From the IMG/VR virus record IMGVR_UViG_2571042390_000001: DNA of 64,000 nucleotides, one strand, 5' to 3'. This document shows positions 1-64,000 of this stretch, piece by piece; positions within the stretch are counted from its first letter, which is position 1; each line of letters opens with the position of its first letter. Origin of the DNA: a virus (lineage: Duplodnaviria; Heunggongvirae; Uroviricota; Caudoviricetes). The notes below the pieces were generated by a model. It was given only the letters and a program-made list of their open reading frames with translations. It made no database searches and was not told where the DNA came from. A program made the position numbers and the translations under genes.

Positions 1-16
1 CGGCAACGGAAGGAGC

Positions 17-2674
17 ATGGGTATCTGGCGTGCCTATGAGCAAGGGCAGGCGGATGAATATCGCCAGTACCTGATCGATCATGCAAAAGAGTTTGGTCTG
101 AATCCTGACGACATTTCACAAATGTCTATGCCCGTATTGGTGCGAGAAAGACTCACAGATGTAGACCGCGCACAATTTGCCCGCGATTCAAACATCAGCG
201 ATCTGCAAGAGATGGCTGCAAGTGAAAAAGCGTATGCGGATGCGCAATTTCTCACTGAGAGCGTCATGGCGCTATTTAATCCTTCAGATGATGGAAATCT
301 ACTGGCGCGGTCCAATGATGCGTTTATTCGTGCGTTTTTGCGCGAAATAGGTGATACGGCGACGGCAGGTTTGCTTACTGCCGATGGGCGTCCAACGAAA
401 CAACTTATCGACCGCATCCAGAATGCAATTTTTGCCAAAGCGTACAAGGATGAAAGGCTTGTTCGGCTGGTGGCGGAAGAGCCAGATCCGGAAATGCGTA
501 ACATTCTTACCGCATTAAATACGGCAGCCAGCGATTTTGCGCAAATGCAGTCGCTTTCAGGTGATGTTCACCATGACACGGTAACCGGACTGGTAGACGG
601 TATAGAGCAATTGAATGGTCTGGATAAACAGGCTATTGCCGCGCTACAGGAAGCAATTAACCTTGTTCGTGAAGCAAAAGATAACGGTCAGGCAGTAGAA
701 GAGGTGATCGCACAGCGTGGATTGTTTGGAGATAGCACTCCGGAAGCAGAAGCGCTTGCTCTGTTTATTGTTGCCAACAACCGAAGCGCTAAGCGAATGG
801 GGGCAGCTTTCAAGAAACTGGCGCAAAAAATTAACGATGAACTTATTCACCAGCAACAAGCGTTAGGCGATATGTTCGGCGGCGGAGATGTCGATCTGCG
901 TAGCATTTTATCTGCCGTTTCTGATGAAATTGAGGCTGAGTATGGCGAAGGTAAAGGGCTTAATTTCGCCATGTTTGAATCGGTTTCAGGAGAGGTCGAA
1001 CCATACATTTCAAAGCTAATTGCTGATGCGACCAGCGTGGAGGACTTGATCCGAATCGTGAAGGTGTCAGAAAAAATTAAGGAGTCCGCAAAAAAAATAA
1101 AGCGCAATGTATTTTTGGAACTTGGTTTTTATATTCGCAATGTCACCGTTAATGAGATTAAGGAGTGGGCTAAACGTTATGGATACAGCGACGCTGTGTT
1201 AACAACGATGTTATTGTCTTATCAACGCAGCAATTTTTATGCTAACGCACTGCGTGACGCGATTGAAAAAGGAGATGAAGCTCCTTCGCTCGCAGATGAA
1301 AGAAATATTGATTGTGATATTGAAACGTTTTGCAACATATCAGAAGAAGGCGTGCCCGCTGAACAATTTATACGTGTTTTACATAATGCAGCAAAACATA
1401 TTCCTGATGACTTTAGTATTGATGAATTGCGCAATGGTTGTCTTGTTTGGTTAGGTAACTATTTAAAATCTCCAGCGTCTATTGCAGAGAAAACAGCTTT
1501 AAGATTTAGAAAGGAAATGAATAAAGCTGGAAGCGCAGAAGAGATGGTGTGCATAATCCAAAATACTTTGAAGTTATTCAAAAAGAGCTTGCATAATATC
1601 GACGATATTATGGCGGCTGGTAGGAAAATAACAGCCAGTGTCGGAGTTAGCTCTGAACTAACGGCAGAGGAGATCGCTGATGCGTATATTGAGACACTTG
1701 TCAGGCTTAAGGAGATAGTGGAATTAGCAGAGCATTCCTCATATTACGGAATCAAGGAGCGTGTTGACTTTACTATAGAACAAATCAATAAAGTTAGGTC
1801 AAATAAGGAAAAACTCACTGACTACCTTGCTGAGGTTTTGCACCAGAATGATCATGGGATTGGATATGATCTGAAAAAAATGCTTGTTTTTAATCTGGAC
1901 ATACCGGAAGACTTGCAAGCAGAACTATATGAAATAGCTTCATTAACACGTGGACAAAAAGCCTATCCTAATGCGCTTGAAAATGTAGTACATAAAAAAG
2001 TCAGAGCCGCATTTGACATGATTCTTGAATCGTCAAATGTGTCACATGACCAGTCTAAGGAATGGAGTCGTGGGATTGCTATTTCTGATGAAGCAGAGCA
2101 GTTAAGTGGTCACGATAATGAAACTTTCTCCCGTAAAGCATACAGTATTCGCGAGACGATTGAAAAAGCCTATATTATTTCAGGAGGGACTTTATCTACA
2201 TTAAAAAATATTAACCACAAGAACAATGTTCGTGCTTTTGCAAGTCGAAATGGGAATATAACAATTGATGCTAATAGTGATCACGAGCGTGTATTATGGC
2301 ATGAAATAGGTCACCATATAGAACATTCAAATCCCCATCTATTGGAGAGGGCCAAAGCCTTCATTAAATCAAAAACTAACGGTAAAGTTTCTTATCATAA
2401 TATTGGTAGCCGTGGCAGTGCTGAGTATTTGGTGCGAACCGACCTAAGTCATGGATATATGTCTAAAATTTATATGGAAAATACGGTAAGTTCTGTCAGC
2501 GGCAGATTTATATCAAAGCCACCTGCATTAAGCAATTGCAGGGCGACTGAGATTTTTTCTATGGCCTTGCAGATGTATGCCGATCCGGAGCAGGCGACTA
2601 ACTCTGTATTAAACAATGACGGCGTGCTGGAATTTTTCTTGGGATGTATGAAGGAGTTGCAAAATGAAGTATAG
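17..2674 (+). CDS. Large hypothetical protein (885 aa) with zincin-like HExxH motif (HEIGHH); possible virion-associated or anti-defense protein
   Basis: Long ORF with AGGAG RBS just upstream of ATG at 17; HEIGHH encoded at about 2300-2317; no other domain recognised. Confidence 0.55.
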   Translation: MGIWRAYEQGQADEYRQYLIDHAKEFGLNPDDISQMSMPVLVRERLTDVDRAQFARDSNISDLQEMAASEKAYADAQFLTESVMALFNPSDDGNLLARSNDAFIRAFLREIGDTATAGLLTADGRPTKQLIDRIQNAIFAKAYKDERLVRLVAEEPDPEMRNILTALNTAASDFAQMQSLSGDVHHDTVTGLVDGIEQLNGLDKQAIAALQEAINLVREAKDNGQAVEEVIAQRGLFGDSTPEAEALALFIVANNRSAKRMGAAFKKLAQKINDELIHQQQALGDMFGGGDVDLRSILSAVSDEIEAEYGEGKGLNFAMFESVSGEVEPYISKLIADATSVEDLIRIVKVSEKIKESAKKIKRNVFLELGFYIRNVTVNEIKEWAKRYGYSDAVLTTMLLSYQRSNFYANALRDAIEKGDEAPSLADERNIDCDIETFCNISEEGVPAEQFIRVLHNAAKHIPDDFSIDELRNGCLVWLGNYLKSPASIAEKTALRFRKEMNKAGSAEEMVCIIQNTLKLFKKSLHNIDDIMAAGRKITASVGVSSELTAEEIADAYIETLVRLKEIVELAEHSSYYGIKERVDFTIEQINKVRSNKEKLTDYLAEVLHQNDHGIGYDLKKMLVFNLDIPEDLQAELYEIASLTRGQKAYPNALENVVHKKVRAAFDMILESSNVSHDQSKEWSRGIAISDEAEQLSGHDNETFSRKAYSIRETIEKAYIISGGTLSTLKNINHKNNVRAFASRNGNITIDANSDHERVLWHEIGHHIEHSNPHLLERAKAFIKSKTNGKVSYHNIGSRGSAEYLVRTDLSHGYMSKIYMENTVSSVSGRFISKPPALSNCRATEIFSMALQMYADPEQATNSVLNNDGVLEFFLGCMKELQNEV

Positions 2675-2957
2675 CATTGTGAGTCCCGCTGGGATTAGAG
2701 GGATTGTTGAATGCTCTGATGACGGCACATTGCGTATATTTGAAGGCGATATTTCGGAAGAAAATATTGCGCAAGATTTACGCTTTATCAACACAAATTC
2801 CGCAATGGGGATCGTGAATACCATTCATGCCGATGGGGTGTTTGTTCTGCGGAGCCTGGAAACTGTTGGCTGGGAGGTTGAGTGGCCAGAGGTGGAAGGA
2901 GATCCTGACGACGAAGACGATACTGGCGAATCATATCAAGACATTGATGTGAATTGA
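2664..2957 (+). CDS. Hypothetical acidic protein (97 aa)
   Basis: Start overlaps end of upstream ORF; acidic C-terminus; followed by terminator. Confidence 0.4.
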   Translation: MKYSIVSPAGIRGIVECSDDGTLRIFEGDISEENIAQDLRFINTNSAMGIVNTIHADGVFVLRSLETVGWEVEWPEVEGDPDDEDDTGESYQDIDVN

Positions 2958-2970
2958 TATGATTGATAAT

Positions 2971-2993
2971 CCCGCCGTCAGGCGGGTTTTTTT
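2971..2993 (+). terminator. Rho-independent terminator
   Basis: cccgcc/ggcggg stem with 4-nt loop followed by T7 run. Confidence 0.7.
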
Positions 2994-3255
2994 AGCGTGG
3001 TGTAAGAATAAATTCAGGATGCTCTCCAGCAAGCAATAACAGGTACTCAAATTCACCAGCCATAAGGCGTCTCGGTTTATTTCTATCTTCTTTGAATTGC
3101 CAAGCCCGGAGTTGATACCCCATTTTGTGGGCTAACTCCGTTTGCGTTAGCCCCATTCGCTGGCGGATTTCAATTATAGTTTCCGGGGTGTTTGGTGGGA
3201 GTTGTTTCACAATATGCCCTTTGCCAATGCTGTGATTCGCAACGAAGTATATCAT
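2992..3255 (-). CDS. HTH (XRE-like) DNA-binding protein
   Basis: IRQRMGLTQTELAHKMG helix-turn-helix signature. Confidence 0.5.
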   Translation of the reverse strand: MIYFVANHSIGKGHIVKQLPPNTPETIIEIRQRMGLTQTELAHKMGYQLRAWQFKEDRNKPRRLMAGEFEYLLLLAGEHPEFILTPR

Positions 3256-3267
3256 CGTTGAATCGAT

Positions 3268-3570
3268 TCACAGAGCTGCGCCGAATAGACCGCAGCATGG
3301 CATCCCTTCATCACAGTACCTGGCCCATTCTTTTTGGCATTCTTCTGTTTGCGCGTATTGGCTTAACGCGTCATCCAGCATATCCCAGGCCTTATAGGAA
3401 TCCTCTGCAACGCTAAACAAAGTCCTGCCTTCCCGGCTTAGAATTTGCAGATTGTAAATGTTTTCATTGCTCAGACATGCGCGGCTGATATGCATGTAAA
3501 CCGACCATGCAGGAACTCGATTTTTGATAGCAAGTTGGTGTAATTTGGAATTAATTAAAGAGCTTTTCAT
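3268..3570 (-). CDS. Hypothetical protein (about 100 aa)
   Basis: GGAG RBS 7 nt upstream of the ATG encoding MKSSLINSK; track ORF extends further to 3621. Confidence 0.4.
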   Translation of the reverse strand: MKSSLINSKLHQLAIKNRVPAWSVYMHISRACLSNENIYNLQILSREGRTLFSVAEDSYKAWDMLDDALSQYAQTEECQKEWARYCDEGMPCCGLFGAAL

Positions 3571-3753
3571 GGGATTTCTCCGCAGCAAAGTGGTCAACTT
3601 TTTCAATCTTAATGCGCACAATGTGCATATTCAAGTTTTATTCTTCACTTTGTTACGAGAGGGGCCAGCCAATATTTCTAGTTGAAAAGATCCATCATCA
3701 AAAATCACATACTGATTATGCTGCCGCAAACTGAAAACATTTCGCGGTGACTC

Positions 3754-5436
3754 ATGGCAACGAAAGACAAAAACAAAGGCTTTCTGTCGGCATTGAAGAA
3801 AGCCTTCAACAGTGGCGATGTCACGCCTGCCGATCCGGTCGTTTTTACGAGCGGTCATAGTGTCGTTGCGCGTTCTGGTCTGTCCGCTTTACGTCCGGGG
3901 ATACTGGGTGGCAATAGCGATGGCATGACAAGCGCGGCAGATACAGTATCAATTTCGGCAGAACTGCCCGGCGACCGCCTGCAAAAGTACAACATCCTGG
4001 AAACGATGGCTAAAAGCCCGACTATCTCGACGGCTTTAAATATTCACATTGCACATGCGCTTGCGCCTTCAAAAAAAACCGGACAAGCATTCATCCTTTC
4101 GCCAAAGGATGGTTCCGATGCCGAGGCAGTAAGTAGATGTGAAGAGTTAACCGCTGATTTGGGGACGATGATTAATGACGGACTTCCTTCATGGGCCATG
4201 ATTATGGCGATCTTTGGGGTGTCTTATGTCCGACCTTATGCTGAACAGGGCAGGGGGATAACAGGCATTGAGTCCAGTTATTACACTCTGCCACACTTCG
4301 TCCAGGAGTTTTATCGTGGTAGCCAGCTGGTAGGTTTCAGTGGTGATTACATTCTGGATACGCATAGTTTGCGCAGAGTAATAACCGAACCGTGGAATCT
4401 GGTTTCCATGAAAAATCCCTATTGGACGCCACAGCATAAAGTTATTCCGGTTAGCTACGGCACAAAAGGGTACTCACTGTTAAGTGATCAGGCTGATAAG
4501 CCGTTAATGGAGACGCAGAATTACGGAACTTCATTCCTGGAATACAGCTATGAACCTTACCTTAATTTATGTGCTTCGCTCGCCGCGCTGAAATCAACGC
4601 GAAATAATGCAGCCAAAATTGACCGCCTGATTGCTCTTACGACGAACACACTGGACCCGGTTAATGCGGCGAACTATACGCGTGGCGTCAGCCAGGCATT
4701 GAAGCGTCATAGTGACCTGGTGGCGCAAAGGTCGATTAATGCCAACGCTATTCCGACTGTGCTTAACCATCTGATACCTGTTATGGGAGACGGGAAGAAC
4801 GGCATCACCATTGATACGCAATCCATACCCGCAGATATCAGTGGTATCGAAGACGTTATGTTTCACCTCCGGCAGCTTGCTGCAAGCCTCGGCATTGACG
4901 CAACAATGCTTGGCTGGGCTGATCAGATGAGCGGAGGGCTTGGAGAAGGCGGCTGGCAGCAAACTGCTATCCAGGCTGCATTGCGTGCGAACTGGATCAG
5001 ACAGGCCGCCCAGCGAACTATTTATCGGCTTCTGGACATTCACCTCGCTTATAAATACGGCAAGGTTTACACCGAAACAAACCGCCCTTATGACGTGCAA
5101 TTCAACTCAATGAACACAGCTATCCAGGAAGAGGAAAACCGAGAACTGGATGCACGCGCCAACTTTGTTGCTGTCATCTCCCAAATTATGGACCAGATCC
5201 AGAACAACCCGAAACTGGCTGGTAGCGACGCGTTTATGCGTTATCTGTTCACTGAGCAGTTGCACATCGACGATGACACTCTCAACACCATGATCAAAGA
5301 GTTTAAGGCGAATGAATCAGAGCAAAACAACGAGCATGGTATGTACGAATCCGCGCCGTTGTCGTCCGGTGACGATCCGGAAAACTGGACGCCAGAACAG
5401 TTAATAAACTTTGCAAAATTTGTGATGAGCAATTAA
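3754..5436 (+). CDS. Hypothetical protein (560 aa); possibly a virion morphogenesis protein (portal-like by size and context only)
   Basis: Long ORF followed 13 bp later by a coiled-coil ORF; no diagnostic motif seen. Confidence 0.5.
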   Translation: MATKDKNKGFLSALKKAFNSGDVTPADPVVFTSGHSVVARSGLSALRPGILGGNSDGMTSAADTVSISAELPGDRLQKYNILETMAKSPTISTALNIHIAHALAPSKKTGQAFILSPKDGSDAEAVSRCEELTADLGTMINDGLPSWAMIMAIFGVSYVRPYAEQGRGITGIESSYYTLPHFVQEFYRGSQLVGFSGDYILDTHSLRRVITEPWNLVSMKNPYWTPQHKVIPVSYGTKGYSLLSDQADKPLMETQNYGTSFLEYSYEPYLNLCASLAALKSTRNNAAKIDRLIALTTNTLDPVNAANYTRGVSQALKRHSDLVAQRSINANAIPTVLNHLIPVMGDGKNGITIDTQSIPADISGIEDVMFHLRQLAASLGIDATMLGWADQMSGGLGEGGWQQTAIQAALRANWIRQAAQRTIYRLLDIHLAYKYGKVYTETNRPYDVQFNSMNTAIQEEENRELDARANFVAVISQIMDQIQNNPKLAGSDAFMRYLFTEQLHIDDDTLNTMIKEFKANESEQNNEHGMYESAPLSSGDDPENWTPEQLINFAKFVMSN

Positions 5437-5449
5437 CCGGAGGGAAATA

Positions 5450-6448
5450 ATGCAATCACTGAATACTGTTACGGATCGCTTCTCCCTGGTAGAGAAAATC
5501 CGCAAACACACACCGCAGAACAACCGAAATTACGTCATTCAGTCGGTACGAGACACATTCAACTCGCCAGAAACAAAAGAGCGTATCGCGCTGGGTGAGA
5601 TGTATGGTTATTACGGTCATGGTCGCCGGGCGATGCACTATAACAAAACGAAAAGCCTGAACTTGCCGGAAGTCTCTGTTGTGATGGTAGATGGGAAGCC
5701 TGTTGTATTGGAGAACGTGCCGTCAAACAGGACTATCGACATTTCGATTGACGACAACGGCATTGTTACTCATACGCAGGAAATACTGGATACAGACACC
5801 GGGCGTATTGTTCAGGGCATGATTAATTCTGGTGCTGGTGGTTGGTCGTGGGCTACATCTGGTCCAGATTCATCGGTATCCCTGGTAAAGTCTTTCCACG
5901 GCTTTGATTACGTAACTGTGCCTAACTATATCAGCCTCGACAAGAAAAGCCTGATGCTTGAATCAGCAGAAGAGCGCGATGCGGCTATTCATGCAGCACT
6001 TATCGAACAAGGTTTTACCGATAACGCTGCTACGGATCTGGTTCACCACTTTTCAGCAATGAAAAATCAGCAAGCCATGCTCGAATCTGCACATCGTGAA
6101 GCCCTGGAATCAGAATTGATGCTCCTTGAAGTGGAAAACATACAGCTTCGAGATAAGCTGCGCGCTCAAACAGCGATGATGGAAAGCCAGGGGGAAAATG
6201 CAAAGCAATACCGCCGGATTTTGCGTGAAGCTATCCAGGAAATGCCTGTTTTTATCAGCGCAGAACAGCGCCGGGCGCTCTGCCGTATGCAGTCTGAAGA
6301 TGATGCCCGCATAGTGGCTGCGATGCTTGAATCTCTTGGGGCAAATGCTACTTATGGCTTACCGGTATCAGGCAAGAAAGAACCAGAGTTATCACCGAAG
6401 GAGAACAAAAACACTACCCCGTTACTCTTCGTTTCCAGAAGGGGGTAA
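5450..6448 (+). CDS. Hypothetical protein with C-terminal coiled coil (possible scaffold or head-processing role)
   Basis: Heptad-like region LMLLEVENIQLRDKLRAQTAMMESQ; tight linkage to upstream ORF. Confidence 0.45.
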   Translation: MQSLNTVTDRFSLVEKIRKHTPQNNRNYVIQSVRDTFNSPETKERIALGEMYGYYGHGRRAMHYNKTKSLNLPEVSVVMVDGKPVVLENVPSNRTIDISIDDNGIVTHTQEILDTDTGRIVQGMINSGAGGWSWATSGPDSSVSLVKSFHGFDYVTVPNYISLDKKSLMLESAEERDAAIHAALIEQGFTDNAATDLVHHFSAMKNQQAMLESAHREALESELMLLEVENIQLRDKLRAQTAMMESQGENAKQYRRILREAIQEMPVFISAEQRRALCRMQSEDDARIVAAMLESLGANATYGLPVSGKKEPELSPKENKNTTPLLFVSRRG

Positions 6449-6466
6449 TCGCCTTGTTAAGTTAAA

Positions 6467-6475
6467 TTTCTAACA
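6467..6475. promoter_or_regulatory. Operator-like motif TTTCTAACA (candidate C1-type repressor site)
   Basis: One of about 15 intergenic copies of the same core; upstream of ORF 6649. Confidence 0.45.
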
Positions 6476-6562
6476 TAGTGTATTTATATACACTGTTGAT
6501 CCTGGTGGATGGGATCGAGTAGGATCGCGGTCACTGCTCCGGTAGCGACTGCCAAAAAAGCA

Positions 6563-6590
6563 AAAGCCGCTTCTCAGCGGCTTTTTGGGT
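6563..6590 (+). terminator. Rho-independent terminator (possibly bidirectional)
   Basis: aaagccgc/gcggcttt stem flanked by an A-run and a T-run. Confidence 0.6.
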
Positions 6591-6648
6591 GTATAAATCC
6601 ACTGCCATAGATTTATACGGTAGATAGATTTTTTCACGGAACTATCTG

Positions 6649-7611
6649 GTGAGTATTTTAAATTCAGTTTCAGTAACTTTCAACACTTCTGAGTATAAAA
6701 ACAACACTGAATACCACAAAAAAATCAAAGGTCATCAGTTGAGTTTTTTTGCTCGTCATAGCGGTCTTCTTTCCCCTTCACATAGCGCCATTATTGCCGA
6801 GTTCGCCAACCTGGCAGGGTCTACCGATGAATACATGATCCGTCGCTCATATGCTGATATGTCCGAGATTACAGGACGCAGTATTTCTACTGTGCGCCGG
6901 GCATTTGCTGAAGCGACGAAGTGCGGAATGCTTGTTAAGCAACATCAGGTAGCGAATAACAATGCCCAGGTGTGTAACGTATATCGGTTTACGACACAAT
7001 TTCTCCACTTCATTCATGTAGCAATGGAGATAGGGGGTAAGCAGGGCATCAAATTTGCCAACGCCACAAAACTGGTTAAGCAGTTGATTTCAAAGGTTCG
7101 TTATTTTTTTGAAACTGGGAACCCCCTGTTCAAATTGAACAAGTCCCCCCATGTTCAAAATGAACAGCCAATAGAAAATAAGAGTCACTCTATAGCCAAA
7201 AGAAGAGAAAGATCATGCGCGGTTCAGCCAAAGGCTTCACCTGCAGATAGTTCTCAAACGGATAACGGGGTACTGGATAAAAAACCAGTAATCAGGGAAG
7301 AACATACCAACCACTGCCTGGCGGCGGCAAAAGCGAGAGCTGCAAAGCGTCGTTCAGACGAGGGGCACGCAAAACGGCAGGCTCTGTATCGTACCGCTGA
7401 AAATCTGGCAAAAAAATTTGCATGGATACGTAGTGCCGCTACCGCAGTGAATAAGCCTAAACAATCCAGTGCCCTAGATTTCTCAATGGATTATTCTGGC
7501 TCCCAGGGGTGTGCAACCATTGGTGAAGCCTTTGACCTGATGAAACAGCGTGGCTATCGGTCTGAATTTGACCGTGAGGATTGGTCAATCCCTGCGGGAT
7601 TTAGGGGATGA
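6649..7611 (+). CDS. Putative DNA-binding protein (320 aa)
   Basis: HTH-like segment RSISTVRRAFAEATKCGMLV; operator-like motif upstream. Confidence 0.45.
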   Translation: MSILNSVSVTFNTSEYKNNTEYHKKIKGHQLSFFARHSGLLSPSHSAIIAEFANLAGSTDEYMIRRSYADMSEITGRSISTVRRAFAEATKCGMLVKQHQVANNNAQVCNVYRFTTQFLHFIHVAMEIGGKQGIKFANATKLVKQLISKVRYFFETGNPLFKLNKSPHVQNEQPIENKSHSIAKRRERSCAVQPKASPADSSQTDNGVLDKKPVIREEHTNHCLAAAKARAAKRRSDEGHAKRQALYRTAENLAKKFAWIRSAATAVNKPKQSSALDFSMDYSGSQGCATIGEAFDLMKQRGYRSEFDREDWSIPAGFRG

Positions 7612-7665
7612 CCTGTGTGTCTACAAAACATCCCAATGATCGGAAAATGCTCGGCCGATTATTTA

Positions 7666-7674
7666 TGTTAGAAA
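7666..7674. promoter_or_regulatory. Operator-like motif (TGTTAGAAA, reverse orientation) upstream of immI-like module 1
   Basis: Core motif plus variant TTTCTAAAA at about 7687-7696. Confidence 0.45.
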
Positions 7675-7899
7675 ATTAATTTGCTGTTTCTAAAACGGAA
7701 TGTATGATCTGCATCATCGACTGAAGTCATCCATTGCTGAAATTTTTAGTTGATCTTCCATGTTTTCAGGCTTATATTCATGCCGTCGTAGCAAATTCTG
7801 CGACCGGGTTTGACAGCCTGAATGTTAGTGCGGACAACCGCAGATTTCCGATATTGCGGTATTTTTGTGTCCGTAAACCGCGTTACGCCCGAATTATGG

Positions 7900-8000
7900 T
7901 GGGGCGTGATGGGGAGGCTTCGGCCTGCTGGTTTCACTAACGCCAGTCTGTCAACCCTGTCACGTCCTGCCACCTGTTTGACAGCGGGTGGCAGGTTGTT
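7900..8000 (+). ncRNA. Candidate c4-like antisense regulatory RNA (immI type), copy 1
   Basis: Non-coding region before icd-like gene; hairpin about 7966-7995; segments about 7921-7926 and 7935-7941 complementary to RBS region about 8007-8019. Confidence 0.35.
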
Positions 8001-8024
8001 AAACCTGTTAGTGAGGCCGTAACT

Positions 8025-8249
8025 ATGGTTAATGCCAATCCTTGCTCACGTCCAGAATTCATCTGGCGTTTCCACTCCCTGCAAAAACGCTGCGATCACT
8101 TCGCAATTGCCGCAACCGAAAAAGAAGCCCGTTCTCTGATCCCTGATCAGCATGGTGTTCTTACTGGTCGTTTCTCTACTTCCCCACAACCAAACACTAA
8201 TCCCTGGTATCGCAATATTACCAATCCCGGCATTGCGGAGGCTCACTGA
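8025..8249 (+). CDS. Icd-like small protein (host cell-division inhibitor Icd-like family)
   Basis: EFIWRF motif; stop overlaps start of the Rha/Ant-like gene; paralog at 48299. Confidence 0.55.
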   Translation: MVNANPCSRPEFIWRFHSLQKRCDHFAIAATEKEARSLIPDQHGVLTGRFSTSPQPNTNPWYRNITNPGIAEAH

Positions 8250-8956
8250 TGGGTATCTGCATTCTCGAAAAACTATCAATGACCAGCATTGAGATTGCGG
8301 AGCTGGTGGGAAGCCAACACTCTGACGTTAAACGTAGTATTGAGCGTATGGTTGCTCGAAGCATTATCCGAAAACCGCCAATGGCTGTTTTCGAAAAAAT
8401 CAATAACTTAGGATTGCGTCGTGGCGTTGAGGCTTACGTCTTCGAAGGCGAGCAAGGCAAACGAGACAGCATCATTGTCGTCGCGCAGCTCTCTCCCGAA
8501 TTCACCGCCCGGCTGGTGGACCGCTGGCGCGAACTGGAAGAACAAGTACGCCAGCCGTTGACCGAAATAGAGATGATCGCTGCAATGGCTGCGAATGCAG
8601 TTCAGCAGCAAAAGCTGATTCATGCTGTTGAGTCAAAGGTTAGCCAGGTCGCTGAAACCGTCGAGCAAATAAAGAAAGGCAATATTCCGGAAGGCTACAT
8701 TGGCTACCGCCAGTTGGCGGCGAAATGCGGCCTGACTGAAGCCAAATGCCGAAACCTTGTCAACGCTTACCGGATTCCCACCGATACACATGAGTTTTTG
8801 ACTCCAGAGGGGGTATTGTCGCGTCGTTCCATCGTGGCCTTATCTCCCTTCATGAATGCTTTTAACCGGATGATGTCGGAGGCTGAACACCGAGGAAAAC
8901 GCTGGTATCACCCCAAAATGGGGCAATTCCAGGTGATCGGTTGGGGAGGTGAGTGA
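8249..8956 (+). CDS. Rha-family phage regulatory / antirepressor-like protein
   Basis: N-terminal TSIEIAELVGSQHSDVKRSIERMVA Rha-type signature; occupies the ant position of an immI-like module. Confidence 0.6.
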   Translation: MGICILEKLSMTSIEIAELVGSQHSDVKRSIERMVARSIIRKPPMAVFEKINNLGLRRGVEAYVFEGEQGKRDSIIVVAQLSPEFTARLVDRWRELEEQVRQPLTEIEMIAAMAANAVQQQKLIHAVESKVSQVAETVEQIKKGNIPEGYIGYRQLAAKCGLTEAKCRNLVNAYRIPTDTHEFLTPEGVLSRRSIVALSPFMNAFNRMMSEAEHRGKRWYHPKMGQFQVIGWGGE

Positions 8957-9153
8957 TGGACATCATGCAGGCGGTAAAAAAAATCAGGGAAGGACAGGCT
9001 GAAGTGTGCCGCCGTAAAGCATGGAGTGTTGGTGTATGGGCCTGGCCTGATAATTACTCTACTACCGGATGGTTTTGTATTAATGGACTCCAGATCCGGG
9101 AAGTTGATTTATCGACGGCTGATATAGTCGGTAATGATTGGATCGTGACTTGA
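8953..9153 (+). CDS. Small DUF2829 (Tad2-family)-like protein
   Basis: AVKKIREGQAEVCRRKAW and C-terminal ADIVGNDWIVT signature; 4-nt overlap with Rha gene; same domain is fused to Rha in 48514..49455. Confidence 0.5.
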   Translation: MMDIMQAVKKIREGQAEVCRRKAWSVGVWAWPDNYSTTGWFCINGLQIREVDLSTADIVGNDWIVT

Positions 9154-9162
9154 AGCGTGATG

Positions 9163-9186
9163 CCCCGGCCTGGCCGGGGCTTTTTT
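9163..9186 (+). terminator. Rho-independent terminator
   Basis: ccccggcc/ggccgggg stem followed by T6. Confidence 0.65.
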
Positions 9187-9671
9187 CATGCCTCATTAGT
9201 TGAGGTTGCTGCGTCTCCGACTGGTAACAGGGCGGTATTGCGTGGTTCGCCAGCAGGCCAGCGATAGCCAGACACTCTTGATGTTGGGAATGCGCGAATA
9301 TTAACCGCATCCCCCTGGTTCCCACCCAGGACAAGCAGATCGCCATTGGCGCGGCGTCCGACAACGAAGCCTACGTGCCCACCGCCTACGCGGGTAAATA
9401 CAACGATACATCCGTATGCCGGTGTATCTAATTTCTCGCCCCAATCCAGATAGGATTTTGCCGACTCAAATCTTGTTGAGCGAATGCCTACACGTTCCAG
9501 CATTGCACCGACAAATGCTGCGCACCACGGCGTTTCATCGTCTTTAATTCCGCCGCGCTTGATGTCGCGCCAGAACTGAACGATTTCAGGGTTGTGTTTA
9601 GCGCCTTTTATTTCAGTCAAGCCAATGTGCTTACGGGCTTCAATTAGCCAGCGAGGTTCAATGTTTGCCAT
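9186..9671 (-). CDS. NlpC/P60-like (TIGR02594-type) putative peptidoglycan hydrolase
   Basis: Candidate catalytic Cys (PWCAAFV) and His (GGHVGFVVG) motifs. Confidence 0.5.
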   Translation of the reverse strand: MANIEPRWLIEARKHIGLTEIKGAKHNPEIVQFWRDIKRGGIKDDETPWCAAFVGAMLERVGIRSTRFESAKSYLDWGEKLDTPAYGCIVVFTRVGGGHVGFVVGRRANGDLLVLGGNQGDAVNIRAFPTSRVSGYRWPAGEPRNTALLPVGDAATSTNEA

Positions 9672-9822
9672 ATTTTTCTCCCGGTCATGGGTTAATAAGT
9701 AGGCAAACTATGGGGAGTATGTGATTTTGACGGTAGTATCGTCCCCCTGAAAATAACATTCTCCATACCCTCTCAACCGTACCGCATAGCGGAATTTTTT
9801 ACGGTTTAGAGGGGGAAATCCT

Positions 9823-12800
9823 TTGGACAAACTACTTCATTCAATCAGTGAAGCCTCCAGCTTAGGCGAACTGATTGAAATTGTTAGTCGGTTGCATAAA
9901 TTACGTGCTGTTGCGACCTTTGGCGTCAGGAAAGCCGATGGCGTCAGTATTCAGAAAACACGCCGGGCAGCAAACAATGCCGCAGTAAATCTTCTTAATT
10001 CCCTTCCGCCCGGCTTCGATGGGGCGAAATTAACTGACGAACAACGTCAGATTCTTGCTGGGTATACCGGTGAAGGCGGCCTGACAGATGGTGAGGGCAG
10101 CCAATACGAATACTACACGCCACAGTTTATGGCTGAAGGTATATGGGAGCTGTTTGCTGACTACGGTATTGATGGCGGTCACGTACTGGAACCATCAGCT
10201 GGCACGGGTATTTTCCAGGAGACAAAACGGCAGGGAATGATAATGACCAGCGCCGAGCTGTCTCCGATCTCCGGTCGAATCAACCAGCTGTTGCACCCGG
10301 AAGACGATGTGAACATTGGGGCGTTTGAGGCTCTGGCGGCGAAAGACGCAATGTATGACCACGCTGTTGGTAACGTACCGTTTGGCGAAGGCCGTTCCGG
10401 CGTTGCAGGGCTTGATCCGGCATATGCAAACGAGAAGAACGTTGGCAATTACTTTGTGCTGCGCACGATCGACAAGGTTAAACCTGGTGGGCTTATCGTA
10501 TTGGTGGTGCCGAATGGCATGACTGATGGTACGAAATACAAAAAATTGCGCGATAAAGTCAGCCGTAAAGCGGAATTTTTGGGCGCGCATCGTATGCCTT
10601 CCGGTACGTTCAGTGAATCAGGTACAGATACCGTGGTGGACGTATGGGTATTGCGTAAACACCCGGAAGCCTTCCTGGAGATGATCCCCGATACGGATGA
10701 TTCGACGCTCAAATCGGCAAACGTCCTTTGGGTTACCTTCCTCAAAGGGAAATGGTTTACAACCGAAGGGAAGCGATTTGTTTACGGCGACATGGAACGT
10801 ACCAGCTTCCGCAATACCCTAGTGGTGAAAAAAGACGGTCGTGTATCCAATGAGTCGATGAAAACCGCGCTATCTCGTCGCTTTGATAGTCGCATCAATT
10901 GGGATTTGCTCGGCGTAACTACTCAGGCATGGCAGGGCGCGAAAGTGGGCGATAAACGCCTTGTAGGCGGTATCTGGCATGAGTTTGATGGTCTGAAATG
11001 GGTTCAGGACACGACAACCAAATCCTCCGCGCTTGATGTAAGTCGATATGGTGTTTCGACGTTTGGCGATCTGCAGATCGCGTTCCAGTCAACAAACGGG
11101 ATTCTGGCTTTGTCATGGGACCAGATATCGGCGATCGCGTCCGACTATCCATCGGTTGTCAGTGATGAAGTGGCAGCAATGATTCGCTTTGCTGGCAAGC
11201 AGCGAGAAAAAGACAGGGAGCGCGTTATGCGCGGTGCACTGATAGGTCAGTTGATCAACAAGGCACTTGATTTGCGTAACCTGGGGGTGAACGTTGATGA
11301 CAAACTGGCAGATGCATCCCGCTTGGCGGCAGCAGAAGTTGCGAAGTATGGACCACCGCACGCGATTAAGCTGAATGGGCTTGCTGAAGCTGGCGCTAAA
11401 AACTGGATGACGTTCACTGGCAATGTGAAACAGGATGGTTCCACTTCTGACCTTCTGGCAGGGCGACTTGATGTAACGGATGGTGCTGCCGGTATTGACT
11501 TTACGCGTCCTGAACAAGTGATAGCACATCTTTTTAGTGATGTAGCCCTTAATCCTATAACGCTGGGCGACTTTCGTGAGGCGTTTGCTGGTGAACTGCC
11601 AGAGGACGACGACGCGGTCCTTGAATACCTGGCGAAATTTGATGATATCGCTATTGATGGGTATGGCTGTCTGCTGCCGATGGACCGCGCCACCAGCGGC
11701 GATGTTGCAACCAAAACAGCACTGCTGGTGGGCTGGCGTGATGCGTCAACAGGTGAGCAGAAAGCGAACTTTGAGCGTCAGTTGGCGAAAATCGAAGAGA
11801 AACGCATTTTCACGCCACTAAATAAAGTCACCGTTAATCTGAATGCCCGCTGGCTGGATCGCCGCTTGATAAAAGAGTTCCTGGCAGAGCAGGGCTATGA
11901 CGAGTTTAAGTACACTGAACCTGATCTGAAGGTCGTCGATGGCATTCTGGTATCTCCGGACGATTACGAAGGTAAGGACGGGGTATTTACCGGCTATCAG
12001 CTACGAACCGTAAACGGCAAAAACGGGAATGAGTTCAAGAAGGCCAACAATAAAGACGGCTTCCTGAACCAGTTAGAAAACTACCTGAACGGTGTTAAAC
12101 CGCGTGGGCAGAACGCTAACGAGTACCTGGATAAAATTGCTCAACTGGAAGTTAGCTTTAACGACTGGTTACGCACCCACCCGCAGGCGGATCAGATAGC
12201 CCGTGACTATAACGACGCATTCAATGGTTTCATTCCGTTCACACATTCTGACGCACCGCTTGGCCTGGAAGGGATTAGTGGAAAGCGCATTCCTCTGACT
12301 TATCAGAATGAAGAAGTTCGGCGCTTGTCAGAAGATGGGCGTGGCATCATGGGATTTGGTACCGGGCTGGGTAAAACCACGACCGCGCTTGCGCTTGAGG
12401 CGTATAACTTCGAAACAGGTCGCACTAAACGCACGTGTATTGTTGTTCCGAAGGCGGTTTATCAGAACTGGTATCACGAGGCACAGAGTTTCTACAGTGC
12501 TGATGCCTTCGCCAATATGATGTTTATCGGTTTGGATGAAGTTCGTGATGACAGCGGAAATATTCTGACCGCGCCGGTGCTTGATGAAAATGGCGAACCA
12601 CGCCTCGACAGTAACGGGCAGCCTCTTACCAGAAATGTTGTGAAAGAGTCCTCCAGCGCCGTTATCGTTCAGCGTATGAACATGATCCCGTCGTCAAATT
12701 GGCGAACGGTCATCATGACAAAAGAACAATTCGCGTCTATCCCGCTACGAGAAAAAACCATCGAGGAGAACTCACAGCAAGCTGTCTTTAATGCTGTGGA

Positions 12801-15800
12801 AATGGGGCGTCTTGACCTGGCGTCCGGTAAACACCGTGATGCGCAGAAGAAGAACAAGATTAAGGATCAGGCCGCGAATACCGGTACAACGAAGAAGCAG
12901 AATATCCCTTACTTTGAGGATATGAACTTCGATAGCGTGATTGCCGACGAGGGGCATAACTACCGCAACTCCTTTAATGCCGGGCGTGAAGCGGGACAAC
13001 TGGCATATTTGCCTAACCCGGCAGTATCCAAGATGGCCCGCGACATGGCTGTAAAAGCTGCGTACATGATGAAACGCAACAACGGGCGTGGTGTAGTCAT
13101 GCTGACGGCAACACCGCTGGTGAACAGTCCGATTGATGCCTTCAACATGCTGTCTACTGTCATTCCGCAGGAAGAGTGGATGCGTATGGGCATCATTACG
13201 CCTGATGATTTCGTTCGTGTGTTTGGCAAAACAGCCACAGTTCAGGTCCAGAAAATTTCCGGGGAAGTGGAAGAGAAGCAGGGGCTGGTGGGCTTCCAGA
13301 ACCTTGACGGCCTGCGTGGTATTTTCCATCGTTGGACCACTCTGAAGACTGCTGCAGATGTCGGAGCGACGGTTAAAATTCCCGACATCATCGAGAACAC
13401 CTTGCAGATCCCGATGACAGGGGAGCAGGAGACTGCTTATGAAGAGCTTCGTAAGCGTGCTCAGGAGTTAAGTCGCAATGATGAGCTGACAGTCGATGAA
13501 AACGGGCATATCACTAACGACAAACCGGATGATTTCATCTTCTCCATCATCCGTGACATGGATAAGGTTGCTATAGACCCGGATCTGTATGCCAGTGCGA
13601 TTACATTCCAGTTCCCCGTTGAGCTTGCAGACCAGGTAAAAGCTATTGCTGATGCCTTGCCAAAAGTAGCTGGCGGTAAAGTGGCAGATGATGTTGATGA
13701 GGCCGAGGAAGACGGCGCTGGCGGGCTGGTCAGTACGCGTACCAGCAAGGTAGTGAAGACCGCTTTTAGTGAACATCCGACGCATGTTGAAATACGTGCC
13801 AGCATTGAACTGGAAGCTGAAATACTGAAGGCCATTGCGGCTGCCGGCATTGATATGCAGCAGGTGTCGCACCCCATCCCGCCGAAGTATGCCGCGCTGA
13901 TCGAAAATCTTCGTGAAGGTCTGAAGAACGGTAAGCAGATCGTCTTTATTGATGAAAAAGCCCAGCACCAGAAGCTGCGCCGTATTATCGCCAGTGCACT
14001 GCAAATGCCGGAGCAGGAGATTGGCATTATCAATGCGACGACAGTTAGCCAGGCTGGTGGCATCAAGCTGAAGAAGGTGAATAAGCCGACCGAACCTACT
14101 CCAAACAAAAACGGTGAATACAAAGAAGGGGCATGGGAAACCTACTACAGCAAACTTGCCCAATATGAGGATTATCTCTCCGCTAAAAATGATGCTGGCC
14201 TTGAGGGCATGGAAGGTATTGCCGCCGACTATAACGAAGGTCGCACGCGCATCATAATCTGTAACAAGAAGGCTGAAGTAGGTATTAACCTGCACATCGG
14301 GACAACCGATATCCACCACCTGACACTACCCTGGACACCAGCCAGTATCGACCAACGAAATGGGCGCGGTGCGCGCGTAGGTTCACCGCAAGAAAAGGTC
14401 AATGTTCACTACTATTGTGGCAAAGGCACATTCGACGACTTCCGTCTGGATACGCTGAAACGTAAGAAAGACTGGATCAAGATGGTGATGACATCCGACA
14501 TGTCAGAGATCGCCAATGGTGATGCGGATGATGCTGATGAACGCGCCATTATGCTGGCGGCAAACCCGGAAGAACGCCGCGCAATCATGGCTCGCCAGGC
14601 GCAAGAGCGTGAAGAACGTCTGAAACTGAAAGCACAGCGCGAGGCCAACAATGCTCTCGATATCTACCTGAAAGCGGCAAACGCCGCCGGAAAAGATATC
14701 GGCATGATGGAGACAGAACTGAAAAGCGCGATGGAACAGATAGAGTATTACCAGCGCAATCTTGACGACCTGATAAAAGCGGGTACGAACAGGAATGGGC
14801 AAAAATACGCGCTTGAGCAGTTGAGTAGCTACAGAAAACGTGCGCGGGTGCTGCGGTTTGCGATCACCAGGGCAAAAGACGCGGATACCATAATGAAACG
14901 CTCTCGTGGTGATGTGGAGCGCGCTATTAAGTCTGGTGTGCTGGATATCAGTATCGATGTTATTCAGAACCCACAGGAATATATGCGCACTGACAAGAAT
15001 ATCCTGTTGCATAAAGGTAGTTATTACCGTGCAGTCATTGATGATCGCGAAACAACAGCGATTGTCCGGGTGGAAAAAATTGACGGTGAAAAAGCACAAT
15101 ACCTCTGCCGTATCGCCTGGCTGGATAGAGCAAGTCGTTACGCTCGAGCACCGGGGTCAATCGTTACATTGCCGTTTGACTCTGTGATTGAAGCGGTAAC
15201 TTTTGAAGAGGGGGTAGCTGAATCGCGCGCAACGGCTGCGCGTGGTGTTCAGTGCCACCAGCTATCAACAATACTTACTCGCGATCAGTTCTATGATGCT
15301 ATTCGCAATGGGGTAATGAATGTTATTGCTGGTAAACCTGGTAATGCATGGGGCGGTGGGTCAGCTATTAAATACTGGGCATATCGCACAGATGATGGTC
15401 AGATCGCGCTGTCATCGGCCTATGATGGCGTGATAGGCCAAAAAATCGGGCGAGCATCGGATATAGCACCTGAGCGATGGATATATCCTGATGGCAACGA
15501 CGAGGCGCTGAAGCGTGAAGTGGCAAAAATACAAGCCAGTGATAACCCGCTGAATATCGTGGACGGCGAGGGATTCCTCCAGGCATTGTATGGGTATGAT
15601 TACACCCAGGGAATGCAGGCATGGGGCGCACAGGCAACGATGGATGATGTTGCCCATGAGTTCGAAAACTGGATGGCTGGGCGTGGTCTGTCAGGTCGTT
15701 CGCTTAATAAAGTCACTTCTGAAGATATTCTTAGCTTGTTCCGCAAACCGTCCGGAGAAGGTCTGGAATCATTCTGGAGGACCGTGCTGGCATACCGTTT

Positions 15801-16659
15801 ATTCCAGGGCAGGATGAAAGCCTTTAGCAATATCGATGATATTGAACGGATGTTTAATCAGGTCAAGATCGCGAAAATTAAGGCGAAGATCGAAAAAACA
15901 CGTTCTGCGCTGGTGGCCTGGCGCGATGCATTGTTTGAGCAATATAAATCACTCAGTGATGCAGATGGATGGGCGGCATTGGAACAGCTGGCGAATAATG
16001 GGGTAGATGGAGCGAAACTCGCCATTGTTCAGGCTGATAACCCCCTGGAATCACCGGCAGCACAGTGGATTAAGGTGGGGGCTGTCATCAATGCATTTGA
16101 TGAAAAACACATTAGTAAGGACGATTTTGCTGATGCTGTTTCTGTTAATCGCCTGGTAGAAATGGCTACCCGCCGCGCCCGTGAGTTGAAAGACGGCGAC
16201 TATGTGAATGAGTTGCCGGATACGCTCAAATCGGCAACGTGGCAGGACTATGTATCGCTGAAAAACGGCGGGGCCACTGAATCAGAGATCGCGGAAAGGC
16301 TTGAGCAGGCTGAAAGCAAAAGAGAAGAGCAGGCGGCAGTGGCTGAAGCCAGAGCTGATGAAGCGGCGAATGATGACTATATCATTGTGGTTAATGATAA
16401 GCCGATTCGCGCTAAGGCGCGTGTTCGCGGGCGCTGGTGGAGCGTCAGCGAGGACGTTGGCGCGGTTTATCTCATTGCCGACCAACCAGGTTCCTCGACA
16501 ATACGGAACGCCAAAGACGCGATTAAGAAGATTGGCGGACGTTTCTGGAATTTTGAAGCAAACCCGGTTGCTGATGTGAACTTTGACCGTCCTGCATGGA
16601 TGGTATCTACGCGTTACTCGGTAGATGAACTGCGTAAAATAATCGCCGATGCGGCCTAA
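9823..16659 (+). CDS. darB: DarB-like antirestriction protein: N6-adenine methyltransferase fused to SF2 helicase (2278 aa)
   Basis: LEPSAGTG (SAM motif I), NVPFG (motif IV), Walker A GTGLGKT, DEGH box ADEGHNYRN, motif VI QRNGRGAR; TTG start with GAGGGGG RBS. Confidence 0.8.
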   Translation: MDKLLHSISEASSLGELIEIVSRLHKLRAVATFGVRKADGVSIQKTRRAANNAAVNLLNSLPPGFDGAKLTDEQRQILAGYTGEGGLTDGEGSQYEYYTPQFMAEGIWELFADYGIDGGHVLEPSAGTGIFQETKRQGMIMTSAELSPISGRINQLLHPEDDVNIGAFEALAAKDAMYDHAVGNVPFGEGRSGVAGLDPAYANEKNVGNYFVLRTIDKVKPGGLIVLVVPNGMTDGTKYKKLRDKVSRKAEFLGAHRMPSGTFSESGTDTVVDVWVLRKHPEAFLEMIPDTDDSTLKSANVLWVTFLKGKWFTTEGKRFVYGDMERTSFRNTLVVKKDGRVSNESMKTALSRRFDSRINWDLLGVTTQAWQGAKVGDKRLVGGIWHEFDGLKWVQDTTTKSSALDVSRYGVSTFGDLQIAFQSTNGILALSWDQISAIASDYPSVVSDEVAAMIRFAGKQREKDRERVMRGALIGQLINKALDLRNLGVNVDDKLADASRLAAAEVAKYGPPHAIKLNGLAEAGAKNWMTFTGNVKQDGSTSDLLAGRLDVTDGAAGIDFTRPEQVIAHLFSDVALNPITLGDFREAFAGELPEDDDAVLEYLAKFDDIAIDGYGCLLPMDRATSGDVATKTALLVGWRDASTGEQKANFERQLAKIEEKRIFTPLNKVTVNLNARWLDRRLIKEFLAEQGYDEFKYTEPDLKVVDGILVSPDDYEGKDGVFTGYQLRTVNGKNGNEFKKANNKDGFLNQLENYLNGVKPRGQNANEYLDKIAQLEVSFNDWLRTHPQADQIARDYNDAFNGFIPFTHSDAPLGLEGISGKRIPLTYQNEEVRRLSEDGRGIMGFGTGLGKTTTALALEAYNFETGRTKRTCIVVPKAVYQNWYHEAQSFYSADAFANMMFIGLDEVRDDSGNILTAPVLDENGEPRLDSNGQPLTRNVVKESSSAVIVQRMNMIPSSNWRTVIMTKEQFASIPLREKTIEENSQQAVFNAVEMGRLDLASGKHRDAQKKNKIKDQAANTGTTKKQNIPYFEDMNFDSVIADEGHNYRNSFNAGREAGQLAYLPNPAVSKMARDMAVKAAYMMKRNNGRGVVMLTATPLVNSPIDAFNMLSTVIPQEEWMRMGIITPDDFVRVFGKTATVQVQKISGEVEEKQGLVGFQNLDGLRGIFHRWTTLKTAADVGATVKIPDIIENTLQIPMTGEQETAYEELRKRAQELSRNDELTVDENGHITNDKPDDFIFSIIRDMDKVAIDPDLYASAITFQFPVELADQVKAIADALPKVAGGKVADDVDEAEEDGAGGLVSTRTSKVVKTAFSEHPTHVEIRASIELEAEILKAIAAAGIDMQQVSHPIPPKYAALIENLREGLKNGKQIVFIDEKAQHQKLRRIIASALQMPEQEIGIINATTVSQAGGIKLKKVNKPTEPTPNKNGEYKEGAWETYYSKLAQYEDYLSAKNDAGLEGMEGIAADYNEGRTRIIICNKKAEVGINLHIGTTDIHHLTLPWTPASIDQRNGRGARVGSPQEKVNVHYYCGKGTFDDFRLDTLKRKKDWIKMVMTSDMSEIANGDADDADERAIMLAANPEERRAIMARQAQEREERLKLKAQREANNALDIYLKAANAAGKDIGMMETELKSAMEQIEYYQRNLDDLIKAGTNRNGQKYALEQLSSYRKRARVLRFAITRAKDADTIMKRSRGDVERAIKSGVLDISIDVIQNPQEYMRTDKNILLHKGSYYRAVIDDRETTAIVRVEKIDGEKAQYLCRIAWLDRASRYARAPGSIVTLPFDSVIEAVTFEEGVAESRATAARGVQCHQLSTILTRDQFYDAIRNGVMNVIAGKPGNAWGGGSAIKYWAYRTDDGQIALSSAYDGVIGQKIGRASDIAPERWIYPDGNDEALKREVAKIQASDNPLNIVDGEGFLQALYGYDYTQGMQAWGAQATMDDVAHEFENWMAGRGLSGRSLNKVTSEDILSLFRKPSGEGLESFWRTVLAYRLFQGRMKAFSNIDDIERMFNQVKIAKIKAKIEKTRSALVAWRDALFEQYKSLSDADGWAALEQLANNGVDGAKLAIVQADNPLESPAAQWIKVGAVINAFDEKHISKDDFADAVSVNRLVEMATRRARELKDGDYVNELPDTLKSATWQDYVSLKNGGATESEIAERLEQAESKREEQAAVAEARADEAANDDYIIVVNDKPIRAKARVRGRWWSVSEDVGAVYLIADQPGSSTIRNAKDAIKKIGGRFWNFEANPVADVNFDRPAWMVSTRYSVDELRKIIADAA

Positions 16660-16695
16660 CAGATAAGGAGCGGCCCCAACTGGGGCCGAATTTGA

Positions 16696-17130
16696 ATGAC
16701 GACATTAATTGACACTGTAAAACCGACGGAATCCTACCTTGAGGACATTTTGCCGCAGGCGCTCAATGGCAGGAGTGAAGAGGCGTTTCTGGATGCATAT
16801 CTGAATGGCATGGTGGAAAGGCTGAAACGAGATCCACAGCTTTATCACCTTTATGGGCCGTGGTGGCCTGCGCTTAAAACGTTATTGCTGGAGCGCGGCG
16901 ACATATCATTTGGACAAGTTGTAGATAGTGATGTGGCAGAGATCTACAAAATGAGTCGCCCGGCGCTTACGGTTTTGGCTGGGCATCTGTATTCGAGCGA
17001 TCGCCTGGAAAATGACGCGGTATACAATCCTGTTCATGCTCTGGAAGTCGCACCTTATGCCGATGATACAGAGCCATACGTGTACACAAGTTACGACGAG
17101 TCTATAGAGAAATATCGAATTATGGGGTAG
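16696..17130 (+). CDS. Hypothetical protein (144 aa)
   Basis: ORF 37 bp after darB-like stop; probably same operon. Confidence 0.45.
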   Translation: MTTLIDTVKPTESYLEDILPQALNGRSEEAFLDAYLNGMVERLKRDPQLYHLYGPWWPALKTLLLERGDISFGQVVDSDVAEIYKMSRPALTVLAGHLYSSDRLENDAVYNPVHALEVAPYADDTEPYVYTSYDESIEKYRIMG

Positions 17131-17132
17131 CC

Positions 17133-17393
17133 ATGCGAAAGAATCGTAGGTTTACGGTCGAAGACCTAAAGGAATATTCCATATCGAAGGGGTATATCCT
17201 TGAGTTCCACCGATACAAGAAGGTTTTTACGCTGCGAAAAGCAGAAAACCCTGCGAACTGGAGCTGGATATACTTTCCTCACACCGATGATAAGTTGGTA
17301 GAACTTGTTGATGATTTAACCTATGAAGGTTGGTTGATCGCAATCGACAAGACAATCAAAGAATTATCCGAACAGGATAAAATAACCCTTTAA
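17133..17393 (+). CDS. Hypothetical protein (86 aa)
   Basis: Starts 3 bp after upstream stop. Confidence 0.4.
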   Translation: MRKNRRFTVEDLKEYSISKGYILEFHRYKKVFTLRKAENPANWSWIYFPHTDDKLVELVDDLTYEGWLIAIDKTIKELSEQDKITL

Positions 17394-17529
17394 AAATAAC
17401 AGGTTGGGTAAATGCCATGCGATTTACCCTCCTTGTTGATTAAGGTCACTCTTTACTCTAAAAGCAAATCCGACCTGTTGCATATAGACCATCCTTGAGT
17501 AGTATCTCTCTTGTTTTACAAATCTAACG

Positions 17530-18024
17530 TTGTTGTTATTATTTCGCATATTTACTATCAATGGGTGTGTTAGAAAAATAGCGCGAAAGAGAAGGCGTCG
17601 CAGTGAATATTCTGAAACATCCCCACATGCCGCAGCTCTTAGAGAACTGGAGAAAAACCCAGATCTAATCAAAAGGAACCATGAGCATTACGAGCAGGTT
17701 CGCGTCCTGGACTGGATGTATCGCAATATGCGTTATGTGTATGAGCATACTCACGCCACTCCAAACGGTGGCCTGCGAGGCATAAGGACGGCAATAAAAA
17801 TGGTGGCAGAGGGCCAAAAGAAGGGATATCCCGATCTTTCTATAGACCTTGCTTGTGGGGGATACCACGGAATGCGCATTGAGATGAAACATGGGAGAAA
17901 TCGCCTGACTCCCGAACAACTCGTCTGGATGACTCGCCTCACAGAAGCCGGTTACTACTGCTTTGAGGCGCGCAGTGCCGCTGAAGCCATAAAAGCTATC
18001 ACGGAGTATGTTTGTCTTGATTAA
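17530..18024 (+). CDS. VRR-NUC domain nuclease-like protein
   Basis: KKGYPDLSIDL ... RIEMKHGRNRLTPEQ PD-(D/E)xK-type motifs; true start is probably internal to the track ORF. Confidence 0.5.
   Translation: MLLLFRIFTINGCVRKIARKRRRRSEYSETSPHAAALRELEKNPDLIKRNHEHYEQVRVLDWMYRNMRYVYEHTHATPNGGLRGIRTAIKMVAEGQKKGYPDLSIDLACGGYHGMRIEMKHGRNRLTPEQLVWMTRLTEAGYYCFEARSAAEAIKAITEYVCLD
17568..17576. promoter_or_regulatory. Operator-like motif (TGTTAGAAA)
   Basis: Core motif in 5' region of the VRR-NUC ORF. Confidence 0.4.
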
Positions 18025-18038
18025 ACGGAGAAATCGTT

Positions 18039-18239
18039 TTGCGGTTACTTAACGTGGCAGAACTTATCCCTGCAGGAACTAATGCTATCGCTCGTCGTCG
18101 CTCATGGCAGCAGGCTCTATGTATTGAGATCTCGAAACGTATCAATGGAAGTTTTGAAGCTCGCAATATTGTTACTGGCGATAAGGTTCACATAACCCCG
18201 GAAAGTGCAAGCGCTGATGATTGGGAGTTTGTACATTGA
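18039..18239 (+). CDS. Hypothetical protein (66 aa)
   Basis: Short ORF between nuclease-like gene and next ORF. Confidence 0.3.
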   Translation: MRLLNVAELIPAGTNAIARRRSWQQALCIEISKRINGSFEARNIVTGDKVHITPESASADDWEFVH

Positions 18240-18535
18240 GCAAAAAATATTATGTGAGTCTGGCGTTCGCTGACGATGCGGGGAGGACGCGGAGTATCAC
18301 GTTGAGCACACCGGTTAAGGCTGTGACAGCGCCGTTAATCCGTGAAGCTCTCAGAGAGCTGGAATTGGGGGAAAACTCGGCACTGTTGTCGGTTAGTTGG
18401 TTCGGGAAAATGTCAGAGAAACAATACGTGGATGGAGTTACCCCAATAACAGTAATGAGGCTACTTTCATTGCTGCAATGGGCCATCGTACCTGTATTTA
18501 TCGCGTATCTTATTTATCAGGCTGCAACACAGTAA
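18221..18535 (+). CDS. Hypothetical protein with C-terminal transmembrane helix
   Basis: Hydrophobic C-terminus LLQWAIVPVFIAYLIY; terminator follows. Confidence 0.4.
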   Translation: MGVCTLSKKYYVSLAFADDAGRTRSITLSTPVKAVTAPLIREALRELELGENSALLSVSWFGKMSEKQYVDGVTPITVMRLLSLLQWAIVPVFIAYLIYQAATQ

Positions 18536-18543
18536 TTGCATAA

Positions 18544-18569
18544 AAACCCGCCAATTAGCGGGTTTTTTG
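18544..18569 (+). terminator. Rho-independent terminator
   Basis: aacccgc/gcgggtt stem followed by T-run. Confidence 0.65.
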
Positions 18570-18610
18570 TTTATTGCATCTTTCGATACTGTCATCAAAC
18601 TAATAAAATA

Positions 18611-18619
18611 TGTTAGAAA
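18611..18619. promoter_or_regulatory. Operator-like motif (TGTTAGAAA)
   Basis: About 30 bp upstream of ORF 18649. Confidence 0.45.
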
Positions 18620-18648
18620 AATAATTTAACAAAGTAACGGGAATAGCA

Positions 18649-19857
18649 ATGAGTCAACACACTGATACTTCTAATCTGGAAATTATCTCGACAGCAATTG
18701 AAACGCTGCGCACACAAATCGCTCTTATACAGAAACGGAATCCGGGTGATGACCTGTCAAAGCGACTGCACGAGAGTGTCATTGCCACTACAGATAACCT
18801 GGTGGCGGAAATCAACAAGCTGCTTGATGATGGGGCAGTTGATTACAATAAGCTGGTGGATCAGTTTGAGGAATACCAACAAGCAGTTAATGATGGCTTG
18901 ATCCGTTTTTCACAAGTCACAGGCGTATCAGCGACAGTTGAAAGCCTGGGTGATGCAGTTAATCAATTTGCCGCGAATATGCGTAATGAGATCGGCAATC
19001 TGGAAGCGCGTCTTGAACAGGCAAATACACTGCGTAAATCTGCCGAAGCCGATTTGAACCGTTACAAAAAAGACTATCCGCCAAGCCTGACAAAGCGGCT
19101 GGATGTTGCGGAGAAGGATAACCGCACGCTGAAAAGAGAGCGCCGGGAACTAAAAGAGCGTTTAACCAAGCTCAATCAGCAATGCATTGATTATCAAGGC
19201 GAAGGCGTCACACTGCGTAAAAAGTTGGCTACAGCGCAGAGCATTATCGAAACATTAAAGCGAGAGTGCTCACAGCTTGGTCACGATCTGAACCGTGCTT
19301 GTGGCATGGGACAAAGACCAGAGACATTTCCACTTATGTATGATGGAAGGGATGCCATTGCCTACATCCATGAGTATCCGCACGGCCTGGTTGCGGAAAC
19401 TGGGCAGCGTGGCGAAGCACTGCTGACGGCTAATTACCATCAACAAATCAGAACCAATCGCCTGTTAACGATGGATGTGATCCCATCGGTATGGGGAACG
19501 CCGCTTTACTATCGCCTGCCGGGCTTCGAAAAGGACTGGAATACCGACATAGACGAATGTCTCGCAGATAAAATTATGGCGTATCTGGAGACGGATTTTC
19601 CGCGCTTATATCGCCGGATTATGGACTCTAAGGATGCGCCAATCGATGAATTAAAAATGCGTCCGGAGACGCTGGAGGCAATCAAGCAGACGGAGTTTGA
19701 TACTGTATTCAGTGTGGCCTGCATTCCAAGCTGTTTCCATGAAAGCATCCCGTTCATGCAAGGAGATCGTCGTCAGGAAATCATTGACGCTTGCCGGGTA
19801 TGGGCGAACGAATGGGATAAGAAGAATGGGGGTGTAGAAGATCTTTATGGGAAATAA
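18649..19857 (+). CDS. Hypothetical coiled-coil protein (402 aa)
   Basis: N-terminal heptad-rich half, globular C-terminal half; operator-like motif upstream. Confidence 0.5.
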   Translation: MSQHTDTSNLEIISTAIETLRTQIALIQKRNPGDDLSKRLHESVIATTDNLVAEINKLLDDGAVDYNKLVDQFEEYQQAVNDGLIRFSQVTGVSATVESLGDAVNQFAANMRNEIGNLEARLEQANTLRKSAEADLNRYKKDYPPSLTKRLDVAEKDNRTLKRERRELKERLTKLNQQCIDYQGEGVTLRKKLATAQSIIETLKRECSQLGHDLNRACGMGQRPETFPLMYDGRDAIAYIHEYPHGLVAETGQRGEALLTANYHQQIRTNRLLTMDVIPSVWGTPLYYRLPGFEKDWNTDIDECLADKIMAYLETDFPRLYRRIMDSKDAPIDELKMRPETLEAIKQTEFDTVFSVACIPSCFHESIPFMQGDRRQEIIDACRVWANEWDKKNGGVEDLYGK

Positions 19858-20509
19858 TGTGTTAGAAATCTAAAATCACAATTCGAATGTATTGATTGTG
19901 AAGATAACTTAACATAGAATTTTCCTTGCTGGTGGGCGGTACCCACGTTTCGCTTGCTGGGCTTGATAGTCACTTATTGGTTATTGTTCGCCCACCAGCA
20001 TTTAACAAATTAAAGTGTTAGAAATGTATAGTAATGCAAGAGCACGCTTTGGCACCGTGCAGGCCAAAGTTCAGCAGGTTTAGTGCGGAAAGTGGTTTCA
20101 GAGAGAGCACTTTGCGGAGTAAACGACAATACATGTTGAGCCACGGAAGGTCTTTTTAAGGTGTTCATTGATGATGGTCCGGCAGAGAGTAACGGTACAT
20201 GCTGCATCTAATCATCAATGCACATCTTCAACATTAAGGAGGCATAGGGATTTTTGTGGCGGTTACCTTTTGCCCTGAGTCTCCTTAATGTTGCGGTAAT
20301 GCACCTATGCGGATGTGGCCTTGCATTGTGTCTTGAAAGAATGGGGTAAGGCCGGGGATATCCCCAGGGGGAGGCACCCCCGCTGCAACGAACAGCCACA
20401 GACGGCAGTCGAGTGATGGAAACGTGTAAAGACTTTAAACCTCGTTACGGCTGGCGTGGCAAACGCGACAACCGAGACAGAGCGGTGACGGGCGGAGAGA
20501 GTGCCGCAT

Positions 20510-20631
20510 CAAGAAAGAAGCCGACTTGTGATCCCTTTCAGCGGGCATTTGAAAGTGAATCCAGCTCAGGCAGTCGGCTTCTTTCTTGTGTGAGATGTAG
20601 CGTATTTGCCCATCTTCGGGTGGGCTTTTTT
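20510..20631 (+). ncRNA. Candidate structured small RNA (long hairpin plus intrinsic terminator)
   Basis: 17-bp stem caagaaagaagccgact/agtcggcttctttcttg with nested hairpin, then gcccatc/ggtgggc stem and T6. Confidence 0.3.
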
Positions 20632-21092
20632 AGGGTTTTCGTCATGGTTAGCGACTTTGCGGCGGTTTAGAAACTGACCATTAAAGTAAATGCAAACGAT
20701 GATCTGATGATGGTAGCGGCCTAAGAAGCCAGACGCCACGGGGTATGAGTCGTCCCCCGTCAAAAAAATCGACCGCAGAGTGTCCCCGTCTGTGTATTAG
20801 GGAACGGGGAGGCATAACAGGCAAGGGCGCTGGTGTGATTAACCAGATGAATGAGAAGGGTCAGGTCTTTCTGGTCAGCGCCCTTACCTGTTGCGTCCTT
20901 CCCGCGTAACAGCCATTGCTTAATGGCATCCTGGGAGAACTTCTTGTAACGGGTATATCCCGTCATGCTGAAGGCGCTAATCACGCTGGAAGCCAGGGTT
21001 GTGCATCCCCTGTTACCGAATTGCAGCCAGGGCGCGGTGCGCCGAAAAGCATACGGAGGTGGAAGCCCTCGCCGGAGACGTACCCGGCAAGT

Positions 21093-21167
21093 GATGGTGT
21101 AGCTCAGCGGTAGAGCAGTTGGCTGTTAACCAACTGGTCGGTGGTTCGAATCCACCCACCATCGCCA
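21093..21167 (+). tRNA. tRNA-Asn (anticodon GTT)
   Basis: Cloverleaf: acceptor GATGGTG/CACCATC, T-arm GGTGG-TTCGAAT-CCACC, anticodon loop CTGTTAA, 3' CCA. Confidence 0.8.
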
Positions 21168-21172
21168 ATTTA

Positions 21173-21259
21173 GGGGAGTTAGTCCGTAGGGGTAGCGGGG
21201 TAGACTGTAAATCTACTGTCATTGCGACTCGGGTGGTTCGACTCCATCACTCCCCACCA
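21173..21259 (+). tRNA. tRNA-Tyr (anticodon GTA), long variable arm
   Basis: Acceptor GGGGAGT/ACTCCCC, anticodon loop CTGTAAA, type II variable arm, 3' CCA. Confidence 0.7.
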
Positions 21260-21263
21260 AATT

Positions 21264-21339
21264 GCCGGTTTAGCTCAGTTGGTAGAGCAGTCGCTTTGTA
21301 AGCGAATGGTCAGCGGTTCGATCCCGTTAACCGGCACCA
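21264..21339 (+). tRNA. tRNA-Thr (anticodon TGT)
   Basis: Acceptor GCCGGTT/AACCGGC, D-arm TAGCTCAGTTGGTAGAGC, anticodon loop TTTGTAA, 3' CCA. Confidence 0.8.
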
Positions 21340-21408
21340 ACACAACAGGTAAGAGCATTTGTAGAGTTCGACTCTCTACCGTGGGCTTTTTCCCGCGATG
21401 CGAGCCAT

Positions 21409-21439
21409 AAATGCTCTTACCGTTGTGATGAAGTGCAGC
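21409..21439. repeat. tRNA-array-associated repeat, copy R1
   Basis: aaatgctcttaccgttgtgatgaagtgc; 3' strand of a long hairpin that follows tRNA-Thr. Confidence 0.4.
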
Positions 21440-21650
21440 TCTTTGAAGCAACCAGAAGATAAGCATCTGGCTTCACAACATAAACCGCAGGAACGACCAA
21501 TAAACGGTAGTCCGTATGGAGAACACCCCGTTGAGGAAGAGGTCTGGCCGGAACCGTAACCGGCACTACAACGTTGAGAACACTGGCGTAACGGGGTCAT
21601 ATCCCAATCTACGAATAAATGTTGCGTTGCAGCGTGACAACCAGTGTTCT

Positions 21651-21674
21651 CAACATTGTGGTGAATGCGCAGGC
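21651..21674. repeat. tRNA-array-associated repeat, copy R2
   Basis: caacattgtggtgaatgcgcaggc; preceded by inverted repeat gttgagaacactgg/ccagtgttctcaac. Confidence 0.35.
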
Positions 21675-21793
21675 TGATGCGCGAAAGACATTGCAGCTAT
21701 TGCGGAAAAGAGCTGTTCGGCGGGGCAATTAAACGCCCGTGAGAGTCTGAAATAACCGCAAGCCGGAGATCAGCACCGGTCGCCACAATAACG

Positions 21794-21880
21794 GGAGAGT
21801 AGGGAGCATGGTGCTCAAGCGGTCTTGAAAACCGTCCCATTGCGCAAGCGATGATGGTTCGATTCCATTACTCTCCGCCA
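21794..21880 (+). tRNA. tRNA-Ser (anticodon TGA), long variable arm
   Basis: Acceptor GGAGAGT/ACTCTCC, anticodon loop CTTGAAA, type II variable arm, T-loop TTCGATT, 3' CCA; position 8 atypical. Confidence 0.6.
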
Positions 21881-21974
21881 GTGCAACATTAAGGGTATTT
21901 GGCTAATTAAGCGAATGCCGGAAGCAGAACCGGATCACCAAATGCGTACAGGCGTCATCGCCGCCCAGTCAGCC

Positions 21975-22004
21975 AAATGCTCTTACCATTGCGGTGAATG
22001 CGGC
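21975..22004. repeat. tRNA-array-associated repeat, copy R3
   Basis: aaatgctcttaccattgcggtgaatgcggc; follows tRNA-Ser. Confidence 0.4.
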
Positions 22005-22171
22005 TAAGCGCACGCGGAACAGTTAAAACAGTAAAGGTGGTCTTTTTACTGGCGTAACGAGAATCCATAAGTGATCCGGCGTTAATTGTTAACTGGTTAA
22101 CGTCACCGGGAGGCGCCCGGCACCGCAACCTAACAGCAATGGCGTTTTGTCTTAAAAGGTGGCTGCAAGTG

Positions 22172-22300
22172 ATGGATTTTTGGGCGTTTGCCGATAAAAA
22201 CCCGGAGTGGACATTATTGTTTCTGCTGGTGGTTGCATACGGGGTAGAGCAAGCGGCAAAAGCCTTACGCGGTTCTGGCAAAAAGCGTAAGCGTAATTAA
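22172..22300 (+). CDS. Small hydrophobic ORF (42 aa) inside the tRNA cluster
   Basis: AGGTGG RBS 8 nt upstream of ATG; predicted TM segment WTLLFLLVVAYGV and basic tail; below track size cutoff. Confidence 0.25.
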   Translation: MDFWAFADKNPEWTLLFLLVVAYGVEQAAKALRGSGKKRKRN

Positions 22301-22309
22301 CAGTAATCT

Positions 22310-22385
22310 GGCCCTTTAGCTCAGTGGTTAGAGCGGGCGACTCATAATCGCACGGTCACCGGTTCAAGTCCGGTAGGGGCCACCA
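22310..22385 (+). tRNA. tRNA-Ile2-like (anticodon CAT; may read AUA after lysidine modification, or be tRNA-Met)
   Basis: Near-identical in outline to E. coli ileX-type tRNA: GGCCC(T)TTAGCTCAGTGGTTAGAGC ... CTCATAA ... GGTTCAAGTCC ... CCA. Confidence 0.75.
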
Positions 22386-22607
22386 CATTTGGTTGTAACA
22401 CGGCGTATGGCACATGCGTCGTTAGCGGTCTGGTGTAGCTGTTAGGTACCTTTTACTAACACTGCATGGGCACACCAGGTAGCCGGAATGTGCAAGCCCC
22501 GTTCATAGCGTCGGACTGCGGATTCACCATCCTGGCGATTCGGTGTGACAGCCGGAAGAGCACGGCGCACAACAGGAAAAGGCGTTTAATTAGCGTGAGC
22601 GCCGTTT

Positions 22608-22633
22608 CCGTTGTGGTAATTGCGGCTATGCGC
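22608..22633. repeat. tRNA-array-associated repeat, copy R4
   Basis: ccgttgtggtaattgcggctatgcgc; downstream of tRNA-Ile2. Confidence 0.35.
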
Positions 22634-22837
22634 TCGTGACGAAGCCATTTTCATTCACTACGTTCTGATAAGTGACGTCGCCAGGAGTGGCTAACCTGGC
22701 AGGTGGAGGCACCACCGCCACAACTCCTTTCAATTCATCATATAGCCGCTCAGGCTGTACCCCTTAATTAATACGAAGTTACGACATCACTACCGGTACT
22801 TCCGGGGGATAGTCGCGCGTGTAAAAAAGGAAACGTT

Positions 22838-23413
22838 ATGTTAATGGCGAACGATAACGCATATACAGAAGAAGATCTCATTTTGAGTGACTTCATAGGG
22901 AAGCGTGAACGCTGGACCCAAAAGCGAGAGGAAATTTACGCCTCATTAGTTCGCAAAGGCGTCAATATCGAAACCGCACAGAGCGGCGATATGACAGTGG
23001 TAAGCGTTGGATTGCACGGTGTAAGCGTGTCAGCAATCAATCATGAGCCATACGTTGCGTTATCCGAGTCAATGGTAAGGTTAGTTAAGTTCCTGAAATA
23101 CACAGAAGCGAATAATGTAATCATTGGCAAAAAGAATATCCCTTTTTCCTCGGCTTTTTACTGGATGATGAAAGGGCTTGATGCCCGGCGGACATCATGG
23201 CCCAAAGGGAGCTATATATCGATGTTCCGTGGCAGTATTGGCAGCAAAGAAAAGCTCTTCGAATTCTTGCCGGAAGAGGCATTCGATATTGTGGAAGGGT
23301 GCGATGTGATGGTGATGCCTCGCCTGGTAATGATGAATGGGGATTTACAGGCGCAGACAGACTGGTTTGCAACTGGTGTGGATATTATCGCGACTGACTG
23401 GGAGGCTTTCTGA
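22838..23413 (+). CDS. Protein with C-terminal DUF2829 (Tad2-family)-like domain (191 aa)
   Basis: C-terminal AFYWMMKGLDARRTSW ... DIIATDWEAF matches the DUF2829 pattern. Confidence 0.5.
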   Translation: MLMANDNAYTEEDLILSDFIGKRERWTQKREEIYASLVRKGVNIETAQSGDMTVVSVGLHGVSVSAINHEPYVALSESMVRLVKFLKYTEANNVIIGKKNIPFSSAFYWMMKGLDARRTSWPKGSYISMFRGSIGSKEKLFEFLPEEAFDIVEGCDVMVMPRLVMMNGDLQAQTDWFATGVDIIATDWEAF

Positions 23414-23805
23414 TGTACGGGACTACCAAATTAAGCACTCAACAGGCCACCAATATGGAGTGGTCTATCGCTAACTGTAAGATCGAGTCATGCAATGCCA
23501 CGCGTACTGATGTGGGCCATAAAAGCACTATAACAGGCTATCTAGTAATGACCACCAGGGGGATAAGGGTTAGATTTCGCTGGAAAGCAGAGCAAGTAAC
23601 CCCATTCAGAGAGCCATCAATGCCGCTGCAGGTTGAGCAGGATTATCTATGTTTACCAGAAATAGATGGAGGAATGCTGGTGGAGTCTGATGGTAGTAAG
23701 GCTGATTTTGAAGCCAATTTGAAGCTGGCACAGGCCGTAATCAATAGTTATCGCGGACAGTGGATCGCAAAAGTGAAACATGTTGTTCGTTTGTCTCGCT
23801 GGTAG
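23413..23805 (+). CDS. Hypothetical protein (130 aa)
   Basis: Start overlaps upstream stop. Confidence 0.4.
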   Translation: MYGTTKLSTQQATNMEWSIANCKIESCNATRTDVGHKSTITGYLVMTTRGIRVRFRWKAEQVTPFREPSMPLQVEQDYLCLPEIDGGMLVESDGSKADFEANLKLAQAVINSYRGQWIAKVKHVVRLSRW

Positions 23806-23826
23806 CATTAGATATTTAGTATTAAT

Positions 23827-23835
23827 TTTCTAATA
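23827..23835. promoter_or_regulatory. Operator-like motif variant (TTTCTAATA) upstream of lpa-like gene
   Basis: P1 lpa is a known C1-controlled gene; same position here. Confidence 0.4.
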
Positions 23836-23913
23836 CATTCATCTTTTTACCAGTCTATACAGTTTTAACATTCTCATTATCATCCCCTCGGTCATTTCCT
23901 GCCCGGGGGATTA

Positions 23914-24306
23914 ATGGAACAAATCAGCAGCGCAGAAATTGCGGATATCATGATCAGGGCTGACTGCTATCTGACAGTCACTGAAATTACCACTCTCGCC
24001 AAAGAAAAATACCCTCATCTCCATGTTTCACGAGTAAGTGTAACTAACATCATTCGTCATTTTGTTCGTTCAAGCAGGGCAATCTGTGAGCTTGATGATC
24101 GTGTTTACCCACGAAAATACTGGTTGCATGGCCTGAACGGATATCAGTTCAAGGTGCGTGGGCGAACCCCTGAATATGGCAGTTTACTGGTTAAAAACTG
24201 TAGCAGGAAATCAGTCGAACAGGCGCGAAAAGAGCAACGAGAGCTGGTGGACATGGCGAATAAGCTGTGGAATGCCGCCGTTAAAAAGCGTGGTGTTGCT
24301 TTATGA
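23914..24306 (+). CDS. Hypothetical protein; possible late-promoter activator (Lpa-like) by synteny only
   Basis: Immediately upstream of pacA-like/pacB-like genes, as lpa is in P1; operator-like motif upstream. Confidence 0.4.
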   Translation: MEQISSAEIADIMIRADCYLTVTEITTLAKEKYPHLHVSRVSVTNIIRHFVRSSRAICELDDRVYPRKYWLHGLNGYQFKVRGRTPEYGSLLVKNCSRKSVEQARKEQRELVDMANKLWNAAVKKRGVAL

Positions 24307-25667
24307 GTCTGGTTAATTGGGAGGAGCACCGCGCCCGCTTTATAGCGTTGCGTGAAGAAAAAGGGATCACTGTAAAGGAATACTGTGAGGAGCATGGCCT
24401 TAGCTTCAATACAGCCAGAAAGCATCTCAATATGAAAAAAAATGAGGTGCGGTCGCAGGTAAAGACAACAAAAAAAAGCACCAAATCACCTGAAAAAAAA
24501 CGGGCGGGAAGAGCAACAAAAAAGCTGGAAGAGGGTGCAGAAAAAACAAAATTTACAGAAATTGACAATTCGCAGGGCGCAGGTTCTTTCCGAAGTATGC
24601 CGAGAAAGAAAACTTCGGATCATGAAAATAATTCAAATAATAACAATGAGATAAAAGAATCTGTCAGGAGATCATTGCGCGAAAAAATGGCGAAAATGAT
24701 CCCCGAAGAAGATAAAAACGCCCCAAAAATTGAGGGATCTTCTGCAATGATCCCTGACGGTGCTGTGCAGCGTGCCACATTGCCAACTACGAATGTGGCT
24801 CGCGATATGATGAAGAACGGCGCAGAAGAACACCTGCGGTTAGCAATTCAAATGGCGCAAGAGCGCGCACTTCAGTATCAAAGCATTGTTGATCAGGAGG
24901 CCGAACGTCTACAGGCGGAAATAGACGCCTTGGGCGATAAAGAGCCAGAAGGAATGCACCCTGGGCAGCGCCTTCTCGGTCTAATCAGTGACGCGGCCTA
25001 CTACATGAATGATTTTATCAGTAGGTTGGCAGCTATATATCAGTCCGAACAAAAGCTGCGACAGGGGGATGAAAAGCTTCGTCAGAGCGCTCGCCAGCAA
25101 GCATTCAAAGAGGCTGAGGCCAGAGAAAAACTCGAATTAGCACGCCTACAGGCCGAACAGCGTGGCAAAGAGATTGAATATCGCATTGGCGCTGACGCAC
25201 GCGCAGCCAGAGTTATCGCCGCCGCTATACGTATGCGTGAGCGCGAGGAACTGGATGATATCGGTGTTGCTGAATACATCGAGCGCCAGGGTGTCAGCGT
25301 CCCGGCTATCCTCGCGGCGCGCGCGGCGAAAGCTATCACTCTTCTCGAACCACCTGTTTCTGACGTCAATGATGTTGATGATGAACAGCTGGACAAAGAG
25401 GCAAGGGAGTTTGCAACGCTTCAGGCTAACCATCCGCAATGGCTGGCAGAGCGCCGGGCGGATGTGGCAACCATTGTTGAAGAATTGGGGTGCGGAGATT
25501 ACGACCGCAATGGCGAGCGTAAAGCTGGAGAATTCGAGGCCAACGACGAAGAGCTGGATATTGACCCTTCGGCAACGGCTGAAATTTACGGTGATTATGA
25601 TGCATCTGATGCAGGGTATGACGCCGGAGATGATGATATCGCGATAGAACCGCCGGAGGATGATTAA
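24303..25667 (+). CDS. pacA: Terminase small subunit, PacA-like
   Basis: N-terminal HTH-like region, charged/acidic C-terminus, stop overlaps start of the large subunit; internal GATC cluster. Confidence 0.55.
   Translation: MSLVNWEEHRARFIALREEKGITVKEYCEEHGLSFNTARKHLNMKKNEVRSQVKTTKKSTKSPEKKRAGRATKKLEEGAEKTKFTEIDNSQGAGSFRSMPRKKTSDHENNSNNNNEIKESVRRSLREKMAKMIPEEDKNAPKIEGSSAMIPDGAVQRATLPTTNVARDMMKNGAEEHLRLAIQMAQERALQYQSIVDQEAERLQAEIDALGDKEPEGMHPGQRLLGLISDAAYYMNDFISRLAAIYQSEQKLRQGDEKLRQSARQQAFKEAEAREKLELARLQAEQRGKEIEYRIGADARAARVIAAAIRMREREELDDIGVAEYIERQGVSVPAILAARAAKAITLLEPPVSDVNDVDDEQLDKEAREFATLQANHPQWLAERRADVATIVEELGCGDYDRNGERKAGEFEANDEELDIDPSATAEIYGDYDASDAGYDAGDDDIAIEPPEDD
24610..24760. other. 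Candidate pac site (cluster of GATC-containing hexamers inside pacA-like gene)
   Basis: Five GATC sites within about 135 bp, including repeated AATGATCCC. Confidence 0.3.
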
Positions 25668-27175
25668 TGGCTGGCGGGCGCAAGATTAAATGCGTCACCA
25701 GCGATCCACGCTGGCGCGATATGGTAATCAAATACCGCTACAACTTTACCCAGGCTGTAGTCGATATTTTTGGGATGTTCCCCTCCCACCAGCAGCAGCA
25801 GATCATTCAGTCAGTGCAGGAAACGGGGAGTAGGACGACCGTCACGTCCGGACACGGAACGGGGAAGTCGTCCCTTACCGCGATGTTGCTGTTGATTTTT
25901 ATGATCCTGTTCCCCGATGCCCGTGTCATCATTGTTGCTAACAAGATAGGCCAGGTAAAAACAGGCGTATTCAAATACGTTAAACAGTATTGGGCGAATG
26001 CAGTTAAGCGTCATGGGTGGTTGCAGACCTATTTTGTCCTCTCTGACACCATGTTTTATGAGCGCTCCCGTAAGGGGATTTGGGAAGTTCTCTGCAAAGG
26101 TTATCGACTCGGCAACGAAGAAGCGCTGGCGGGGGAACACGCGGCACATTTGCTTCTAATTCTGGATGAAGCATCTGGTATATCTGATAAGGCGATCGGC
26201 GTAATGACCGGTGCTCTTACTGAAGAAGATAACCGGATGTTGATGCTATCCCAGCCAACAAGGCCAAGTGGTTATTTCTACGATTCGCACCATTCTCGAG
26301 CAAAAACCCCAGACAACCCGAAAGGGATCTGGACAGCAATTGTTCTTAACTCGGAAGAATCACCGTTCGTCACACCACAATTCATCAAGGAGAAGCTTCT
26401 GGAATATGGTGGGCGCGATTCTATTGAGTACATGGTCAAGGTGCTTGGTCAGTTCCCACGAGAAATTAACGGCTATTTGCTTGGTCGTGATGAATGCGAT
26501 CGCTCTGCTCGCCGCAAGGTGTTGTTGGAGAAAAACTGGGGATGGGTGGCAACGGCTGACGTTGGTAATGGGCGAGATAAGTCGGTCCTCAACATCTGCA
26601 AGGTATCAGGTCACAGGGATAAGCGGCGCGTTGTTAACTTTAAGGTAATGGAGATGCCTGGCACTATGGACCCATTGGCCTTTGCTGACTTCATATATAA
26701 CGAATGTACGCCGGAAAAATACCCGAATATAACAATCGCGGTTGATGCTGATGGTTTTGGTTCTGATACGTGTGCGCAGTTGGTGCGTCGTGGTGCGAAC
26801 CCGGTACGTATTCGGTGGGGAAAACCCATGTTTGCGAACAAAGACAGGGAGCGATTTGTTAATCAGCGTGCCTACGCAAATATTATGGCGCGAGATGCCA
26901 TAAAGTCAGGGCGTATGCGGATAGACAGTGACCCTAAAACGGCAGAGCAAGCGTCAAAAATCCCCTTTTTACTGAATGAAGAAGGGAAAATGGCGATGAT
27001 GCGCAAAGAGCACATGCGGCAAAAGCTAAACATCAAATCGCCTGACCGATGGGATACCTACTGCTTCACTATGCTGGTGGACTATGTGCCTGCTAATGAA
27101 GATATTGGTGCCGAAATGGCAACTTTCCGAGATCAGGTTCTGGCGGATATCGAAATGCCGGATCTGGATATATAA
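25667..27175 (+). CDS. pacB: Terminase large subunit, PacB-like
   Basis: Walker A SGHGTGKS and Walker B LLILDEASGISD. Confidence 0.8.
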   Translation: MAGGRKIKCVTSDPRWRDMVIKYRYNFTQAVVDIFGMFPSHQQQQIIQSVQETGSRTTVTSGHGTGKSSLTAMLLLIFMILFPDARVIIVANKIGQVKTGVFKYVKQYWANAVKRHGWLQTYFVLSDTMFYERSRKGIWEVLCKGYRLGNEEALAGEHAAHLLLILDEASGISDKAIGVMTGALTEEDNRMLMLSQPTRPSGYFYDSHHSRAKTPDNPKGIWTAIVLNSEESPFVTPQFIKEKLLEYGGRDSIEYMVKVLGQFPREINGYLLGRDECDRSARRKVLLEKNWGWVATADVGNGRDKSVLNICKVSGHRDKRRVVNFKVMEMPGTMDPLAFADFIYNECTPEKYPNITIAVDADGFGSDTCAQLVRRGANPVRIRWGKPMFANKDRERFVNQRAYANIMARDAIKSGRMRIDSDPKTAEQASKIPFLLNEEGKMAMMRKEHMRQKLNIKSPDRWDTYCFTMLVDYVPANEDIGAEMATFRDQVLADIEMPDLDI

Positions 27176-27176
27176 A

Positions 27177-27193
27177 GCCCCGCGATGCGGGGC
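27177..27193 (-). terminator. Terminator-like hairpin between convergent pacB-like and c1-like genes
   Basis: gccccgc/gcggggc stem; A/T-rich run on the minus-strand 3' side. Confidence 0.4.
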
Positions 27194-27202
27194 CGGTTGT
27201 GA

Positions 27203-28240
27203 TTACCAGAGCTTCGCGGCGTACTGCGTTTGGGGGAATGTGTATCCGTAACGTTCTTCGATTGCTTTGCCGTATTTTTTACGAGCTTCATTCAGTTTTA
27301 TGCCGGTCAGGTCGTCTCCAGAGGCCATCATTACGTCTAACAATTCCAGATCCATTTTATCCAGCCTTGCCATTGCTTCACGTGATGTACGTATCTTACG
27401 CTCAATGATATGGCGAATAGCCGGATCGGCATCCTCCAGCATCTTAGCGGATTTCTGCTTAAGGCTTTCATTGCGAATATCGATGTTCCTTAAGATGTAC
27501 GACTTCGCAACGTAGCTTGGCTGGTGTTTTTCCAGGTCACGAACACGATATAAGTTAAAATCGCCGAGAAGGCTGCAAGGTACCGATTCGACGCCAGAAT
27601 AAATTGTAATGCTCCGGCGCTCACCAACATTATTGACAACGGGGATCGTTGTCTTCGGTAGTCTTGCGAAAACCAATGCGCCATGTGCGCCAACTCTAAA
27701 GCGAGAAAGGGCATTGCTGCCTTCGATGTTTGTTGTCAGCACAACATCTGTATATGCCTCTTTACGCGCCCGGTAGATCTCGCCTTCAGGCTCAGCTTCA
27801 AAGAAGCGCTGTTCTTCTTCAAGAGCACCTACGATTTGAGAAAAAACCCTATTTTTCAGGCTTTTCTTTATGATTTTGTCGTATTTTTTGAGCAATTGTT
27901 CACGTGTAAATGTACGTGTTGTTGTAGCGCTTTGCACAACAACATGCGTGCTTTGATTGGTGTCCTCAATGATGAATGGGATCGGAGAATATACAGACTC
28001 AACAATGTTCGACGCTTTGCCGTCGGCATCGCGGCACATGTCAACGAAGGCTTTCCATTCAGCAAGACATTTTTCAGCTTCTTCTAATATGTTTTGGTCA
28101 TGCGTTAATGCAACATGGCGGAATTCCTCGCCAGCATAACTGGTATCATGGAAAACAGAGTTTGCGACCACCAGCTCTTTCCACCGTTCAGCGGTTTGCA
28201 GGAACCGTTTGTACTCTTTCTCGATCGACTTCTTACTCAT
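27203..28240 (-). CDS. Hypothetical protein (345 aa); candidate C1-like repressor by position
   Basis: Sits between pacB-like and lox-cre as c1 does in P1; operator-like motif directly upstream; no sequence-level confirmation. Confidence 0.4.
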   Translation of the reverse strand: MSKKSIEKEYKRFLQTAERWKELVVANSVFHDTSYAGEEFRHVALTHDQNILEEAEKCLAEWKAFVDMCRDADGKASNIVESVYSPIPFIIEDTNQSTHVVVQSATTTRTFTREQLLKKYDKIIKKSLKNRVFSQIVGALEEEQRFFEAEPEGEIYRARKEAYTDVVLTTNIEGSNALSRFRVGAHGALVFARLPKTTIPVVNNVGERRSITIYSGVESVPCSLLGDFNLYRVRDLEKHQPSYVAKSYILRNIDIRNESLKQKSAKMLEDADPAIRHIIERKIRTSREAMARLDKMDLELLDVMMASGDDLTGIKLNEARKKYGKAIEERYGYTFPQTQYAAKLW

Positions 28241-28259
28241 TATTCCTACTCGATTTAGT

Positions 28260-28268
28260 TTTCTAACA
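28260..28268. promoter_or_regulatory. Operator-like motif TTTCTAACA in the c1-like / cre divergent region
   Basis: About 20 bp upstream of the c1-like start codon. Confidence 0.45.
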
Positions 28269-28449
28269 TAAAATTACTATGACAAATTTATGTCGAATAA
28301 CAGAGTGAGTAAAGGATCGAACTGTGATTTTTTGTCATCAAATTTAGAAAACCAACTGTATAAACCACGCTTCGCAAATTAAAGACCATGAAGGCAACGT
28401 GTTACTGGTCAGAATCAATCTGTGATGGATTAAAAAAAATCGCCATTTT

Positions 28450-28483
28450 ATAACTTTAAATAATTGGCATTATTTAAAGTTAG
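28450..28483. other. lox-like recombination site (13-bp inverted repeats around an 8-bp asymmetric spacer)
   Basis: ATAACTTTAAATA-ATTGGCAT-TATTTAAAGTTAG, arms 12/13 complementary; same outline as loxP (ATAACTTCGTATA-N8-TATACGAAGTTAT); about 150 bp upstream of cre homolog. Confidence 0.6.
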
Positions 28484-28634
28484 GCTATAATTATGGGTAG
28501 ATGATCAGTATTGACATCACTGAAAATACGCGCCTCGAATCAAAGGCTTGAATCTTGAAAATTAACTTATAGCTACCCTGTCATTTTTATATTTTTCGCG
28601 TAGCGTTATCTGTATATAGAGGTTAAATAGTTTC

Positions 28635-29663
28635 ATGAGTGAATTAATTATCTCTGGCAGCTCCGGTGGTTTTCTGCGCAACATTGGCAAAGAGTACCAG
28701 GAGGCCGCAGAAAACTTTATGCGGTTCATGAATGACCAGGGGGCTTATGCGCCGAATACTCTGCGCGACCTCCGGTTGGTGTTTCATTCATGGGCGCGCT
28801 GGTGTCACGCTCGCCAGCTTGCCTGGTTTCCGATCTCACCAGAAATGGCCCGCGAGTATTTTCTTCAGCTGCATGATGCCGATCTGGCTTCGACCACCAT
28901 TGATAAGCACTACGCCATGCTGAATATGCTGCTTTCGCATTGTGGCCTTCCGCCACTTTCGGATGATAAAAGTGTTTCTCTGGCTATGCGGCGCATCCGG
29001 CGCGAAGCGGCAACTGAAAAAGGCGAACGAACAGGCCAGGCTATACCGCTTCGGTGGGACGATCTGAAACTGCTCGACGTCCTGTTGTCCAGGTCAGAAC
29101 GGCTGGTGGACCTGCGCAACCGGGCTTTTCTCTTTGTTGCATACAATACGCTGATGCGTATGTCGGAAATCTCGCGTATTCGTGTAGGAGATCTGGACCA
29201 AACAGGTGACACTGTCACGCTACATATTTCACACACGAAGACAATAACGACCGCCGCCGGGCTTGATAAGGTGCTTTCCCGTCGCACTACCGCTGTGCTG
29301 AATGACTGGCTGGATGTTTCCGGGCTTCGCGAACATCCTGACGCAGTGCTGCTCCCGCCGATACACCGTAGCAATAAGGCCAGGATCACGACAACGCCCC
29401 TTACTGCACCTGCAATGGAGAAAATATTCAGCGACGCCTGGGTGTTGCTGAATAAAAGAGATGCTACGCCAAACAAAGGAAGATACCGGACGTGGACCGG
29501 GCATAGTGCACGCGTCGGGGCCGCTATTGATATGGCTGAAAAGCAGGTGTCTATGGTGGAGATCATGCAGGAAGGAACCTGGAAGAAACCGGAAACACTT
29601 ATGCGGTATCTTCGCCGTGGCGGCGTGTCTGTGGGGGCTAATAGCCGCCTGATGGATTTGTAA
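28635..29663 (+). CDS. cre: Cre-like tyrosine recombinase
   Basis: WTGHSARVGAAIDMAEKQVSMVEIMQEGTWKKPETLMRYLR parallels the Cre C-terminal catalytic region (WSGHSARVGAARDMARAGVSIPEIMQAGGWTNVNIVMNYIR). Confidence 0.85.
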   Translation: MSELIISGSSGGFLRNIGKEYQEAAENFMRFMNDQGAYAPNTLRDLRLVFHSWARWCHARQLAWFPISPEMAREYFLQLHDADLASTTIDKHYAMLNMLLSHCGLPPLSDDKSVSLAMRRIRREAATEKGERTGQAIPLRWDDLKLLDVLLSRSERLVDLRNRAFLFVAYNTLMRMSEISRIRVGDLDQTGDTVTLHISHTKTITTAAGLDKVLSRRTTAVLNDWLDVSGLREHPDAVLLPPIHRSNKARITTTPLTAPAMEKIFSDAWVLLNKRDATPNKGRYRTWTGHSARVGAAIDMAEKQVSMVEIMQEGTWKKPETLMRYLRRGGVSVGANSRLMDL

Positions 29664-29668
29664 ATTAA

Positions 29669-29677
29669 ATTTCTAAC
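29669..29677. promoter_or_regulatory. Operator-like motif TTTCTAACA downstream of cre
   Basis: Upstream of ORF 29737. Confidence 0.4.
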
Positions 29678-29736
29678 ACATCTTTTTAGATTAACGCCTT
29701 TGCTGTAAAGTACCCTCGCCTATTTAGGAGGGTGCT

Positions 29737-30081
29737 TTGCAGAGCCAAATCACGGAATCAAGACGCTTCAAGGTGGATGGTTACACCGTAACCTTCGCCG
29801 CTGGTGTTAAGAACAGTCATGCTGTTGTTGTGTTCGGCATCATGACCGGGCTTGAGGCCGTCCCTGTGTTTACCCTCGAAAAAAACTGGCGAAATCTGGA
29901 GGAAGCAGAAAGCTACGTCCGGAAAGTAACCATCATTGCCGCCGAAAAACTCCTGGCCCACTATCAGGAAAATTATCGCACTATGGTCGAGAAGATTAAT
30001 CTCGCTTTCACTCGCCCCACTACCGGCTTTATTGCACCGAATACTAATGCAGGTCGATATCCGGCAAGGGGGCGTCGGTGA
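29737..30081 (+). CDS. Hypothetical protein (114 aa)
   Basis: TTG start with AGGAGG RBS. Confidence 0.45.
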   Translation: MQSQITESRRFKVDGYTVTFAAGVKNSHAVVVFGIMTGLEAVPVFTLEKNWRNLEEAESYVRKVTIIAAEKLLAHYQENYRTMVEKINLAFTRPTTGFIAPNTNAGRYPARGRR

Positions 30082-30554
30082 AAACTTATTACCCATCTCT
30101 GAATTGTTACCCGTCTTCCTATCCAGAATTATCCGGGAAGCTGTTAGCTCTATTAGCTAAAGCACCTACGGAATGGTTTAAGCCAGTCGTTATCAATCCA
30201 CACTTCCTGGATTACGGATCTGTTCGCACTCGTAACGAACTCAAAAACCTACTGGCGCATGGATTCATTCGACACCGTTCCGGTAAAGGCTATCAGTTAG
30301 CGATTGCGCCAGAAGAGGCCGTGCGGCTATTCGCATATCGTGACAGCCAGACAAAAGCTCGGGTAATAGCTCAAATACTTCATAACGGCAGCACCTATGC
30401 CCGCCAGTTTGGCGGCGACACGTCGCAGTTCTTGCGGGCGGTGCGATCGCTGGAGGAGCAAGGAATTATTGAAAGTTCCTGTCTTCCTGTTCCTACCGTT
30501 CCACATATCAAACGTCGGGTTTACACCTTCACGCAGAGAGCTAAAAAACAATGA
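30078..30554 (+). CDS. Hypothetical protein (158 aa)
   Basis: GTG start overlapping upstream stop. Confidence 0.4.
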   Translation: MKTYYPSLNCYPSSYPELSGKLLALLAKAPTEWFKPVVINPHFLDYGSVRTRNELKNLLAHGFIRHRSGKGYQLAIAPEEAVRLFAYRDSQTKARVIAQILHNGSTYARQFGGDTSQFLRAVRSLEEQGIIESSCLPVPTVPHIKRRVYTFTQRAKKQ

Positions 30555-31045
30555 TTTACGTAAAAGTGAAACGCCTACATCCGGCAGCAAAACTTCCAGC
30601 TTATGCCACCTCCGGATCGGCGGCGATGGATTTTGAGGCTGTTGAAATAAAACCATGCGTCGATAGCAATGGTGCAATTTCCTCAAGCTGGTGGGTGTAT
30701 ACCGGACTGGCTATGGAGATCCCGCCCGGCTGGTGTCTGAAACTCTATCCGCGATCCGGATTGGGCTGCAAAAAACATACTCGCCTGGCTAACTGCGTAG
30801 GAATTATCGACTCCGATTATCGCGGCGAAATCATGGCAAAACTGATTACTGATCCCGGCGGGGAAGGCGTTTGTCTCAAGCCTGGAATGGCGGTCATGCA
30901 AGGCATTTTTGAGCGTGTTGAACCGGTATCGCTGGTAGAAGTTGATGAACTCGATGAAACAGAGCGAGGTGCTGGTGGCTTTGGTAGCACATCGGAAGAC
31001 CGCATTGAAATCAAGCGTACACCGCTTCAGTACGAAAAGTTTTAA
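30551..31045 (+). CDS. dut: dUTP diphosphatase (dUTPase)
   Basis: Conserved dUTPase motifs AYATSGSAAMD, PRSGL, GIIDSDYRGE, RGAGGFGSTS. Confidence 0.85.
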   Translation: MIYVKVKRLHPAAKLPAYATSGSAAMDFEAVEIKPCVDSNGAISSSWWVYTGLAMEIPPGWCLKLYPRSGLGCKKHTRLANCVGIIDSDYRGEIMAKLITDPGGEGVCLKPGMAVMQGIFERVEPVSLVEVDELDETERGAGGFGSTSEDRIEIKRTPLQYEKF

Positions 31046-31059
31046 GTAGAGGAAAGATT

Positions 31060-31722
31060 ATGGCCAGCACTTTTCAGGTGTTCCCCAAATACAAAAGCCA
31101 CAGCATCATTCGGGCATCGAAAATCAAAGATATTGTTATTGTCGGCGAAGCTTATGCGCCCATTTTTGGCAGTATCGAAGTCGTTGAGCCAAAAGGAATG
31201 ACGCTTCGTGTTGATGGTGTGTTCTTGGAAAAATTCCGACCGCAAATAGGAGGATATCTCGTCACTGCTGAAAATGGCTATCTGGTCTATGTGCCAGAGA
31301 AAGCATTTGAAAAATGCTATAGCCGGGTTAACGACGCCTCCGAAAATGGGGTATCGCTCAGCATTGAAGGTCACAATGGGGTGACATTCATTACAGCCAG
31401 GGACGTAACTATTTCTGCTGGCGGTATCGCTACTCTACAAGAAGAAATCGACCTTGAAGCAGCCGACTTTTCTGACGCGCTGATGTGGCTGAAGGATGGC
31501 AAGAAAGTTGCCCGACGTGGGTGGAACGGCGAAAACCAATTCTGCTGGCTGGTTCCCGAAGGACAGTACCCGGCACGAATGGAAGCCATTAAGGGATATT
31601 TCCCCGGCGATCTCGTTCCGTATGGTGCTTATTTCGCCTTAAAAAATGCACAAGGTGTAGTTGTTCCGTGGGTTCCTTCTGTAGGCGACTTACTGGCATG
31701 TGACTGGTTTGTGGTGGAGTGA
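31060..31722 (+). CDS. Protein with C-terminal DUF2829 (Tad2-family) domain (220 aa)
   Basis: ALMWLKDGKKVARRGWNGENQF ... VPWVPSVGDLLACDWFVVE, a close match to the DUF2829 signature. Confidence 0.6.
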   Translation: MASTFQVFPKYKSHSIIRASKIKDIVIVGEAYAPIFGSIEVVEPKGMTLRVDGVFLEKFRPQIGGYLVTAENGYLVYVPEKAFEKCYSRVNDASENGVSLSIEGHNGVTFITARDVTISAGGIATLQEEIDLEAADFSDALMWLKDGKKVARRGWNGENQFCWLVPEGQYPARMEAIKGYFPGDLVPYGAYFALKNAQGVVVPWVPSVGDLLACDWFVVE

Positions 31723-31728
31723 TTTAAC

Positions 31729-32496
31729 GTGGAAAATACTAAAGCAATTCAATACCGCTTGCGTAATGGCCTGCTGGTGGCTGTTAACGCCGACATGTCA
31801 CTGCCGTTTGACACGATTGAACGCACTATCATGACGTATCTCGGCTTTAATGAAGAACTGAATGAAGAGCATGGCGTAGCTATATGGAACGATGCAGATA
31901 ACGGCGCTCGTCGTCATATTACAGCCAGAGGAAAAGACTACTCTCTGGAAGAACTGTTTACCCTTGCACAGTCTTTCGAATGTGTAGCATTGGACCTGTT
32001 TAATGATCATGCTATAGCGCAACGACTTATCCGCGAGCTTGGGCTGTCCGTTACCCCAATCATCTTTAGAAATGGCAGCCTGACTGGCACATGGCGCGTA
32101 GAACGCATCTCAAACTACCTTCCATATAACCGACTGTTAAATGGAGTAATCTCCGGCGTTAATCAGCCCGTAGCGTGTGAAAATGTAAACCTGGTTGTCG
32201 CTGTTTTGGCAACCGCATGTCGTGTTATCGGTTTGGCTAAACAGGCATTTATTCATTTCCCAAATGGTGCAGAAGGTAGCGCAGAGATTATCGCGTGTGA
32301 TTTCGAATTTACCTGGATGCTACGAGAATATCTGGACCAAACAGTGTTCCGCGCCGAAGAACTGGATATGTATATCACGTCAACGATTCCTGATGATGTG
32401 CGTGCTGAAGCAATCGCTACAGCAAGGGCCAAATGCCGTGCGGCGATTGCAGAGCAGGCCAAAGAAGAAGTTAAGGAAGTGGCAGATGGCGACTAA
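31729..32496 (+). CDS. Hypothetical protein (255 aa)
   Basis: GTG start; in operon with dut and the DUF2829 gene. Confidence 0.4.
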   Translation: MENTKAIQYRLRNGLLVAVNADMSLPFDTIERTIMTYLGFNEELNEEHGVAIWNDADNGARRHITARGKDYSLEELFTLAQSFECVALDLFNDHAIAQRLIRELGLSVTPIIFRNGSLTGTWRVERISNYLPYNRLLNGVISGVNQPVACENVNLVVAVLATACRVIGLAKQAFIHFPNGAEGSAEIIACDFEFTWMLREYLDQTVFRAEELDMYITSTIPDDVRAEAIATARAKCRAAIAEQAKEEVKEVADGD

Positions 32497-33580
32497 GAGC
32501 AATATTTATAAAGATCCGCGCTGGCTGTCGCTGGTGGAGAAATATAAAGACAATTGGGTTCTGGCAGCAAAAGAATTGTTTGATATTGATTTAAGCCACC
32601 AGCAACAACAAATTGTTGAAGCTATACAGCCCAATAATGCAAAAGCTACTGTCACCACTCCGCATGGGATCGGACGACCGCAAGTGCTTGCTGTTATTAG
32701 TACCCTTTATACGATTATGTATCCTGATTCCCGGACAGTAATTGTTTATCCAAAATCAAATGCTTGCAAAAAAGGAATTGTTGCATATGTGTGGCAATGT
32801 TGGGAGGCATTACTGAAAAAACAACCTTTTATCATTGAGTATTTTAAGGTCGGTGATAGCGGTCTGATGTTCAATGAATTTTGGGGAATGTGCTTTTGTA
32901 ACTACCGCCTTAACTATGAAGATAGCATTGCAGGTCACTACGCCGACCATCTGTTATTCATTATTGTGGATTCCGCACATATCAGCGATCGGGCATACAG
33001 TATTGTGTGGGCAAGCATGACTAGTGGTGATTCACGCATATTGCTCACTTCAATTCCGTCACCAGAGGAAATAGGATTTTTTTATGATTCTCATCATGGG
33101 CGTGCTTTAGCTGAAGATAATCCGAGTGGTGCCTATAAAGCCATTAAGCTGAGTGCTGAGGATTCACCATTTATTACCCAAGAATATCTTGATCATTTTG
33201 CCGAAAGGTATGGCGGGCGAAATAGTGATGACTACCGTCGTATGATTCTTGGTGAGTTCCCTGGTATTAGGGAGGCTGTTCTTGAATCAGATATGCCGAA
33301 GACAATGCGCTTTTCGATGCCTGATGGTAGTGAATGGACAATACCATTACGAGTGATAGCCCGGCATCATGCGCAGCACCACGCCAAAAAACATGGCGTC
33401 ACGACATTAGAATGGTTGAAATCGCACACCATTCCACTCTTCACTGCAGATCACAATGCTATCGTTGAGTGGGCAAAAACAATTCCGTGGGAGAATGTCG
33501 CTGAATACGCCCACATGCTAAAACCGCCGAAAGACAGGCAAGAAATTAGCTGGCTGACAGCAGAAAAAATCATTGAGTGA
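32486..33580 (+). CDS. Terminase large-subunit ATPase-domain paralog with degenerate Walker motifs
   Basis: Homologous to PacB-like N-terminal domain (DPRW, HQQQQI, FYDSHH blocks) but P-loop is PHGIGRP and Walker B is IIVDS; no nuclease domain; ATG at about 32486. Confidence 0.55.
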   Translation: MATKSNIYKDPRWLSLVEKYKDNWVLAAKELFDIDLSHQQQQIVEAIQPNNAKATVTTPHGIGRPQVLAVISTLYTIMYPDSRTVIVYPKSNACKKGIVAYVWQCWEALLKKQPFIIEYFKVGDSGLMFNEFWGMCFCNYRLNYEDSIAGHYADHLLFIIVDSAHISDRAYSIVWASMTSGDSRILLTSIPSPEEIGFFYDSHHGRALAEDNPSGAYKAIKLSAEDSPFITQEYLDHFAERYGGRNSDDYRRMILGEFPGIREAVLESDMPKTMRFSMPDGSEWTIPLRVIARHHAQHHAKKHGVTTLEWLKSHTIPLFTADHNAIVEWAKTIPWENVAEYAHMLKPPKDRQEISWLTAEKIIE

Positions 33581-33587
33581 TAGTAAG

Positions 33588-33618
33588 AAGCCCGCCTGGT
33601 TGAGCGGGCTTCTTTTCA
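33588..33618 (+). terminator. Rho-independent terminator (between convergent genes)
   Basis: gaagcccgc/gcgggcttc stem followed by T-run. Confidence 0.55.
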
Positions 33619-33996
33619 AATATTGGAACCATATAGTTCACGTAGTTTTTTCGCTACTGAAGATACGGGGATTTCACCAGTTGCAGCCCCCACTGCAAGC
33701 TCCACCAGCACGGGATCATCATATACCTGTATACCGTTACGGCGTAGAAATAGCAGCGCACTGTTTAGCGCGGTACGCTTATTGGCATCATTGAATATAT
33801 GCCCTCTCGCCGTAGCCACCAGGTAGGTGGCGGAGACTTCGAAAAGGTCGGTGATCTCTTCGTAGGCAACTCTGGCCTGAACTCTCCCGATAATGGCCTC
33901 TGCCCTACCCGGATCTGACATTCCCGGCAGGCCGCCGTAGCGGCTTATATTCGCATCATGAAGCGCAATAAGTTCTTCCGGTGATATATGCCTCAT
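33616..33996 (-). CDS. doc: Doc toxin (Fic/Doc family, death-on-curing)
   Basis: Sequence recalled as near-identical to P1 Doc ([25 protein letters not shown] ... [19 protein letters not shown]). Confidence 0.9.
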
Positions 33997-34217
33997 TATC
34001 GGTTAACCAGTTCCTTGTTGGTGGAGTCCAGGGTGTCAAACAGGGATGCAAATTCAGCATCCAGCGCCGCCTTTTTGTAGGCTTCGAAAGTAGCCTTGCT
34101 GACAATTACTGCTGGTTCACGGCCTCTGCGGGTGATTTCAACCTCTTCCCCGGCTTCAACATTGTTGAGCAATTCAGAAAGGTTGCCGCGCGCGGTACGG
34201 AAGTTAATAGATTGCAT
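33996..34217 (-). CDS. phd: Phd antitoxin (prevent-host-death)
   Basis: [15 protein letters not shown] ... matches P1 Phd as recalled; start taken at the ATG two codons inside the track ORF. Confidence 0.9.
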
Positions 34218-34289
34218 AAACACCTCGTGTACTCGTTATGTGTACACAATCATAAACCTCACAGGCATAAAGCACCAGCACTTTGCAGC

Positions 34290-34679
34290 TTAAATAACCG
34301 GACAATCATCAAACTCCCCACTTCGGGCATCATTGATGACATGAGTGATCACACCAAAAACAGCATTACTGCCCGTGCATCCATCGTCATCTACTGGTAA
34401 CGCCTCTTTCTTCCCGGTGCTTAAATCCTCCAGGTGCTGGCGCGGATACTTTCGGTATCTCTTTATGCGATATTCTCCCTCCATAGCGCACACAAGCAGC
34501 GAACCATCAACCGGAGTAAGCGAGGAATCAACCACCAGCAAAGCACCCTGCAATATTCCCTCACGGTGATGGCTATCAGCTGCCCGCATGAAGTAGGTCG
34601 CTGAAGGATGTCTAATTATCTGCTGATCAAGAGAAATTCGGCTTTCAACATAATCCGCCGCAGGAGAAGGGAAGCCCAT
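34290..34679 (-). CDS. humD: HumD (UmuD' homolog, translesion synthesis accessory protein)
   Basis: UmuD-like LLVVDSSLTPVDGSLLVCAMEGEYRIKRY region; SOS box upstream; P1 synteny humD-phd-doc. Confidence 0.8.
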   Translation of the reverse strand: MGFPSPAADYVESRISLDQQIIRHPSATYFMRAADSHHREGILQGALLVVDSSLTPVDGSLLVCAMEGEYRIKRYRKYPRQHLEDLSTGKKEALPVDDDGCTGSNAVFGVITHVINDARSGEFDDCPVI

Positions 34680-34698
34680 AGCGTTTTACCTCAATGAT

Positions 34699-34715
34699 AC
34701 TGTTTATTCATACAG
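34699..34715 (-). promoter_or_regulatory. LexA (SOS) box upstream of humD
   Basis: taCTGTttattcatACAGta matches CTGT-N8-ACAG; about 20 bp upstream of humD start. Confidence 0.6.
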
Positions 34716-34802
34716 TATACATTGAAAAGGCATAGTTTGTGAAAGCGGGGTTTGTAGGCGCGCCACGCTGGGGGCTAATCACATTTCTCCCCCATCTTGC
34801 CG

Positions 34803-35054
34803 TTATTTTTTTGGTGCATCCTCGTTCTGATACACCGGATCGCTCCCTTTTGGCAACTGGAGGTTTAACTGCCGGTAGTGCCGTAGCCGTTCCATGAAAT
34901 AGGCGCGCAGGTTTTCCGGTTGCTCACGGGCCACCTGCTCTGCAATCACAGGTATATTCAGCCGTTCTTTGTAAGCAACGCCGCTGGCGGCAAGGTCTAC
35001 GTTCACCTTGTCTCGCTCTTCCTGGCTTTTAGCTGCTATATTTCGATCTGACAC
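34803..35054 (-). CDS. Hypothetical protein (83 aa); lxr-like position upstream of humD
   Basis: Position matches P1 lxr; no motif evidence. Confidence 0.4.
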
Positions 35055-35086
35055 AAGAAACCTCCAGGAGTTAGTGGATCAGGCAC

Positions 35087-35437
35087 ATGCACAACAACGT
35101 TCTCAATGTTAGCCGTTCAATTCAGACAATCAGAGACTGCACCAGTGTGGTGGCATCAATCCCATTGCGAAACAGCATAGACGAACTGCAAATTCGTGTA
35201 TTGAATCTGAATCAGGCTAATAAGCAATTGCGCTTTATTTTGACGCTGAAAAGTGAAACAGAGGGGATAAAGCACAGCGTAAAAGTGTTTTCTGAGGCCA
35301 TTCTGCTTCATGGGACGCTCCGGCATCTGGTAAGGCCAGAACGTCAATATCCTGACGTCCTGGCGCGTGAAAAAGACCTTCTTTCCGAAGTTCAGAATAG
35401 GGTGATCGATTTCGTTAAATGCCACCCACTACAATGA
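35087..35437 (+). CDS. Hypothetical protein (116 aa)
   Basis: Isolated plus-strand ORF between minus-strand genes. Confidence 0.3.
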   Translation: MHNNVLNVSRSIQTIRDCTSVVASIPLRNSIDELQIRVLNLNQANKQLRFILTLKSETEGIKHSVKVFSEAILLHGTLRHLVRPERQYPDVLAREKDLLSEVQNRVIDFVKCHPLQ

Positions 35438-35493
35438 TTTGTAGTAACCAGGGGTACTGCGGGTAGCCAGAACTACAAGCTCACCAGTCATCA

Positions 35494-36309
35494 TTAATAC
35501 CGGCATTCATAGCATGAGTATCTCCACTGTTCATGGTCAAAGCACCAGAATGCTTCCCTGGGCAGATTGTGTTTGTTCATTAGCGCCAGAACTTGCGTAG
35601 GCGTATTCGCGGGAATTTCTGGTAATAAAGCCTTCGCCATTTCATGAACCAACATGGCATCAATGACGCCTAGCGTATGGCCTGCCTTAATCTTTAATGC
35701 AGTTTCAAGATAGCTCCTTTCCAGAGTTGTGCTTACTCTTGGCTTCGGCACCTCTTGTGGATGAGTATCCAGACGGTTGCCAGATTCATAGGCTACCCGC
35801 AGCCAGTGCATGAATGTTTCAGTAGACACACAACCGCAGTCCAAGTCGATTTTTTCGCGTTGTTGCCCCAGCCATTGCTCAAAATTTAACTTATTGGATG
35901 CTTCAAGAGCCTCTTCGTATTGTTTGCGCGAAATTATTTCCGTGTATTCCTCGCGATCAAGGTTACTTATCGGAAGCCTGACCTCAAGGCAAAAATTGCG
36001 CCCACGCGGGCTTTTCGCTGGATCAGAGCCAAAAGCAAAGAAACCATATGATGGTTCACAGCAGTCCTCTCTAACCATGCGACAATCGAGCACATCATCA
36101 GGCCACCCTCCACGCTTTGGCAGCTCCTGCACCAACAAGTCAATCAGCTTTATACTCTCACCGTCTTTGCAGGTTGCTAACGCTATTTGGGCAAGCTCCA
36201 ATACCTCATCTGCCGTGTATCCAGCGCCGTGTCCATACATTTCGATGCGTGCAATAATCTCTGATATGCGAAATTTAGTGATTTTAGTCATAGTTTTATT
36301 TCCTTGCAT
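35494..36309 (-). CDS. Hypothetical protein (271 aa)
   Basis: First gene (3' end) of the minus-strand accessory array. Confidence 0.45.
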   Translation of the reverse strand: MQGNKTMTKITKFRISEIIARIEMYGHGAGYTADEVLELAQIALATCKDGESIKLIDLLVQELPKRGGWPDDVLDCRMVREDCCEPSYGFFAFGSDPAKSPRGRNFCLEVRLPISNLDREEYTEIISRKQYEEALEASNKLNFEQWLGQQREKIDLDCGCVSTETFMHWLRVAYESGNRLDTHPQEVPKPRVSTTLERSYLETALKIKAGHTLGVIDAMLVHEMAKALLPEIPANTPTQVLALMNKHNLPREAFWCFDHEQWRYSCYECRY

Positions 36310-36497
36310 GGTTCGCCTTTACGGCATATAGCTGCACGGTCATTTCTTACATTAACCACGGTCACCGTTCCGTCATCGCATTGAATAACGATGAAAGGGT
36401 GTTCATTCTCTTTTGTGCAATGTTGCTGTTCCCCTGCTATAACAGTGAGGGGAATTAATAAAATAATAATTACTGCGAATTTACTAAATGTTGCCAT
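36288..36497 (-). CDS. Small secreted/membrane protein (69 aa)
   Basis: N-terminal signal-like hydrophobic segment FAVIIILLIPLTVIAG. Confidence 0.3.
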   Translation of the reverse strand: MATFSKFAVIIILLIPLTVIAGEQQHCTKENEHPFIVIQCDDGTVTVVNVRNDRAAICRKGEPCKEIKL

Positions 36498-36521
36498 AGC
36501 AATCTTTCTTTCTGTTTTTCA

Positions 36522-36815
36522 TTATGGTTGAATCCAGTTATCTTCAATAGCAATGCTCAATCTTTGTAACCATTCTGCTAATTTCAGCATTGCTTCTCTT
36601 TCGCTTAAACCACGAGGAAAATCATCAAGCGATATTGTTGGCTTGAAGTTTCCCAAATTATCCATTTCAACGGTCAGATTTTGCTCCAGCACGGTATTCC
36701 TTACGCGGCTATTGTGCCGAAGCAAATATACTGAACGTGATTTATTGGTTTTGTGGTCGAGCTGATATTCGGTAAGTATCATCTGGCTTCCGCCATGATT
36801 ATTACCGCGCCACAT
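36522..36815 (-). CDS. Hypothetical protein (97 aa)
   Basis: ORF in minus-strand array. Confidence 0.35.
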   Translation of the reverse strand: MWRGNNHGGSQMILTEYQLDHKTNKSRSVYLLRHNSRVRNTVLEQNLTVEMDNLGNFKPTISLDDFPRGLSEREAMLKLAEWLQRLSIAIEDNWIQP

Positions 36816-36838
36816 AATTACTCCGTGTTAATTGAAAT

Positions 36839-37141
36839 TTAGCTATTAATCTTCACTTTTATCGCGAACACCTTTACCGGTTTATCACCGAAGTGCGGAT
36901 GTGTGATTGTCTTGATTTCATATCCACCATACGGAACATCAATTCTGCGACTGGAATCGTCGCGCTTCGGATATCCCTTTGTGATAATCAGGCGGTCATA
37001 CTTACGGTTAACGAGGCGCTTATTCCAGTAGTCATTACACAGGCGATACTCTTCCGTTTTATCTCCGCGAATCATGGCATCGAAGTATTCACCTTTGACG
37101 GCAAGTTGCAGGTTAGCCATTACCTCACCTCCAGTCTCCAT
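36839..37141 (-). CDS. ASCH/DUF3850-like protein
   Basis: LQLAVKGEYFDAMIRGDKTEEYRLCNDYW resembles ASCH-type N-terminus. Confidence 0.4.
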   Translation of the reverse strand: METGGEVMANLQLAVKGEYFDAMIRGDKTEEYRLCNDYWNKRLVNRKYDRLIITKGYPKRDDSSRRIDVPYGGYEIKTITHPHFGDKPVKVFAIKVKINS

Positions 37142-37380
37142 ACCGCCTGACCAATCCGGCTGGCATGGGTATCTTTGGATACTGTTCCGTCTTTAGCCAG
37201 CTCCATAAGAATTTTGCGCAAATCTGCCGAGCGCCATTCTTCATCAGGAAATTCCTTCTCCATTGCCAACCGCAGATTCCAGGTTGCTATCGTGAATGGA
37301 TATTCACCGCCGAGAGCTTTCTCTTGTAGGGCAGCACGGGAACGCATCACCTGCAAAACCTTCTCTTTTACATCCATCAT
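37120..37380 (-). CDS. Hypothetical protein (86 aa)
   Basis: ORF in minus-strand array. Confidence 0.35.
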   Translation of the reverse strand: MMDVKEKVLQVMRSRAALQEKALGGEYPFTIATWNLRLAMEKEFPDEEWRSADLRKILMELAKDGTVSKDTHASRIGQAVWRLEVR

Positions 37381-38066
37381 TACGCCTCCTTCGGCGGTTC
37401 TGGTAGCGGCATCCAGTGGGTTACTTCTTTGAGATGCAGGTCTTCGCCATCACCGTCATCCCAAGTGGGATTGCCATCATTAAACCAGTCGCCATATACG
37501 CCGACCTGAGTGTTGGGGATGCTTGGTGGGTAGTTGTTTTTAAAGTCAGCTGCTAACACATAGTATTGTCGCTCTCCCATTTCTGGCATTCGATCACTAC
37601 AGCTTATCCAACCATCCGGAGTTACCGGAGAGTTGGTTGACGTTTCCGCAATTTCCCGAAAATTATTGGTTGACGAATTCGCGTTTTTCCGAAAGTTTCC
37701 GGCATGAAGCATAGCCGCGCGGCAGGCATTCCACCCCTTCACATAACCGAACGCCATCAACTGATCACTCATGGCGGGCAGCATTGTGTGGGTCGTACTG
37801 ATTTCTTCCGGCACTACCGGCGCTGGCGGGGCGATGCGTCCAAGCAACTTATTTACCTCTTTCGCCATCGCGTCATATTTATCTAAATGGCGATTAGCTT
37901 CTAAGCAGACTCGGCGCATCTGATCTGAGTTAACTCGTTTAACTGGATCTGCTTCCAGCGATGCCAGCGCAATCCGTGCCAGTTCCATTTGTTCACCACG
38001 GGTAAGCCCGTTTTCAAGCGGATTTTTAATGAACAATTCAATACGTTCTTTGGTAATAGTGGTCAT
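37380..38066 (-). CDS. DUF551-like protein
   Basis: C-terminal GWISCSDRMPE ... THWMPLPEPP signature; N-terminus shared with 38836..39285. Confidence 0.5.
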   Translation of the reverse strand: MTTITKERIELFIKNPLENGLTRGEQMELARIALASLEADPVKRVNSDQMRRVCLEANRHLDKYDAMAKEVNKLLGRIAPPAPVVPEEISTTHTMLPAMSDQLMAFGYVKGWNACRAAMLHAGNFRKNANSSTNNFREIAETSTNSPVTPDGWISCSDRMPEMGERQYYVLAADFKNNYPPSIPNTQVGVYGDWFNDGNPTWDDGDGEDLHLKEVTHWMPLPEPPKEA

Positions 38067-38076
38067 GTGTTACTCC

Positions 38077-38340
38077 TTAACCCGCAGTGCTTTCAACTGA
38101 TGAGGGGAACAAAATCTTTTCATCAAACCCTGCATTCATATCATGAACAGCAACACACCAATCCATCGACGAACGATTATCAAGAGTCTCCATGATTTCA
38201 TCCATGCGGCGCAGGTCATACAGGTAAATGCTTTTATCGCCAATGGTGTAAAAACCAATTTTTTTCGGTGATGGACAGCGATCAAGAACGTCCTGTAATT
38301 CGCTCAACCATGCTTGTTCTTTTTTTGTCAAAGTTGCCAT
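38077..38340 (-). CDS. Hypothetical protein (87 aa)
   Basis: ORF in minus-strand array. Confidence 0.35.
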   Translation of the reverse strand: MATLTKKEQAWLSELQDVLDRCPSPKKIGFYTIGDKSIYLYDLRRMDEIMETLDNRSSMDWCVAVHDMNAGFDEKILFPSSVESTAG

Positions 38341-38341
38341 A

Positions 38342-38872
38342 TCACTCTCCTTTGATGCGAATGCCAGTGGTACTCATTCTCCTGATTTCCCAGAGCACAC
38401 GAGGAACACCACCGTTTCCGACCGGATCGCGTTTACTCCGCAGGGCGACGCTTGATTCCGCCCAGCTTTTTCTTGGAGGAAGCTCTTTCACACGAACAAA
38501 ACCAGCTGCGCGGAGAGATGCTCCTGATTCATCTGCCTGGGTGTACGTAATACAACGTTGATAACCCATAGCCTTTGCTGCCCGCCAGACAGCACCATAA
38601 AGCGCGCTGTTAGCGTTGCGTTCTCCTGTGGTACATGTGCGATTTACTTCAAGCGTTAATCCATCGTCCAAATGTCGTGCAACAGGTCTACCGGCTGTCG
38701 CCACACCTATCAATTCTCCGGCATCATTTCTCAGACCAATGCTGAATTTATGCCCCACTGGTGGTTTATTGTGTCGGTGATGTCTGGATATAAACGCCTT
38801 CGCAACACGAAGAGTAACCGGTGAAATTTGCATTCTCACTCTCCTTTGATGCCAATGTTTACAGACTGGCAA
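38342..38872 (-). CDS. Hypothetical protein (up to 176 aa; start uncertain)
   Basis: ORF in minus-strand array; internal Met may be true start. Confidence 0.35.
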   Translation of the reverse strand: MPVCKHWHQRRVRMQISPVTLRVAKAFISRHHRHNKPPVGHKFSIGLRNDAGELIGVATAGRPVARHLDDGLTLEVNRTCTTGERNANSALYGAVWRAAKAMGYQRCITYTQADESGASLRAAGFVRVKELPPRKSWAESSVALRSKRDPVGNGGVPRVLWEIRRMSTTGIRIKGE

Positions 38873-39285
38873 GCCTCTTTGAGCACCCAGTCAACAGCGT
38901 CTTTCCATGCTCCGGTTTCGACTGGCGGATTCTCACGCTTAACTTGTTCATAGAAACGCACGGCTTTAACCAGTCCTTCTGATGTCACCGGGACTGGCGG
39001 GGCAGTGAATAAGGCCTGAATCTCATAGCTCGGCCTGTCGTTGCAATCCTCTTTTGTCGGTACATATTTCCAGTCACCAACCCACGGCTCCCCCTGAGAG
39101 TCCGTAACGCCTTTTTTCACGTAGCGATATCGCCACGCGACTGGCTCTGCTTCCAACGATGCCAGTGCGATACGAAACACATTGGCAAGCAGACTGCTTG
39201 AAGATTGGTTATCGTGCGCCGGGTCGCTCAGGAAACCAGTGATGAATGATTTAATTTCCGCGTTTTCTCTGGTAATAGTGGTCAT
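38836..39285 (-). CDS. Hypothetical protein sharing N-terminal module with DUF551-like protein
   Basis: MTTITRENAEIKSF ... FRIALASLEAEP parallels MTTITKERIELFIK ... ARIALASLEADP. Confidence 0.4.
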   Translation of the reverse strand: MTTITRENAEIKSFITGFLSDPAHDNQSSSSLLANVFRIALASLEAEPVAWRYRYVKKGVTDSQGEPWVGDWKYVPTKEDCNDRPSYEIQALFTAPPVPVTSEGLVKAVRFYEQVKRENPPVETGAWKDAVDWVLKEACQSVNIGIKGE

Positions 39286-39542
39286 TTATTAATCCTCAAA
39301 ACTTTATGCCCGGGCGCAAAAGCACGTGTTTTGTCTTTGCTTATTCGCCAGCCATCCTTGCGCGCCTCTTTTGCACAGCCAGCCCATGACGTACCGATAT
39401 ACTCACCGAAGTCTGGCGTTTGATATTTACCATTTGTACACTGGCGACAATCACAGTAGAGATGCATGGTGTAACTTGCAGCGATAGCCACATCACTCTC
39501 CTTTAGTACGCAAGTGGTTTTTCCAGCGGTTTTGCGCCGCAC
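39282..39542 (-). CDS. Small Cys-rich hypothetical protein
   Basis: ORF in minus-strand array. Confidence 0.3.
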   Translation of the reverse strand: MRRKTAGKTTCVLKESDVAIAASYTMHLYCDCRQCTNGKYQTPDFGEYIGTSWAGCAKEARKDGWRISKDKTRAFAPGHKVLRINK

Positions 39543-39685
39543 TGGGCTTTTTGCAACAACTGTTACCCATCACCCCGCAACACCCCGCCAACCTCACTCG
39601 TCTGTTACTAATCCTCAACCAGCGCCAGATCCCAACACCGTTTCTGCGAGCTAACAGAATTTTTGCTTTACGGTTTTTCATCGCT

Positions 39686-40351
39686 TTACTCTTCTTCCTC
39701 ACGCCCAAGATATGAAAGAGATGTGACTGCTGTTGCATGGAAACCACAAACCTTGCTAAGTGCGCTTTTAAACTCTTCAAGGTCGGATTGCGATTTGATT
39801 CTGAAAGGTGACTGCGCAATCCCGGACATGGTAATGCCACTAACATTGCTCACTGCGTTGTAGTGATATACGTGCCTATTAGCTGATTGAGTCACGCGTT
39901 CCTGTTGGCTGTTTATATTGGCATCCTGCCCTGTGGTGGTCTTCTCCAACTCTTCGATACGTTCAGCCATCGCAGCACACTCTTCAAAGTTGCTTGATGC
40001 TTTTCTCTCCCATTCGGCGCATTGTTTTCCAAGCTCTGCAATCAGCTTGTCTTTGCCTTCAAGCTCAACACGCAGCTTCCCTACCGTTAGCGCAATATCC
40101 TCGTTCTCCTGGTCGCGAGATTTGATGTATTGCTGGTTTCTTTCCAGTTCATCCAGTAATGCCAAAGCAACCTTTGGATTAAAGGCAGCAATAAATTCAG
40201 CGTTGTTTTTCAGAACGTGTTGCGCAATGGCCTGACCACTTAGTCGGACCTTATAACCACGTGCGCCACGGTGTGGTTTATATGAGTCCCAGTCTCCCCA
40301 CGTTGCTTTCTCTGCCGCCTCACGCAGTGCCTGGTAATTAATTTTGCTCAC
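39686..40351 (-). CDS. Ead/Ea22-like protein
   Basis: N-terminal YQALREAAEKAT motif typical of lambdoid Ea22-like proteins; central coiled coil. Confidence 0.5.
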   Translation of the reverse strand: MSKINYQALREAAEKATWGDWDSYKPHRGARGYKVRLSGQAIAQHVLKNNAEFIAAFNPKVALALLDELERNQQYIKSRDQENEDIALTVGKLRVELEGKDKLIAELGKQCAEWERKASSNFEECAAMAERIEELEKTTTGQDANINSQQERVTQSANRHVYHYNAVSNVSGITMSGIAQSPFRIKSQSDLEEFKSALSKVCGFHATAVTSLSYLGREEEE

Positions 40352-40883
40352 TGACTGCCTCCTTCTTAATCAGTTTACACAGGTGCTCCACAGCCACAGA
40401 GAGTGCATCCACCGCTCGTTTATCCAGACGCGGGGCCAGAGCAAGCAGTTCATTTATTGCAATCTGAATACCATGCTCCGCCGCCAGCGCCGCGCGATTG
40501 CTCTCCAGCTCTGCAATGCGCTGTTTTGCGGTATCAAGTTCAATCGATAATTTTTCCAACTGCTCTTTATGCTTCTTGTATTCCTGATATGCGTGCCAGG
40601 ACTGACCTTTGCGCACACTATCAGTAATATCAGTAATCTGTTCTGGTGTTAGAGTGGTCAGTGGCTGTGCTGGGAAAATCAGCACTTTCCCGGAATCCCA
40701 ATCAAAACCAGCGTGAATTGACTGAACCTCAACTGAGGGTGTTGAACCAATGCTGCCAGGCGAATGAACAACGATCGTTACATCCATATCGCGACGATGG
40801 CTGTGGTTGTTGGACAAAATACGATTCAACAAAATACGATTCACCAACTCAGAAAATTTGGAGAATTTCATGCGGAGCCTCAA
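40338..40883 (-). CDS. Hypothetical coiled-coil protein (181 aa)
   Basis: ORF in minus-strand array. Confidence 0.35.
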   Translation of the reverse strand: MRLRMKFSKFSELVNRILLNRILSNNHSHRRDMDVTIVVHSPGSIGSTPSVEVQSIHAGFDWDSGKVLIFPAQPLTTLTPEQITDITDSVRKGQSWHAYQEYKKHKEQLEKLSIELDTAKQRIAELESNRAALAAEHGIQIAINELLALAPRLDKRAVDALSVAVEHLCKLIKKEAVSEQN

Positions 40884-41290
40884 TATGCAAAATAGACCGT
40901 TGCCACGCCGTTATAGTGATCAAACGATACGGCGTTTACTTCATAACTGGCCGGGAGCTTCGAGCCAAGAACGTATCCGGGCCACGTTTTCCATGGAATT
41001 TCTCTATTCTCACTACCCCCATATACCGTACATCCAAGTGAACCTACAGCTTCATTAGAACGCGTGCCGCACGTTATGAATCCCAGATTTTGCTTACTGC
41101 TCTTAATGGTGATTGAGTGAACGCTGGCTGATGCATTAGCAGCACGCTGTGCCTGTTGGTTTGCGATATTCGCAGAGTTCGCAGCAGCTACAGCAGCCGT
41201 AGTCGCGGCGGTAGAGGCTACAATAGCTGCTGAAGCATGCACTTGTTGGATATTCACCAACAATGCCGCGATAAAAATCATCTTCTTCAC
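40880..41290 (-). CDS. Secreted hypothetical protein with signal peptide
   Basis: MKKMIFIAALLVNIQQVHA signal-like N-terminus. Confidence 0.4.
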   Translation of the reverse strand: MKKMIFIAALLVNIQQVHASAAIVASTAATTAAVAAANSANIANQQAQRAANASASVHSITIKSSKQNLGFITCGTRSNEAVGSLGCTVYGGSENREIPWKTWPGYVLGSKLPASYEVNAVSFDHYNGVATVYFAY

Positions 41291-42009
41291 TTGTCAGCTC
41301 CTTTGCGAATCTGTTCCGCCCATTCTTCAAGGGATTTCTCCGCATATTCACCAGACAGGCCATCAATCGGATGCGCTTCATTAGCCAACTCTTCTTTCGC
41401 TGACAAAATCATGCGTGTAACGTCGAAAACTTCACGCAAAGACTTATTGATAAATCCGTGATTGAACGCAGCAGCAAGACGGCTGGCGGTATAGTTAACT
41501 CCCTCGTTGCGTGCTTCCGCACGAATTTCAGCCAGAAAAGCATCGGTGGCTGGCATATTTCCTGTTGCCTTCATGGCCTCCAAAATAACCAGAACGCCAT
41601 CTCGCCCAACCTCCTCAGCGATAACCTCGGTGTTGTCGCCAACAACATCGCAGAATGCCTGAACTGCCTTACGAGCCAGTTCATTCTCCGCCGCCAGCGC
41701 CGCGAGATTAGTCTCAAGCTCTGCAATTCGACACATAGCATCAATATTTGTGTCCTCCAGGCGCTTAATTTCACCAAGAAGCTCCAGTGCAACCTTTGGG
41801 TTGAACGCGGCAACATAACGAGCGTTGTTCTCTGCATTTTTCTGTCCATCAAAGCCGGTCCATTTGATAACGTCTTCACATCGTTCATCACCGGGCGTGT
41901 GCACCGCATAAGTACCAGTATCCGTCGAAATAAATGCGACCCATTCGTCTGGTGTTGCCTTTTCTGCCGCCTCACGCAGTACCTGATAGTCAATTGTCAT
42001 TCTCGCCAT
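41287..42009 (-). CDS. Ead/Ea22-like protein (paralog)
   Basis: YQVLREAAEKATPDEW and AAFNPKVALELL motifs shared with 39686..40351. Confidence 0.5.
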   Translation of the reverse strand: MARMTIDYQVLREAAEKATPDEWVAFISTDTGTYAVHTPGDERCEDVIKWTGFDGQKNAENNARYVAAFNPKVALELLGEIKRLEDTNIDAMCRIAELETNLAALAAENELARKAVQAFCDVVGDNTEVIAEEVGRDGVLVILEAMKATGNMPATDAFLAEIRAEARNEGVNYTASRLAAAFNHGFINKSLREVFDVTRMILSAKEELANEAHPIDGLSGEYAEKSLEEWAEQIRKGADK

Positions 42010-42641
42010 CCTTCACAGTTGTAATCACGACAGCCTTCAAAATCATATGGGCTGTACTGCCAGGTTATTTTTCCGCAATGCGGACAATTCCAACGCACCT
42101 TCCCGCTTCGCGACTTCTTTCTTCTGTTCTGCTCTTTCAACCAGTCAGGCATGACCAAACCTGCGCCCTGAACCATTGTTCTGCGGTTAAAGTTATTGAT
42201 ATTGAACGTCCGGCGCTTTGCTGCATCAGCAATGGAAAATGGCAACCAAACTATTCCTGGTTCGTTTTTGTTGGCGAAGCTAAAGATGGTCGCTTTACTG
42301 AAGTCATCTGTTGGCAATCCACCGTGTTGAAGCCAGTAAACATCGTTGCCGTTCCAGCTACCTTTTTTGTAGGCCACATACTCAGTGCAATCTGACTCAA
42401 TCAGGCTTTCTGTAGGGATGTACTGGCAATCAACGTGCCACACAGCCATTGCATCCACACTATCGGCACAAACAGGCTGATCGATATCTCGCCCACAATT
42501 CCAGGCTTTTTGGGCTTCTTCCAGCGTGTAAATATGAGCGCGATCGATATCAGAACTGTAACCATTGCCGTTATGGCAATGGAATGAGGCGTTATTACCC
42601 ACAGTTTCACGCAAGCACATCATGTAAAAGCGGTTATTCAC
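41997..42641 (-). CDS. Cys-rich hypothetical protein (214 aa)
   Basis: C-terminal CPHCG ... C ... C cluster. Confidence 0.4.
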   Translation of the reverse strand: MNNRFYMMCLRETVGNNASFHCHNGNGYSSDIDRAHIYTLEEAQKAWNCGRDIDQPVCADSVDAMAVWHVDCQYIPTESLIESDCTEYVAYKKGSWNGNDVYWLQHGGLPTDDFSKATIFSFANKNEPGIVWLPFSIADAAKRRTFNINNFNRRTMVQGAGLVMPDWLKEQNRRKKSRSGKVRWNCPHCGKITWQYSPYDFEGCRDYNCEGWRE

Positions 42642-42927
42642 TGGTTGCCTCCGCTTCCCACGTTTTCAGACTTTCACCACAGAATGGGCAAAATGAAACT
42701 CGAATAGGCGATTTAGAAAATTCACCAGACCGCAGCATGATCAGGTCTTGTGAATGAATTAATTCATGGTTATAGATTTTGTATTTCAGCAGACCTTTCC
42801 GCGTCGTGTATTCAGCATCCTGCTCCAGAGATTGTGCCAACGCCGCGCACGGTTCTATTTTTTTGTCATTAATCAAACAAGTGGAGATTCTGCACTTTGC
42901 AGCTCCGTCACCATTACCTTGACTCAT
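42634..42927 (-). CDS. Small Cys-containing hypothetical protein
   Basis: ORF in minus-strand array. Confidence 0.3.
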   Translation of the reverse strand: MSQGNGDGAAKCRISTCLINDKKIEPCAALAQSLEQDAEYTTRKGLLKYKIYNHELIHSQDLIMLRSGEFSKSPIRVSFCPFCGESLKTWEAEATSE

Positions 42928-42940
42928 TGCATTGCTCCCA

Positions 42941-43936
42941 TCAGTTATTGAACGTGATCACTCCGCGCTCAATGGCGAAGTCGAAAAGCTGGTTAGCGGC
43001 TACGTAAAGGCGTATGCCATGTGCTTTTTCCCATGCCCGGACATCGTTTTCTGCGCTTCTGGCGCAGTCATCGCAAAGAGGAACAGTCCAGCGGTCGTGT
43101 TCGTTTAACGAGCGGGCGCGGTACATGAATGGGTGATTAACCTTGCCGCCGCAGCCTACACACGGGCGAGACACCACAAACCGGAGATAAGCCGGGCTTT
43201 TTCCGAGTAAGGTTTTTGGACGGCGCATATATAGGAGGCCAGAATCTTCATCGACGGACAGATTGACGATCTGCTCTGCGGAAATATCCACCAGCTCGCG
43301 GGTACTATGCTCCCAAGTAATATCCGACTCTTTCAGAGTGCCGGTAGGGATTTCAGTTTTTGGCTGACAAAATGCAATGCGACCAGCTTCATCAGGCAGT
43401 TCGTCTTTAAGATTCCGGCGAATGGCCCAAAAGGTGAGTTCAACCATGCTCAGATCGCGATCTGGCGGAAGTTTTAACTCGCTGGCAGCCCAGTTCATAA
43501 TCCAGTTGGCGCGATTCAGTGACAGTTGGTCTTCCAGCTTGCCGTATCCCTTCATCATGTATTCCGCATCATGCTTCCAGCACAGGCGAACGGCAGAACC
43601 GTTATAGAAATGGGTGGTTAGCTGGTGGCTGCAATCGCGCTTATCATGCACCTGGCAATCGTGAATGTTGGTGCTAACCCAGTGAACGAGAGAATCCTCA
43701 CCACCTAACGCGTTAAATACGCGCTCACTTTGAAAAAAGGGTGCCAGTGACTGGTTGGCAACCAGTGAATAATTCAGGTCAACGACACCATCAGGGGTGT
43801 TTTCAGCCTGTTCACGCGGCAATGGGGATATAAGAAAACGGCGTCCTGCGCCGATGTAATTGCTGGTGGGCTTATCTACAGGAAAGACAGCCACACCAGT
43901 TTCATTTACGACATATGGGGTGATTATTGCACTCAT
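42941..43936 (-). CDS. Hypothetical protein (331 aa) with C-terminal Cys/His cluster (zinc-finger or HNH-like)
   Basis: CVGCGG ... NHPF ... VPLCDDC; paired operator-like motifs upstream. Confidence 0.45.
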   Translation of the reverse strand: MSAIITPYVVNETGVAVFPVDKPTSNYIGAGRRFLISPLPREQAENTPDGVVDLNYSLVANQSLAPFFQSERVFNALGGEDSLVHWVSTNIHDCQVHDKRDCSHQLTTHFYNGSAVRLCWKHDAEYMMKGYGKLEDQLSLNRANWIMNWAASELKLPPDRDLSMVELTFWAIRRNLKDELPDEAGRIAFCQPKTEIPTGTLKESDITWEHSTRELVDISAEQIVNLSVDEDSGLLYMRRPKTLLGKSPAYLRFVVSRPCVGCGGKVNHPFMYRARSLNEHDRWTVPLCDDCARSAENDVRAWEKAHGIRLYVAANQLFDFAIERGVITFNN

Positions 43937-43978
43937 AATGCATACCGACTCTGTTTTGTTCCGATCGGTAAAATAATA

Positions 43979-44007
43979 TGTTAGAAAACTAAAATCAATG
44001 TTCTAAC
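43979..44007. promoter_or_regulatory. Paired operator-like half-sites (TGTTAGAAA ... TTCTAAC) upstream of ORF 42941..43936
   Basis: Two inverted copies of the core spaced about 13 nt apart. Confidence 0.45.
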
Positions 44008-44164
44008 GTGATTTTGAGTGCGTAAATGATTTGATCAGACTTTAAGCTGCCCTCCCTTCACCTGCATTAGCGTCAGATTTCCGCTAAAAACCGCGCCCGT
44101 GTCTAGTTTCTATAGCCAGAACCATCAATACGGCTATATAAATTCACTTCATGCAGAGCCTGGG

Positions 44165-44476
44165 TCATGCGGCAACCTTCTCACGCAGCCAGATACAAAC
44201 CGGACCATCTTCAGTGTCATGAATAGAGCCAACAAACCAGCCTTCACCCTCTGGTCGCTCCGGTTCCCAGGCGGCAATATCGGGACCAGCTGCGTCCAGA
44301 TCAAAATCATCTTCATCCATACTGCGAATAGTCCACTGAAGATTATTTTCCTTCATCCAGGCGTCAAATTCCTCAGTGGAAATATATTCACGACCTGCGC
44401 AAAACTTCTCATACTCCGGATGTGTCCAGCAGCCATATTCATCACGTTCTACCGGCATTTCTTTAATTGTGTTCAC
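44165..44476 (-). CDS. Hypothetical protein (103 aa)
   Basis: ORF in minus-strand array. Confidence 0.35.
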   Translation of the reverse strand: MNTIKEMPVERDEYGCWTHPEYEKFCAGREYISTEEFDAWMKENNLQWTIRSMDEDDFDLDAAGPDIAAWEPERPEGEGWFVGSIHDTEDGPVCIWLREKVAA

Positions 44477-44697
44477 TCTTCATCCTCCAAATCAGCAACC
44501 GCGTCCATCACATCAGAACCGCGAATAACTTCAAAAGCGCGGCAGGCCATTTGAAATACCCGTTGCTCTTGCGGGTGCGGAGACTCCCAATATTTGAAGC
44601 CTGGGCGATGCGTGTACCCCATCATGGAATAAAAATCGCCAGCAAGTTCAATCGCGGCATCAACAAGTTCGCGATTTGTCATCGTCTGTTCTGTCAT
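44473..44697 (-). CDS. Hypothetical protein (74 aa)
   Basis: Overlapping start/stop with neighbours. Confidence 0.3.
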   Translation of the reverse strand: MTEQTMTNRELVDAAIELAGDFYSMMGYTHRPGFKYWESPHPQEQRVFQMACRAFEVIRGSDVMDAVADLEDEE

Positions 44698-44969
44698 TTG
44701 GTTTTCTCCTGTCTGAACATCACTATCATCAGGTCGCCTTTTGTCGCTATTCTGGCTGTTGTGCCTGGTTCAATGCGGCTAAGTTCAAATGCGTCATAGA
44801 ACGCTTCTAATGCCTTCTGGCGTAGTTCCTGTTTGCGCCGTTTTTTCCACTCTTTTAGGAAAATGGAACCCAGCCATCGCCAGGTACGGGACATGATGTA
44901 AAGCCAACCAAGAAGTGCCAGACCGGTATTTAGGGCCGTATCGAGCGTTATCGTGGTGTCGATATTCAC
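44694..44969 (-). CDS. Small membrane hypothetical protein
   Basis: Predicted TM segment LALLGWLYIM. Confidence 0.3.
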   Translation of the reverse strand: MNIDTTITLDTALNTGLALLGWLYIMSRTWRWLGSIFLKEWKKRRKQELRQKALEAFYDAFELSRIEPGTTARIATKGDLMIVMFRQEKTK

Positions 44970-45214
44970 TGTGGTGGTTCCTGCTTTTCTGCCTTCAATA
45001 CCATGCGAGAACCATCATCCAGCTCCCAATTAATTTCACCGCCTTCTGCCATGACCAGATGCCAGACGAGTTGAGCGGCCTCGTTGGTTACATCACGACC
45101 GCGATCATTGCCAACACGACGTTTTGTTCCATCCCCTAAGTCACGCATTTTTGCCAACACGATGGTTTTTGATAGCGGTGAAAAACCAAGCTGTAGTCGT
45201 GCGGTATTACTCAC
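44966..45214 (-). CDS. Hypothetical protein (82 aa)
   Basis: ORF in minus-strand array. Confidence 0.3.
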   Translation of the reverse strand: MSNTARLQLGFSPLSKTIVLAKMRDLGDGTKRRVGNDRGRDVTNEAAQLVWHLVMAEGGEINWELDDGSRMVLKAEKQEPPQ

Positions 45215-45217
45215 TGT

Positions 45218-45721
45218 TTACCTTCCTTTTCTAAGCTGTTCGGCGATATCTTCGAGAACGCCATCAGAGAATGAGCGGTCAAAATCGCCTTCCCGCGCAT
45301 TAGCCATAAACTCAGTAGAGGTAAGAATCATCCGGGCAATATCCGCGGCGTTCTTCGCAGTATCATCAATAAAACCAGCTTCCCAAGCAGCCAGCATCCT
45401 GTTCGCCACAAAGTAAGCGCCCTCCTTGCGTGCTTCAGTCTTCACTTCATCCAGGAAAGTGTCGGTCGCAGGAGTGGTTTTTTGTGGTGATAGGGCGAGA
45501 CGAATTGTTTCGAGAGCTGGATCTATTTCCACTGTTGGCACCTTGATAAAGCCAAGCTGCACGCCATTCATAATGAACGTGCGGCGATCCTCACATATCG
45601 CATTCAGTCTCGCATTCTCCGCCGCCAGCGCAGCACACGCTTTCTCAAGTCGGGAAATTTCCGTTACATACTCAGCGTTACGCTCTGCCAGTTGTGCTGG
45701 CGTTAAACCTTCAGACTTCAT
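45218..45721 (-). CDS. Hypothetical protein sharing C-terminal domain with Ea22-like paralog
   Basis: TDTFLDEVKTEARKEG ... ARMILTSTEF parallels the C-terminus of 41287..42009. Confidence 0.4.
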   Translation of the reverse strand: MKSEGLTPAQLAERNAEYVTEISRLEKACAALAAENARLNAICEDRRTFIMNGVQLGFIKVPTVEIDPALETIRLALSPQKTTPATDTFLDEVKTEARKEGAYFVANRMLAAWEAGFIDDTAKNAADIARMILTSTEFMANAREGDFDRSFSDGVLEDIAEQLRKGR

Positions 45722-46028
45722 GTACTCTCCTTTCGAAATAAACGTACTGATTAATCATGCCCAGGGGCATTTCGAGTTTTTCCGCGATCTCACGGCGGGG
45801 AACACCACACTGATGAAGCTGCCGCGCCAGTTCTATATCGCTCTGCCGGAATTTGGCTGACGGATGAAAGTCTCCTTTCAGAATCATGCTGATCCCCAAC
45901 TCCCGCGCTTTAGTCCTGACGGCATCACCGGTACGACCGATCAGCTTCCCAATACTCTCGACCGTCATAGTTCCGGCGCACTGGCGGAGTATCATGATTT
46001 CTGCCCTTCCCCATCCCCGCCAGCTCAC
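45711..46028 (-). CDS. Hypothetical protein, possible HTH
   Basis: ORF in minus-strand array. Confidence 0.35.
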   Translation of the reverse strand: MSWRGWGRAEIMILRQCAGTMTVESIGKLIGRTGDAVRTKARELGISMILKGDFHPSAKFRQSDIELARQLHQCGVPRREIAEKLEMPLGMINQYVYFERRVHEV

Positions 46029-46663
46029 GCAGAACTCCTTCTAACCAAAAGAACGCCATCTTCAGAAACAACGTTGCAGGACTTCAGGTAATTCATTGCC
46101 TCTTTCGGTAATGGATTCTTTGGATCGGCGTTTGCCAGGGATTTCGATAACCTCATGATAAATTTGATCATTACCTTCTGGCGGAGCTTGTGCTCATGAG
46201 ATAAAGACAGGTAATAGGAAATGGTATGGGCTAAACGCTCACGAAGCTGTTCTGTGCCGTGATATACAGCAGCGATATCACGCAGTGCATTGACCAGTTC
46301 CCGGTAAATATGCGGAGCAACCTGGCATTCAATGTTGGTTGGTGACTCATAAATTACAGTCAGCCCCAGCTTTTCAGCCAGCGCGTGCTCTGCGCGAGCA
46401 CCAACCGATTCTTCCCATCGATTGAGCAAGTAGATCGCATCAGCAGAACGCACCATTGCCAGGCAAATATCCATGTATTCACTCTGACAAAGGCCACCAG
46501 GTAACATAGCTGGATTCAGAACGATATGCCCTTCAGCCATCAACTCGCTCGCTTTCGCATTAAACGCCGCACGGTTGTAATCTGGATAACCAGTCATCGG
46601 CCCCGCGATGTAAATTTTCAAAACACGTTTCACCATCAAAATTTCCCCAGAATCGTGACGCAA
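46025..46663 (-). CDS. DUF4406-like (nucleoside 2-deoxyribosyltransferase-like fold) protein
   Basis: KIYIAGPMTGYPDYN motif near N-terminus. Confidence 0.45.
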   Translation of the reverse strand: MRHDSGEILMVKRVLKIYIAGPMTGYPDYNRAAFNAKASELMAEGHIVLNPAMLPGGLCQSEYMDICLAMVRSADAIYLLNRWEESVGARAEHALAEKLGLTVIYESPTNIECQVAPHIYRELVNALRDIAAVYHGTEQLRERLAHTISYYLSLSHEHKLRQKVMIKFIMRLSKSLANADPKNPLPKEAMNYLKSCNVVSEDGVLLVRRSSA

Positions 46664-46830
46664 AACATAAGCACTGCGAAAAGCTCAATACCAAGCTCAA
46701 GTAGCGCCAACGCCCCGAAAAACAACACATAGAACAGGCCAATCTCATTCACAGATGGCTGGTGGATCGCACTTAAAGCTATAAGCATCATGTCCTCCAA
46801 ACAGTTATCAGGAATGATATTAATGTTTTG

Positions 46831-46860
46831 TGTTAGAAAATCAATTTTGAATATCTAACC
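46831..46860. promoter_or_regulatory. Paired operator-like motifs in the divergent region upstream of ref
   Basis: TGTTAGAAA at 46831-46839 plus ATCTAACC at about 46853-46860; P1 ref is C1-controlled. Confidence 0.45.
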
Positions 46861-46908
46861 ATTTTGATCAATCATAGAAAAATCGTTGAAAAGTAAGAGA
46901 CTGCCATC

Positions 46909-47487
46909 ATGCAGAAACAGAGTTATTGGGAGAAACAGAGACAAAAAGCCATGCAAAAATTGGCTGACCCGGCCTGGCGAGAGGAACAAAGGGCAAAGCG
47001 CCTTCAACAAGCTCAACGCCAGCAGCAGCGAGCGAGAGAAAAAGCCGCATCGCCTGAATATCGGCAAAAGAAAATTGAAAAAGCAAAGCAATATGAACAG
47101 CGGAGAAAAGATAAAGCTGTATCCGCTCCGTCCAAAAAAACACGCACGTCACGCGGCCTGAAAGGCAGATCACTCACAGCCGATGAACGCCGGATACAGA
47201 CCGCTATCGGTGCTCTCCCCTGCATTGCCTGCCATATTCACGGGCAACATAGCCCAGTGGTATCCCTGCACCATATCTTCGGGAGAACGGCAGAGAACGC
47301 GCATAAATATGTCCTCCCTTTGTGTAAATGGCACCACCAGTACGCAGCGCCAGCCGAGGTCAGAGAACAATATCCCTGGCTGGTCCCTGTTCATGCTGAC
47401 GGAAAAATAGGCGGAAAAGCAGATTTCATGCGGCACAATGCCGATGAAATGACGTTGTATCAGATGGCGATTGAGTTGATAAATTAG
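46909..47487 (+). CDS. ref: Ref-like HNH endonuclease (recombination enhancement function)
   Basis: Highly charged N-terminus followed by Cys/His core ALPCIACHIHGQH ... LPLCKWHHQ; operator-like motif upstream. Confidence 0.6.
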   Translation: MQKQSYWEKQRQKAMQKLADPAWREEQRAKRLQQAQRQQQRAREKAASPEYRQKKIEKAKQYEQRRKDKAVSAPSKKTRTSRGLKGRSLTADERRIQTAIGALPCIACHIHGQHSPVVSLHHIFGRTAENAHKYVLPLCKWHHQYAAPAEVREQYPWLVPVHADGKIGGKADFMRHNADEMTLYQMAIELIN

Positions 47488-47488
47488 T

Positions 47489-47497
47489 TTTCTAACA
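47489..47497. promoter_or_regulatory. Operator-like motif TTTCTAACA
   Basis: Immediately after ref stop, upstream of immI-like module 2. Confidence 0.4.
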
Positions 47498-48091
47498 TTT
47501 TAAGTTGAATTGAAAAACTCTCCGATGTACATTCACTACCGATTGGCACACCGGTCAACTTTTTGAGACAAACTGTTTAGTTTTTCGTATTATTGCCTCC
47601 GCCATACCTATGGCGGTGCAATATAGGTGGCTGAAAAGCCCCCGTTGACTCACGGTGTTCCAGCCTTTATTGCGCCGCCACCAGACCGTGGAACAGTCGA
47701 TGGCGGCTCCGAAAGCAAGGAGTCACAACACTATGAACAACTACAGTCTTTTCCCATCACTCGTCTTCCACCACTCACGCGATAATCTGCATTCTTTGCT
47801 CGCGCCGGGGGTGTCAAAATGACTGTTCGCTACCTCAACTTTCAAATCAAGAACATTACTGGCGGTTGCTATGACTGGTTTGTCACTCTCGGAAAAGAAG
47901 TGATCACCGGGAAGCTGGATGAAGTGAAAGCTAAAGCAATGGCCTACGCCTGCAAGCAAGTCAGGAAGAAATCCGCCAAAGCATAAAATACTGACTGTTG
48001 CGCCCTGGCATTATCGTGGGGTATATTTCTACGGCACCTTAGAAAAACGGGTGCCGGGATTGGAACCCCGGATAATGTCAAAGGCGACACA

Positions 48092-48113
48092 GACGCCGAA
48101 CGCGTCTTTTTTT
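48092..48113 (+). terminator. Rho-independent terminator
   Basis: gacgc/gcgtc stem followed by T7. Confidence 0.5.
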
Positions 48114-48149
48114 GTGTCATGCCATCGCACAGCCATACTTAGCGTTTAG

Positions 48150-48260
48150 CTCAGAGATCAATGGTAGTGCTGGCTGGGCTGCCGAAAGGCAGGCCGGTTC
48201 CCTTTGACGCCGGTAGTTCCAACCCAGTCAGTGCTACCGCCATTGAGATTGGAACCTCAC
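48150..48260 (+). ncRNA. Candidate c4-like antisense regulatory RNA, copy 2
   Basis: Segments at about 48187-48191 and 48200-48206 complementary to RBS region of icd-like gene 2 (about 48280-48294). Confidence 0.35.
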
Positions 48261-48298
48261 GCGGTAGCTCCTTAACTTAGTCAAAGGAGGCTGCCAAT

Positions 48299-48514
48299 AT
48301 GGCTACTATCCCTACCCCAACTCATTCTGAATTTATCTGGCGTTTCTATTCCTGCCAAAAACACCTGTATATCTGCGTCATGGCTGCTACCGAAGCAGAG
48401 GCGCGCTCATACCTTCCCGAAGAACCCTGCATTTTTGCTGCTCGCTTCACTCTTGATGCGATGGAGATCCTCAATTACTGGAATCTGCCGATGAACTGCG
48501 TGGAGGTGCACTGA
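48299..48514 (+). CDS. Icd-like small protein (paralog of 8025..8249)
   Basis: SEFIWRFYSCQKH motif; stop overlaps start of downstream gene. Confidence 0.55.
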   Translation: MATIPTPTHSEFIWRFYSCQKHLYICVMAATEAEARSYLPEEPCIFAARFTLDAMEILNYWNLPMNCVEVH

Positions 48515-49455
48515 TGAATCTGTCCATCTCTCAAAAAGCGACAATGACCAGTATTGAGATCGCGGAACTGGTGGGAAGTCGTCACTCTGATGTTAAACGC
48601 AGCATCGAAAGACTTGTTGCTAAAGGAGTTATCCAACATACGCCATTGGCTACAGTTGAGAATAATCAATCACTTAGCCCTAATAAATACACAAAAGCCT
48701 ATTTCTTCGAAGGCGAACAAGGCAAGCGCGATAGTATTGTCGTCGTCGCGCAGCTCTCTCCCGAATTTACCGCCCGGCTGGTGGACCGCTGGCGCGAACT
48801 GGAGAATGCCCGGGTACAGTTAAAATCAAAAGCCGAAATCCTGGCTGAAATGGCGCAAATGCATCTTGAGCATGAACGCCGGATCAACGCCGTAAATGCC
48901 CAGGTAGCCGAGGTATCGGCACAAGTGTCCAGGGTCGCTGAAACCGTTGAGCAAATCAAGAAAGGCAATATGCCGGAAGGCTACATTGGCTACCGCCAGC
49001 TGGCGGCGAAATGTGGCCTGACTGAAGCCAAATGCCGTAACCTTGTCAACGCTTACCGGATTCCCACCGATACACATGAGTTTTTGACCCCCGATGGCTT
49101 GCTTGCGCGACGCTCCATTGTGGCCCTTGCCCCCTTCCGGAAAGCCTTTAAGCAGGTGATGTCGGAGGCAGAACCACGCAATAAACGCTGGTATCATCCA
49201 AAGATGGGGATGTTTCAGGCAATCCACCATCCTGTGCCTGAAAGCCCAAAGGATAATCTGTCACTACATACCGCCAGAGAGAAGATCAGGACTGGATACG
49301 CAACAGTGTGTCGTCGTTCTTCCTGGCCTGAAGGTATATGGGTGTGGCCCGAAGGTGGATCACGAAAGCACTGGCGCACCATCCGTGACGGGAAAATCCA
49401 TGCTATTGATTTAGCTCCAGAGGATGTTATTGCTATGGACTGGATTGTTAGTTAA
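48514..49455 (+). CDS. Rha/antirepressor-like protein fused to C-terminal DUF2829 (Tad2-family)-like domain
   Basis: N-terminal TSIEIAELVGSRHSDVKRSIERLVA; C-terminal VCRRSSW ... EDVIAMDWIVS aligns with separate ORF 8953..9153. Confidence 0.6.
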   Translation: MNLSISQKATMTSIEIAELVGSRHSDVKRSIERLVAKGVIQHTPLATVENNQSLSPNKYTKAYFFEGEQGKRDSIVVVAQLSPEFTARLVDRWRELENARVQLKSKAEILAEMAQMHLEHERRINAVNAQVAEVSAQVSRVAETVEQIKKGNMPEGYIGYRQLAAKCGLTEAKCRNLVNAYRIPTDTHEFLTPDGLLARRSIVALAPFRKAFKQVMSEAEPRNKRWYHPKMGMFQAIHHPVPESPKDNLSLHTAREKIRTGYATVCRRSSWPEGIWVWPEGGSRKHWRTIRDGKIHAIDLAPEDVIAMDWIVS

Positions 49456-49514
49456 ATGCTGCATCCCCGGCGACGCCGGGGATTTAACTGCCAAATAATC
49501 GGATTATCCGCACG

Positions 49515-49826
49515 ATGAAAAAAATAGATTTCACTTATTCTGCCGCCACACTTGAGCGGCGCTTCACCCTCATTAGAGAGTTGGAACTGTCAAAAGTCTG
49601 GTATCAAATCCTACTGGATGAAGAGTTTTCACTGATGGTTATAGCAGAAAAATTGGCTATGCCTAATGACCGGCACAAGGTCATAGCCAGCCTCGATCTG
49701 GTGACAAACAGATACTGGGAAACAGAGGAACTACATGAGGCGGGAGTAATTCGTGACCTGATGGAGAATTCCGTTCCCCGCCGCTATCGTGCAGGGAACG
49801 GCATCTCCGTGGTTAAAGGTGTTTAA
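49515..49826 (+). CDS. Hypothetical protein (103 aa)
   Basis: ORF after immI-like module 2. Confidence 0.35.
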   Translation: MKKIDFTYSAATLERRFTLIRELELSKVWYQILLDEEFSLMVIAEKLAMPNDRHKVIASLDLVTNRYWETEELHEAGVIRDLMENSVPRRYRAGNGISVVKGV

Positions 49827-50215
49827 AGCTCACCTGCGCGCTGTTTTTCAAGCACAGATTTAACATTTGGCGCTTTCCCTTTAAAAGAATGGAAAGTGCC
49901 ACATTTTTCTGTTTTAACCTCGCGCAGAGCTTCGCCATCGGCGTTCTGCCATTGATGGGATAATGTCATATCACCGCGAGAAGGAACATCCAGCGAGTAC
50001 AGCGTGTAAGTTCCCCCCATCTCCGCATACTCCTGGAACACATAGCTCATTACGTCAGATTCAGTTTTTCGGTGTGCGTTATCAACCTTATTCCCATTCA
50101 GAAATATGGCATCTGGATAGATTTTTATATCAAACCTACCGCACTTAACTTGTAAATTTCCGGCGCTCGCGATCAAAGGGAAAGACGCCAGTAAAGCAAT
50201 AGCCAATCTTTTCAA
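49823..50215 (-). CDS. Secreted (periplasmic) hypothetical protein
   Basis: Signal peptide MKRLAIALLASFPLIASA. Confidence 0.5.
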   Translation of the reverse strand: MKRLAIALLASFPLIASAGNLQVKCGRFDIKIYPDAIFLNGNKVDNAHRKTESDVMSYVFQEYAEMGGTYTLYSLDVPSRGDMTLSHQWQNADGEALREVKTEKCGTFHSFKGKAPNVKSVLEKQRAGEL

Positions 50216-50235
50216 TTCTGCCTCCGCTGCGTAAC

Positions 50236-50859
50236 TTATTGCCCGTATTTTTTACACCATTGCTCTGCCATTTGTTTGGCTAAAGGCCCGGCTACTGCAC
50301 TGTATTCTGCTGTTTTACTTTGCACACATGAAGCAGATGGTTTTTTATTTCGCTGCTCGGTTAGTTTGCGCTCATAAGCCATCATGCTATCGAACCCGGC
50401 AATATCACTTTGGCGAAGCATTCCCTTTTTAACCAAAAATTGCTGCCCCTCGGGCACCAGCGCAAGCATAAAAAGTGGTTGTAATAACTCACCTAATCCT
50501 TGCTGGCGATACACTTCGAATTGCTGCCATCCCTGACTTAATCTGGAAAGAGTATCTTTGGTTGAATAACCTGTTTTTGTTATAGCTTTGTCCGTCAGAT
50601 ATGCTGTATATGCAAAAACGCAAAAGTCAGTTTTACCAATAAACTGAGTTCCAACAGGCCGTAATGGAATGCCCTCTCTCTTGCAAAAGTCCATAATTGC
50701 CGCTTGTGAATGATCCCCACCAGCGTTATTCATAACCTGCTGCCCTGCCCTGAATTGTGCAGGTAACGCAGTTGCATTGGCTGTATTAACAGATACGCAT
50801 CCCAACATAGCCGCGAGCGCGGTCCCTAAAACCCTTAACTTCACTACACCGTCCTTCAT
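50236..50859 (-). CDS. Secreted protein or lipoprotein, hypothetical
   Basis: Signal peptide with possible lipobox-like LGC. Confidence 0.5.
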   Translation of the reverse strand: MKDGVVKLRVLGTALAAMLGCVSVNTANATALPAQFRAGQQVMNNAGGDHSQAAIMDFCKREGIPLRPVGTQFIGKTDFCVFAYTAYLTDKAITKTGYSTKDTLSRLSQGWQQFEVYRQQGLGELLQPLFMLALVPEGQQFLVKKGMLRQSDIAGFDSMMAYERKLTEQRNKKPSASCVQSKTAEYSAVAGPLAKQMAEQWCKKYGQ

Positions 50860-51076
50860 GTAAACAAAATGAAGTTTTATGTTACAAAAACAATCAACTA
50901 CATCAACATGATTTAGGCCAAATTTCGGTCAAAAAATAAAATCCACAAAAAGTGGTTGACACTATTTTGGAAATCACAAACTGCACATAATCCATCGCGC
51001 TAACGGCTCCCGTTGAAGGTTCTTTTGACGATTAACTTTCAGCCGAAGCGCGGTAGGGAGTCATAACGCCAAAGCA

Positions 51077-51100
51077 GGCCGCCATGTGCGGCCTTTTTTT
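51077..51100 (+). terminator. Terminator-like hairpin with T-run
   Basis: ggccgc/gcggcc stem followed by T7. Confidence 0.45.
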
Positions 51101-51127
51101 GTATCCGTCATCCGTGGAGGAAGGACA

Positions 51128-51781
51128 ATGGAGAAGATAGCAATATTCAGCCTGACCACCAGCAAACCGCAAATGCTCACTGCAATACTGAAAGACGGTG
51201 CTCTCGTGATTAACGAAGTAAAACCCCTTCCCGCGTCAGCATTGGAACAAAAGCAAAAGATTCCTCCAGCTATAGCAGCCCTGCGGAAAAGCAAATTTAA
51301 GGTGCTGGTAGACGAAATTACGCCAACGATCTCCGCTGGCACCGGAGCAAGCCAGGTAACACTCAAGACACGTCATGCCGACGGCAGAGCTGCGATCATC
51401 GTAGGGATGGAAAGATACAGAGAGCTAAAACTCCAGAAGCTATTATCCCTGCCGCAAAACAATAAAGGTGCTTTCGAAATTCCCGACTCCATCGTTGACA
51501 CCGAATACAACGGTAACGGAGAAGAAGTTTACCGGGTGAACTGGCAGGATATTAGGCCGGAACATATTTTGATGATCCTGTGTTGCTACGCGACCGTATA
51601 CCACAATGTTGCCAGTGCGGATTACGTAGAGCAGATGACCGGTACAGTCGAGAAAGAGCAAAAAACAGGCATACTCGCTTCGTTCCTGTCCATTATTGGG
51701 CATGAAAAAGTTAAAGCAGGCACCTCCCAGCCAAAGTCGCTGACTGGGAAAGAAGTTGATGAAGATACCGTGATACTTTGA
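51128..51781 (+). CDS. Hypothetical protein (217 aa)
   Basis: ATG with GGAGGAAGG RBS; track ORF starts further upstream. Confidence 0.45.
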   Translation: MEKIAIFSLTTSKPQMLTAILKDGALVINEVKPLPASALEQKQKIPPAIAALRKSKFKVLVDEITPTISAGTGASQVTLKTRHADGRAAIIVGMERYRELKLQKLLSLPQNNKGAFEIPDSIVDTEYNGNGEEVYRVNWQDIRPEHILMILCCYATVYHNVASADYVEQMTGTVEKEQKTGILASFLSIIGHEKVKAGTSQPKSLTGKEVDEDTVIL

Positions 51782-52117
51782 TCACATTAGTAGCTTTGTT
51801 AACTCCCTCAATACCAGGTAGAAGAGTAACAAAAACACTGACGTGGATACCTGCTGAGTTAAAGAAGCACTAATAAATTTATTCAATAAATCAATCAGCT
51901 TATTAAAAATATTCATCTTTTCGAATCCATTCGATCGGTAAATAACACCCAGCTCACTATCGAGCTGGTCCACGCCTTAAGATTAATGAAAGTCACTTGT
52001 TGACAGTCAATAAATTCCAGGGTGGCGAAAAAACTCTGTCTATACGGATAGTGCTTGCATTTTACTCTTTCTGTGTGTAGCGTATATACACAGGTTGCAC
52101 GCACGAATGGAATTATT

Positions 52118-52399
52118 TTGATTAAGTCATTTCGCCATAAAGGGCTTGAACGCTTTTTCAAGACAGGTTCAACCGCAGGCATTCAGGCCAAACATGCGGT
52201 TAAGCTACGCATTCAATTGACTGCGCTTAATACAGCTAAACGCCCGGACGATATGTCTGCGCCTGGATGGGAATTGCACCCTCTAAAGGGGGCGGACCTT
52301 AAAGGTCACTGGGCAATATCGGTAAACGGTAACTGGCGACTTACCTTCCGATTTGAAGGAGAAGACGCAATTCTAGTTGACTATCAGGATTATCATTGA
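52118..52399 (+). CDS. higB: HigB-type toxin (RelE/ParE superfamily)
   Basis: [14 protein letters not shown] ... [10 protein letters not shown] ... [11 protein letters not shown] ... VDYQDYH; probable TTG start. Confidence 0.75.
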
Positions 52400-52689
52400 G
52401 GAACACTATGAGTCGCATGCATAATCCCGCGCATCCAGGCGCGGTTCTTCGTGAATATTTGGGAGACATGTCAGTCACAGACGCCGCTGCGGCATTAGGC
52501 ATTACTCGCACGGCGCTTTCCCGAATTCTGAATGAAAAAGCAGGTATATCTGCTGATATGGCACTTCGTCTGGAGTCCGCTCTTGGAACCAGTGCCGAAA
52601 TGTGGACCGGTATGCAATCCCAGTATGAGCTTTGGGTTGCTTCGCAAACCACTCGCCCAAACATCCGTCCATTATTTTTCCACGCATAA
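52396..52689 (+). CDS. higA: HigA-type antitoxin (XRE-family HTH)
   Basis: [10 protein letters not shown] ... [25 protein letters not shown]; overlaps higB stop. Confidence 0.75.
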
Positions 52690-52694
52690 TTTCA

Positions 52695-52727
52695 CAGCGT
52701 CACCAGGCCTGGTGACGCTGCTTTCTC
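52695..52727 (+). terminator. Terminator-like hairpin after higA
   Basis: 10-bp stem cagcgtcacc/ggtgacgctg; weak T-run. Confidence 0.45.
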
Positions 52728-52781
52728 GCATTTCACACCCTGCATACAGTTTCCCCCAGGTTATGACTGAGGGGCTTTGTT

Positions 52782-53111
52782 ATGGGCTATAGCAGACTCG
52801 ACGATAGGTACATTGAAGACGATATTTTTCGTGCGCTGTTTCACCAGGAAATGATTAAGCGGGTATCGGAGTATCACTCTGATAATTTCCAGTACACGAT
52901 AAAGATTGATGAAGTATATCGTTCAGACCTTGCAGCCTACAGGGCGTATGGCAATGCAGATTTGCGCTGGGTATTCCGGGTGCTGGTGGGCCATGAGTCA
53001 GAAATGGAAGAAATGCCCGCAGGGACCACGTTAACTCTTCCTGATGTGGCATGGCTGAGGAACAAGATCCGTGATTACGCAAGCGCGGAACCGGAGATAG
53101 AAAATGCCTGA
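52782..53111 (+). CDS. Hypothetical protein (109 aa)
   Basis: Overlaps start of downstream SWIM-like gene (operon). Confidence 0.4.
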   Translation: MGYSRLDDRYIEDDIFRALFHQEMIKRVSEYHSDNFQYTIKIDEVYRSDLAAYRAYGNADLRWVFRVLVGHESEMEEMPAGTTLTLPDVAWLRNKIRDYASAEPEIENA

Positions 53112-54297
53112 TTTCCTGAAAAACCAGGACGGGCGCTATATCACTGACGGTCTGTCCTCTAAGGACTTCACGCGTATATTCGAGCTTATCAGGAAAGAAC
53201 AAACCCGTAAGCGCCGACAAGCTCACCGGACGCTGACGCCAGGTAGACTGAGGAACAAATCCGCCGAAGATATTCTCAAGTTAGGGAAGAAAAAAGGCGG
53301 CACGTTCTTCACGCGAGACGACCTGAAAGGTTTCGAAAAGCTACGGAGTAAAACACGCGAAAAATATGACAGCAAGACGGCTGGCATCACATACGCCCAG
53401 CTGGTGGCATCCAGCCAGGCAATCGATATTAAGCGTGCAAATAACGCCGTGGATGACGGATCTGGTATCAAAAGAGCTACCCCCGTATCTCTTCGCCACA
53501 ACGTGATTAATATCCGCGTAGAAGCATCGGATATATCCGTCCACCAGCACCATATCGTCCGGATACGCTTTGAAGAATGGGATCAGATGGTCGATGACAT
53601 CGCAGAAGACGATAAATCAGCTCTCAAAATCACTAAATCACTGTGCGCCGGGCGAGTGTCTTTCGATTGTGACTGTGGTCGTCATCAATACTGGTATCGT
53701 TACATCGCTACTGCGGGTAACTTTGCCCTGGCCCCGCCAAAAGAATACGCCTATCCAAAAGTTCGTAACCCTAAGCTACAAGGCGTCGCCTGTAAACACG
53801 TGATCCACTCAATGACGCGGTTACAGTCCGCAAGTTGGCAAATGAGTATTGCTCGTGCACTACAAAAGGCTGCAACGCAAATTGCATTTGGTGACGATCG
53901 CCGCCGTACAACCAAACACTTCTCAAAAGAAGACGAGAAGGAGTTTAATCGCAATCGTAGCAGTAAAACGAACGTTGACGCTGCCAAGCGAGAATGGAGA
54001 CTCTATCAGAAGCGCCAGGCCGCTTTAAGCACAAAACTGGCAAAGGACAACGGCAAGATTGACAAGCTACGTGACCAACTGACCAAGGCCAGAAAGTTGT
54101 CAGACGCACAGAAAAAACGGGCGGCAGCAAAAGAAGCGGCGTTGCAACGTGAGAAACAGAAAAACAAGGAGCTTCAGCAACGCCTGGCCGATCAGTTCGC
54201 ACTGAAGAAGCAGGCGTTTATTGATGCGCTTGTCATGGCAGGAACGCCACAAGAACATGCTGAAAAAATGTTTATGGCGTATGTAAAAAAAGCATAA
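53104..54297 (+). CDS. SWIM-like zinc-finger protein with basic coiled-coil tail (397 aa)
   Basis: CDCGRH ... (37 aa) ... CKHVIH CxC...CxH arrangement; Lys/Arg-rich C-terminus. Confidence 0.45.
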   Translation: MPDFLKNQDGRYITDGLSSKDFTRIFELIRKEQTRKRRQAHRTLTPGRLRNKSAEDILKLGKKKGGTFFTRDDLKGFEKLRSKTREKYDSKTAGITYAQLVASSQAIDIKRANNAVDDGSGIKRATPVSLRHNVINIRVEASDISVHQHHIVRIRFEEWDQMVDDIAEDDKSALKITKSLCAGRVSFDCDCGRHQYWYRYIATAGNFALAPPKEYAYPKVRNPKLQGVACKHVIHSMTRLQSASWQMSIARALQKAATQIAFGDDRRRTTKHFSKEDEKEFNRNRSSKTNVDAAKREWRLYQKRQAALSTKLAKDNGKIDKLRDQLTKARKLSDAQKKRAAAKEAALQREKQKNKELQQRLADQFALKKQAFIDALVMAGTPQEHAEKMFMAYVKKA

Positions 54298-54308
54298 ACC
54301 ACACATAT

Positions 54309-54340
54309 AGCCTGGTGGTCTATGCCAGGCTTTCACTTTT
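54309..54340 (+). terminator. Terminator-like hairpin between convergent genes
   Basis: agcctgg/ccaggct stem followed by T-rich run. Confidence 0.45.
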
Positions 54341-55112
54341 CTGATAAATCAGTTTGCATTTCAGAATACAATCGAGAAATATCAGAGAACAATTCATTAA
54401 AATCAGTACTATAGAATGATGTTTTCTTTATTGCTGCAATAAAATCATATAAATCCTGCGGAGTTTCAATTTTACATTTCCTATTCTCATACAGAGTAGG
54501 CAAAATGTGAATATTTTTATATGTAAGCGTTATGGCATCATCAAACCTTTCTTTCATTTTATCATATTTTTCTTTTTCATCTTCTATTTTGTTTAAAATG
54601 TCTTCCAGTTCTTTTTTTCTTTCATCCAGCTTTTGTTGGCTATAGCTAGCCTCTATTTCACGCTCAGCTCTTTTCTTGGCTCTTTTTGCTAATTTCTCTT
54701 TCTCGTTTTCGTCTGTTTTATTGTCCAAAATTTTTATTTTATAGTACACCTTAGTTGTAATGCAAGATACCGCAAGTGTAATTACTGGTGCCACAATCGA
54801 CGCAATCACACCATAGAAAAACGGCAAGAAAAAGTGGGCAAACCAAGGAGGTAAAATCTCGCCATCAAGAAATTGTATTTTTTCACCGGTAAAAACTATT
54901 GACAGAGTATATAGAACATCTTCTTTTGATTTGAACAAAATTAATATATCTCTCCAGTTAACAACCAGAAAAGATATAAAAATATATGCAAAAAGCTTAT
55001 TAAATACTTTATCTTTTATAACATATTCCATTGTATTCTTGACGGAATCAACAACGGACTCATTTTCTTTATCTGATTCAGATGTCTTCTTTACTGATGA
55101 ATCTGTACTCAT
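54333..55112 (-). CDS. AT-rich membrane protein with C-terminal charged coiled coil; candidate toxin or abortive-infection effector
   Basis: Long ORF in AT-rich DNA; predicted TM segments (FAYIFISFLVVNW; FFLPFFYGVIASIVAPVITLAV); K/E-rich heptads; directly downstream of HigA-like gene. Confidence 0.5.
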   Translation of the reverse strand: MSTDSSVKKTSESDKENESVVDSVKNTMEYVIKDKVFNKLFAYIFISFLVVNWRDILILFKSKEDVLYTLSIVFTGEKIQFLDGEILPPWFAHFFLPFFYGVIASIVAPVITLAVSCITTKVYYKIKILDNKTDENEKEKLAKRAKKRAEREIEASYSQQKLDERKKELEDILNKIEDEKEKYDKMKERFDDAITLTYKNIHILPTLYENRKCKIETPQDLYDFIAAIKKTSFYSTDFNELFSDISRLYSEMQTDLSEK

Positions 55113-55175
55113 ATATGCTACCAAATTTCTAGTATCTATTTTTTATAAAAACAGCGGTCATCCAGACCGCAAAAC

Positions 55176-55535
55176 TCAAACGCCAACCAGGCTTTCCAGT
55201 GGAATACCAAACTGGGCATGTAAACGACGAATCATAGGTAACGTCAAATTTCGTGTCCCATTAAGCACTTCGTAAACACGGTTTGACTTACCAATTGCCG
55301 GTTCCAGATCCTTCACGGTCAGTCCTTGCAGTTCCATACGGAATTTAATGGCCTCAATAGGTGATGGTGGCTCAATTGGGTAATGTTTTTTCTCGTACTC
55401 CTCAATGAGAAGACACATAACCTCAAAGAAATCACCTTCCGGAGTATTCATTTCCGGTTCGTTATCGAACATCGGTTCGACCGCACGCAGTGCGGCCTCA
55501 TAATCTTGTTCTGTACGGATAGGTTTAATGTTCAT
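55176..55535 (-). CDS. HigA (E. coli YgjM-type)-like antitoxin/HTH regulator, no cognate HigB adjacent
   Basis: C-terminal IGKSNRVYEVLNGTRNLTLPMIRRLHAQFGIPLESL parallels E. coli HigA (IGSKSMVSRVLSGKRKLTLEHAKKLATRFGISPALF) as recalled. Confidence 0.6.
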   Translation of the reverse strand: MNIKPIRTEQDYEAALRAVEPMFDNEPEMNTPEGDFFEVMCLLIEEYEKKHYPIEPPSPIEAIKFRMELQGLTVKDLEPAIGKSNRVYEVLNGTRNLTLPMIRRLHAQFGIPLESLVGV

Positions 55536-55591
55536 TAATTACAAAGGAAAGCCCACTTGCTAAGTGGGCTTTTTGTATGTGTTTTACTATA

Positions 55592-55930
55592 TCAGGCTGC
55601 TTTTTTATTCAGGTTCCGCTGAGAAATAAATTTTTCAGCAGTATTGATACGACTTAACTCTTCCTGAACGCGCATATCATTTTCGACTTCCCACAGATCT
55701 ACTGCGGTCTGAAGATTAATCCAAAAATCTACAGAAGTATCGAATGCTTTTGCCAGGCGATATGCCATATCCATCGTTAGCTTACGATTATTATTAACAA
55801 GAGCACTTACGGTGTTACGATGAACATGAAGTATTTCTGCTAACTCGTTGATCTTCAGCTCTAACGGCTCCAGGTATTCGTACAGCAGGATATCACCTAC
55901 GGTCGTCGGTTTTCTGGTTGCCTGTTTCAT
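55592..55930 (-). CDS. higA: HigA-family antitoxin (XRE HTH)
   Basis: TVGDILLYEYLEPLELKINELAEILHVHRNTVSALVNNNRKLTMDMAYRLAKAFDTSVDFWINLQ. Confidence 0.7.
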   Translation of the reverse strand: MKQATRKPTTVGDILLYEYLEPLELKINELAEILHVHRNTVSALVNNNRKLTMDMAYRLAKAFDTSVDFWINLQTAVDLWEVENDMRVQEELSRINTAEKFISQRNLNKKAA

Positions 55931-56000
55931 TTTTTGCCCTTACTAGCGTGCGTATTAAGTGGACTCTGGTCAGAACCCGGTCCGTAACCGGGTATCTGTT

Positions 56001-56303
56001 TTAGTATTTGTGAGGGTCGAGATACAAGTCCTCGGCCTTTCCGTTAACCCACTTAAAAATTAACCTATATTGCTTATTCACCCTTACTGATGAATAGCCA
56101 TTTAGCTTCCCTGACAGTTCCTCATACCGATTACCTGGTGGTGATCTTAAATCCTTACAGGTAGTTGCGGCATTGATAATGTCCAACTTCCGTGACAATG
56201 TCATATGAATATCAGGAGGTATCTTTCTATGTGGTGTTGAAAATTCAAAAAAATCATCAAGCCACGCATCCCTGAAATCCTTTATGTTAATTTTTTTGGT
56301 CAT
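56001..56303 (-). CDS. higB: HigB-like toxin (RelE/ParE superfamily)
   Basis: PPGNRYEELSGKLNGYSSVRVNKQYRLIFKW ... LYLDPHKY; upstream of its HigA. Confidence 0.7.
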   Translation of the reverse strand: MTKKINIKDFRDAWLDDFFEFSTPHRKIPPDIHMTLSRKLDIINAATTCKDLRSPPGNRYEELSGKLNGYSSVRVNKQYRLIFKWVNGKAEDLYLDPHKY

Positions 56304-56465
56304 TAGTCATTTGATCCTCCGTGATGATTACCGAATGCCATAACTATAGCGCACCGTTGCACTGTGCGCAAGTGCATTTTATGAATTCCCCCTCCTTCAT
56401 CCAAAATCACAATCTCCCGAAAATCTTCCTTTCGATACCTGACAGATCGACCTTTGAGGATGCTT

Positions 56466-57257
56466 ATGGGCCGTTTTGACGAATGGTTTGCTGACGATGC
56501 AAACCTGGCAAGTAAGGAGTCAGAACATGACAGCACGCAGAGAGAAACGCCAGCGCCGATTGAAGCGAATGCAGGAGGCGCGCCGGAACATGGCAATACC
56601 GGTTCGGATTCATTCAGCATTCTGGAAGAGCAACCCGCCGCCAAAGCTGATAGCCATGATAATTTTGCTGATAGCAACGGTGGCCTTACTCCGGATGCTG
56701 GCGAATCAGATATAGCCATACTTCCATCTTCCCTGGCTGGCAGAGAACCGACTCCACAGTTAAAAGCACGCTATAACGGGCATAAAGCCTTTAACGACCA
56801 AATCCGCGCAGACTGGATGCTGATTATTGAATCCAGCCCAGACGCGTTTCAGGCTCTCTTATATCGACCAGATGTTGGCACATATGGGGTAGTCAGCGAC
56901 GAAACAGGAGAAGAGTCATTCACTGAACTGGATAACAACCAACGCGAACTGACTTACCAGGAACCTGAAATCGTTTATGTGCTGGATAACCCTGACGGGC
57001 GTGACTCTTTCCATGCGATTGACGCAGACGGTGAGCAGGATGGCTTAACCGATGATGTTCTGATTCTGCGTATTGCAGCAAATAACGTCCCCGTCGGCTC
57101 AATTCTTGAATGGAATGAAGAGATGGTAAACGGCGTAGCGCGCCGCTGGTGGTACGTGCACCGTATTTTTAGCTACGGCACACAGCATGTTGGTTCGCTT
57201 TACTACTGCATACCTGCCAGGAATTTTGATACGACTCAAAACGGAGTGATCGAATGA
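56466..57257 (+). CDS. Hypothetical protein (acidic N-terminal half)
   Basis: ATG with GAGGA RBS; first of four tightly linked plus-strand ORFs. Confidence 0.4.
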   Translation: MGRFDEWFADDANLASKESEHDSTQRETPAPIEANAGGAPEHGNTGSDSFSILEEQPAAKADSHDNFADSNGGLTPDAGESDIAILPSSLAGREPTPQLKARYNGHKAFNDQIRADWMLIIESSPDAFQALLYRPDVGTYGVVSDETGEESFTELDNNQRELTYQEPEIVYVLDNPDGRDSFHAIDADGEQDGLTDDVLILRIAANNVPVGSILEWNEEMVNGVARRWWYVHRIFSYGTQHVGSLYYCIPARNFDTTQNGVIE

Positions 57258-58021
57258 CTTCAAATAAAACCCTCCTGGCGCGAACAGGTGAATGGCAAAC
57301 CTCACGCACAGGAAAATTCCAGACCACGGGCTTTGAAAACGTGGATAACGCGTTTGCGACGCTAATCAGCAACATTTTTTCTGATATCTTACTGGTGGCC
57401 CCCGCGCCGGAAGAAAAACGCTTTGCGTCATTCCTGAATCGTCCACCAGCAGAGCGTGTCTATGTGGCCCGTTTCGACAATGCGATCGAGTTTCTTAAAG
57501 CAGTTCGTCGCGCAAATGCCGGGCAAGGGAGAAAACCTGAAAACCAGAACATTAACCGGGATGCTCTCCCCCTGGTCAATATCTCACGCACTATGGATAT
57601 CAATTATATCAACGATGATCAGCAGATTGACCGCAAAAAAGTAGCCAGTTTTTGCGAACCGGATACCGGAATGCCTTTAGCAGAACTGGAATACACCCAG
57701 GCCATTCTGACGTATGACGTTACGTTAATGGCAACTGATAAAGCGACCATGAGTCTGATGTGTAATTCGCTGGGCGCACGGCTTCGCCTGATGACAGGTA
57801 CACAATTTGAAGCAACCACTCACCTTGTTCGTGTCCCGGTCCCGCTGATTTGCTCGATACAGGATGCCAAAGAAGTCGGCTTTACGGATGTTTCAGCACC
57901 AATTGGAGAAGAGCGTATTTATGCCACACAAGCGCCGATAAGTGTGATTGCAGACGTGATCACAGCATGGGAGTTGGACGCAAAACGTATTATTACCGAA
58001 ACCTCGATATCTATGGGGTGA
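57254..58021 (+). CDS. Hypothetical protein (255 aa)
   Basis: Start overlaps upstream stop. Confidence 0.45.
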   Translation: MTSNKTLLARTGEWQTSRTGKFQTTGFENVDNAFATLISNIFSDILLVAPAPEEKRFASFLNRPPAERVYVARFDNAIEFLKAVRRANAGQGRKPENQNINRDALPLVNISRTMDINYINDDQQIDRKKVASFCEPDTGMPLAELEYTQAILTYDVTLMATDKATMSLMCNSLGARLRLMTGTQFEATTHLVRVPVPLICSIQDAKEVGFTDVSAPIGEERIYATQAPISVIADVITAWELDAKRIITETSISMG

Positions 58022-58024
58022 TAA

Positions 58025-59005
58025 GTGGCCCAGGAGTTACAACAATATTTTCTACAGTCAGTGCTCATTAACGATAACAAAGTGCCTCGAGACTGGATTT
58101 TTACCGCAGTATATGTAGAAAAAACCAGCCTCAAAGCCCCTTTGCTAAAACTGGAAATTCATGACGCTACCGGCACCGTAATTGATGACTGGAAAGCCAA
58201 ATACGGTGCATCGCTGGTGGCTGAAATGGGCGATCCAAACGGTAATGCAGGCACTTTTAAAACAGATTTCTTTGTTACGTCTGCAATGCTGGCTGGTGAT
58301 GTTGTTACCGTTATTGCTGTCAGTGAAGACGTGCGCAGGTTTAAGATCCCCTCCCCGCGCACAAATTTACATACCAACAAAACACCAGACGCTATATTCA
58401 AGGCATATTCCGGCAAGCTTAAAATTACCAGCAGCGTGCTAAAACGCGCAGTTACATATCATCTGAATGCCGGTGACAAACCGTCAAAAATGCTTTCGGA
58501 GATAGCGCGAGACAAAGGTGCATTATGTTGGGTATGCCGGGGGGAATTTAACTTTTACACCCTGGCTGATCTGATGAAGCAAACGCCATCATTTACCTAC
58601 GAGGGGAATAACCCTAAAGCAGAATACACTTTGTCCAAAATGCGCCTACTCCAACAGGAACATGCGACAACAGCAAAGAATCAATATCGTTTTGTTGGGT
58701 ATTCCATGACCGATGGCTACGTCGAATATGGCGATAGCTCACTCCCAGTGCGTTATATATCCGACTCTGATATGGAAACTCTTCGCAATATGCAGCTGTC
58801 TCTCGTCCCCAAAATGGATATAGAAGTCGCAGGCAATCCTGATATAAAACCGGGGATGGTAATAGAGATTATCGTATACCGCTATGACCAGGAAAACCGC
58901 ATTGATGAATCAATGCCCCGTAAGCTGATAGTAAAAAATGTTGCGCACTTTGAGGACCGCGTAGGCTACACAACACGAATGATATTAGGAGTGCCGAACA
59001 AATGA
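58025..59005 (+). CDS. Hypothetical protein (326 aa), possible baseplate/tail-associated
   Basis: Context only: immediately upstream of gpV-like spike ORF. Confidence 0.45.
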   Translation: MAQELQQYFLQSVLINDNKVPRDWIFTAVYVEKTSLKAPLLKLEIHDATGTVIDDWKAKYGASLVAEMGDPNGNAGTFKTDFFVTSAMLAGDVVTVIAVSEDVRRFKIPSPRTNLHTNKTPDAIFKAYSGKLKITSSVLKRAVTYHLNAGDKPSKMLSEIARDKGALCWVCRGEFNFYTLADLMKQTPSFTYEGNNPKAEYTLSKMRLLQQEHATTAKNQYRFVGYSMTDGYVEYGDSSLPVRYISDSDMETLRNMQLSLVPKMDIEVAGNPDIKPGMVIEIIVYRYDQENRIDESMPRKLIVKNVAHFEDRVGYTTRMILGVPNK

Positions 59006-59655
59006 AGCGTAGAGCGCAAATTGTTGGAACTGTGCACCCGGCAGGGCTTATGCGTGCTCAAGTCCGTGTTTTACCTGACTGGAATGGCGTTCCTGATGAC
59101 GATCTACCCTGGGCGGAATACCTGTTACCCATCGGAAACGCTTTTGTACCCACAGTCAAAGGTGACCTGGTCTGGGTAGAGTTTCCTTATTTAGATGTTA
59201 ACGGTCGAATAGACACCAGACGCCCAATGATAGTTGGTGCCGCTCAGGATGCACCGGGAGGAATTCCAAACGTTGCACCAGAAGCATCTGGCAAAGGCAA
59301 CGGCTGGACGCCGCCGGAAGTAGATGGAGCACCTCCCCGCCCCCAAATCTCAGCAACGAAAGACTTCGTTATTCACCGCAACAATATTCTTGAAGTACGA
59401 ACTGCTGGTGGCGGCTATGAAATTGCCAATACGGCAGCAGGCTCAAGGATTGGCATGAATGAGTCCGGGCAGATATATATCATTGGTCCGGCTGATGTAA
59501 TCGTGAATGCAGGAGGGAGTGTTAACGTCAAATCAGCCAACAACATCAATGTTAATGGGGAAAATATTGCTGTCACCGCTAACGGGGACATAGCTTTCAA
59601 GGCAGGGGGAACCTTTCAGGCCACTGCTGGCAACTTCGATTTCAAGAAAGGATAG
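59002..59655 (+). CDS. gpV/gp5-like baseplate spike-type protein
   Basis: N-terminal VKGDLVWVEF ... RRPMIVGAA OB-fold-like motif and C-terminal G/N/V-rich beta-helix-like repeats. Confidence 0.5.
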   Translation: MKRRAQIVGTVHPAGLMRAQVRVLPDWNGVPDDDLPWAEYLLPIGNAFVPTVKGDLVWVEFPYLDVNGRIDTRRPMIVGAAQDAPGGIPNVAPEASGKGNGWTPPEVDGAPPRPQISATKDFVIHRNNILEVRTAGGGYEIANTAAGSRIGMNESGQIYIIGPADVIVNAGGSVNVKSANNINVNGENIAVTANGDIAFKAGGTFQATAGNFDFKKG

Positions 59656-59664
59656 AAAATGCAC

Positions 59665-59708
59665 CCATTTGTGTTAGATAATTAACGCGTATTTTCTAAC
59701 ACAAATGG
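59665..59708. promoter_or_regulatory. Palindromic operator-like site upstream of hrdC-dmt
   Basis: ccatttgtgttaga ... tctaacacaaatgg perfect inverted repeat containing the core motif twice. Confidence 0.55.
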
Positions 59709-59714
59709 TGAGAA

Positions 59715-60620
59715 ATGAGATCAGTCGCTTTCAAAAATATCTTCATCTATCGTCTTTCACGCGAAGTTAGCTGGGATACTGCAGAAGTAAATGCAGCCCT
59801 TAGCAAGTTTGTGTTTACCCCATGCGGTTCTCAGGATATGGCTAAAGCTGGTTGGACCTCCGTTCTTGGTGACAACCTCACACATGAATACCAGGGTTTT
59901 CTGCTAATACAGCATAAGCGAGAAGAAAAAATTCTCCCCTCGCAGGTGCTCAAGGAAGAGTTGCAGAAAAAAGTCCTGAAACTCGAAGAAGAGCAAGCCC
60001 GCAAGCTGAAGAAAACGGAAAGAGACAGTCTTAAAGATGAAGTCCTGCATTCACTTTTGCCTCGCGCGTTCACGAGAAAATCACTTGCCAAAATCCTGAT
60101 CGACCGCAGCAACCATCTGGTATTCGTTGAGGCAAGCAGCGCCAAAAAGGCAGAGGACCAGCTGGCTTTATTGCGAAAATCGCTCGGCAGCCTGCCTGTC
60201 ATTCCATTCACACCACGCGAACCGCTGGAAATTACAATGACCGAGTGGTTTAAAAGCGGCTTCCCTGCCGGATTTACAGCAGGTGAAGACGCCACATTAA
60301 AGGGTCTGCTCGATAATGGTGGTGCCGTTCGCTGCAACAAAGTTGATCTACAGTCCGACGAGATTATGTCTCACATTGAGGCGGGGAAAGTAGCTACGAC
60401 CGTTGCAATTAACTGGATGGAACGCGCGTCGTTCAGAGTCAACGATGATATGAGTATCAAAGCCCTGACATTCTGTGATGATCTCTATGACCAGAATGAC
60501 GATATCGACCGGGAGGATGTAGCACAACGATTTGATGCTGATTTCGTGCTCTTTACGGGCGAATTATCTGCACTGTTTAACGCGCTGGTGGAGGCCATTG
60601 GCGGTGAAGCAGAACGTTAA
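59715..60620 (+). CDS. hrdC: RdgC homolog (P1 hrdC-like recombination-associated protein)
   Basis: N-terminal [12 protein letters not shown] ... [14 protein letters not shown] matches the RdgC family; precedes dmt as in P1. Confidence 0.7.
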
Positions 60621-62760
60621 CCTTCGATATGGTTCAGTTTGCAGTGGAATTGAAGCCGCGAGCATTGCCTGGGAACCGTTGGGTATGCGTCCGGCGTGGT
60701 TTGCTGAAATTGAGCCTTTTCCATCTGCCGTTCTTGCGCACCGCTGGCCTCATATCGCCAACCTTGGCGATATGACAAAACTTGCCAAAAAAGTCCTGGC
60801 TGGGGAAATCGAATCCCCTGATGTGCTCGTCGGGGGAACACCTTGTCAGGCATTCAGTATCGCGGGATTACGTGGTGGGCTTGATGATGAGCGCGGCGCG
60901 CTAACTTTGAAGTATGTGGAGCTTGCAAATGCAATTGACGACAAACGGTCTGAGTCCTTCCTCAAACCGACAGTTATCGTCTGGGAAAATGTCCCAGGAG
61001 TCCTGTCATCGGCAGATAACGCCTTCGGATGTTTCCTTGCCGGATTGGCTGGAGAAGATGCACCATTTGAACCAGGTGATCGACCTGAATCAGGAAAAAG
61101 TAACGCGTTCTGGCGGTGGGATGGCAAAACCGGTTGCCATGCTCCAAAGTGGCCGCAGTGTGGTTGTATTTATGGACCGCAGCGAAAGGTGGCCTGGAGA
61201 ATACTTGATGCCCAATACTTCGGAGTGGCACAACGACGCCGACGCGTGTTTGTTGTCGCAAGTGCTCGAACAGACCTCGATCCCGCAACGGTACTTTTTG
61301 AGTTCGAAGGCGTGCGCCGGGATATTGCGCCGAGCAGAGGCGAGGGGAAGGAAGTTGCCGGAAATGTTGGAAATGGCATTAAAAGCGGGAGCCATTGGGA
61401 TAACCCTGTAAATCCTCACCCGACACTTGCCCGATCGCACAATACCGGCGGGACGGGTGCAAGCAACCAGGAGATTTTTTCACAGCGCGGAAGTGGGCTT
61501 GTCGGTGCTTACCGGATGGTAGCATTTGGTGAGTATGCGGATGATGAGGCGGCTTCCACGGTCAAGGCCAGAGATTTTAAGGATGCAACCGACCTGGCTG
61601 TTTTTGACAGTGCGAACGTCGGAGTGGCAGTACGTCGCTTAACGCCTGTCGAGTGCGAACGCCTGCAGGGCTTTCCTGACGGGCACACGTTGATCCCTAC
61701 GGAAAAGCGTAAAAAAGTTTCTTCAGATGAACTGGCATACCTTCGCAATCACTATCCAGATTTAAGCGAAGAAGAGGCCGCGATGCTTGCAGCTGACGGA
61801 CCGCGTTACAAAGCGATCGGCAACAGCATGGCAGTTCCTGTTATGCAATGGATAGGGTGTCGCATTCTTGCGACCGTAGCGGATAAACAGCAAAAAACAA
61901 TAAATACCATTACCTACACAAGAAAACTCCGGACTCCGGATGAATATGAACGCCCAATATTCAAATGGGTAGGCGGTAAATTCTCAGAGTTGCCTACAGT
62001 GCTTGAGCATCTACCACACGGCAAGCGGTTAATAGAACCATTCGTTGGTGGCGGTTCCGTATTTACGAATGCAGGATTTCGCCACAACCTGCTTAATGAT
62101 ATTAACGGTGACCTGATTAACTTCTATCAGACATTGCAGCGAGAGGGACATTCGCTCGTCACGCTGGCATATAGTTTTTTCAAAAATTACAACAACGCTG
62201 ACGCTTACCTCGAAGTGCGCGAGGCATTTAACAGAGGAAAGTATGACCAGCTACATCATGCTGCCGCCTTTTTGTACCTTAATCGGCACTGTTTTAATGG
62301 CGTAACGCGGTACAACCAAAATGGCGAGTTCAACGTGGGGTATGGCAAATACAAAGCGCCCTACTTCCCACATGCAGAGATGGAGGCATTTTTGGCTGAT
62401 GACGTACTCAAAAACACGTCCTTTGTATCAGGTGACTTTGCTGGCGTCATCGAGGCGGCTGGTGAAGGCGATGTGATTTTTTGCGATCCGCCGTATGAAC
62501 CGCTGCCGGATACAGAAGGGTTTACCAGTTATTCAGGAAATAGCTTCCGTTTCGACGAACAGAAACGGCTGGTATCTCTATTGGTGGAAGCCCACCAGCG
62601 CGGCGCTAAGGTAGTGATAACAAATAGTGGTGCGCCAAACATCCGTGAACTATATGAACGAAACGGGTTTAAAGTACATCATATGGCAGCCAGACGGTCG
62701 GTGTCCTGCAAGGCGTCAACACGTGTAGTTGCTAACGATATAATTGCAATAATGAAGTAA
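60604..62760 (+). CDS. dmt: Dmt-like bifunctional DNA methyltransferase (C5-cytosine domain fused to Dam-like N6-adenine domain)
   Basis: N-terminal [11 protein letters not shown] (motif IV) C5-MTase; C-terminal KWVGGK and DPPY Dam-type motifs; probable GTG start with GGAGG RBS. Confidence 0.8.
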
Positions 62761-62762
62761 AA

Positions 62763-62791
62763 AACGCCGCAGTAGCGGCGTTTACTTTTTT
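62763..62791. terminator. Bidirectional rho-independent terminator between dmt and glnS
   Basis: aacgccgc/gcggcgtt stem flanked by A-run and T-run. Confidence 0.65.
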
Positions 62792-62808
62792 ATGTGGCGA
62801 AATACCTA

Positions 62809-64000
62809 TTAACCTAACTTCGCCCAGGTATCACGCAGCCCAACGGTGCGGTTAAATACCGGTTTTTCCGCCGTAGAATGGCGGCTGTCGAGGCAGAAAT
62901 AACCTTCACGCTCAAACTGGAATGCTTTACCCGCTACCGCTTCTTTCAGCGACGGTTCAGCAAAACCCTGTTTGATCACCAGCGATTCCGGGTTAATCAC
63001 CGACAGGAAATCATCCGCAGCACCTGGGTTCGGCACGCTGAACAGACGATCGTACAGGCGGATTTCAACCGGCAGCGCATGTGCCGCGCTCACCCAGTGA
63101 ATAACGCCTTTCACTTTACGACCATCTGCCGGATCTTTGCTTAAGGTGTCGGCGTCATAAGTACAGAAGATGGTGGTGATATTGCCTTCGGCATCTTTCT
63201 CCACGCGTTCAGCCTTAATGACGTAAGCATTACGCAGACGCACTTCTTTACCCAGCACCAGACGTTTGTACTGCTTGTTAGCTTCTTCGCGGAAATCGGC
63301 GCGGTCGATCCAAATCTCACCGCTAAACGGCACCTGACGGCTACCCATTTCCGGTTTGTTTGGATGGTTCGGCATGGTGACCATTTCGCCTTCGCCCTGG
63401 TAGTTTTCGATAACCAGTTTCACCGGATCGATAACCGCCATTGCGCGCGGCGCATTTTCGTTGAGATCTTCACGGATGCAGGATTCCAGCGACGCCATCT
63501 CAATGGTGTTGTCCTGCTTGGTCACGCCGATGCGTTTGCAGAACTCACGAATAGAAGCCGCAGTGTAACCACGACGACGCAGACCGGAAATGGTCGGCAT
63601 ACGCGGGTCATCCCAGCCTTCAACGTGCTTGTCGGTCACCAGCAGGTTAAGCTTACGCTTGGACATCACAGTGTATTCCAGATTCAGGCGCGAAAATTCG
63701 TACTGGCGCGGGTGAACAGGAATGGTGATGTTGTCCAGTACCCAGTCATACAGACGACGGTTGTCCTGGAACTCAAGCGTACACAGAGAGTGCGTAATAC
63801 CTTCCAGCGCATCGCTGATGCAGTGGGTGAAGTCGTACATCGGGTAGATGCACCACTTGTTGCCAGTCTGGTGATGTTCAGCAAACTTAATGCGGTACAG
63901 CACCGGGTCGCGCATCACGATAAACGGCGAAGCCATGTCGATTTTCGCACGCAGGCAGGCTTTACCTTCTTCAAAACCACCGGCACGCATTTTTTCGAAC
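62809..64000 (-). CDS. glnS: Glutaminyl-tRNA synthetase (3' portion; gene continues beyond window end)
   Basis: Near-identical to E. coli GlnRS C-terminal region as recalled ([13 protein letters not shown]); host chromosomal gene. Confidence 0.9.

Follow-up and report, generated by a model that had tools for sequence, protein, structure and literature searches.

In a 64,000-nucleotide stretch of DNA from a virus of the Caudoviricetes (IMG/VR record IMGVR_UViG_2571042390_000001; hereafter the window), four tightly linked genes stand directly upstream of hrdC-dmt, and the question raised by this locus is whether they encode one spike or injection subassembly and whether they are counterparts of upfB, upfC and uhr of phage P1, as a sequence-only reading had proposed. 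In this study, we observed that the four genes are orthologs of P1 genes 7, 24, 6 and 5 in a D6-like phage-plasmid, as orthology and fold both show, and we hold with high confidence that the region is the distal part of a P1-type late tail operon, 26-25-7-24-6-5. The last gene was rightly called a spike, in a locus that is ordinary and already annotated. The features discussed below are collected in Table 1.

Table 1. Features of the late tail locus and its neighbourhood, in window positions.
Feature	Position	Strand	Description
Gene 26 homolog	52782-53111	+	Baseplate plug (T4 gp53-like); heads the ancestral operon
Gene 25 homolog ('tail stability')	53104-54297	+	98% identity to D6 orf74, 56% to P1 gp25
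Terminator-like hairpin	54309-54331	+	Just 3' of the gene 25 stop codon; 9-bp stem with 5 GC pairs, then a T-rich tail
Inserted cassette	54333-56303	-	Splits the operon between genes 25 and 7
orf73-like protein	54333-55124	-	Cassette member
HTH/HigA-like protein	55176-55535	-	Cassette member
HigA	55592-55930	-	Cassette member
HigB toxin	56001-56303	-	Cassette member
Candidate D6-type late (Lpa-dependent) promoter of genes 7-24-6-5	56404-56424	+	Box AAATCACA, 7-nt spacer, -10-like GAAAAT
ORF1, gene 7 homolog	56466-57257	+	Stopper (head-completion protein), predicted hexamer, linking adaptor to tail terminator
ORF2, gene 24 homolog	57254-58021	+	Tail terminator, predicted hexamer, capping tube and sheath
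ORF3, gene 6 homolog	58025-59005	+	Baseplate hub, predicted trimer, T4 gp27 / Mu gp44 class
ORF4, gene 5 homolog	59002-59655	+	Central spike/needle, predicted trimer, OB-fold then predicted beta-helix
Gene 5-hrdC spacer	59653-59714	+	Sigma-70-like promoter TAGAAA-18-GATAAT
hrdC (RdgC family)	59715-60620	+	Pfam RdgC, 5e-103
dmt	60532-62760 (ORF)	+	Bifunctional C5 and N6 methyltransferase; MethyltransfD12 1e-55, DNA_methylase 6e-37

Matches to PHROGs (E 4e-46 to 3e-144), to solved P1 proteins in PDB sequence searches (Gp7, 6e-43; Gp24, 1.6e-14; Gp6, 8e-72; Gp5, 2e-55) and to 596 plasmid records indicate that the four ORFs are real genes and not chance ORFs. A direct Pfam scan of the four proteins gave nothing beyond a sub-threshold DUF2345 match for the spike, and the informative results came from the PHROGs, from sequence searches of the PDB and from Pfam scans at the family level. 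The window is about 95-98% identical to phage-plasmid D6 and collinear with it over 52.7-64 kb; the gene coordinates (56466-59655) correspond exactly to D6 orf69-orf66, whose products are 98.9-100% identical to the four proteins and carry the annotation 'similar to P1 gene 7/24/6/5'. The close coupling of the genes on the plus strand was confirmed, with ATGA overlaps between ORF1 and ORF2 (57254-57257) and between ORF3 and ORF4 (59002-59005) and with 3 nt separating the end of ORF2 (58021) from the start of ORF3 (58025). The ATG of ORF1 has GAGGA upstream, and the mechanical ORF list begins 12 nt earlier, at a TTG. The spike had been proposed to be encoded apart from the main tail cluster, which is correct and likewise true of P1, where tail genes are scattered (PMC9024508). 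The accompanying remark that wedge and fibre genes are missing nearby holds in part: by colinearity with D6 the main tail, baseplate and fibre clusters lie outside the window, and the homologs of genes 26 and 25 are found 2.2-3.7 kb upstream.

With respect to the spike, ORF4 displays 99.5% identity to D6 orf66 and 46% to P1 gp5 (PDB 9vzk_q, E 2e-55). The two motifs from which an OB-fold-like N-terminus had been read, GDLVWVEF (residues 54-61) and RRPMIVG (residues 73-79), are both found in the protein and lie on invariant columns of the family (D55, V57, W58, F61, P62, R73, P75, I77 and G79), and the C-terminus, described as G/N/V-rich, is indeed rich in G, N, V and A over its last 70 residues. 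The AF2 model (pLDDT 94.6) matches P1 gp5 of the solved baseplate (9vzk_q, Foldseek E 1.7e-21, TM 0.74/0.77) in a full-length alignment of 216 columns, followed by the spikes of eCIS, AFP and PVC, the T6SS VgrG, the R2 pyocin spike, phi92 gp138, P2 gpV and the Mu spike, which bears out the call of the last ORF as a central spike. The model aligns to the OB domain and the needle of 9vzk_q, VgrG and P2 gpV. PF04717 is matched by 25 of the 41 aligned family members (best E 3e-10), with the window protein itself below the Pfam threshold, and the matches to DUF2345 and Gp5_C are weak. The AF2 monomer has no DSSP strands after residue 161 (the last ~55 residues), and a C-terminal beta-helix would be expected from homology to the trimeric P1 gp5. 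No lysozyme family was matched by the 217-residue protein or in the Pfam scans of its family, so that a lysozyme domain of the T4 gp5 type is missing, and P1 gp5 is likewise without one (PMC9024508, PMC12810830). ORF4 is a central spike of the gpV/gp5/VgrG class, with an OB-fold, a predicted beta-helix and no lysozyme domain.

The first two genes have predicted roles at the other end of the tail. ORF1, which is 99% identical to D6 orf69 and belongs to phrog_1906, is homologous to the solved P1 head-tail stopper (PDB 9ums_B, Gp7, E 6e-43) over residues 101-260, the C-terminal 160 residues; its N-terminal ~100 residues are of low complexity and align poorly to P1 gp7, this part being acidic and divergent in both proteins, which share an MGxFDxxF start. 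The stopper role of gp7 comes from the P1 cryo-EM study (PMC12810830). ORF2 is identical (100%) to D6 orf68, and its profile finds P1 Gp24 (8jan_y) with E 5e-33, as compared with 1.6e-14 for the plain sequence. Its AF2 model (pLDDT 76.7) has 8jan_A as best Foldseek match (E 1e-20, TM 0.78), with T4 gp15 (4huh/4hud) and the T5 p142 terminators next, and displays the terminator core fold of T4 gp15 and P1 gp24, the latter being the P1 tail terminator (PMC10304247). Stopper and terminator are expected to sit head-proximal on the tail, which contradicts the proposal of one spike or injection subassembly; therefore, the hub-spike subassembly would be formed by the last two genes only, and the first two would function at the tail's head end.

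ORF3 is 99.7% identical to D6 orf67 and 38% to P1 gp6 over the full length, and at the sequence level it is homologous throughout to a solved hub (9vzk_1, Gp6, residues 6-325 against 16-337), which places it with T4 gp27, Mu gp44 and P1 gp6. The D6 GenBank record labels it 'putative tail tape measure protein', several plasmid records write 'tail length tape measure protein' after the old P1 'tail length' phenotype, and P1 gene 6 mutants do show variable tail lengths (cited in PMC9024508). We nevertheless consider it very improbable that ORF3 is the tape measure: P1 Gp6, which it matches over its full length with E 8e-72, was modelled as a trimeric hub bearing tube-like domains in two cryo-EM studies of the baseplate (PMC12810830; bioRxiv 10.1101/2025.07.21.665459) and was regarded as baseplate hub, not tape measure, in PMC9024508 as well. 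A tape measure is long, mostly helical and scales with the tail, whereas the 326 residues of this hub homolog are too short for a P1-type tail span, just as the 338 residues of P1 gp6 were judged too short (PMC9024508), and D6 possesses its own Sit homolog (orf40, 1260 aa, 3.8 kb). Even less credence can be given to the idea that the four ORFs correspond to P1 upfB, upfC and uhr and together form a spike or injection subassembly beside hrdC-dmt. The three P1 genes do adjoin hrdC, and UpfC is the spike tip and UpfB the tripod on that tip (PMC12810830). However, none of the four proteins is significantly similar to UpfB, UpfC or Uhr (best BLASTP E 0.13, in a four-sequence database), tblastn found no upf or uhr homolog anywhere in the window, no PAAR/gp5.4-like tip is encoded in it, D6 carries its upfB and upfC homologs separately (orf56 and orf57, about 7 kb past dmt), and ORF1 is a neck protein and ORF2 a terminator. 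The suggested homology thus gives way to orthology with P1 genes 7, 24, 6 and 5, and the link between spike and upf genes survives as synteny: in relatives, hrdC-dmt is flanked by gene 5, for the spike, and by upfC-upfB, for the spike tip, the latter pair following just past hrdC-dmt and sharing the strand of gene 5. The upfC gene stands downstream of gene 5 or of dmt in these relatives, and D6 orf57 falls outside the region covered by the window.

Again, the genes upstream extend the operon. The gene 26 homolog is 100% identical to D6 orf75 and 41% to P1 gp26, matching Gp26 in the PDB (9ay5_S/9vzk, E 1e-16) and phrog_1269, a baseplate wedge subunit. The gene 25 homolog has an invariant CDC-x38-CKH motif, which six homologs share, and its C-terminal tail is rich in K, A and Q; neither a solved homolog in the PDB nor a Pfam family was found for it. 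The order 26-25-7-24-6-5 is contiguous in P1, in JK004 and in a Yersinia ruckeri element, all of which are without the cassette at this position. The window holds the same genes in the same order as the P1 late operon, and departs from its uninterrupted form by the 2-kb antisense cassette between genes 25 and 7 and by the absence of a P1-type Lpa box. Pfam recognizes HigB-like_toxin (4e-35) and HTH_3 (7e-11) in the cassette, and D6 annotates orf70-73 at this place. The ancestral operon is split by a minus-strand HigB/HigA cassette.

Such a split could mean that 7-24-6-5 is a relic decaying in a defective plasmid prophage, cut from its promoter by the toxin-antitoxin insertion and no longer expressed, and both the antisense cassette with the terminator-like hairpin between genes 25 and 7 and the lack of any P1-type late promoter box would agree with this. 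We judge it very improbable, as D6, which was obtained from an E. coli lysogen, propagated as a phage and sequenced (PMC6799933), has the split arrangement too, all four ORFs are coupled and undamaged, with 99-100% identity to their D6 counterparts, and a conserved candidate late promoter precedes gene 7. Moreover, an Enterobacter plasmid shows this arrangement again, with another toxin-antitoxin pair and protein identities of 67-74%, which indicates purifying selection.

For the distal part of a split late tail operon, then, the candidate promoter lies 42 nt upstream of gene 7 with a predicted transcription start near 56431. Under a position weight matrix (PWM) trained on nine other D6 sites it scored 21.0 bits, the fourth best in the window, compared with a maximum of 18.7 in 30 shuffles. 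Its -10 element begins with G. The core is kept in the Enterobacter plasmid, the remaining spacer has diverged, and the score there falls under the scan threshold. On this motif evidence, 56404-56424 may serve as a promoter. A P1-type PWM, built from eight annotated P1 late promoters and run over the window and D6, gave nothing convincing before gene 26, gene 7 or other D6 late genes, and a P1-type late promoter was rejected for the D6 lineage; the best such box in the window (14.2 bits) is not upstream of genes 26 or 7 and is within shuffle expectation. The window Lpa is about 31% identical to P1 Lpa, which fits with the missing P1-type boxes. A P1-type box at L002 6521-6539 falls within P1 gene 7 rather than in front of it and was taken as chance, and no claim is made for a D6-type box before gene 26 of the window, which is weak (11.5 bits) and within the shuffle range.

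Downstream of the spike gene, the hrdC-dmt accessory cassette occupies 59715-62760. The promoter in the spacer overlaps an inverted repeat with 14-bp arms, CCATTTGTGTTAGA...TCTAACACAAATGG, which may act as a repressor operator of hrdC-dmt. In D6, genes 23, pmgS and lpa are preceded by related TGTTAGAAAA-like sequences, and the equivalent operon of P1 has a C1 operator (Odmt) and Pdmt. The adjacency of hrdC-dmt to the spike gene is probably a matter of genome rearrangement and cassette insertion, not of shared function.

In P1, gp7 is the stopper, gp24 the terminator, gp6 the hub, gp5 with UpfC the spike, UpfB the tripod and gp26 the plug (PMC12810830); cryo-EM shows gp7 and gp24 as hexamers and gp6 and gp5 as trimers, the gp6 trimer, gp5 needle and UpfC tip are also described in bioRxiv 10.1101/2025.07.21.665459, and CRISPRi showed genes 5, 6, 24 and 7 to be essential (PMC10695390). 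Taking over from P1, at 22-46% identity, both the oligomeric states and the places in the virion, we suggest that the gp7 homolog would form a hexameric stopper, closing the head-tail connector and docking onto the tail terminator, and the gp24 homolog a hexamer that caps the tube of the tail and its last sheath ring. The gp6 homolog would be a trimeric hub that mediates the step from the six-fold tube to three-fold symmetry, and beneath it the gp5 homolog would form a trimeric OB-fold and beta-helix needle that sheath contraction pushes through the outer membrane, with the tip (UpfC, PAAR-like) and the tripod (UpfB) presumably encoded elsewhere. The HigB/HigA cassette and the hairpin would separate 7-24-6-5 from 26-25 in this lineage, and the four genes probably have an Lpa-dependent late promoter to themselves and are probably coupled in translation.

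The D6-type late box and the synteny of the hrdC-dmt cassette are possibly undescribed so far. D6-lineage phage-plasmids may use the late box A(A/T)(A/T)TCACA-N7-NANNNT, unlike the AAGTNACTT-N4-TANNNT of P1, which might match an Lpa only about 31% identical to that of P1, and one copy may let 7-24-6-5 be expressed independently after the toxin-antitoxin split. The ancestral operon may also have read ...6-5-upfC-upfB (hub, spike, tip, tripod), with hrdC-dmt as a cassette between spike and tip genes that is intact in the Yersinia and Enterobacter elements, more expanded in D6 and inverted in P1. To both propositions jointly we assign an even chance. The significance of the locus is small outside annotation hygiene: the product names 'tail tape measure protein', 'baseplate' and 'hypothetical protein' in D6 and some plasmid records are outdated, and the P1 cryo-EM structures justify stopper, tail terminator, hub and spike in their place. 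In the split operon, which has a candidate late promoter to itself, a toxin-antitoxin cassette sits inside an essential structural operon without disabling it, and the synteny suggests that hrdC-dmt is an insertion in an ancestral hub-spike-tip module.

Compared with known systems, the spikes of P2 gpV, T4 gp5, T6SS VgrG and the R-pyocins (PF04717, Phage_base_V) likewise have an N-terminal OB-fold, followed by a beta-helical needle of the kind predicted for the window spike, and Foldseek probabilities of the window spike to 3qr8, 4s37, 8gra and 4mtk reach 0.99-1.0 at a sequence identity of only 12-18%. T4 gp5 has a lysozyme domain and VgrG a fused gp27-like module, both lacking in the window spike, whose tip would be a separate PAAR-like protein (UpfC), whereas the tip is fused in P2 gpV (PMC12407873). 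D6 (MF356679.1 / NC_050154.1; Gilcrease & Casjens 2018) agrees with the window in genes, order and coupling, as well as in the HigB/HigA cassette upstream and hrdC downstream. Unlike D6, the window has an additional higB-higA pair, which lies between mat and gene 26 at about 52055-52689, and its dmt is an intact 742-aa ORF, as against two shorter ORFs in the D6 record; the D6 names 'tail tape measure' for the hub and 'baseplate or tail' for the terminator are out of date. The P1 late operon (PDB 9UMS, 8JAN, 9VZK, 9AY5) encodes orthologous proteins in identical order at 22-46% protein identity, and shares the terminator fold and a spike of OB-fold and, as predicted for the window, beta-helix without lysozyme. 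It differs in its late box (AAGTNACTT-N4-TANNNT in P1, the candidate AAATCACA-N7-NANNNT in the window), and it runs uninterrupted from LP26 (AAATGACTA-N4-TAGAAT), whereas the window operon is split by the toxin-antitoxin cassette; P1 gene 5 is followed by convergent dbn-ban, and gene 5 of the window by hrdC-dmt.

The four tightly linked plus-strand genes, with spike motifs in the last, that the sequence-only reading had described were confirmed by their coordinates, junctions and motifs. Two ATGA start/stop overlaps, one 3-nt gap and a GGAG or GGGG ribosome-binding site at each start form the usual signature of translational coupling of ORF1-ORF4. The ATG chosen as the start of ORF1 is preceded by GAGGA, and the mechanical ORF list has a TTG 12 nt further upstream. 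The motifs GDLVWVEF and RRPMIVG were found in the ORF4 protein, on invariant columns of the family alignment.

Feature coordinates in the window and, where stated, in phage D6
Feature	Position	Strand	Remarks
lpa	23914-24306		late-promoter activator
Second higB-higA pair	~52055-52689	+	Pfam HigB-like_toxin 1e-20, HTH_3 4e-10
Gene 25 homolog	53104-54297	+	invariant CDC-x38-CKH motif
Terminator-like hairpin	54309-54331		after gene 25
Inserted cassette	54333-56303	-	orf73-like protein, two HTH/HigA-like proteins, HigB toxin
Candidate D6-type late-promoter site	56404-56424		42 nt before gene 7 ATG; PWM 21.0 bits
ORF1	56466-57257	+	gene 7 homolog
ORF2	57254-58021	+	gene 24 homolog
ORF3	58025-59005	+	gene 6 homolog
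ORF4	59002-59655	+	gene 5 homolog (spike)
dmt	60532-62760	+	single 742-aa ORF, C5-cytosine and N6-adenine methyltransferase domains
glnS (glutaminyl-tRNA synthetase; D6 orf62 homolog)	62809-63990	-	runs past window end
Candidate late-promoter elements, window	3702, 9727(-), 9751, 50971, 56404		D6 lineage; upstream of late genes
Candidate late-promoter elements, D6	25241, 31531, 38135, 45511, 54144, 56918, 72120		

Escherichia phage D6, a P1-like plasmid prophage, shares 95-98% identity with the region, and the entire window is collinear with D6 27329..1 / 91159..60395 in reverse orientation. Matches to the region also came from 596 PLSDB plasmids, most of them non-mobilizable E. coli plasmids of 90-97 kb. 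A fragment of glnS at the window end could be mistaken for chromosomal flank; it is phage-borne, as in D6. The proteins of ORF1-ORF4 are 98.9-100% identical to D6 orf69, orf68, orf67 and orf66, which carry annotations of similarity to P1 genes 7, 24, 6 and 5, and share 46%, 22%, 38% and 46% identity with P1 gp7, gp24, gp6 and gp5, respectively. Solved P1 chains were matched by ORF1 (Gp7, 9ums_B, E 6e-43), ORF3 (Gp6, 9vzk_1, E 8e-72), ORF4 (Gp5, 9vzk_q, E 2e-55) and ORF2, the weakest sequence link of the four (Gp24, 8jan_y, E 1.6e-14; 5e-33 with the family profile). The four-gene feature is real and already known: the D6 record annotates these genes, PHROGs place them among tail proteins, and structures of their orthologs have been solved.

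The spike call for the last ORF was correct, as P1 gp5 is matched by both sequence and fold. The AF2 model of ORF4, built from 41 homologs (pLDDT 94.6), has P1 gp5 in the baseplate as its top Foldseek match (E 1.7e-21, TM 0.74/0.77), followed by the central spikes of eCIS, AFP and PVC particles and T6SS VgrG, and further by the R2 pyocin spike, phi92 gp138, P2 gpV and the Mu spike. Of the 41 family members, 25 matched the OB domain of phage and T6SS injectors (Pfam PF04717). No lysozyme domain was found in ORF4; P1 gp5 also lacks one, and the tape measure Sit probably carries the muralytic activity (PMC9024508). The ORF2 model (pLDDT 76.7) best matches P1 gp24 (E 1e-20, TM 0.78), with T4 gp15 and further tail terminators next.

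In P1, cryo-EM identified gp7 as the hexameric stopper joining the adaptor PmgC to the terminator, gp24 as the hexameric tail terminator, gp6 as the trimeric hub, gp5 as the trimeric spike with a monomeric UpfC cap and UpfB tripod, and gp26 as the plug (PMC12810830; PMC10304247; bioRxiv 10.1101/2025.07.21.665459); HHpred and proteomics had earlier moved gp6 from 'tail length' to hub (PMC9024508). By analogy with these roles, the hub-spike unit would comprise ORF3 and ORF4 only, ORF1 and ORF2 presumably acting at the other tail end, so that the proposed four-gene spike or injection subassembly holds for its last two members and fails for the stopper and terminator.

The suggested homology to P1 upfB, upfC and uhr was refuted, as ORF1-ORF4 show no resemblance to UpfB, UpfC or Uhr and the window encodes no homolog of these three; D6 upfC (orf57) and upfB (orf56) both lie past its end. 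A Yersinia ruckeri locus (JAJIBS010000013.1, 4324-12549) carries mat-26-25-7-24-6-5-hrdC-dam-upfC-upfB on a single strand, and a distant Spartinivicinus element (locus L011, 7992-10028) has 6-5-PAAR side by side. From these orders, hub, spike, tip and tripod genes most likely stood in one ancestral run, and hrdC-dmt is a cassette that came to lie between those for spike and tip. An Enterobacter plasmid has the Y. ruckeri order plus a toxin-antitoxin cassette, with upfC uncalled; D6 has glnS and partition genes as further insertions between dmt and upfC, and in P1 the block between spike and upf genes is larger and inverted. Such a history would explain why the spike stands beside hrdC in the window and the upf genes stand beside it in P1; they are linked by position rather than by homology.

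Genes 26-25-7-24-6-5 are uninterrupted in P1, Cronobacter phage JK004 and the Y. ruckeri element, whereas the window, D6 and the Enterobacter plasmid have a minus-strand cassette that separates gene 25 from gene 7. In the window it lies antisense inside an essential tail operon (by CRISPRi in P1, genes 5, 6, 24 and 7 score as essential and 25 and 26 do not; PMC10695390), and its orf73-like ORF is coiled-coil/membrane-like. The different HigB/HTH pair at the same junction in the Enterobacter relative suggests an insertion hot spot. The second higB-higA pair, followed by the hairpin GTCACCAGGCCTGGTGAC, occupies a ~720-bp segment between mat and gene 26, against just ~50 bp at this place in the D6 reference. 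The motif of the gene 25 homolog is SWIM-zinc-finger-like, is kept even in the Spartinivicinus homolog, and accompanies a C-terminal tail rich in K/A/Q; no solved homolog was found, and neither P1 cryo-EM study places the protein.

Between gene 5 and hrdC, a 59-bp spacer (59656-59714) holds a sigma-70-like promoter overlapping an inverted repeat with perfect 14-bp arms, CCATTTGTGTTAGA ... TCTAACACAAATGG. P1 has a similar, repressor-controlled arrangement in Pdmt/Odmt, so hrdC-dmt looks like a unit with regulation of its own. The repeat is possibly a D6 C1-repressor operator; related TGTTAGAAAA-like sequences also precede 23, pmgS and lpa in D6. Both dmt domains share one ORF in the window, as in P1, and the D6 reference has two shorter ORFs; DNA similarity to D6 is lost over ~60620-61930, where the D6 segment is shorter (~730 bp).

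P1 late promoters, extracted from its annotation, read AAGTNACTT-N4-TANNNT, which was found before no late gene of D6 or the window. Inspection of D6 upstream regions revealed a different common element, AAATCACA-N7-NANNNT, preceding prt, lydA, R, mat, 23, upfC, ddrB, pmgB and a lysozyme-like gene; D6 has 23 copies of the box AAAT[CA]ACA, where shuffled sequence leads one to expect 7.3. With a position weight matrix (PWM) trained on these nine sites, the site before gene 7 ranks fourth in the window (maximum over 30 shuffles, 18.7 bits), and the Enterobacter plasmid keeps its core, the remaining spacer having diverged. We infer from sequence a candidate late promoter for gene 7. The lineage-specific box and the cassette history are of modest residual novelty, and the D6 genome paper may already have them. 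The window Lpa is identical to that of D6 and only ~31% identical to P1 Lpa, which makes a changed late-promoter box in the D6 lineage plausible.

Follow-up and report, generated by a model that had tools for sequence, protein, structure and literature searches.

We have found that a short motif, TTTCTAACA, repeated through a window of 64,000 nucleotides (the whole stretch of DNA that was analyzed), very probably represents the operator set of the C1-type prophage repressor of the element to which the window belongs. The motif is non-random, intergenic and conserved among relatives, its positions match those of the C1 operators of phage P1, and its type tracks the clade of the C1 protein. Most likely, the system is an altered-specificity version of the well-known P1-type control and not a new kind of system.

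Judged by its sequence, the window is a plasmid prophage like phage D6, a distant relative of P1. Megablast against D6 (MF356679) gave 96–98% identity across most shared segments, in agreement with the original prediction that the element is P1-related, and there were 95–99% matches to many E. coli plasmids of 90–95 kb. The plus strand of the window corresponds to the minus strand of D6 and runs from roughly 27 kb of D6 down to 1 and from 91 kb down to 60 kb, so that the window leaves out the plasmid replication region and the greater part of the tail, baseplate, sheath and capsid block. Insertions, deletions and replaced segments distinguish the two sequences: the window lacks the tciA/tciB segment, the gene content at about 35–43 kb is different, and there are five tRNAs in the window versus three annotated in D6. 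Gene identities were taken from the D6 annotation, PHROG scans, tRNA and Rfam scans and tblastn with P1 proteins. No operator is annotated in the D6 GenBank records (MF356679 and the immC fragment AY753669). A full-text literature search for D6 operators found nothing relevant, although an earlier description may exist, and a search with the motif string returned only unrelated primer matches.

Counting both strands, the window contains 12 copies of the exact core TTTCTAACA, versus 0.51 expected from dinucleotide shuffles, in which the largest value was 3. Its positions (6467, 7666, 17568, 18611, 19860, 20016, 28260, 29670, 43979, 46831, 47489 and 59693) agree within 1 nt with positions listed in the original prediction (29670 had been given as 29669). 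In a blind k-mer scan it was the most over-represented 9-mer after Chi-containing words; the Chi octamer GCTGGTGG heads the 8-mers, and among the 9-mers a single Chi-containing word ranks above the motif. Motif discovery in intergenic DNA and a comparison with coding DNA had been proposed as a check. The intergenic-only de novo scan returned the motif as the top 8-mer, and 11 of the 12 cores fall within the 17.5% of the window outside open reading frames of at least 90 aa, which served as the coding model for site placement. The scan method is validated by a positive control: run on P1, it returned the known C1 operator. A permissive greedy model (at least 50 aa) was discarded because it over-calls coding (92.5%); it put four sites in dubious small or over-extended frames. 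By the D6 annotation one site, 17566–17584, would be genic, as it lies within the 5' end of the pmgM homolog in its TTG-extended form, but a mis-set start codon is the likelier reason for this placement.

Alignment of the flanks widens the motif to an asymmetric consensus of about 19 bp, AAnTTAnTTTTCTAACAyA, so that each single site consists of the core plus an AT-rich arm. With the corresponding 19-column matrix we detected 15 sites of at least 15 bits at 11 loci (0.13 in shuffles), nearly all intergenic and spread over 53 kb; 17512–17530, 23819–23837 and 59670–59688 are added in this way to the 12 exact cores. The original prediction had overlooked 17512–17530, 28343–28353 and the weak partner half-site at 23808. 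One-mismatch variants of the core are not enriched as a class (24 versus 16 expected in total) and look real only where they adjoin strong sites, at 7687, 23827 and 59672. The same sites are found in the same places in D6, with 17 matrix matches and one extra strong site at D6 position 54201, upstream of orf52 and divergent from the capsid gene, outside the coverage of the window. The candidate operators and the presumed repressor gene are the following:

6459–6477, plus strand: candidate operator between pro and repL, 28.0 bits (the repL frame starts at 6649)
7664–7695, bivalent: candidate operator upstream of the first C4-RNA/icd/ant module, strong half 7664–7682 (minus strand), 29.5 bits
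17512–17530 and 17566–17584, minus strand: direct-oriented pair of candidate sites upstream of the pmgM (VRR-NUC) homolog, 15.5 and 22.8 bits
18609–18627, minus strand: candidate site 22 nt upstream of pmgS (ATG 18649; PmgS-like by PHROG scan), 28.3 bits
19858–19876 and 20014–20032, minus strand: two candidate sites downstream of pmgS, ahead of the tRNA cluster, 26.5 and 20.3 bits
23808–23837, bivalent: candidate operator upstream of lpa (late-gene activator, ATG 23914), strong half 23819–23837 (plus strand), 20.2 bits
27203–28240, minus strand: c1 homolog of 345 aa, presumed repressor (BLASTP, hhalign, PF27008 on homologs)
28252–28270, plus strand: c1-proximal candidate site, 12 nt upstream of the c1 ATG, 26.9 bits
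28343–28353, minus strand: distal, weaker c1 site, inverted with respect to the proximal one, reading GGTTTTCTAAA on the minus strand
29662–29680, plus strand: candidate site at the stop codon of the Cre-like recombinase gene dre (28635–29663), 28.7 bits
43977–44007, bivalent: candidate operator 41 nt upstream of a pdcB-like gene (42941–43936, minus strand), strong half 43977–43995 (minus strand), 27.3 bits
46829–46859, bivalent: candidate operator in the divergent region between ref (ATG 46909, plus strand) and a leftward operon, strong half 46829–46847 (minus strand), 26.7 bits
47481–47499, plus strand: candidate site overlapping the ref stop codon, ahead of the second C4-RNA/icd/ant module, 27.1 bits
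59665–59708, bivalent: candidate operator just upstream of hrdC (ATG 59715), two inverted 19-mers in a 44-bp near-perfect palindrome

The sites correspond one-to-one, by position only, with the gene contexts of the C1 operators annotated in the P1 record AF234172 (Oc1ab, Olpa, OrepL, Oc4, Oref, Omat, Odmt, O26/Oppp, OpmgRa/b and Obanab), and the expectation that they would lie at orthologs of C1-controlled operons was confirmed in this positional sense. The site at 6459 is the counterpart of OrepL/Op53 and that at 7664 of Oc4/Op51, the latter having on its 3' side the c4-a1b1 target (7772–7824), a C4 RNA (7892–7977), icd (8025) and ant (8249). The pair at 17512 and 17566 brackets a promoter-like TTTACA-16-TATTAT, is kept in the relative L023 and parallels O26/Op82 and Oppp/Op83, which flank pmgL-pmgM. 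The pmgS site, kept in L023, L031 and L037, has the position of OpmgRa/b (Op86a/b). A promoter-like TTGATT-17-TAGAAT lies between the sites at 19858 and 20014; this pair, kept in relatives and followed by a cluster of five tRNAs (21093–22385, plus strand), is likely the equivalent of Obanab/Op72, ahead of tRNA-Asn/Thr in P1, its gene target being uncertain. The lpa site matches Olpa/Op94 and recurs in relatives, two of which (L031 and L037) have it in bivalent form; the -10-like element with the best conservation is found about 40 nt downstream of the site, and alignments of relatives did not fix one position for the lpa promoter. The c1-proximal site has the place of Oc1ab/Op99a. The site at 29662, which is 57 nt upstream of the frame 29737–30081, is kept at about -1430 to -1580 from c1 in all the relatives examined. 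The two sites around ref correspond to Oref/Op2a (46829) and, at the 3' end of the gene, to Omat/Op2b (47481), the second with an isrK-like RNA (48034–48112), a C4 RNA (48157–48244), icd2 and ant2 on its 3' side, and the hrdC site resembles by position Odmt/Op68, which in P1 precedes uhr-hrdC-dmt. The claim that no sites precede structural genes has to be qualified, since sites are found ahead of both the pmgM and the pmgS homolog, as happens with P1 C1 operators. In the 28-kb late block of D6 (about 26–54 kb) there is no site of at least 14 bits, the sole match being one of 12.1 bits at D6 40003.

Several sites had been described as inverted pairs, and five sites share a fixed bivalent geometry. 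The pattern TTAGA-N16-TCTAA occurs five times in the window versus 0.02 expected, always at operator loci (7668, 23808, 43981, 46833 and 59674). Usually one half is strong and the other weak. The weak partner reads TTTCTAAAA at 7687–7695, TTCTAAC at 44001–44007 ahead of the pdcB-like gene and ATCTAAC at 46853–46859 ahead of ref, while at lpa the strong half carries the core variant TTTCTAATA and the weak inverted partner starts at 23808. Two good halves are found only at hrdC.

The candidate repressor, encoded at 27203–28240, is homologous to C1, as had been proposed: it is 21% identical to P1 C1 over 240 aa (BLASTP, E 2e-8), profile comparison with P1 C1 gives an hhalign probability of 95.6% (E 1e-8), all its database homologs carry the precomputed domain PF27008 (Phage_P7_repressor_C1), and its ortholog is named prophage repressor in the D6 record. 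A PDB sequence search found no solved relative, and a scan of genome contigs for C1 relatives confirmed none. Coi, Lxc, ImcA and ImcB have no match in the window or in the whole of D6 (tblastn, E 0.01 or better), no KilA, Ban or Ssb homolog is present in either, and no frame larger than 33 aa precedes c1. A D6-like plasmid without Lxc has been described before (PMC6799933). As Coi and Lxc are missing, the circuit would not be identical to that of P1.

We have examined the relatives of this C1 to see where the motif is kept. The core is present at orthologous positions in 35 other loci with C1 proteins 42–100% identical to that of the window. In the 34 D6-type C1 loci (two Logan contigs and 32 IMG/VR contigs, 44–100% identical) the core is found in all and the P1 core in none. 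The decamer TGTTAGAAA is located 27–33 nt before the c1 start in 21/21 distinct c1-upstream sequences, and no other long block upstream of c1 is invariant in a three-way alignment with relatives of 51 and 44% identity. Every D6-type locus also has an inverted TTTCTAA, located between -110 and -122 from c1, in spite of the changed surroundings. Between the two c1 sites a promoter-like TTTACT-17-TAAATT is conserved with a varying spacer, so that c1 transcription would likely start just before the proximal operator, consistent with autoregulation. In relatives, matching offsets were found for the site that follows the recombinase gene and for those that precede lpa, the tRNA region, pmgS and pmgM. 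In an Enterobacter plasmid with a C1 of 42% identity, ATTTTCTAAC is found 8 times versus 0.11 expected. C1 homologs are carried by 148 PLSDB plasmids, with clinical and food isolates among their sources.

The motif types of the two phages are mutually exclusive. D6-type sites number 15 in the window, 17 in D6 and 0 in P1; P1-type sites of at least 14 bits number 21 in P1 and 0 in both the window and D6. These counts support the suggestion of a distinct C1-type specificity and place the window in a P1-like system outside the P1/P7 specificity class (ATTGCTCTAATAAATTT). The stretch TCTAA, noted in the original prediction as common to the core and the P1 operator, anchors the best matrix-to-matrix alignment of the two, in the same orientation and with 9 of 14 positions shared, pairing AnTTTTCTAACAcA against ATTGCTCTAATAAA. 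An alternative alignment of the AT-rich arms in reverse complement scored lower (3.18 versus 4.37) and was rejected.

TCTAA recurs in a third C1 clade. The C1 of a Citrobacter freundii plasmid is 29% identical to that of the window and 24% to that of P1, and the top intergenic 8-mer of this plasmid is TTCTAAGG (7/7 segments counted versus 0.16 expected, p 5e-10). This word takes up the orthologous positions, preceding rdgC/hrdC, ref, c1, lpa, pmgS and pmgM and following the recombinase gene and pro. A Pantoea plasmid, probably of the same clade, shows a weaker AwTCTAAG pattern, and the pairs in the Pantoea-type plasmid are arranged as TCTAA-N8-TTAG(T/A), opposite to those of the window. The presence of TCTAA in the three clades suggests that it is a contact made family-wide, the flanking bases setting the specificity.

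We infer from these comparisons that C1 is the binder, that its binding represses, and how operators and promoters are arranged at each site. In a lysogen, the 345-aa C1 homolog would bind asymmetric sites of about 17–19 bp formed by the TTTCTAACA core and its AT-rich arm, either single or as inverted half-site pairs with the TTAGA-N16-TCTAA spacing, located at or next to the promoters of early and immunity operons. Occupancy would block transcription of repL, lpa, both C4-RNA/icd/antirepressor modules, ref, hrdC-dmt, pmgM, pmgS, the tRNA operon, the operon after the recombinase gene and c1 itself, by autoregulation. The late genes would be silenced indirectly, because lpa is off. Given its different core, the element is predicted to be heteroimmune to P1.

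It could be argued that these are real regulatory sites bound by another regulator of the element or by a host factor instead of C1. The AlphaFold model of the repressor (pLDDT 79, pTM 0.46) matched no known DNA-binding fold and no DNA-binding surface was found in it; besides, the motif would co-vary equally with every gene confined to the D6 lineage. We nevertheless consider this improbable. The P1 equivalents of the sites are experimentally assigned C1 operators (AF234172 annotation; PMC8546580), and the only ortholog here of the P1 binder is the C1 homolog. In every relative there is a site near the c1 start (at 12 nt in the window), a signature of autoregulation, and the motif type switches with the C1 clade across three clades whose genomes are otherwise syntenic.

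It is still less probable that the motif is a promoter element for RNA polymerase or an activator (-10/-35 or UP-like) and not a repressor operator. The core contains TAACAT or TAACAC, which resemble -10 hexamers, several sites overlap promoter-like hexamers such as TTGAGT-16-TAACAT at 47471, and the AT-rich flanks are similar to UP elements. Consensus sigma-70 scans gave weak or ambiguous promoters at several sites, too weak for placement at most of them. Against this, the sites may point toward the downstream gene or away from it and also form inverted pairs, which is impossible for a directional element; their distances to start codons go from 12 to about 1060 nt, and the same positions in P1 are repressor operators. 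A search for the P1-type late-promoter motif AAGTGACTT-N4-TANNNT stayed at chance level (5 versus 4.4, plus one perfect match), so the operator motif is not the late-promoter element either. Short AT-rich words are common in intergenic DNA, and the repeats might have been chance matches or functionless relics of a short dispersed repeat. This is effectively refuted by the 12 cores versus 0.5 expected, by the motif being the top word even on the composition of intergenic DNA itself, and by the orthologous positions kept where the flanks have diverged beyond alignment.

The hrdC site deserves separate consideration. Its two 19-mers score 20.3 (59670–59688, minus strand) and 20.0 bits (59685–59703, plus strand). 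The palindrome at 59665–59708, originally described as perfect, is only near-perfect: the 18-nt arms have one mismatch (94% complementary), the perfect match is confined to the outer 14 nt of each arm, and the 8-nt spacer shows no palindrome in that register. Every D6-type hrdC locus whose HrdC has at least 78% identity keeps the pattern TGTTAGAtaatt-N8-atttTCTAACA, which is missing from the more distant HrdC loci of other phage types. An invariant T.T asymmetry in the palindrome creates a -10-like GATAAT in its left half, within TAGAAA-18-GATAAT, so that an operator here would cover the -10 and the start site.

The palindrome could also, or instead, act as a hairpin, either in RNA (by read-through from the tail operon) or as a DNA cruciform, and as such it might stabilize the 3' end of the upstream mRNA or partly mask the hrdC ribosome-binding site. 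The outer 5–7 bp beyond the cores, outside the operator consensus, vary between lineages while complementarity is kept, with six pairs changed on both sides. The covariation score is 0.228 versus 0.089 in shuffles (0/500 reach 0.228) and 0.02–0.09 in slid controls, with about four independent lineages sampled. As RNA the palindrome folds with -21.3 kcal/mol (z -5.7), and such extended symmetry is not found at the other four bivalent sites. Still, we regard a hairpin function as rather unlikely. The invariant T.T mismatch is better explained by the -10-like GATAAT than by pairing, and a transcript from this promoter, if used, would start inside the loop and contain one arm only. The lineages behind the covariation are few, and template-switch repair can hold long palindromes symmetrical in the absence of selection. 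The terminator scan of 59300–60000 did not flag the palindrome, whose AT-rich stem is not followed by a T-run on the plus strand; an intrinsic terminator at 59665–59708 was rejected, there being no G+C-rich stem and no U/T tract.

Taking the three clades together, we tentatively suggest that C1 proteins may fall into at least three specificity classes in which TCTAA and the regulon wiring were kept while the flanks and the half-site geometry changed, with a structure-based function at hrdC in addition; we hold this combined view with less than even confidence. The candidate classes would be:

P1/P7: TTGCTCTAAT
D6-type: TTTTCTAACA
Citrobacter/Pantoea-type: ATTCTAAGG

If the three-class reading is true, a phage-plasmid could be assigned to its immunity group straight from its sequence. 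Both E. coli and Salmonella commonly carry D6-like phage-plasmids, one of which has been linked to the emerging Salmonella ST213 lineage (PMC6799933). Knowledge of the operators and of their map would offer a sequence-only test of immunity group, relevant to superinfection and co-residence of phage-plasmids, and the map would define a regulon for reading lysogen transcriptomes. The same region would provide a candidate orthogonal repressor/operator pair beside the Dre/rox recombinase, which is already in use. Three C1 classes sharing TCTAA would amount to a natural experiment in the re-targeting of a whole dispersed regulon by a monomer-type repressor. The P1 paradigm is extended by these data and current understanding is not overturned; the fixed bivalent geometry, the covarying hrdC palindrome and the evidence for at least three C1 classes sharing TCTAA are small additions to it.

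The operators of lambda CI and Cro are 17-bp dyad-symmetric sequences bound by dimers and grouped in two arrays (OL and OR) next to cI. The asymmetric sites of the window, in contrast, are distributed among 11 loci spanning at least 53 kb, with only two near c1, and the repressor at 27203–28240 has no detectable similarity to lambda CI. What both would share is the use of prophage repressor sites to silence lytic promoters and an autoregulated repressor gene (here proposed). The resemblance to P1 is much closer. P1 C1 acts on 22 dispersed asymmetric 17-bp operators of consensus ATTGCTCTAATAAATTT and controls repL and lpa (PMC8546580), and the ImmC operators known in P1/P7 are Op2, Op21, Op51, Op53, Op55, Op68, Op72ab, Op82, Op83, Op86ab, Op88, Op94 and Op99a-e. 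The window has likewise a homologous repressor (PF27008) and many dispersed, asymmetric and intergenic sites, both mono- and bivalent. The differences lie in the core (TTTCTAACA versus TTGCTCTAAT in P1), in the AT-rich arm, on opposite sides of TCTAA in the two, in the bivalent geometry (TTAGA-N16-TCTAA versus TCTAA-N8-TTAGT at Obanab of P1), in the presence of two C4/icd/ant modules with an antirepressor family unlike that of P1, and in the length of the repressor, 345 aa in the window and 283 aa in P1.

The TCTAA pentamer is common to all three classes of C1 motif. A third clade of C1 repressors, with 29% identity to the C1 of the window (the homolog of the phage P1 repressor), has an intergenic motif of its own that is found in the same gene contexts. 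In the Citrobacter plasmid the motif was TTCTAAGG (p 5e-10), and the one of Pantoea was weaker.

Citrobacter freundii pCF5125-2, example positions: 5779, 13547, 13618, 18378, 19887, 26036, 26216, 39814
Pantoea agglomerans: 19874, 26293, 29577/29590, 30978/30990, 32886

At the bivalent operator of hrdC, an inverted pair of sites within a near-perfect palindrome, the outer flanks covary among lineages with their complementarity kept, the pairs being CCATTTG/CAAATGG, CCAATTG/CAATTGG and GCAAAACTG/CAGTTTTGC. This covariation is unexplained by the operator consensus.

Window 59665-59671 with 59702-59708: covarying flank pair (columns 16-22 with 53-59 of A3, the alignment of hrdC loci)

We have found two more sites, one near c1 and one outside the window. 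The original prediction had listed dispersed operator-like sites, a list to which the c1-distal one has to be added; every D6-type locus keeps it between -110 and -122 relative to c1, with unrelated flanks. The other lies beyond the coverage of the window, and P1 has no obvious counterpart to it.

Window 28343-28353, minus strand: c1-distal second site, weaker, GGTTTTCTAAA
D6 MF356679 54201-54219: strong D6-type site upstream of orf52, divergent from the major capsid gene

Rfam matches on the plus strand included two genes for C4 antisense RNA, together with a c4-a1b1 target and an isrK-like RNA, and therefore the element contains two ImmI-like C4/icd/antirepressor modules, each of them preceded by a C1-type site.

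Window 7772-7824, plus strand: c4-a1b1 target element, one copy
Window 48034-48112, plus strand: isrK-like RNA
Window 7892-7977 and 48157-48244, plus strand: C4 antisense RNA genes

In the case of the pmgM homolog, the annotated TTG precedes both an operator and a promoter-like site; in the same frame, the next possible start (ATG, GTG or TTG) follows ~180 nt downstream. This start codon is probably mis-set, because the match to the family begins only at residue 28-41.

Window 17530-18024, plus strand: pmgM (VRR-NUC) homolog, with the TTG start of the D6 orf12 annotation

The most over-represented word of the window was the Chi octamer GCTGGTGG, with 44 copies in the 64 kb versus ~5 expected (30 on the plus and 14 on the minus strand), and it ranks first also in each of the five relatives examined. 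Separately, the whole locus of one of them (Logan SRR12267734 contig, C1 44% identical) contains the 9-mer AGTGTGAAG six times versus 0.14 expected.

Window 466, 5834, 19928, 59404: Chi octamer, example positions

The tRNA genes at window 21093-22385 number five, for Asn, Tyr, Thr and Ser plus a Met/Ile-like CAT, whereas the D6 record has three annotated, on the strand opposite to that found by ARAGORN in the window. D6 also carries a tciA/tciB segment (6281-6909) that is absent from the window (22133-22170). The P1 late-promoter pattern AAGTGACTTTCATTAATCT gave a single perfect match, at window 51980-51998 on the minus strand, near the mat/gene 26 region, and apart from it the motif was at chance level in the window. 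For P1 Coi, Lxc, ImcA/B, KilA, Ban, Ssb, Uhr and C8, no homolog was detected over the whole window and D6 sequences. The immunity circuit of the D6 type does without the C1 inactivator and the corepressor of P1.
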